Shown piece after piece: positions 1 to 26,839 of a stretch of DNA of 26,839 nucleotides. The notes under the pieces are model-generated. The model was given only the letters and a program-made list of their open reading frames with translations. It was not told the DNA's origin and did no database searches. How positions within the stretch are numbered: position 1 is the first letter of the stretch; each line of letters begins with the position of its first letter. The translations under genes were made by a program, and so were the position numbers. The DNA lies in the IMG/VR virus record IMGVR_UViG_3300044723_005676, positions 1-26,839 of that record, one strand, 5' to 3'. The stretch comes from a virus. Taxonomy: Duplodnaviria; Caudoviricetes.

Positions 1-3000
1 CCTTCTAAGTTGGATTCGTTTTCTCTTGTTCCTGCTCTATCCCCAATATCAAAGGCGGGGAAAGAATCATACATGCTATCGGAATCCATTCTTTTAGTAT
101 ATGATTTGCTAAGCGTATTCAAGCGAATTTTATTTGGTGATTTATCCCAAAAGCAAATAGGGTTCGGTTGCATAATTTTATATTTAGTATTAGCCACAAG
201 CAATTCATCGGTCAATAATACACACGATGGATTACCGCTATTCTCTGAAATGTCATATTCGTGAGAAACAACATAAATAATTTTATTATCATTAACAGTC
301 ACTTCATGGTTGCTAGCCAGAGAAGTTCCAGAAACAACATCATTAGAATCATAATATTTACCTTCTTCTGCTGGAACTAAATAACAACCAGTTAAATCAA
401 TAAACTTAAGGAAAAGATTTTCACCTGTTAAGTCTAGGTTTAATTTCTTAAGAGTTGTTCCTTTAATTGACGAAACGCTATTATCTGCAACTGTTGAAGG
501 GGCGATTAAGTGTGGTTTGAATCCAAGGTATGCTCCACCGCTAGTATTTGTTTTAGCAGAATAAAACTCTTTAGTGGTTGCGATATTATAAGTAGGATAA
601 GTAAGAAATCGCCCCTCTTCGTCTTTATTGGGGCTAGCAAAACCATACCCTAAAGCGGCTTCATGCAAAAATGGTGAAGTTATTCCTTGAATAAGAGGTT
701 CATCTTCTGTATTAAAGGTTTTAAGAGCAACAACTTTCAAACCACCTATACTATCTTCAACACTTGCTATTCCAGTTGCTACATCTAAACCTTGATAAAA
801 CTTTAGTAATTCGGAACCAGCATAGGTCTTCTGTGTAATTTTATTAGCCGACCAAGTGTATAAATCTCCATCGCTGTTTTTAGCCACAGTAAAATCAAAG
901 AAAGGCTCAATAAAATTATTCGTTCCTATGGTGAACAATCTATTTAAGCCCTCAAAAGCAATAGGCAGCAAAAAGGTTTGTATTCCATGAGTTGTTCCTT
1001 TTTGTAAATTGTAGAAAGAAGAAGGCATGTCAGAATCAGCAACTGCATCTTCCCGATAATAAGTAGTCCAAGAGGTAGGGTTATCGTTATTGGTAATGAC
1101 CCCTTTTAACATGTGAATATTAACTCCATTTCCAAGAGATTCAGCAACTCTAAACAGAAGGGTTTCTTCTTCTGCTCTCCCAATAATTCTGCTAGTTTCC
1201 GTTAAAACATCGGCATCTGCAAAATAAACATTATCTCCTACGGAGTATTTTCTTGAACCTGAATCCGTAGCATTATAGAAACCAATATTAATTTTGTCAT
1301 TAGTCACGGTATCTGTTGCTAACCCAGTCACAAAACCAATAATTTGATTAGTATCAATATCTAAGATTAAATCATTTGTAGCAACATTGTTAACCGTATC
1401 GTTCATAACAATACCCCCATTATCTACCGAAGAAACTGTTAAATCTGTTCCACCGTTTTTAACGGTGGTTGCATTGAAAAAGGGGATGCTAGTCGCTTCT
1501 ATTACTCTATCTTTAGGAATATCAAATTCAGGATTAATCGGGTTAAATGCCCAATCATATACTACATCTGTTAGCCTCATTAACCCAATTCTTTTTAGGT
1601 CTGATAAAACCTTGTCGCTACTAATAATAGAAGAATGTTTGTAATCATTATCTATGTTAGTAATTGTTGAAGAATCGCCAACAATTTCATTTTTGGTAGA
1701 ACCCGTATTTGTTTTTCTAGGTGCAGAAATTGATAATAAACCATGTGCGTCTAAAAACTTATTTGCGTCTGCATCGGAAGCCTTTGCGACCATTAAACTA
1801 TCTTTACGAGTTGATGAGTAGAGTAATCTATCTGAGTTGCAGAATAAAAATAGTCTTGCTGCTTTTGGGTCAATTTGATACAACTTATCCCTAATGTCAT
1901 ATGGGTTGTCATAGTTATTTATTTGATTACTTATTCTAACATCTGGTTGAGAGGACTGAATAACACAATTAGTATCAACAGAACTTGTGAACTCCCTATC
2001 TACATAAGATGAACCAATAATTGGTTTATACCCTCTAGTTGCTAAGGCATGATGATTGTTATTAGTTGTGCCTGTTTTACTATGGACTGTTAAACCCCCA
2101 GACAAATCGGGGTGTCCCTGCAATCCTTCTACATAATAATTTAGTAGGGGACTATCTCCATAATACGATTGCCTTCGTCCCTTATCTGTATCATTTTTCA
2201 TAAGGTAAGTTTTATCTTGGCCCAACTTTCCTTTCTCAATGTTTTTAATTCTAATAATATCTGCGCCAAACTTTTGCTTAAGAGAAGTTTCAGTAGGGTT
2301 TTGGGTATAATAACTGGATAGGCTAAAATCAATGGGAAGATTATTAGGCCCAAGATAATTAACCATTTTTGACCCATGAAGATGCGCTCCGTTTGTAAAT
2401 AAGAAACTGCGAGTCTTTTTTCCATCTCCCATCTGTAATGTATCTAATTGGGAATAAGTAATATCCCTATCTAAATACACTTCAACATTATACATTGGGC
2501 TATCGGAGGCAACTGTTCTACTTCCTAAAAATATACCAACAAATTGTCCATCTTTATATACACTAGTCCCAATAGATATGCTATAATCAAAGGTATTAGA
2601 ATAGCAGTTAATCTTATTGCTTGTTCCTGCCGAAGAAGAAATAACCGCAAAAGTAGTAAAAGAATCGTCAGGAGTTGCTCTATTATCCTTCTCTCTTCCC
2701 AAAGTAAGGGGCATATAAGGAGCCAGTTTTACAGTTTTTATGTTATCCCCTTTTACTGAAAGAATAGTAAAGTCAATTAAAGTATTTACAATATCATCTG
2801 AAAAACCAGTAATATCTAAATTAAAATCTAAATCACTATCAAGGTTCTTCACTTTATCAATATTATAACCTGTTGCTTTTGCAGAAGCATCGTCCGAAGT
2901 CCCAACTAAAGTTTCCCCGTCTGCTAATGCATTGAAATTTCCTGTTAATTTAATCCCATCTCTAAAATGAAATCCTTTATCGCTAGTTCCTGTAAGTGTC

Positions 3001-5057
3001 GTAACACTTGCTACATCTTTATTTCCAGCAAGGGCTTTATTTAATACATAAAGTTTTGAGTTTTCTTTGAACACCGTTGTAGCCGAAGAAGCCCTAGTGT
3101 AAGGATAATCATATAACTCATACCCAGTCCCGCTTCCACTCTCCACTTGACCGATATAACCATGTTCGCACCATAAGTGTTCATTAACTGATAAGGAAAC
3201 AGATGAAGTAAAAGTAATTGTTTTGTCGTCAAAATCCCAAGTAGCGGTCTGTCCCGTGGTAATTAAATCATTATATGGACTTTGGCTACTATAAATAATA
3301 TCGCTAGTAAAAAGAGTGTTCTTATTAATAATCACATCAACTAGTTTTGCTAAGGAGTTTCTCGCCTTAATATCCATAAAAGTTTGGCCTTGGTCTAACC
3401 TTCTTTCTGTTTGGTCTATTGAACCGTAAAAGACCTCATAATATAAAACAAAGTTTCCCTGTATTCTCTCAAGACCACTTGTGCTATCTAGGATATTATT
3501 TCCAAAAGTAATTGAAAGAATACCGTAGTCGTCGTTAGTGTTGGTAATTAAAGAGCCAATATCACAATATTTTACTGGATAAGAAGGTGCTTGAACCAAT
3601 CCCGACATACGGGATAATTTGCTCTCTTCAAAACTGGCGGAAGTAATATAAGTCCCGTCTAAGTGCGAGAGTCTTCTCCTATACACCTTATCGCCTTGTG
3701 TGAATGTGCTAAGTGAGGTTGTAGAGGTAAAAGCCGATTCTGTTTCTAAGCGACTATCTGCCTTCAAGGTAATTTCGTGGGTGCTGGACACCGAATCAAT
3801 AATGCAGACTCTTGACCCAATTTTAACTTCCATGTTCGCAACGAAGAACAGGTTTGGCCTTTCTTTGAGTTGCGTCAAAGAGTAGGTTCTCGGAGAAGTG
3901 TGTAGGGTTTCAATTGTTCCAACCTCAACCCATTCTCTCAAATTATCTTCTTGTAGGCGTTGATAGGCAACGACCCTATCATCAACAAAAACTCTGTTAG
4001 AAAGATTTTTTGTAATGTCAATAAGAGAAAGTTCAGCAAACCCTGCTTTATCAAAAGAATCTTCAATTTCTGCTTCATAAACCAAGGGAATGTTATTGTT
4101 AATTTCGGGAGAGTCATTATAGTAAATGTATCTTGTATTCCCAGTAAAAACTTTTGTAGATACATCATCATTGGTGTCTCTTTTTGCATTAATAAAACAA
4201 TCGTTATAATCTGTTAATGTAGTATATGTTCCAGATAAAACTGCGCTTTCGTTGCTTGTCCCATCATCGGGGTCGTCTAATTCTTTTAATTCATCCTTGA
4301 GAGTAATGCTATAATTAAAGCGACTATAATCAACAATTTTATTTCTGTAATCACTAACAGTAACAAATGTAGTGTTATCTCCACCCGTATTCAATAGAAT
4401 AGAAGCATCCGTTGAAGTGTTTGCTAAGGTCTTTGTTCTAATAAAATATTTATCGTTGTGGTCTAACTCGCCAGCAGTATCAAGTTTATCATCGTAAAAA
4501 TAGAAGTGAGGGCGAGCGCAAACTAACTTAGACACTTCCGTTTTAATTCCAGCAGTAATCGCAATTAAATTTGTGGTTGTTGATGGCCCTTTGAAAAGCA
4601 TAAACTTAACATCTTTAGCAATTTCACTTCCGAGTCTTGGGCTAAAGTGAAACTTATCGCCGTCTTGGTCTGCGCCGACCCCAGTAATTTGAGTAATTTT
4701 AGCAAAATGATGCATATTTTCATCATCAGAATGAATGAGAACAAAGTAATCGTTTGTGCTTAAATCCACCGAAGCCAAGTCAATCCCGACATTGTTAAAG
4801 GAATCAAAACAACGAATAGAAAAACCATCAGTAGCGTGAAGATTGGAATACTCCGTAAGCAAATCTGCTCCGCTTGTGATTTCATCAAACCTTGCGGCGG
4901 CAGGTGTAGCGGCTCCACTACTTAACACTAAAGAAAAGATTCTATTTCCTGCACTCAAAACAGGATTAAAGGTAATCAAAGGATTAGTAGGGGTATCATA
5001 ATTGTTGTTTGCAGGAGAGTTATAAGAAGTGATTAATCCACCAATTTCAACAGTCAT
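1..5057 (-). CDS. Giant tail/baseplate or host-attachment protein, >1685 aa, 3' end beyond the window (absent from the ORF track)
   Basis: ATG at 5057 overlaps the upstream TGA (ATGA) and follows GAGGAGGTGG. Manual translation (MTVEIGGLITSYNSPANNNYDTPTNP...GDRAGTRENESNLE) found no stop down to position 3. T/S/D/N-rich beta-type composition; lies downstream of the tape measure and LamG genes. Confidence 0.85.
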   Translation of the reverse strand, partial: MTVEIGGLITSYNSPANNNYDTPTNPLITFNPVLSAGNRIFSLVLSSGAATPAAARFDEITSGADLLTEYSNLHATDGFSIRCFDSFNNVGIDLASVDLSTNDYFVLIHSDDENMHHFAKITQITGVGADQDGDKFHFSPRLGSEIAKDVKFMLFKGPSTTTNLIAITAGIKTEVSKLVCARPHFYFYDDKLDTAGELDHNDKYFIRTKTLANTSTDASILLNTGGDNTTFVTVSDYRNKIVDYSRFNYSITLKDELKELDDPDDGTSNESAVLSGTYTTLTDYNDCFINAKRDTNDDVSTKVFTGNTRYIYYNDSPEINNNIPLVYEAEIEDSFDKAGFAELSLIDITKNLSNRVFVDDRVVAYQRLQEDNLREWVEVGTIETLHTSPRTYSLTQLKERPNLFFVANMEVKIGSRVCIIDSVSSTHEITLKADSRLETESAFTSTTSLSTFTQGDKVYRRRLSHLDGTYITSASFEESKLSRMSGLVQAPSYPVKYCDIGSLITNTNDDYGILSITFGNNILDSTSGLERIQGNFVLYYEVFYGSIDQTERRLDQGQTFMDIKARNSLAKLVDVIINKNTLFTSDIIYSSQSPYNDLITTGQTATWDFDDKTITFTSSVSLSVNEHLWCEHGYIGQVESGSGTGYELYDYPYTRASSATTVFKENSKLYVLNKALAGNKDVASVTTLTGTSDKGFHFRDGIKLTGNFNALADGETLVGTSDDASAKATGYNIDKVKNLDSDLDFNLDITGFSDDIVNTLIDFTILSVKGDNIKTVKLAPYMPLTLGREKDNRATPDDSFTTFAVISSSAGTSNKINCYSNTFDYSISIGTSVYKDGQFVGIFLGSRTVASDSPMYNVEVYLDRDITYSQLDTLQMGDGKKTRSFLFTNGAHLHGSKMVNYLGPNNLPIDFSLSSYYTQNPTETSLKQKFGADIIRIKNIEKGKLGQDKTYLMKNDTDKGRRQSYYGDSPLLNYYVEGLQGHPDLSGGLTVHSKTGTTNNNHHALATRGYKPIIGSSYVDREFTSSVDTNCVIQSSQPDVRISNQINNYDNPYDIRDKLYQIDPKAARLFLFCNSDRLLYSSTRKDSLMVAKASDADANKFLDAHGLLSISAPRKTNTGSTKNEIVGDSSTITNIDNDYKHSSIISSDKVLSDLKRIGLMRLTDVVYDWAFNPINPEFDIPKDRVIEATSIPFFNATTVKNGGTDLTVSSVDNGGIVMNDTVNNVATNDLILDIDTNQIIGFVTGLATDTVTNDKINIGFYNATDSGSRKYSVGDNVYFADADVLTETSRIIGRAEEETLLFRVAESLGNGVNIHMLKGVITNNDNPTSWTTYYREDAVADSDMPSSFYNLQKGTTHGIQTFLLPIAFEGLNRLFTIGTNNFIEPFFDFTVAKNSDGDLYTWSANKITQKTYAGSELLKFYQGLDVATGIASVEDSIGGLKVVALKTFNTEDEPLIQGITSPFLHEAALGYGFASPNKDEEGRFLTYPTYNIATTKEFYSAKTNTSGGAYLGFKPHLIAPSTVADNSVSSIKGTTLKKLNLDLTGENLFLKFIDLTGCYLVPAEEGKYYDSNDVVSGTSLASNHEVTVNDNKIIYVVSHEYDISENSGNPSCVLLTDELLVANTKYKIMQPNPICFWDKSPNKIRLNTLSKSYTKRMDSDSMYDSFPAFDIGDRAGTRENESNLE

Positions 5058-6193
5058 AAGTCCACCTCCTCAAATCTCAAATAAAGTAGTGAAGTATCGT
5101 ATGCAGGGAACAAAGAGTTAGTGTATGTAATTTCTGTTTTTTCAAAGTTTTCTATGGCTAACTCATGCAATTCTCCCATAAATTGCATATCAGTTGAAGC
5201 ATCATTATTAGAAGAAGTGTTCTTACCTAAAATACAATCTGTTCGTGCAAAACTAAAGTCTGCGACTTCGCTATGCGTCCCAGTCAAAACCAATCTGCGA
5301 TTGTAGAAAACCCTTACTGTTTTTCCTGCATCATTATATGACACGGCAATATGATGCATATTTTCGGCATACTTAGGTTCTTTGAAAGTAGGAATATACA
5401 ACTCTGTTTCATCAGCAATTGCATCAACGCTACTTGAAAAAGTAAGAGTGCTAGCCCCAACGCCGCTTGAAGCAATTGTTCCAATAGAAGTAAAAGTAAA
5501 GCCATCCCGTGTATATACTTCTTGGCCATCAAAGAAAATATCTGTTAAGGCTCTTGAACCATGAACCTCCGTAGTATTAACAGAAAGAACACTTCCACTA
5601 GTATGAGCAGTAGTTAATCTAGCGACGCTATCATACACAATTTCTCCACGCTTATTAAACCCGCTTAAGTTATTCCTAACATGGGAATCTCCATAAGACC
5701 AGTTTTTGGGAGTTGAAGAAGAAATAACAATTGGGCTAGTAAAGGTTTCTTGAACAGAATTAAGAGTTAAATATACTTTAATTTTATACTCTGCTGGCTG
5801 GTTATTGTTTGTTGAAGTAGAATTAAGCAAAGTAATTCTAAAATTGTCGTTGTGAAAAATGCACATTTCATGGGAGTATCTGTCAGCAACGGACAGGTAG
5901 GTTTCGCTGATTTTGCCCGACCCACCTTGAGGCATGATAAGGTCATTCGTTTGTTGCGCCGTTCTGCCTCTAAGACCCGTTGCCCCTGTTCCGTTTATGT
6001 CGTAGGGTGTGAGGATTGCCTCAAAAGTGAACGAGCCTGAATGCGCCCATAACCCATGCGGAACATCATCGGTTGTGTCGCTTGGTGTGCCGAAAACATC
6101 GGGTATGTTAGCCGAATAATCAATATTGATATGAGCATTACACATAATAGGAAAAACAATGCTTTTTTGTTTTCCGATGTAAATGTCATACAT
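5054..6193 (-). CDS. LamG/concanavalin A-like tail protein with a large insertion (379 aa)
   Basis: Start reassigned to ATG 6193 (MYDIYIGK) after the SD TGAGGTGG. LamG-type motifs: SFTFEAIL, MHHIAVSYN..TVRVFYN, CILGK, FMGELHELAI. Confidence 0.75.
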   Translation of the reverse strand: MYDIYIGKQKSIVFPIMCNAHINIDYSANIPDVFGTPSDTTDDVPHGLWAHSGSFTFEAILTPYDINGTGATGLRGRTAQQTNDLIMPQGGSGKISETYLSVADRYSHEMCIFHNDNFRITLLNSTSTNNNQPAEYKIKVYLTLNSVQETFTSPIVISSSTPKNWSYGDSHVRNNLSGFNKRGEIVYDSVARLTTAHTSGSVLSVNTTEVHGSRALTDIFFDGQEVYTRDGFTFTSIGTIASSGVGASTLTFSSSVDAIADETELYIPTFKEPKYAENMHHIAVSYNDAGKTVRVFYNRRLVLTGTHSEVADFSFARTDCILGKNTSSNNDASTDMQFMGELHELAIENFEKTEITYTNSLFPAYDTSLLYLRFEEVDL

Positions 6194-6203
6194 AAATACC
6201 ACC

Positions 6204-6881
6204 TCAAGGAAAAATATTAGCAATCTTAAAAGAAAGAGTAAAACCAATATCTGTTGGAGCATCTGCTTCTAAACTGAAACCAAAACTATCAACATACCCC
6301 TTTAATCCTGTTTGTGTATCTAAAGCACTTTGGGTGCTTCCTTCTGGAAAACTTTTGGGAAGAGGAACACCCGTGTTATCTTTTTCAAAAGCATTACCTC
6401 TTGCGGCAAAAGTAAAAGGCATTTTTAATACGCTACTTCTTTCGTTATATTCATGGTCTATATTTGATTGAATAAAGAAAACTAACTCGGAAATAGTTTG
6501 GTGAAAAGCCAACCCTGAAGAATCTACGCTAGAAGCAATTAATTGGGCAATTTCTTCTGCCGTCATATCAACGGCTACAACTGCGCTATCGTCGTCATCG
6601 GGGTCTACTCTAGTATGTGTTCTTCTAATCGTTTGATTAGTAATAACCCCTTGTATTTCAATAGACTTTTCTCCAAAGCCTAAATCTACGCCGACTCGCT
6701 CCGCTTCTCCACGAACAAGGCTTGATAGAGGAACAGGAACATTCGGAACTGTTCTATTAACATTTACTGAAATAGAAGTTGTCTTAAGAGGAATAGTATT
6801 TATATTTAATCCATCCGATGTATTAAAAGAGCGAGTTTTAAGAAAAACATAATGCGTAGCGTCATTCACAGTAATACCCAT
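6204..6881 (-). CDS. Putative distal tail/tail tip protein (225 aa)
   Basis: Directly after the tape measure gene, beta-rich, SD TGAGGTGA. Function inferred from synteny only. Confidence 0.5.
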   Translation of the reverse strand: MGITVNDATHYVFLKTRSFNTSDGLNINTIPLKTTSISVNVNRTVPNVPVPLSSLVRGEAERVGVDLGFGEKSIEIQGVITNQTIRRTHTRVDPDDDDSAVVAVDMTAEEIAQLIASSVDSSGLAFHQTISELVFFIQSNIDHEYNERSSVLKMPFTFAARGNAFEKDNTGVPLPKSFPEGSTQSALDTQTGLKGYVDSFGFSLEADAPTDIGFTLSFKIANIFP

Positions 6882-6890
6882 TTAATCACC

Positions 6891-9122
6891 TCAAACAATG
6901 TTTGCTCCTCGCTTACGGTTCATCTTTTGATTAATTTGCTTTCCAATTTCATCTGCTATTCTTCTCATTTCTGCCTTAGAAGTATCTTTAGCATTAATTG
7001 TAATTGAGAAGTTATTGTGATTTACTACGGAAGAACCACCAACTAATTGTCTTGAGCGTTCATTTGAAATAACATTTGAACCCTGCCTTCCCACTAAGAT
7101 TTCTGGCCCCCTTTCTCCAACAACAGTTAAAGGAGTATTAATTTTTCCACCATCGGCTTTGAAACCAAAAAGACCTTTTAATCCCTTTACAAACCCATCT
7201 TCAAAGGCTTTTACAAGCATAGCAGCAAGAGCGACAACAACCCCAGTTATAGCAATTACTAGAATGGCGGGTAATCCGATAGTAAATGCAGCAATAGCCG
7301 CAACAATAAATACTGCCGCCTTCATAGCGGCTTTTGCTCCTTGATTCGTAAGTTTATCTATTTGTTCAACAACTAAATCTTTAAACCCAATAACAAAACC
7401 ATAAAGTAGGGCGGGGAAAGTCCCAAGCCACCCCACAACTAATCCAACTCCTATTTGAATAATACCAAAGAGAATTTTTCCTACCCCTTCAAATAACTTA
7501 AAAATATCTCCGCCTTTGAATGCTTGATAAATATCATAAAATCCACTAAAAATATTTTTAAGACCTGCTAATATTGGAACAATAGCAACCTTATAAAAAT
7601 CCATAAGGTATTTAAACATTGATAAAATTGGTTTCTTTAGAAGAGTAAATATCATAAAGAAAAGAACAAGATAAAGTAATGCGCTCATAAAAAACTTTCC
7701 AGCCATTTTCATAACAGGCAAAATGTTCTTAAAATTCTTTTTTAGAATTGAAAATTGTAGTAAGGATAACTCAAACAGTTTTGGGCCAAGCCCAAATATA
7801 ATCTTGGTAGATAGTTTAACTTGCTCAAGTATCATTCCTAATCTACTCTGTCCACCGCCAGCAGTTGCGCCTCTTTTGGGAAGTGCTTTCCCAGAATAAA
7901 CCTTTGATTGTGGAGGTGGCCCTTTCAATAAATCCTTTCCTCCTTGAATACTTTCTCCCAAAATATCAAAGCCTTGTAATTTCTTAAATGCCTCTTTTAT
8001 TGATTTTGTGAATTTTCCCCCACCTAAACCTTGTGCTGATTCAGAAATTTTTAATATAGCATCATCTAATTCTCCAATACTAGAATCGTCTATTGCTACT
8101 CCTGAACTTAACAACTCTTCCTTTCTCTTTTTTAATAATTCAACTCTTCTAGCGGCTTCTTCACTTCCTCCGCCTAATTTTCTAACCATGCCTCCCATTA
8201 ATTGAAAACCCGAACTTAATTTATTCACCAATCTAAACATTCCAGGCGGAAAGAAACCATACATAACTTTACGGAATTTTGCACCTTCAATACCAAACAA
8301 AGTAATTTCTTCTCTTGTTCCCGAAAGACCTTCTGCAAGAAACTCAAATATATTTCCTCCTTGTTGCCTATATGCCTTAAGTGTTTCACTCATTCCCTTT
8401 CCTAAAACTTGGAAAGATTGGAAAGTAGTAGAACCACTCACTTTATTTAATTCAATAATTGTTTTTGTTAAAACAGTTGTTCTTTTATTAAAGTCAGTTA
8501 CAACATCTCCAACTCTAGTCACTTCTTGACCGTATTTATTGAGTAAAATAACGCCATCGCCTGCTTCGTTATTCATTTCAAATATGCCTCTTTCAGCATT
8601 TTTAACTTTCAAACCGAGCGTTTCAGCAACAACACCCAGTTTATTTGCCGCTTCTTCTGCTTCTTTTGCGGCCTTTGTTGCCTTTTCTTGCTCTTGTCTC
8701 TGCTTGATGGTAGCAATACGCATTTTTTTCTGCCTATCTTCCATCTTTTCTAAAGTAATGGCCATCTTCTCCAAGACTTCAGTATAGTTTGCAGACTCAA
8801 CAATAACCTGTTGAGTTTCAGTAGTATTTTCTGCAATACCTATACCTACTCTACCTAAATTGCTATCCATGTGTTTAAGGGTTTGAGTCACCCTATTCAC
8901 ATGGTTTTCTAAACCATGCATTTCTTGACGGTTTTTAATAACGATATTTGTTATGGTTTCAAACGACCCTACTAATTTATTAACTTCGGTATTGGTTTTT
9001 ACAACCTGTTCTCTGAACTTAAAAGTTTCTTCTCGCAATTTAAGAAATGCTCTCTCTGCTCCTTCTGCTTCACCTTTAATGGTTCGCATTTTATCAATAG
9101 AAGCATCAAGAGTATCAGCCAT
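6891..9122 (-). CDS. Tail tape measure protein (743 aa)
   Basis: N-terminal coiled coil, several hydrophobic segments in the C-terminal half, and the typical TMP C-terminal motif ADGG..TVVGERGPEILV. Follows the G/GT chaperone. Confidence 0.9.
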   Translation of the reverse strand: MADTLDASIDKMRTIKGEAEGAERAFLKLREETFKFREQVVKTNTEVNKLVGSFETITNIVIKNRQEMHGLENHVNRVTQTLKHMDSNLGRVGIGIAENTTETQQVIVESANYTEVLEKMAITLEKMEDRQKKMRIATIKQRQEQEKATKAAKEAEEAANKLGVVAETLGLKVKNAERGIFEMNNEAGDGVILLNKYGQEVTRVGDVVTDFNKRTTVLTKTIIELNKVSGSTTFQSFQVLGKGMSETLKAYRQQGGNIFEFLAEGLSGTREEITLFGIEGAKFRKVMYGFFPPGMFRLVNKLSSGFQLMGGMVRKLGGGSEEAARRVELLKKRKEELLSSGVAIDDSSIGELDDAILKISESAQGLGGGKFTKSIKEAFKKLQGFDILGESIQGGKDLLKGPPPQSKVYSGKALPKRGATAGGGQSRLGMILEQVKLSTKIIFGLGPKLFELSLLQFSILKKNFKNILPVMKMAGKFFMSALLYLVLFFMIFTLLKKPILSMFKYLMDFYKVAIVPILAGLKNIFSGFYDIYQAFKGGDIFKLFEGVGKILFGIIQIGVGLVVGWLGTFPALLYGFVIGFKDLVVEQIDKLTNQGAKAAMKAAVFIVAAIAAFTIGLPAILVIAITGVVVALAAMLVKAFEDGFVKGLKGLFGFKADGGKINTPLTVVGERGPEILVGRQGSNVISNERSRQLVGGSSVVNHNNFSITINAKDTSKAEMRRIADEIGKQINQKMNRKRGANIV

Positions 9123-9126
9123 AATA

Positions 9127-9342
9127 TCACTTCTTTTTCATGGCTTTTTCCATTTCTTCTGATTTAAGAAGTTCAACATTATAGTGAACAGAAAGTAAAT
9201 CTCTTACCAAACTGGCGGGCATTTTGTATATTTCAAGTGGGCTTATTGCTAATGCTTTCGCTAATGTATAAACCATAATCAAAGAAGCATCCGATGGAGA
9301 GGCTTTACCTCCCTTCAGAATTGCCCTTATTCTTCGTTTTTT
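9127..9342 (-). CDS. gpT-like -1 frame extension of the tail assembly chaperone (GT fusion of about 190 aa)
   Basis: The -1 frame after A AAA AAC reads RRIRAILKGGKASPSDASLIMVYTLAKALAISPLEIYKMPASLVRDLLSVHYNVELLKSEEMEKAMKKK*, ending 4 nt before the TMP ATG. Confidence 0.8.
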   Translation of the reverse strand, partial: KKRRIRAILKGGKASPSDASLIMVYTLAKALAISPLEIYKMPASLVRDLLSVHYNVELLKSEEMEKAMKKK

Positions 9343-9698
9343 TGGTCATCCTCCTCAATTGCACTAAATGGCGAGGGGAGGATTTCCTTTAACTGATTCC
9401 CTACATAGGGAGTTAAGCGGAGCATGTCAATTGATGAGAGAACTGGCTCAGTCTTAACGATGAAGTTTTCAACCATATATCTAAACATAGCGTTTAAATC
9501 AATATCCATGTCTTGACGCTTTGCATCAATTTTCATCATGCTATTCATGGCTTTGTCAATCTCAAGCCATGTAGGTTCTTTGACCCACACCTTGAGGTAT
9601 TCATCGCTTTCTGGTGCTACACGAATATAGTGTAGTTTCGGCTCGGTTAGTGCAAATAGCACCGACTTATCATTTACAGTTTTCTTATCTTTCAACAT
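9327..9698 (-). CDS. Tail assembly chaperone (lambda gpG-like, 123 aa)
   Basis: Between tail tube and TMP and ends in a slippery site. Start reassigned to ATG 9698, since the track's GTG at 9707 is part of the SD AGGTGG. Confidence 0.8.
   Translation of the reverse strand: MLKDKKTVNDKSVLFALTEPKLHYIRVAPESDEYLKVWVKEPTWLEIDKAMNSMMKIDAKRQDMDIDLNAMFRYMVENFIVKTEPVLSSIDMLRLTPYVGNQLKEILPSPFSAIEEDDQKNEE
9336..9342 (-). promoter_or_regulatory. -1 programmed ribosomal frameshift slippery heptamer A AAA AAC
   Basis: X XXY YYZ heptamer in the correct phase (CAA AAA AAC), two codons before the chaperone stop; GAGGAGG lies 7 nt upstream (9350-9356). Confidence 0.8.
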
Positions 9699-9747
9699 AT
9701 TCTCCACCTTCTAACCAACAAACAAACAAACGGTGTTGGTGGAATAT
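9697..9747 (-). promoter_or_regulatory. Structured intergenic element: nested/alternative inverted repeats around a (GTTT)n tract
   Basis: On the minus strand, ATATTCCACC can pair with GGTGG(AG)AATAT (SD plus start region), or ACCAACA can pair with TGTTGGT. Confidence 0.4.
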
Positions 9748-9842
9748 TACTCAGTTAATTTTGAAGTCTTCTTTTTCTTTTTTTCTCGCTCAAGCCTTCT
9801 TTGCTCGGCGGCGGCTTTTCTCATATCCTTTTTAGTAGCCAT
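9747..9842 (-). CDS. 31-aa basic micro-protein MATKKDMRKAAAEQRRLEREKKKKKTSKLTE
   Basis: ATG 4 nt after the tail tube stop with SD GGGGTGA; same junction sequence as the TMP start; below the ORF track size cutoff. Confidence 0.6.
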   Translation of the reverse strand: MATKKDMRKAAAEQRRLEREKKKKKTSKLTE

Positions 9843-9846
9843 AATA

Positions 9847-11658
9847 TCACCCCATTAGAATGTTATCCGTTTTGACGGTGCAAGAATGTAAATCTCTTGG
9901 CTTAATCGTAGCGGCAAAAGATACTGGCCCTTTATCGTCAGGAACAGTAATTGTGGTAGTATCAAGGAAATAATTCTTAAACTTTAGAGTAATTTCTTCA
10001 TCGGTGTCAGGTTTTGTAAAAGTGAACTCAACCATTTGTCCAGCAGTTATATCAACATTTTCTGTTTCATTCAACATATCGCTAAATAATTGGTCGTCAG
10101 TCACAACCGCTTCAAAAGAAATTTCATAAGAGCGTTGTGCAGGAATACCTTCCTTCATATCACGGTGTCCACCCATATATCTCTTATCCATAAGGTTGTT
10201 GTTAATTTGAATACTCACAGAATTAACCTTGAGGTATTGTTCTCCAAATGCACTAAATGTTCCTTGAGAAAAGAAGAATGGTGCGCCATAATCACTTCCA
10301 GCGTTCCAATTGAATAAGTCTGCGTTATCATCTCGTCCTGCTCTAGCAACATAGTTCGGATTGTTTGTGAATGTTAATGTGGTTGGGTCACTAACCGCCG
10401 CAGTAGTGGAGGCTGAAAGAACAACAGTTGTTGCACCAGAAATAGAAGAAATAGTTGTATTAGCAGGAATACCAGAATCACCAGTTACTACCATTCCAAT
10501 ACTCAGAACACTTGAATCTGCAACAGTTAAATTAGGAGATGAAATAGCAGCAGAACAGGCTTGAGTAGTATTACTATCTTTATAGAGGTCAGTAATACTA
10601 TCAACAAGGCGAGCGTTAATGTCCATCGTCATTTTCAATTCTTCACCTTCTGCCGCTTCAAGGGTTAATTGTTGGATTCTACAACCTCTAGCAATACGCG
10701 CAAAAGCAACATCTTCGTTTTCAGTAGAAGAATCTCCAAAAACTGCATTAGTCGTTAATACTGCGGGGTCTTTCGCAAGGGTTTGCTCTAAACTGAAAGA
10801 AGGCAGTTGGTCGGTGTTTAGTTCTTCAACTGTATAAGTGATTAAACCCGATGGTCTTGGAACAGTAGCACTATCAAAAGTAAGGTTTTGAAAACCAGTT
10901 AATACAGAAAACTGACTAAAATCAAAGGGAGGAACGACTTTATTAGAACCTTTCATTGTTCTGTAAAAGAGTGGCCCAGTAGTAGCGACGGCAGATGAAC
11001 CACTAGAACCTTTGATAAAAACATCATTATTACTATTTGTAGTAACTCCAGCATCAGTTGAAACAGCAGTTAAAGTTTGAGCCGTCCCTGTATAACTAAT
11101 TCCACTAACCGCACCAAGAGCATAATAAAGCCAAGAACCAGTATTGGCCACTAAGTTTAAACTACCGTTATCAGCCGTTCTAATTCCTTTGTATTGGAAA
11201 GAGAAGTTTCTCGTTCCGCCAAGACCAAGATTCATTTGTTTAATTTCTTGGCTTAGGTTTGGAAAAGTTACGCTTTCCATTAAACCTAACCAATTATCTG
11301 CTAATAGTGCTTCACGACCAGACTTAAGAGGATGGGGAGAAGGAGAACCATAAGCCAATAATAATGCATATGCAAAAACTTGAGGGCTAGTTGGAGCAGT
11401 TGGTGCTGAACCTAAAGTAAATGCAGTTTTAGTATTTGAAGTAATGCTATGGGTAGAAAGAAGGGTATCATTATCGTCATAGATTTCAATTAGACAACCG
11501 ATGTATAGATTTGGAACAAGCCTATATACATCAGTAAAAGCAGTTTCAACGGTTACGACGCTTCCCGAAACACCACCAGTAATAGGCATGTAAATATCAT
11601 GCTCTGGAATTAAAGTTGTTGATGCTCCGCTACCTAAGAAAATTTCATTATTCACCAT
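9847..11658 (-). CDS. Major tail (tube) protein with inserted accessory domains (603 aa)
   Basis: Tube-like core segments (LPSFSLEQ, GCRIQQLTLEA..GEELKMTMD, PFFFSQG, KVNSVSIQINNNL, RSYEISFEAVV); lies upstream of chaperone and TMP. Confidence 0.8.
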   Translation of the reverse strand: MVNNEIFLGSGASTTLIPEHDIYMPITGGVSGSVVTVETAFTDVYRLVPNLYIGCLIEIYDDNDTLLSTHSITSNTKTAFTLGSAPTAPTSPQVFAYALLLAYGSPSPHPLKSGREALLADNWLGLMESVTFPNLSQEIKQMNLGLGGTRNFSFQYKGIRTADNGSLNLVANTGSWLYYALGAVSGISYTGTAQTLTAVSTDAGVTTNSNNDVFIKGSSGSSAVATTGPLFYRTMKGSNKVVPPFDFSQFSVLTGFQNLTFDSATVPRPSGLITYTVEELNTDQLPSFSLEQTLAKDPAVLTTNAVFGDSSTENEDVAFARIARGCRIQQLTLEAAEGEELKMTMDINARLVDSITDLYKDSNTTQACSAAISSPNLTVADSSVLSIGMVVTGDSGIPANTTISSISGATTVVLSASTTAAVSDPTTLTFTNNPNYVARAGRDDNADLFNWNAGSDYGAPFFFSQGTFSAFGEQYLKVNSVSIQINNNLMDKRYMGGHRDMKEGIPAQRSYEISFEAVVTDDQLFSDMLNETENVDITAGQMVEFTFTKPDTDEEITLKFKNYFLDTTTITVPDDKGPVSFAATIKPRDLHSCTVKTDNILMG

Positions 11659-11688
11659 GTTCTTTCTCCCCCTTTCCTAACAAACTTA

Positions 11689-12201
11689 CTAGGGAATACT
11701 TTGTGCATATCGTTTTGCTTCTAATCCAATTTTATATCCGAACAATCGCTTGGCTCTATCATTGGACTCGCTTCTTGAACCTAAAAATAATTGGTGAAAC
11801 TTTGAACCGTCCGTTGCCGTGTAGCCCGTTCGCTTGCTCTCAATGACCCTACGAAGGATGAGGTATATAGCCCTTAGCCTATCTTTGCCGTAATCAGCGT
11901 CAAGGCCAGACCTCTCATCATGCAAAACCCGAATATGCATGGTAAAATTGTAAAACTCATTTCTAATGTCATACATCGCAGTAGGGTATTCAACTGTTTG
12001 AGAATCTTCAAAAACTACAATTGTAGCGGGGTATTTTCCCAAATCAACCCGCACACCTTTATTTGCAGCAGTAGTCCTAATATCAATTACTTCTGGCGTA
12101 ACGGCATGAGAGGCATCAATATCCCCAGAAGAAACTAATGCGGTAGCATTAGAAGACCAAGTGGAGTTAATCAAATCTATGAGAAGGCTGACTTCATCCA
12201 T
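11689..12201 (-). CDS. Putative tail terminator/completion protein (170 aa)
   Basis: Size, alpha/beta pattern and position just upstream of the tube gene; SD GAGGTGA. Confidence 0.55.
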   Translation of the reverse strand: MDEVSLLIDLINSTWSSNATALVSSGDIDASHAVTPEVIDIRTTAANKGVRVDLGKYPATIVVFEDSQTVEYPTAMYDIRNEFYNFTMHIRVLHDERSGLDADYGKDRLRAIYLILRRVIESKRTGYTATDGSKFHQLFLGSRSESNDRAKRLFGYKIGLEAKRYAQSIP

Positions 12202-12392
12202 ATTTTCACCTCTTCATTGATTTTCTTATTGATATATTTTTCATATTCTTCCATAGCAAACTTCTGCACTTCTTCATCAGAAAACGAAACATCATAACCA
12301 AGTGCGAGAGATAATTCATCCATAGCCAATTTCCTTTCTTTTTGAATCTGCAAAAGTTCATTGAACATTTTCATGTCAATTTCAATAGCCAT
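12177..12392 (-). CDS. Small helical hypothetical protein (71 aa)
   Basis: Likely ATG 12392 (MAIEIDMK), 1 nt after the upstream TAA; fits operon packing. Confidence 0.6.
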   Translation of the reverse strand: MAIEIDMKMFNELLQIQKERKLAMDELSLALGYDVSFSDEEVQKFAMEEYEKYINKKINEEVKIWMKSAFS

Positions 12393-12393
12393 T

Positions 12394-12600
12394 TTAATCA
12401 TTCCATACATCTGTATCGTATTTTCCATGCCACGCATCTATTTGGTCTTGGTATAAATCCTCTTTGCATTCTTCACAAAGTTTTCTAGGGTCATAACCCA
12501 TAAACCTTGCGTGTTCATTAACAGAATCGTCATATTGCTTATAATGTGGTGGTCTTTTCTTACAAATAACACATAGTGATTTAATAATACCTTTCCACAT
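12394..12600 (-). CDS. Small CxxC...CxxC zinc-finger protein (68 aa)
   Basis: CVIC and CEEC motifs; ATG 12600 after TAGGTGA. Confidence 0.65.
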   Translation of the reverse strand: MWKGIIKSLCVICKKRPPHYKQYDDSVNEHARFMGYDPRKLCEECKEDLYQDQIDAWHGKYDTDVWND

Positions 12601-12609
12601 ATTTATCAC

Positions 12610-13938
12610 CTAGTCAATAAAATAAACAATATCAGTTTTACTTTTAAGAATGTCCATCGCTTCTTTCTTGAGAATATCATACTTCTCTTTCGTTGAAATA
12701 TTTCCACCCGTTTCTGCAATCAATACGCTTTGGTCGTCATGCCGAATAATTTCAGCCGCAACAAGTTTAGTTGTTGCTTCGTGAACGGCGGCAGGGACTC
12801 TTGCATTTCCAGCAACATATGAAACAAAAATAGAATTGCGAACATGATAAGGATAGTCCTGCAAAAAGAAAATGCGTCCTTCTTCTCCCAATAACCAATA
12901 GTCGCCCGTTCTTCTCATGTCTTCTTTATCTGTAAATGATGTTAGGGTGCAGACTGTCGGGATTTCATCAGTAGCGATAAATGTTCCTGTGCTTGAACCA
13001 GTATTTGTTGCGGCTTGGGACATAGTGATGTTGGTTGAATCCACAATCGCAGTAATGGTCGTTCCCGAAGGAATATGGTTATTGTTATCGTCAATTTCCA
13101 TGCCTACTTTGAGTTTAGAAGAATCAGCAACCACTAAATTAGTGCTGGCGTTAGTGTGCGTAATTGCTTGTTTTGTCGTCGCTTTGAGAACACAATCTGC
13201 CCCATCATCCCCCGAAAGTAGGGATGAGAAGAGGACAGTCCCTCCATTTCCGTCCTCCTTTTGGGCAAAGAAAAAGTCCGAAAGCGATAAATTAGAAGAT
13301 GTAAGACTTTTTGAGGTTGTTGCTCCTGTATATTGAGAAGTGCTTGGAAACTCTTCATTAACCAAATGAGCAATTTCAGTAGTGGTTGTTTTAATCCCAA
13401 AAGTGTTACAAAATTCATCGTTTCCTAATTGATTAACAGTATTCTCAGCGACCATTTCAAACTCAACACCACTATTTGGTAGTTGTAAAATAATAGAATG
13501 AATATCTCTAAAGTTATCATGTAGGGCAATTTTGGCTTGAGCAGAAGCAATCTCTTTATAGCCACTACCAGACCAAACTAACAGAGAAACAATTTTACGA
13601 ACCTTCATCTGCCTTAGTTGAATAAAGCCAACATATCCGCCGTATAAAGTTTGGCCCGGCTGATTAGAGTATTGAAAATTATGAATTTCCTTTTTAGTAA
13701 TAATTGGACGATAACTTCTTTTTAGTTTATCATCAACCATCCCTTCAATTCTCTTAATGATAGCCCCGACTTGCTTAACAGTCGGATAGGTAGTTGTTCC
13801 AAATTCTGGGACTTGAAGCAAATGTGCTACTGACTTAAAATCAGTATAGAAACCATAGCCATTTTCGTAGGATTGTGCTACTCCCGAACCAGTATGATAG
13901 GCATTAGTATAATCGCTTGGTGATGAAGTGATTGACAT
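12610..13938 (-). CDS. Head-tail adaptor (HK97 gp6/SPP1 gp15-like) enlarged by insertions (442 aa)
   Basis: C-terminal VSYVAG..VPAAVHEATTKLVAAEI matches the adaptor Y.AG..VP..(I/V)..A motif; N-terminal helices (IKRIEGMVDDKLKR); position between head and tail genes. Confidence 0.7.
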   Translation of the reverse strand: MSITSSPSDYTNAYHTGSGVAQSYENGYGFYTDFKSVAHLLQVPEFGTTTYPTVKQVGAIIKRIEGMVDDKLKRSYRPIITKKEIHNFQYSNQPGQTLYGGYVGFIQLRQMKVRKIVSLLVWSGSGYKEIASAQAKIALHDNFRDIHSIILQLPNSGVEFEMVAENTVNQLGNDEFCNTFGIKTTTTEIAHLVNEEFPSTSQYTGATTSKSLTSSNLSLSDFFFAQKEDGNGGTVLFSSLLSGDDGADCVLKATTKQAITHTNASTNLVVADSSKLKVGMEIDDNNNHIPSGTTITAIVDSTNITMSQAATNTGSSTGTFIATDEIPTVCTLTSFTDKEDMRRTGDYWLLGEEGRIFFLQDYPYHVRNSIFVSYVAGNARVPAAVHEATTKLVAAEIIRHDDQSVLIAETGGNISTKEKYDILKKEAMDILKSKTDIVYFID

Positions 13939-13941
13939 TCA

Positions 13942-15555
13942 TTAGTCCTCCATATCATCTACTTGGCCTGTAATTTCTACATCGTAAAAATCTACTAATT
14001 CTTCAACTCTTTCTTTGAAAAGGCTAAGATGCTCCTGCATTTTTCTTGAAGCCCTTTGACTTGAACTATAAACACTTGTGTCCCATTCAGCAACATGCGC
14101 TGTTTTATAGCCTAAAGACACTTTAATCTCTTTAAGCCTTTTTGCTAATGCTTCCATTCTTTGGTTAAATTTACCGTCTTTTGAACTAATCCCTCTTGTA
14201 TCTTGAGAAGGTAGAATAAACTTAACTTCTATCATATTAACAGTAACTTTATTAATTTCGTCTAACTGAAAGTCCAAAAAAGCAATATTACTCTGACTTT
14301 CAACTAATTGCTCAAGCAAATCTGTTGTGTTTAATTCATATGAATAAGTTGCCGTTTCCGAATCCCCTTTAAGAAAAGTGTCGGGAATCATATCTTCAAG
14401 GGTAAATTGTGTAATGTTTTTATAGTTTCCATTAGTGGTTTCTGCTGGTAAATACACTTCCCCTTTAAAATCCTCTTCTTGATAATAATCAGAATCATCT
14501 TCATCAACTTCAAACATTCCCTTACTGAACTTAATTTCTGTTCCTGCAACAGAAGTCCATCCACCAGCAATAACGCCCCTATCTTTAATTTGTCTTGATT
14601 TGTCATCAAGTTGGTTTTGTGCTAAATTTTCCAAAGCACCTTGCGCCCCTTTAAAGGAATTACCCACAGAATAAAAAATTGTGCTTAGGTCTGGATTAGA
14701 TATTCTGAATGTAATACCTATATTTTTATCTATGAATTGTCGTGTTGATTCGTTCCTAGCAATAGATGTTTGTAAATCTACCAGCAGATTTACAAGTTGA
14801 TTCTTAAAATCGTTTTTAACTCTTCCTTTTTTATATTTTTCTTGCATTAATTTATATTCTTCATCCCCTATTTCATTAGCGGCTCCTAAAATTTCATTAA
14901 TGCTCTCTTTTAATTTTGCTACGGAAAGTTTTTTATATTGTTCTGTTAAAGTTTTTCTTTGCAAAGTTCTTTGTTTTTTGGCCTTATTGTATGCGGTCTT
15001 AAAACTCTTTCTTGTAGAAGTTTCTCCCAATTTTTTAATCGTTACATCTAAATATAAAGGGTTTGGTATAAATTTCGGTTGTAAATCATATTTTCTTTTG
15101 AAGGCCCCTAAATCAAATTTTGGAAGTTTTTGCATATCTCTACCAAATTTATATCCCGACTGTCCACGAAGTCTATCATAATCAGCAGAACCGACATGCA
15201 CTTCGTAAAGACTTGTGGCTTCCGCATACTCTGTCAAAATATCTCTTAAGTTTTCATCTTCACCAATATACTGCGCCCATGCTTCTCTATCTTTCTTATA
15301 GAAGTCAATAGCAATTTGTTCATCTTGAAGAATATCGCTAACGATATTTCCTAAAATACCAGCAAAATTTTCTGCTTCTTCTTTATTAAGATTTTTATAG
15401 AGGGTTTCTAATGCCTTAGTTGTTTCTGCGACAATACTTACATGGTCTTTAGAAGTGGCGGTTAAGTATCTTAAAATGTGTCCACGAATAACATCTTTCT
15501 GTTTGGGCATAATTAGGGTGTCGCCCCCAAGACCCCAAGAAACCTGATATTCCAC
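13942..15555 (-). CDS. Hypothetical protein of about 537 aa (charged, largely helical)
   Basis: Long ORF; likely GTG start at 15555, 6 nt after GAGGTG. No family recognised. Confidence 0.7.
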   Translation of the reverse strand: MEYQVSWGLGGDTLIMPKQKDVIRGHILRYLTATSKDHVSIVAETTKALETLYKNLNKEEAENFAGILGNIVSDILQDEQIAIDFYKKDREAWAQYIGEDENLRDILTEYAEATSLYEVHVGSADYDRLRGQSGYKFGRDMQKLPKFDLGAFKRKYDLQPKFIPNPLYLDVTIKKLGETSTRKSFKTAYNKAKKQRTLQRKTLTEQYKKLSVAKLKESINEILGAANEIGDEEYKLMQEKYKKGRVKNDFKNQLVNLLVDLQTSIARNESTRQFIDKNIGITFRISNPDLSTIFYSVGNSFKGAQGALENLAQNQLDDKSRQIKDRGVIAGGWTSVAGTEIKFSKGMFEVDEDDSDYYQEEDFKGEVYLPAETTNGNYKNITQFTLEDMIPDTFLKGDSETATYSYELNTTDLLEQLVESQSNIAFLDFQLDEINKVTVNMIEVKFILPSQDTRGISSKDGKFNQRMEALAKRLKEIKVSLGYKTAHVAEWDTSVYSSSQRASRKMQEHLSLFKERVEELVDFYDVEITGQVDDMED

Positions 15556-15565
15556 AATAAACACC

Positions 15566-16207
15566 TCACATTAACCATTTAGCCCAAGCCGCCCCTTTTT
15601 GAATGGCCGAACCTAAATGAAGGCCACTTGAGGGAGGCTCATATGACATTTGCCCTTGAGCATCAATCCAATATGGCCTTCCGTAGCCATCTGTTCCCGA
15701 AGGAGGAATAGGGTAGCCCGAACCGTTATTCATGGCCCCCTGCATTTGCTGATATTGTTGAGTCTGCCCCGTGATTCCAGCAATAGCCATTCCTGCCGAG
15801 GGCTGTTGTGCGCCAAAACCCTGCGACTCAAGGTATTGTTGTTTAGCCATTTTTCTTTGCATAACCACTTCGCTATTGATTGCCGACTGTAAAATCTTTT
15901 GAATATCCAAATCAATATTTTCTTGCGTAATTTTCTGATATTCTATTAAAGCATCATTATTAATAGTGATTGCACCACCAGTATTCGTAAATGCTAATTT
16001 ACTAAGCATATCTGAAACCACTCTTTGGATAACATCTTCCATTAATTGCTCCATAGCAGTTAAAAACATTTCACCATGATATTGAAAAAACTCTTCAACA
16101 TGGTTCTCCTGCAAAGAAAGCAAATTATTTACATTCTTAAACTGTGCATCATTTTGTGCTTGAACCGCATTTAATACGGTTCCATTACTTGTTCCAAATA
16201 CTCCCAT
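15566..16207 (-). CDS. Q-rich helical protein with a WW-like motif and a C-terminal amphipathic helix (213 aa)
   Basis: GRPYWIDAQGQMSYEPP near the C-terminus; ends LGSAIQKGAAWAKWLM. Confidence 0.7.
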   Translation of the reverse strand: MGVFGTSNGTVLNAVQAQNDAQFKNVNNLLSLQENHVEEFFQYHGEMFLTAMEQLMEDVIQRVVSDMLSKLAFTNTGGAITINNDALIEYQKITQENIDLDIQKILQSAINSEVVMQRKMAKQQYLESQGFGAQQPSAGMAIAGITGQTQQYQQMQGAMNNGSGYPIPPSGTDGYGRPYWIDAQGQMSYEPPSSGLHLGSAIQKGAAWAKWLM

Positions 16208-16209
16208 AT

Positions 16210-16866
16210 TTATTCCTCTTTTTCTTCCTTTTGTTCAGGTGCTTTTACTCCGTTTTGAATCATCAGATAATTAAGTCTGTCTGTCAAAATATTGATTTGC
16301 CCGACCAATTCTATGGCCTCGTTGGTGGCCGACCTGTTATCTTGTAGGGTGGGTGGTTTAATAAAATAACCTGCGGCGGTGAGGGAGGCAACCTCGGTTT
16401 TGCTAAGGTGTGTCATGGGCTTCCCCGACAACGCTTTAGGCATTTTTGGCTTGAAGGCTTTGAAGTCTAAACCATGTTTTTCAGCAAGAATCTGTTGCTC
16501 AAGCATTTCCAATTGTTTGAACATAGAAGAGTGTTTAGGGCAGTATGTTCCCTTGAGAGGACGGCCTTTGATTACTTTTTCTAAAGGAATAGGAGGTCGT
16601 AAAAAATCCCCTTGCTCCCAAATATGATGCATTCCACAAACAATACAACGGTCTTTGAGATTGAATTTTTTACCATATTTAAAGAAGAGGAAGGACTTAG
16701 GCTCTGGAGAAAGAACGCGAATAAGTTCCTTTTCTTTCTTCTTTGGTTTAATAGCCATAAATTGGTATTCAATAACTTGTCCTGCCGTTCTTGCTTGTTC
16801 AATCGGATTCAACATGGGGTTGAATTGCGTTGGTGCATTTTGTCCTATAATTTGTTGTTGATACAT
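16210..16866 (-). CDS. Putative Zn-binding, coiled-coil protein (218 aa)
   Basis: CIVC...CPKH ligand set; C-terminal heptad-like helix AIELVGQINILTDRLNYL. Confidence 0.65.
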   Translation of the reverse strand: MYQQQIIGQNAPTQFNPMLNPIEQARTAGQVIEYQFMAIKPKKKEKELIRVLSPEPKSFLFFKYGKKFNLKDRCIVCGMHHIWEQGDFLRPPIPLEKVIKGRPLKGTYCPKHSSMFKQLEMLEQQILAEKHGLDFKAFKPKMPKALSGKPMTHLSKTEVASLTAAGYFIKPPTLQDNRSATNEAIELVGQINILTDRLNYLMIQNGVKAPEQKEEKEE

Positions 16867-16871
16867 AATAA

Positions 16872-17540
16872 TCAGTAATCCTTTATCATTGTAGTAATTC
16901 CTCTATAAACCATTTCGGGTTCCGACTTTGCTGATACAATATACTTAAAGCAAGGTATTCCTTTATCGTTTAGTTTTCTCATACCGTATTTGAATGGTTC
17001 AAAAATCTCATGCTTATCCATTGGTTGTTCTTTTTCTAACGGGTATTTCTTTCCCCATATGTCATGTTTATTTGCCCAAATCCCTACTGCTATTGGATAA
17101 TCAGTATCTTTCTTTTTCTTACCATTAGACCAATTATTTGAAACGATTGTATCAACTAAATATTTCCATGCTAACTGATGGTCTAAATTAGAATTGCTAT
17201 CTAAGTGTCGGTGGTCTATCATAAAAATAACATATTTAACGCGGCGTTCTTTCATGTCTTCTTCCCATTTTTTCCAGTAAATCGCTTCCCCTCCAACATC
17301 TGCACTTTTTACTGTATGAGAGTTTCCATCAATTTTAATATTTTTTCTTGTTGCTCTATGCAAACCAACGGTTCTTTCATTAATTTGATGGACTTCGCCT
17401 CTTGTTCTTAATTGGTGACTAAGTGTTGTTTTTCCAACCATTGTTGCTCCATAAACTCCAAAGTTAATTGCGTGGACTTTTTTGTAAAAACCTAGTATTG
17501 CTTCACCAACAAGGATAGCAAAGCCTGTCATTAATGACAT
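16872..17540 (-). CDS. Arf/Sar-like small GTPase with a hydrophobic N-terminal helix (222 aa)
   Basis: G1 GATMVGKTT, G2 RTVGL, G3 DVGGE, VIFMID strand, G4 ANKHD, G5 SAK. ATG 17540 overlaps the upstream TAA (TAATG). Confidence 0.85.
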   Translation of the reverse strand: MSLMTGFAILVGEAILGFYKKVHAINFGVYGATMVGKTTLSHQLRTRGEVHQINERTVGLHRATRKNIKIDGNSHTVKSADVGGEAIYWKKWEEDMKERRVKYVIFMIDHRHLDSNSNLDHQLAWKYLVDTIVSNNWSNGKKKKDTDYPIAVGIWANKHDIWGKKYPLEKEQPMDKHEIFEPFKYGMRKLNDKGIPCFKYIVSAKSEPEMVYRGITTMIKDY

Positions 17541-17758
17541 TAATGACCCCACCCGTTTAACAAAGTGTCAAACAGGAAACCCATGATGTTTATACCAAAA
17601 ACACCAAGAATGTTTCCAATAAGGAAACCTGAAAGACAGGCGCAAGCACCCCAAAACCACGCTCGCATTTTCAAAAAGAAAATGTCAGCAGAATGCGCTC
17701 TTTGTTGATTATAAGCATAATCCGAATCGGAAAAGCCCATTAAATCTCCAAAGACCAT
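17540..17758 (-). CDS. Small membrane protein (72 aa)
   Basis: Gly-rich hydrophobic segment WFWGACACLSGFLIGNILGVFGINIMGFLF; SD AGGTGG. Confidence 0.75.
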   Translation of the reverse strand: MVFGDLMGFSDSDYAYNQQRAHSADIFFLKMRAWFWGACACLSGFLIGNILGVFGINIMGFLFDTLLNGWGH

Positions 17759-17768
17759 TTAACCACCT

Positions 17769-18158
17769 TCATTGTAATGTGGCTAAAAATTCACTCCCAA
17801 TAGTGTTTTCTTCCTGTTCAACAGGTTGGGTATAAGCAAATGGAGAAGTAGTAAATTGCTTTGCGCTTTCTCGCATTTTGACTTTTTGTTGTTCATCTCT
17901 AGCCTTTCTTTCCCAATACGCTGCAATTTTTCGGTCAAGAAGCCACATCTCAATTCTATCATTTAAAGACAAATCAAAGACGGCTTTCATCACCATGATT
18001 GCACCAATTGTTCCTAAACCAAATAGAACAGAATGGGCCAATGGGCCATATGGGAAATTCATTCCAAATGCCGCATATGCCCAAACATTAGTTCCACTTA
18101 ATGCACCAACAAAAAGAATAGTCATAACTAAACGGGTATCTTGGTTAAGAGCCGCCAT
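17769..18158 (-). CDS. Two-TM membrane protein with a charged C-terminal helix (129 aa)
   Basis: Hydrophobic segments LVMTILFVGALSGTNVWAYAAF and SVLFGLGTIGAIMVMKAVF; SD GAGGTGA. Confidence 0.8.
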   Translation of the reverse strand: MAALNQDTRLVMTILFVGALSGTNVWAYAAFGMNFPYGPLAHSVLFGLGTIGAIMVMKAVFDLSLNDRIEMWLLDRKIAAYWERKARDEQQKVKMRESAKQFTTSPFAYTQPVEQEENTIGSEFLATLQ

Positions 18159-18167
18159 TATATCACC

Positions 18168-18467
18168 TCAAGAAAATTCTACCGAAACTGCCGCACCTTC
18201 ACCAGAACCGCTTGAAATGCTCAAGAAAAGGCCATTAACTGCAAGAACACCATGCATGTCAAATTCAATCATACTAGGAGAGTCGGGAGAAGGGCGCAAA
18301 ATTAGGCGAGTTAATTCTGTTCCGCTAGCGGCGGAAGCATTATCAAAAACCTTAATTGTTGTATTGGCGGTTCCTGTTAAAGCCGCATGGACTGAAACAA
18401 GCCGACATTGGCCCGAAGAAATTGCACTACTCGCTGTTTTGACTCCACTTGAACGGCATTGACTCAT
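18168..18467 (-). CDS. Small beta-sandwich virion (capsid decoration-like) protein (99 aa)
   Basis: Likely ATG 18467 after GGAGGG. The IKVFDNASAASG...GVLAVNGLFLSI pattern recalls small structural proteins found next to capsid genes. Confidence 0.5.
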   Translation of the reverse strand: MSQCRSSGVKTASSAISSGQCRLVSVHAALTGTANTTIKVFDNASAASGTELTRLILRPSPDSPSMIEFDMHGVLAVNGLFLSISSGSGEGAAVSVEFS

Positions 18468-18520
18468 CGTGATACCCTCCCTCACACCCTCATTAAGAGG
18501 GGCCTATTTAGCCTTTGCGC

Positions 18521-18844
18521 CTACTCCTTTAGAGCAGAAGTAGTCTTTTTGGTCGTAGCCTTCTTTTTAGAAGACTTTGCTTTTGGTAGCAAAAGACCAC
18601 AAAGAGCCAAAGCATCAGGAATGTCCTCTTTCAATTGCCTTCTAAGAACAACTAAACGCTTTTCATCAGTTTCCTTCAAAGCGGCTCTGTCCTCTTCAAC
18701 AAAGGTGAACATAAGGTTTCTATCGCCAATTTTAGCGATAGCCCAATCAGTTTCTACTTCTAACTCGCCCTTTCTTCGGAGAAGCCCAAAAGGTGTTTCT
18801 AATCTACCGATATTCGCAGTATCGGAGAACTTGACTAAAGCCAA
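18521..18844 (-). CDS. Hypothetical head-region protein with a Lys-rich tail (107 aa)
   Basis: TTG start after TGAGGTG; C-terminal AKSSKKKATTKK. Confidence 0.6.
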   Translation of the reverse strand: MALVKFSDTANIGRLETPFGLLRRKGELEVETDWAIAKIGDRNLMFTFVEEDRAALKETDEKRLVVLRRQLKEDIPDALALCGLLLPKAKSSKKKATTKKTTSALKE

Positions 18845-18853
18845 ATTAACACC

Positions 18854-19189
18854 TCAAAGGTTTCCATAGACACGAACACGAACAATTCCTTCGTCACTCG
18901 TTCCTGCCTGTTCAGCAACTCCTGTCTGAAGAAGAAGTTTAAAACTGCTCGTTGAAAGATATTCACCATCACTAGTCAAAACTGCTTGAGCCGAATGAGT
19001 TTCTTCTTCAACTCCAATCACCATAACTGCTGAAATGGTTGCTAATCCGAGAGAGGAAGCCGTAATAGTAATGCCGTTTTGAACATATGCAGTAATGTTG
19101 ATGTTCGCATCAACAAAATATTCATCGCCGCTAACTCTTGGGGCGGTAAAACCCTTATGGTCTGCAACAATCGTTGTAGTGTGCGTCAT
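18854..19189 (-). CDS. Putative capsid decoration/cement protein (111 aa)
   Basis: Directly after the MCP gene, beta-rich, YVQNGITITASSLGL...VRVRVYG. Confidence 0.55.
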   Translation of the reverse strand: MTHTTTIVADHKGFTAPRVSGDEYFVDANINITAYVQNGITITASSLGLATISAVMVIGVEEETHSAQAVLTSDGEYLSTSSFKLLLQTGVAEQAGTSDEGIVRVRVYGNL

Positions 19190-19199
19190 TTAAAACACC

Positions 19200-20528
19200 T
19201 CACGAAAGGTTCACGATTTTACCTTGACCCTTGAAGTAAGAACAACCCAATTCTGCAATCGTGCGGTATAATGCTCGGTTGCCGAGTTGTCCAACACCGA
19301 ATGGGTTTCCGTTGCTGATACCGTCCTCAAAGTATTGAGTAGGCTTCATAACGGCCATCCAAAGATGGTCGGTATCAAGAAGAAGCATATCCGAAATGGT
19401 TCCCGAATCAGCCGAAGTGCTTTGCATTTGAGCAACAGGAATCAAAGGAATGTCGTAGTAAGTAGCAACACGGAATCCGACTTCTGCACCTTTAACACCA
19501 CGAACACCGTTCACGGTGGGAACAATTTCCTTTCTGTCCATAAATCGCTCTTGGCTCTGCAACAGGTCGGAAAGCGTTTGAAGGGTGTCATATCCAGTAA
19601 GGATAACCTTTGGAGAACCACCGTTCTGTCGCAATTCACGAAGCGTTGCGTTAAGAATGCTTAAAGTGAATGGGCGAGAACCACCACTTCCATAGTCTTC
19701 TGCACCATTAATCACCGAATCAAGGAAAGAAGCGGCATCACGGTTAGAACCGTAAATGTGGCTCACGGTGTTATCGTTAGCGGAAGCGGCAAATAGCGAA
19801 TCTGCGGCCATTTGGTCTTGCTCTGCGGCAGACGAAATGATTTTGTAAAGAGAAGTATAGTTTCTCAAAATGTTCGCAGGGCCGTTGGTTGCGCCAGTAT
19901 CACCATAAACTTCTAATGGAGTCATAATCATCAAGTTTTGAGATTCAGCGTGATGCTTACCCATATCTTCTCTCATTTGCGCTCTAATATCACCGATACC
20001 ATCGTCAATTTGAGCCATTTCCATAGCCAATTCGCTGAAATCAAACTGATGAGCGACGGTCTTTGGACTCATAAAGAGCGTGGAGTATTCGGGAGCAATA
20101 GCAATCAAACCATCACCAGAGGTTGAAAGAGAAGCGTTTTCGGGAACACCACCGATACTATCAATTCGGGGTGCATCCGTTCCGACTAAATCCGTTCCCG
20201 TCTTACTGAAAGAATGGGTGTTGCCCGTTCCACCAGCAGGACGCTTTGAGAGGACTCTCCAACCACTTGAGGAATATGGACGCTTGGCCATAACCGAGAG
20301 AGCATTCACTTCTCTGTTGAGCATAGACCAAACTTTCTGCCCATAAAGCACATTGTAAAGGTTTCCAGCAATCCCAGTAATAGGGGAAGTTTGAGTTGCG
20401 GCATCATGTCCACCATGAATACCGCTAACGGTTCCAGCCGTCTTTAAGAGCATATTATTTGCTCCATTAAAGTTAAGGCCGTAAGTTTGTGCTTCTAAGT
20501 CTGCAATCGTGTTAATATATCCTACCAT
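19200..20528 (-). CDS. Major capsid protein, HK97 fold (442 aa)
   Basis: Follows protease-scaffold. Recognisable segments: LYGQKVWSMLN.E.NAL, GGVPEN, PKTVAHQF..SE, PKVILTG, GFRVATYYDIPLIP, QGKI; style of archaeal head-tail virus MCPs. Confidence 0.92.
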   Translation of the reverse strand: MVGYINTIADLEAQTYGLNFNGANNMLLKTAGTVSGIHGGHDAATQTSPITGIAGNLYNVLYGQKVWSMLNREVNALSVMAKRPYSSSGWRVLSKRPAGGTGNTHSFSKTGTDLVGTDAPRIDSIGGVPENASLSTSGDGLIAIAPEYSTLFMSPKTVAHQFDFSELAMEMAQIDDGIGDIRAQMREDMGKHHAESQNLMIMTPLEVYGDTGATNGPANILRNYTSLYKIISSAAEQDQMAADSLFAASANDNTVSHIYGSNRDAASFLDSVINGAEDYGSGGSRPFTLSILNATLRELRQNGGSPKVILTGYDTLQTLSDLLQSQERFMDRKEIVPTVNGVRGVKGAEVGFRVATYYDIPLIPVAQMQSTSADSGTISDMLLLDTDHLWMAVMKPTQYFEDGISNGNPFGVGQLGNRALYRTIAELGCSYFKGQGKIVNLS

Positions 20529-20537
20529 GTTATCACC

Positions 20538-21725
20538 TCAAAGGTTGCCTCCATAAGCCATTTTATGGATTGTGTTCCAATCCATTTCGGCTAATTCATC
20601 CATAGATGGGAGTTGGATTTGTGCCTCTTCTTGAGCCTTCAAGATTTCAGTCTTTTCAGCCGTCAAGGACTTTCGGAGAGCAGTAAATTCGTTCTTAAGA
20701 GAAGCAATTTCGCTCTGTGCATCATATTGCGACTTTGCGAGAATGTTTTCACGGGTTCCCTTTTCAGCCTCAAATCGTCGGGCAAATTGCTTTTGGAGGT
20801 TATCGTAAGCCAACTTCTCCAATTGTTCTTGGCGGAAAGCCTCGTAAGCCTTCTCAATGTTTCCAACGGAAAGGTCAAGGGTTTCTAATTCGGTGTTTTC
20901 AAATGCCTTAACAACGGGCATATCGCTGGCTCTTGGCTTACCGTTATCAATAACGATTCTATCGGCAGGTTCGCCAATTTCAACGCCAGCACCATCAAGG
21001 GTGGACACATAAGCCTTAGATTCCATAGTGGGGTCTTCGGGTTTGGAGGTGTCCATATCCTCAATTTCTTCGTTGTCCATCATTTCATAATCGCCCTTTT
21101 CGGCCATTCCTTCTTCATCGTCTTCTTTTCGGAGCATGTTCACTTCATTCATAAGTGCGTCTAACTCTTCCAATGCTTTTTCCAGTTTGCTCATGTTTTT
21201 CACCTGTGTTTTTTCTTGTTTCAAAATATCAAATTTTGCTTCGGGGTTAATTCCTTTTTCGCAGATAGTGACTTCGTGTAATTCTAATTTACTAATTTCG
21301 TTGTATTGTCCTAATTCGGGATGGCTTTTCTTAACCTTATGAATTGCTTGTCCTCCAATACTAAATGACCTTAATGAACCCTTTCTAATTCCTCGGTTAA
21401 TTTCCTTAGCCTTTTCAATATCATCTCTTAACTTGATAACAACAAAGAATCCTACATCATCAACTTCGGTTTTCCACAACTTACCATTTTTATCTCGGTA
21501 TGATTTTACAACTTCTCCGACTTGAACATTTGAATGATTTGTCATTACATTTCTAAACTTAGCATTCTCCATGTATTTATTAACTGCTTCATTGAGTGCT
21601 TTAAGAGTAATTAAATCGTTTTGTTTATCAACAATTTCAATGCTTGCATATCCACCAATCATTAAGTCGTCGCTTTTGAGAATCCTGAAATCCTGTGGTT
21701 GTTCCCGCTTGAGTAGGAGAGACAT
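20538..21725 (-). CDS. Prohead protease (HK97-type) fused to an acidic coiled-coil scaffold (about 395 aa)
   Basis: IGGYAS..VDKQND, MTNH (catalytic His), RSFSIGG (catalytic Ser), LHEVTIC.KGINPEA; helical scaffold-like C-terminal half. Confidence 0.92.
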   Translation of the reverse strand: MSLLLKREQPQDFRILKSDDLMIGGYASIEIVDKQNDLITLKALNEAVNKYMENAKFRNVMTNHSNVQVGEVVKSYRDKNGKLWKTEVDDVGFFVVIKLRDDIEKAKEINRGIRKGSLRSFSIGGQAIHKVKKSHPELGQYNEISKLELHEVTICEKGINPEAKFDILKQEKTQVKNMSKLEKALEELDALMNEVNMLRKEDDEEGMAEKGDYEMMDNEEIEDMDTSKPEDPTMESKAYVSTLDGAGVEIGEPADRIVIDNGKPRASDMPVVKAFENTELETLDLSVGNIEKAYEAFRQEQLEKLAYDNLQKQFARRFEAEKGTRENILAKSQYDAQSEIASLKNEFTALRKSLTAEKTEILKAQEEAQIQLPSMDELAEMDWNTIHKMAYGGNL

Positions 21726-21754
21726 TTCCAACAACCCTTCGTTATCACTTCAAG

Positions 21755-21765
21755 TATATAAGAAA
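21755..21765 (-). promoter_or_regulatory. Candidate archaeal TATA box (TTTCTTATATA) for the capsid operon
   Basis: TTATATA about 30 nt upstream of ATG 21725, in one of the few intergenic gaps. Confidence 0.45.
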
Positions 21766-21770
21766 CATGG

Positions 21771-24725
21771 TTATCTTGGGATTTTCTTCTCCGAAAACCT
21801 GTCCTCATAGATGTTCCACAAACCCTCATCCCCTTCTTTATCAGCAGGTTTTTGCTCATATCCAGTCCAAGCCAACCACATTTTCTGTTCTCCCACGGGG
21901 AGGTAGCGAACATGAAACTTCGTTTCAAACTTATTCCCTTCCAAGAAGTATTCGTGATACCCGTTCCTTTGGATTCCAAGTTTCACGACTCCGCTATCAA
22001 CGACCTTTTCGTTATCGGTATTTTGAGCAACCTCCGCAGGATATTTTCCTGCCGCCCCGAAAAGGTCAAACATTTCTTCTTCATTTTGAGTGTCAATTAA
22101 CCAATTAATTGTTTCATCTCCAAGTTTCATAATCATGTTTAGATTGTCGTCTTGGCGAGAATACAACTTAAATTGACCTTCTCTGTATTTTTCGGGTGTT
22201 TTATAGTCTGCTTTGAGCATAGCGTATTTGTCCGTAAAACTAGAATCTCCTTGAATGCAGTTTTGATATTCTTCTAAGGCTTGTTCTAATGGGCCATAAT
22301 CTATACCATCTATCTTATTATTAAGAAAATCATCTATTACTGGTAATAATATATCACAATCTAAAGAATCAACGGCTTCCATAATATTCTGTTTTTCTTC
22401 TTCATAATTGTCTGCCCAAAGTTCGCCAGCGTGTTCAGGGTGTTTTTGCACATGAGCATATACTTTATCCCAACCATCAAATAACTTAACAAACGCATCT
22501 AATGCTGCGATGCGATTTTCTTTAACAACTTCTTTTAATTTTTCACAGCATTCGCCGTCTTTATCTGAAGAGTCAATAGTAATATCTCCAATTTCTTCTT
22601 CGGGTTCTTCCTCCCTACTAACTAAAATTGGAGACTTTAGAAGCATTTTAAGAAGACCATCACCATATAATTTACCATTTCTTAGAGAAATATGTTCTCT
22701 TTGGTTGGCCCATTTCCCTAAGTCCTGTAATCCACCATCTATCACATCTTCATATAGGTCTTTATGCTTAGAAGCCAAGAAATTATGAACTTCTCTAACA
22801 GTTTTTTCTCCATTCTCTTGAAGATAATTAGTAATAGCAACTGTCAAAGTTCCTGCCTTTGTTTTCATAATTTGCTCTGCTTGGGATTTCCAATCGTCTA
22901 AATGAATGGCGGCATTCTTTGACATAAGATTATTTTCTTCAAAGCCATAAACTGTAAAGCCTACCATGTCAGACTTACAAATAATAGTGGCTGTTCCATG
23001 AATGTGGTCGGTAATAGTAATACCTTTCTTCAATCCCTCAATAGAATAATTAAGAGATTTTTTAGTATCTTGGGCCAATAATTCCAAAGTGACTATTTTA
23101 TCTGGATATTCTACTTCGGGTATTTCAATAACCTTTGCAGAATAAAGAGTATATCTTTCTCCAGCATTCTTTACTTCATCAACTTTGACTCGGATAATTT
23201 CGCCAACTTCTGCTGAAATTTTGGTATTAAGTGCTTTGCCGACATTCATATATTTAATGCCGTCAATTTCCTGTGTAAATTTGTTTTCTTCAACAACAGG
23301 CCCAACCCCAACAGTATAAGAATATAAGTTGCTTTTGGTTTTCTTTTTATCAAGAACAATAACATCTAAGTCCACAAACTTTTTCCATTTAATCCACTTA
23401 GGGTTTTTCTTTGTCCCAATGTAATAAGTAGAGGTAGCATCTTTAATCACCACCCCTTCGGAAGTAGGCATCTCCATAATTTCTTTTGCATATTCAGCAA
23501 TATCCTTTAAATTATCTGCACGACGAGTATCTTTCTTTGAAGGAAACTTTAGAACATCGGCAGAGTGTTGAGCATAATTGTTGAACATGATAGTCATGCG
23601 GTCTTCCAATTCCTCATCAAGAAGAGTTTGGTTTTCGTGTCGCATAATGTCAAAAACATGACATTTAAGAGTAGCCTTCGGATATTTGTTTTTGAAAACA
23701 TGGGCGATAGTGTCTGCTCTATGAAGGGGTTCATCCTCGTCAAAGAGAATTAATTCTGCATCAAGAATACAATCTCCAAAATGTTTTGCCTTTAACTCAT
23801 CGGCAATTTCTTTACACTTATCTGTAATTAACTTCTTGTTAAACGAAAAAATCTTAATATTATTATCAATCTTTTGCAGTTGGATTCTCATGCCGTCATA
23901 CTTTTCTTGAACAAACCATTCTCCACTAAATCCTTTTAACTCTTCAATATCATCAATATCAAAAATACGATACATTGGTTTATTGGGAATAATAAAATCA
24001 GTAAGGGCCTTTTCTTCTTCGGATTTCTTTTCTTTTTTGATAGTAAAAGATTTTTTTTGTTTTTCGGGGGCAACGCCTTCAATATCAGTAAGTTCATCTA
24101 ATTCTTTTTCATCGTATCTTGAAAGCATTAAAAGTTCTAACATCTCCATAGCGGCTTCAACTGCTTTTTCGGTGCGTTTGGAGTCTTTTCCATCTCCGTA
24201 ATGCTCAATAATATACAGGGCTATGTCGTCAGGTTCTAGGTCAAGCCCTTCTAAGCCGTATGTAATGTCGTCGGGAGGAATGTCTTTAATTGCATAAACC
24301 TCTTCGGGCAGAGCCTCTTTATCATCCCGTAGTGCGTAATGAACAAACTTCACCATTTCTTCGGGATTCTCAAGGAGGGTTTCCAAAACTTTTCCTTTGA
24401 ACCTCTTAGCGAACGGGTCATTCACCAAATCGGAAGAATAGCGAAGAAGTTTAATGGCCTCAAAAAGTTCCTTTGCCTTGAGAGAGGAAGGGTCTTTAAT
24501 ATCGTTGTTTTCTATGAGGTCTTCCGAAACGAAGTCTTTCATTTCATTCCCTGCGGCATCCAGTTCATTGTATGACTCAACGATAGTTTCCACAACATTT
24601 CTCCAGCGACTCCCATATTCTTGAGGGTCGTTGGCGGCAGAAAGATATGCTACTCTCGTTTTCTCAAACAAGCGAAGAATCTCTTCCGAAGGACGCTTAT
24701 CCTTCTCAATGTTTGAGAGGCGCAT
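21771..24725 (-). CDS. lig: Multi-domain ATP-dependent DNA ligase (984 aa)
   Basis: Motif I QEKYDGMR (K275), III ILDAEL, IIIa HVFDIM, IV EGVVIKD, V WIKWKK, then an OB-like region; long N- and C-terminal extensions. Confidence 0.9.
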   Translation of the reverse strand: MRLSNIEKDKRPSEEILRLFEKTRVAYLSAANDPQEYGSRWRNVVETIVESYNELDAAGNEMKDFVSEDLIENNDIKDPSSLKAKELFEAIKLLRYSSDLVNDPFAKRFKGKVLETLLENPEEMVKFVHYALRDDKEALPEEVYAIKDIPPDDITYGLEGLDLEPDDIALYIIEHYGDGKDSKRTEKAVEAAMEMLELLMLSRYDEKELDELTDIEGVAPEKQKKSFTIKKEKKSEEEKALTDFIIPNKPMYRIFDIDDIEELKGFSGEWFVQEKYDGMRIQLQKIDNNIKIFSFNKKLITDKCKEIADELKAKHFGDCILDAELILFDEDEPLHRADTIAHVFKNKYPKATLKCHVFDIMRHENQTLLDEELEDRMTIMFNNYAQHSADVLKFPSKKDTRRADNLKDIAEYAKEIMEMPTSEGVVIKDATSTYYIGTKKNPKWIKWKKFVDLDVIVLDKKKTKSNLYSYTVGVGPVVEENKFTQEIDGIKYMNVGKALNTKISAEVGEIIRVKVDEVKNAGERYTLYSAKVIEIPEVEYPDKIVTLELLAQDTKKSLNYSIEGLKKGITITDHIHGTATIICKSDMVGFTVYGFEENNLMSKNAAIHLDDWKSQAEQIMKTKAGTLTVAITNYLQENGEKTVREVHNFLASKHKDLYEDVIDGGLQDLGKWANQREHISLRNGKLYGDGLLKMLLKSPILVSREEEPEEEIGDITIDSSDKDGECCEKLKEVVKENRIAALDAFVKLFDGWDKVYAHVQKHPEHAGELWADNYEEEKQNIMEAVDSLDCDILLPVIDDFLNNKIDGIDYGPLEQALEEYQNCIQGDSSFTDKYAMLKADYKTPEKYREGQFKLYSRQDDNLNMIMKLGDETINWLIDTQNEEEMFDLFGAAGKYPAEVAQNTDNEKVVDSGVVKLGIQRNGYHEYFLEGNKFETKFHVRYLPVGEQKMWLAWTGYEQKPADKEGDEGLWNIYEDRFSEKKIPR

Positions 24726-24735
24726 TTAGCACACC

Positions 24736-25245
24736 TCAAAGATTTAAGCCATACTTTTTGTTCAAAATATTTTTAATATTTTGTTGAGGAATAGAATATC
24801 TACTGTTATTTCTATTCAAAAACATTTCTAAATGTTCTGCGGATTGGCTATTTTGTTGCGCTTGGCTCAGAGTAAGACCAAGGGAGTTTAAACCAAATTG
24901 AATATTATCATTCGTATATGTTGGTGCGCCACCCTTATTCATACTCAAAGAATATGTATTATCTGCCTGATTATATCTGAGGTAGGATTTTTTAATTTCG
25001 GATTTTTTAAATTGAGTCATTTCGCCAGCCTTTCCATAGCCCGAATGAGTCCCAGTATTGTTTTCCATTTTGGTCTTATCCTTCTCAGCCTTTGGTCGCT
25101 TTACCTTGACCTTTTCCATGCGGTCATCCTTTTCGTCGGGAAGACGATTTCCTTCCATTGATTCACGAAGTAATTCCTTAACCTTTCTTGCTTTCTCAAT
25201 AGTCATTGAAATAACTCTTTCTTCTTTACTTACTCTTTCGGGCAT
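24736..25245 (-). CDS. Hypothetical head-region protein (169 aa) with a charged N-half and an N/Q-rich C-half
   Basis: ORF packed in the operon; halves separated by FKKSEIKKS. Confidence 0.7.
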   Translation of the reverse strand: MPERVSKEERVISMTIEKARKVKELLRESMEGNRLPDEKDDRMEKVKVKRPKAEKDKTKMENNTGTHSGYGKAGEMTQFKKSEIKKSYLRYNQADNTYSLSMNKGGAPTYTNDNIQFGLNSLGLTLSQAQQNSQSAEHLEMFLNRNNSRYSIPQQNIKNILNKKYGLNL

Positions 25246-25247
25246 AA

Positions 25248-25481
25248 TTACACATCCAATACTTCTTTTTCCTCATTTAACATATTAGTTGTTGCTCTAT
25301 CAACAAAATCAATTTCTTGTCCAATGGGAAGAAAACTTTCATGCTGCTCATATTGCTGACAAGTCCCATCTGTGTCAATGCTAATAAAAATCTTGGTGCA
25401 TTGTTTTTTCTTATTCCAACGACAATCTTTTGCTTGACACCTCTGCACTTGGGTTAATTTTTGCTTTAGGACTTCGCTCAT
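25248..25481 (-). CDS. Small four-Cys protein, DUF1540-like pattern (77 aa)
   Basis: CQAKDCRWNKKKQCTKIFISI...CQQY; ATGA overlap with the upstream gene. Confidence 0.6.
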   Translation of the reverse strand: MSEVLKQKLTQVQRCQAKDCRWNKKKQCTKIFISIDTDGTCQQYEQHESFLPIGQEIDFVDRATTNMLNEEKEVLDV

Positions 25482-25720
25482 TGTCCACCAGCCCTTTCAA
25501 CCATTTTATGAATCTCCGACCAATTCATTTCGCCACCGTCCATATTCACGGAAGCACCCATGCTATCCATCATTGGTGTAGGGGTTTCAGCAACAACAAA
25601 GCCAGACTTCATTAATAAATTGTCTTTGTTATAAACTGCCCTTTCAAGACTTTCAATCTTCGCAGAAAGAGCCTTAATAATTTGAAGCATTTCTTGGTTA
25701 ATGGTGTTTTCTTCAGGCAT
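25478..25720 (-). CDS. Small coiled-coil protein with a scaffold-like C-terminal motif (80 aa)
   Basis: Likely ATG 25720 (MPEENTIN), 1 nt after the upstream TAA; ends EMNWSEIHKMVERAGGQ. Confidence 0.75.
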   Translation of the reverse strand: MPEENTINQEMLQIIKALSAKIESLERAVYNKDNLLMKSGFVVAETPTPMMDSMGASVNMDGGEMNWSEIHKMVERAGGQ

Positions 25721-25721
25721 T

Positions 25722-26090
25722 TTAATCATCTCTCTTTTTTTGTGGATAAACCAAATCTCGGAGTTGTCGGTAAAGGAGTTCATACTCCTTACGAAGTTTC
25801 GTAGCGGTGGCCACTATGTCAATGTTGCGCTCATCCATAGACTTCATTTTTTTGTTGAGTTTTTTATCCGACTTGGTGAAGTCAAGTTCTCGCAGGGATT
25901 CAATCAGTTCGCCTAATTTGGTAAAGTCTTGGCCGAAAAACTCTGTGGGTTCGGCGGCTTGGAGGGTCTTTTTGAGCCTCTTTCTTTGCTTCGCATCTAA
26001 CGAATCAAGGATTTTTTTGGGGGGAGAATCCAGTTTTTTCTCAAGAACAAACTCTTTTCCTTCGTTGTAAAAATCCCATGTCATTTTCAT
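25722..26090 (-). CDS. Helical hypothetical protein (120-122 aa)
   Basis: ATG 26090 or 26084 after GGGGGA; coupled to both neighbours. Confidence 0.75.
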   Translation of the reverse strand: MKMTWDFYNEGKEFVLEKKLDSPPKKILDSLDAKQRKRLKKTLQAAEPTEFFGQDFTKLGELIESLRELDFTKSDKKLNKKMKSMDERNIDIVATATKLRKEYELLYRQLRDLVYPQKKRDD

Positions 26091-26839
26091 TCCCCCATAG
26101 CCTCTTCTCTCTTTTGGTAAATCTTATCTAATTTATCACCAATTACGGCTTCTTCGCCCAATAACTTGTCTATATCTTCTTGAACATTTTCCATTCCTTC
26201 TGCTATATCTTCAAGTTTAAATGCTTCTTGAATAAAATCATCAGCATCCTTTAAAATAGATAAGGCTTCTTTATCGGCAATAAGCACTTTGTATTTAGGT
26301 TTTCTTTCTAAAATAGTGATTAGTTTATTAATGTCTTTTGTTTGTTCAGCCTTAATTCCGTAGTCTTCTAACTTGGTGTTCTTGTATTCTCTACCTAACG
26401 CAGTAAAACTTCCTAAGATATTAACCTCTATCAAATCGCTTATTACTTTATTATATTCTTCTTTACTTACTGCGAGTTCTTTCATCTTAGGGTTTAATTT
26501 TTGCAGTTTTCCTGAAACCTTTTCAAGAGAAGAAGCCATTGATACTAAACCATTGTCTAATTCTATTAATTTTCTATTATACTCTTCTCTTACCTTAATT
26601 TGTTTTTTTAGTAGTTTTACTGTATCTTCATCTGGCTTCTGCTTATCTTCTTCATTATTTAATCTATCTTCAATATTATCAATATTAAATGGTATTTCTT
26701 CTGTGCTTTTATTGATTAATTTAAAAGCCAGTTCTAAATCGTTAGAAAATCTAGAAGCATCTCTCAAAGTGGCTCTCACTTCTTTTTGTTTTTCTTGTTG
26801 GTGGTTAAGTGAATCTAAAATCCTTTTATTTGCTCTAGC
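26087..26839 (-). CDS. C-terminal part (at least 250 aa) of a coiled-coil protein starting beyond the window
   Basis: The frame is open to the window edge (ARANKRILDSLNHQQEKQKEVR...), so the track's GTG at 26779 is probably internal. E/K-rich heptads. Confidence 0.8.
   Translation of the reverse strand, partial: ARANKRILDSLNHQQEKQKEVRATLRDASRFSNDLELAFKLINKSTEEIPFNIDNIEDRLNNEEDKQKPDEDTVKLLKKQIKVREEYNRKLIELDNGLVSMASSLEKVSGKLQKLNPKMKELAVSKEEYNKVISDLIEVNILGSFTALGREYKNTKLEDYGIKAEQTKDINKLITILERKPKYKVLIADKEALSILKDADDFIQEAFKLEDIAEGMENVQEDIDKLLGEEAVIGDKLDKIYQKREEAMGE

Follow-up and report, generated by a model that had tools for sequence, protein, structure and literature searches.

What is a small GTPase with Arf-like motifs doing among the structural genes of a tailed virus, and is it an Arf at all? 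An initial annotation, made from the sequence alone, had recognized such a gene in a 26.8-kb linear virus record, called it specifically Arf-family and placed it in a putative euryarchaeal virus; we followed it up across the whole stretch of 26,839 nucleotides (hereafter the window). Taxonomically, the window is the structural region of a magrovirus (a Poseidoniales tailed virus) and belongs to the Magrovirales, magrovirus group B, Aoguangviridae-like, an assignment based on an HK97 capsid, a prohead protease, a sheathless tail tube, a DNA ligase inside the structural module and close homologues in Poseidoniales virus YSH_150918, the type of the Aoguangviridae (PMC10768690), whose gp088 is 80% identical to the GTPase. 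A tail chaperone and a tape-measure-like gene are also encoded. In the consulted part of PMC5434244, magrovirus groups A and B are characterized by a ligase within the structural module, and part of group B by a split PolB; PolB is in two pieces in one relative (L010). The euryarchaeal attribution is thus borne out by magrovirus gene content and the YSH_150918 homologues, with the Poseidoniales host itself being a literature inference for magroviruses, of which no member has been cultured (PMC10768690).

Table 1 Genes of the window discussed in the text, with positions counted from its first nucleotide.
Feature	Coordinates	Strand	Length (aa)	Details
Tail tube protein	9847..11658	-		PF18906 E 1e-4; phrog_290 E 1e-8
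Cassette gene 5	15566..16207	-	213	Gln-rich
Cassette gene 4	16210..16866	-	218	Soluble Cys/His protein
Small GTPase (cassette gene 3)	16872..17540	-	222	Own viral family, Arf/G-alpha side of the Ras superfamily
Parts of the GTPase (residues)				Predicted N-terminal hydrophobic-then-amphipathic helix 1-22; G1 31-38; G2 Thr57; G3 DVGGE 81-85; G4 155-160; G5 203-205
Cassette gene 2	17540..17758	-	72	One predicted membrane segment; stop overlaps GTPase ATG
Cassette gene 1	17769..18158	-	129	1-2 predicted membrane segments, then a charged helical tail
Major capsid protein	19200..20528	-		phrog_24667 E 2e-26; 25% to HCTV/HVTV capsids
Prohead protease/scaffold	20538..21734	-		PF04586 E 2e-9
ATP-dependent DNA ligase inside structural module	21771..24725	-		PF01068 E 6e-28

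Some features of the structural region deserve separate mention. The ligase, directly upstream of the prohead protease, is a 984-aa protein with long N- and C-terminal extensions flanking an adenylation domain at residues 262-448. A 540-aa ORF (13942-15564), lying between the cassette described below and a neck gene, with well-conserved neighbors, is poorly conserved (15 of 80 loci, median identity 35%). The tail tube protein (median 40%) is far more variable than its neighbors, and it shares with the neck-region protein at 12610-13938 a similar low-complexity, beta-rich insert (about 'ADSS.L..GM....D').

The GTPase ORF is a real gene under purifying selection, with a dN/dS of 0.05-0.11 (eight closest of 50 equal-length pairs) and 364 relatives among 591 candidates in a protein search, the 120 listed being 70-100% identical. 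The start codon, an ATG at 17540, shares bases with the stop codon of the gene upstream (TAATG), with a GGTGG element 5' of it, and the aligned homologues share the same start position; a GTG at 17552 was rejected as the start because the homologues begin at the ATG. All motifs quoted by the initial annotation are present, in place, in the minus-strand translation (RTVGLH 56-61, DVGGE 81-85, YWKKW 88-92, VIFMID 104-109, WANKHD 155-160 and SAK 203-205). All 32 aligned homologues are identical at residues G36, K37, T38, T39, T57, D81, G83, G84, E85, W89 and W92, and equally at N157, K158, D160 and S203-K205, and with G1-G5 intact the protein would be expected to bind and hydrolyze GTP. TIGR00231 (small_GTP) matches all 32 of these homologues at scores under its cut-off, an AlphaFold model (mean pLDDT 72) has a G-domain fold, and the chain terminates after G5, leaving no C-terminal tail.

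Two details of the protein bear on how it might work. Glu85 occupies the position of the catalytic Gln, as the initial annotation had pointed out; the Glu is indeed found in 120 of 120 close homologues, but it does not stand as a fixed adaptation, since among 70 distinct orthologues of the sister clade the G3 residue is Q in 44, E in 20, D in five and H in one (which rules out E85 as a family-wide catalytic change), and a relative 59% identical to the window's protein (P0121) has Q. Bacterial Ras-like rows of our alignment likewise have E here. As judged from these sequences, Glu at G3 appears to be a sub-clade trait at a position that is tolerant rather than specifically changed, and such tolerance would fit partner-assisted catalysis. 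The second detail, a non-lipidated N-terminal helix, was correctly anticipated: the Gly2 myristoylation site is replaced by Ser2, and the model contains a hydrophobic helix at residues 3-22 (pLDDT about 60), hydrophobic in its first half and amphipathic and basic in its second, with a moment of 0.56 versus 0.51-0.82 in six Arf references. One hydrophobic segment (Kyte-Doolittle 19-mer >=1.5) is present in 57 of 59 proteins of the window's clade (clade B) and in three of 70 from a second clade (clade A), and Glu13 within the N-terminal segment is invariant in clade B. The helix more likely lies at the membrane surface, or dips into it shallowly, than spans it.

Beyond the single gene, the larger finding, absent from the initial annotation, is that the GTPase is the third member of a conserved five-gene cassette, with genes 1 and 2 upstream and genes 4 and 5 downstream, which in the window's clade has a late-gene position, flanked by head genes and neck genes of the same strand. 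Among the best 80 of 590 loci chosen by capsid protein, the GTPase is held by all 45 with >=3 kb downstream and the five genes occur in order in all 36 with >=4.5 kb downstream; where the two proteins were compared, over 48 loci, median conservation is 78.8% for the GTPase and 67.9% for the capsid protein, the GTPase being ahead in 33. Hydrophobic segments are constant in the two upstream proteins, with one or two in gene 1 (52 of 52 homologues) and one in gene 2 (54 of 54). Gene 4 conserves C74, G78, W83, G101, R102, T107, Y108, C109 and H112 (C74 and C109 in 68 of 68, H112 and R102 in over 90%), and its predicted model has a pLDDT of about 85-91 over residues 41-130; it matched no family in Pfam, PHROG or the PDB (best E 0.29 in a PDB profile search, Atlas matches under 0.9). 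The Cys and His residues likely form a Zn site and Arg102 is a candidate catalytic (arginine) finger. A predicted complex of the GTPase (residues 20-222) with the gene-4 protein (25-200), GTP and Mg scored 0.01, with the partner fold uncertain, and is uninformative. The Gln-rich gene-5 protein has a highly conserved C-terminal segment, near-identical in eight sampled homologues, that ends mildly amphipathic (mean moment 0.38). Transcriptionally, a scan for sigma-70 promoters and terminators, using a sigma-70 model unsuited to archaea, returned hits at chance level, and one RNA run gave three short contigs, two on gene 4 and one on the capsid gene, with none on the GTPase.

The cassette is also a site of insertion. 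Of 71 clade-B loci, 25 have >150 bases between the GTPase and gene 4, a space mostly filled by an unrelated ORF of 68-201 aa (L001, L003-L005, L020, L024 and others), and most of these ORFs start with MW-x-x-ILK, possibly a protease-cleavage or capsid-targeting tag; a 71-aa ORF of the window (12394-12609) loosely shares this start, and ORFs with AW-x-hydrophobic-hydrophobic-K motifs are numerous in clade-A loci. Some clade-A loci have, between the GTPase and gene 4, a small inserted ORF that looks like AbrB/MazE (L159 8761-8940, L179 1951-2148).

The five-gene order extends well beyond the window's clade. A family-profile search of 1.84 billion representatives gave 80 hits, many of them fragments, including a second group with about 28-36% GTPase identity. 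The clade-A viruses (80 loci) reach 118 kb, with a capsid related at 41-45% and an intact PolB (three records checked), and repeat the order (five loci read), with their genes A1-A5 present in 78-80 of 80 loci. In clade A the cassette lies away from the capsid gene, is followed by a sixth membrane gene, and precedes a Cys-rich terminase-small-subunit-like gene. Profile-profile comparison between clades B and A (hhalign) gave 99.95% for the GTPase, 96% for gene 4 and 75% for gene 5, the last with 58 HMM cross-hits to its counterpart; gene 1 matches its positional counterpart weakly (two cross-hits, E 0.005), and gene 2 had no sequence match to the clade-A gene of the same position and size. A third clade (L176) keeps the order; in that virus a thermosome-like chaperonin gene (2820-4481) lies directly upstream of the cassette, and the Cys/His motif of its gene-4 protein is without the His. 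In a distant tailed virus (L206/L208), a 74-aa hydrophobic gene, a GTPase and a Gln-rich gene directly precede the head genes. No family-profile match was found in the haloviruses HCTV-1 and vir335 (capsid about 25%), in a search in which two magrovirus controls matched, and tblastn against phages and plasmids gave no match.

Cellular genomes contributed little. A pattern scan of 185,579 species genomes returned two loci, both in one Maricaulis MAG (G005; L081, L082, L177-L179), in which the cassette is found on three contigs, distinct from one another and magrovirus-like; these look viral and are likely misbinned. A profile search of cells, which covered 401 genomes of that MAG's phylum, gave hits at E<=1e-4 in 27, of which the MAG alone was strong and the rest were generic GTPases. 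Distant family members (P0183, P0193, P0196, P0197 and P0198) have mostly bacterial-labelled Atlas neighbor clusters and partial Pfam Arf tags, one of them (P0197) lying on a 573-kb contig that may be cellular or proviral, and together they may represent an undescribed cellular branch of the family.

Functionally, we tentatively read the GTPase as a late, virus-run membrane-remodeling switch within its cassette, most plausibly serving progeny release, a possibility that we prefer without holding it firmly, and each functional step of which we infer. Late in infection the GTPase would sit at the inner side of the host membrane, attached by its N-terminal helix, probably constantly rather than in a toggled manner, since the short retractable interswitch of Arf is missing. 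The two small membrane proteins could act as landmarks for it or form a pore or neck, while the Cys/His protein would be a GAP-like partner that supplies Arg102 and times the GTPase, which would account for the tolerance of G3 towards Q, E, D or H. A scaffold or effector recruited by the GTPase may be the part of the Gln-rich protein, and the switched, virus-made complex would then remodel the membrane, most plausibly releasing progeny. A membrane role is favored by the nearest folds and profiles, which are those of membrane-acting GTPases (see below), and has a precedent in ArvA, which in Haloferax brings about vesicle formation together with a Zn-ribbon partner, as described in the consulted part of PMC10927574. 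On the other side, strong hydrophobicity of the N-terminus marks clade B and is rare in clade A, genes 1 and 2 have little or no sequence match between clades, and unrelated ORFs have inserted in a good third of clade-B loci. The curvature mechanism of Arf and Sar1 cannot simply be assumed where the short interswitch is absent, and lysis in the lineage of HCTV-1 (lytic, and the closest cultured relative searched) needs no such GTPase, as that virus gave no match. A bolder version, which we consider unlikely, is a self-contained machine, made up of the Arf-related GTPase, a dedicated Zn/Arg GAP, the scaffold and both membrane proteins, that would bud or rupture the membrane of marine group II archaea for release; its GTPase family would be a deep sister of Arf/Sar1/G-alpha, preserved outside Asgard archaea chiefly by tailed viruses.

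Acting on the membrane would suit other membrane tasks, late or early, as well as it suits release. The same anatomy would fit a membrane-anchored, GTPase-switched device for host takeover or organization (a block of division or superinfection, or assembly tethering) rather than release, a reading we think somewhat unlikely: the clade-A cassette, away from the capsid gene and ahead of the terminase-like gene, and the lack of a cassette GTPase in lytic HCTV-1 speak for it, whereas the same-strand position between head and neck genes in the window's clade, and the absence of any match to a known division-inhibitor or exclusion family (Pfam, PHROG), speak against it. It is improbable that the five proteins are instead packed in the head to act at entry, as a membrane channel or signaling device during DNA injection. 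Such a role would suit a cassette among structural genes, one that receives inserts with a possible capsid-targeting or protease signal (25 of 71 loci), and the placement of the L206 set directly before head genes; however, the cassette proteins themselves lack the MW-x-x-ILK N-terminal motif, the virus is equipped with a tail tube and a gene resembling a tape measure, and a GTP switch with a partner would suit the cytoplasm. Late membrane remodeling, with release as its most plausible outcome, stays our preferred reading.

Evolutionarily, the initial claim of specific Arf membership survives as an affinity. In a wide structure search the top matches to the model were Arf6 (Z 16.5, rmsd 2.6, 162 aligned), SR-beta (15.8), an Asgard Rag (15.7) and Sar1 (15.3), followed by two G-alpha chains (15.0 and 14.9), Arl13B (14.7) and the best Rab (14.4), all structural matches being 10-20% identical to the GTPase and ranks within 1 Z counting as ties; no MglA chain was among the top 50 folds listed. 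By Foldseek E-values, Rab, Ras, G-alpha and Arf could not be told apart. When a profile was made from 25 family members, its leading matches were Arl3, GerdArfR1, Gq, EngA, Arf1 and Sar1, and Rab, Ras and MglA are absent from the best 60 of its 866 matches; PDB searches with the single sequence and with a clade-B profile were insignificant (E>=0.03). For a tree (82 rows, 174 columns), family rows were chosen by a profile of the viral protein and reference labels were assigned from motifs and Pfam tags; it contained one Sar1 row, one G-alpha row (helical insert removed) and three MglA-like rows, had no SR-beta, Rag, Ras or ArvA rows, and one Arf row without a P-loop match was dropped. In it the viral family forms one clade (support 100/99, stem 1.1), which the best tree places as sister to Arf+Sar1+Asgard+G-alpha (90/86, unstarred) and outside Arf+Asgard+G-alpha (94/81).

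Set against published criteria for Arf membership (from the consulted part of PMC2063696), the GTPase has the N-terminal helical extension and departs in most other respects. The distance from the switch-I Thr to the G3 Asp is 24 (23-38 across 28 family rows), against 19 in 19 of 19 Arf/Sar1/Asgard/G-alpha rows and mostly 23 in Rab. Arf Asp26, present in 14 of 14 Arf/Sar1 rows yet in one of four Asgard rows, is Thr33 here and T or S in 120 of 120 close homologues. The signature wDvGGqXXXRxxW retains its GG and final W, but w is A or S, q is E and R is W in all 120 close homologues; the Arg of RxxW is kept in three of 28 family rows, DxGG..W is common to G-alpha, and the W also occurs in MglA-like rows. 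Loss of Gly2 is a weak criterion, as Asgard ArfR and Arl8 lack it too (bioRxiv 10.1101/2024.02.28.582541, consulted in part). The Pfam Arf family (PF00025) scores 17.4 bits on the GTPase, missing its curated cut-off of 22.3, and is carried by some distant family members; among 32 close homologues, Pfam matches were to MMR_HSR1 in 29, Roc in 21, Ras in 12 and Arf in two. SAK at G5, which had been taken as more Ras/Rab-like, is present in an Asgard Arf-like protein (P0199) as well and was discarded as evidence against Arf. We conclude that the GTPase is Arf-related, on the Arf/Sar1/SR-beta/Rag/G-alpha side, and not an Arf by these criteria, belonging to its own, largely viral, family.

Accordingly, a true but eroded Arf, with an Asgard archaeon or a eukaryote as its source and still toggling helix against interswitch, seems quite improbable. 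The top fold and profile matches to Arf6, Arl3 and GerdArfR1, the GG and Trp92 in register, the few family rows that keep RxxW and the Arf genes reported on an Asgard mobile region (PMC11529989, consulted in part) would agree with it, and AU tests, which reject no alternative, allow nesting with eukaryotic Arf/Sar1 (p-AU 0.163); against these stand the long interswitch in 28 of 28 family rows, the missing Asp26, Gly2 and signature Arg, the low identity to the structural matches, and a separate, long-stemmed clade outside Arf+Asgard+G-alpha. Least probable of all is descent from prokaryotic MglA/Roc/ArvA-type GTPases with a convergent or ancient Arf likeness and work as a timer or assembly chaperone without membrane bending, for although placement beside MglA (p-AU 0.116) or beside Roc (p-AU 0.198), the outcome named beforehand as refuting the Arf assignment, is absent from the best tree and yet survives the AU tests, and although the Rab-like interswitch, the E at G3 of bacterial Ras-like rows, the W of MglA rows and the mostly bacterial-labelled next Atlas clusters agree with such descent, the fold and profile rankings, the G3 Asp that MglA lacks and the best tree (without ArvA) favor the Arf side.

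Compared with known systems, the family is closest to the Arf GTPases (Arf1/6, Arl3, Arl8, Sar1 and GerdArfR1, PDB 8OUM/8OUN), which give the best fold Z and profile scores and share the N-terminal helix, the absence of a C-terminal tail, TxG at G2 (in the window's clade), DxGG and the Trp at +7. Unlike them it lacks the pre-G3 Trp, varies at G3, has a longer and more hydrophobic N-helix and a basic loop inserted before G4, and is viral, with dedicated partners. SR-beta, Rag/Gtr and G-alpha lie no more than about 1.5 Z below Arf6 in fold score, and G-alpha shares DVGG..KW. SR-beta has a hydrophobic anchor. In contrast to G-alpha, the viral GTPase has no helical domain, and no SRX or roadblock partner was found by Pfam. 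ArvA (OapA) is likewise an Arf-like prokaryotic GTPase with an N-terminal amphipathic helix and weak PF01926/PF00025 labels, encoded in the ArvABC (OapABC) operon of Euryarchaeota and DPANN next to a Zn-binding protein proposed as its GAP (PMC10927574, in the part consulted). The viral cassette differs in being viral and in having two membrane proteins and a Gln-rich protein as neighbors, ArvA having been compared by description; searched for DUF2073 (arvB) and DUF2072 (arvC), a scan run without a positive control, the four cassette neighbors gave no Pfam family at E<=0.1. MglA, Roc and bacterial Ras-like proteins are also prokaryotic Ras-superfamily members, the interswitch being long in Roc and bacterial Ras-like proteins, but Asp81 is invariant, unlike in MglA (G3 GTPGQ/TxxG), the window has no Pfam match to an MglB roadblock, neither the GTPase chain nor the next gene has a COR domain match as in Roc, and its N-terminal helix, together with a separate clade in the best tree, sets the family apart from both. 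The top BFVD matches were Rab, Ran, Ras and Arf GTPases of giant eukaryotic viruses (9-21% identity), which are reported to carry eukaryotic-type GTPases (PMC9546365) and whose proteins group with eukaryotic families in the tree, whereas the present family belongs to tailed viruses of prokaryotes and comes with partners of its own.

In the literature on magroviruses, Poseidoniales viruses and small GTPases of archaeal viruses and phages, we found no description of the cassette; GTP goes unmentioned in PMC11706807, PMC5434244 and PMC5332604 and has one unrelated mention in PMC8651126, the parts of the supplements of PMC10160649 and PMC11706807 that were searched gave no match, and other supplementary tables may annotate the gene. 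Its GTPase nature is already flagged in databases, as at least five homologues among the 120 listed are auto-labelled 'GTPase SAR1 family protein'.

The presumed hosts of magroviruses are among the most abundant archaea of the surface ocean, and in the consulted part of PMC10791045 the exit of tailed archaeal viruses from murein-less hosts, and the egress genes involved, are described as uncharacterized. The cassette, with a GTPase better conserved than the capsid, is a concrete object to express and assay, and, if the bolder version of a self-contained release machine is true, it would be the first known case of a GTP-switched egress system among tailed viruses of prokaryotes. For the GTPases themselves, the family adds a non-Asgard, viral branch, probably beside Arf, Sar1 and G-alpha, and its combination of an Arf-like helix and GG/W with a long interswitch bears on the order in which Arf features arose.
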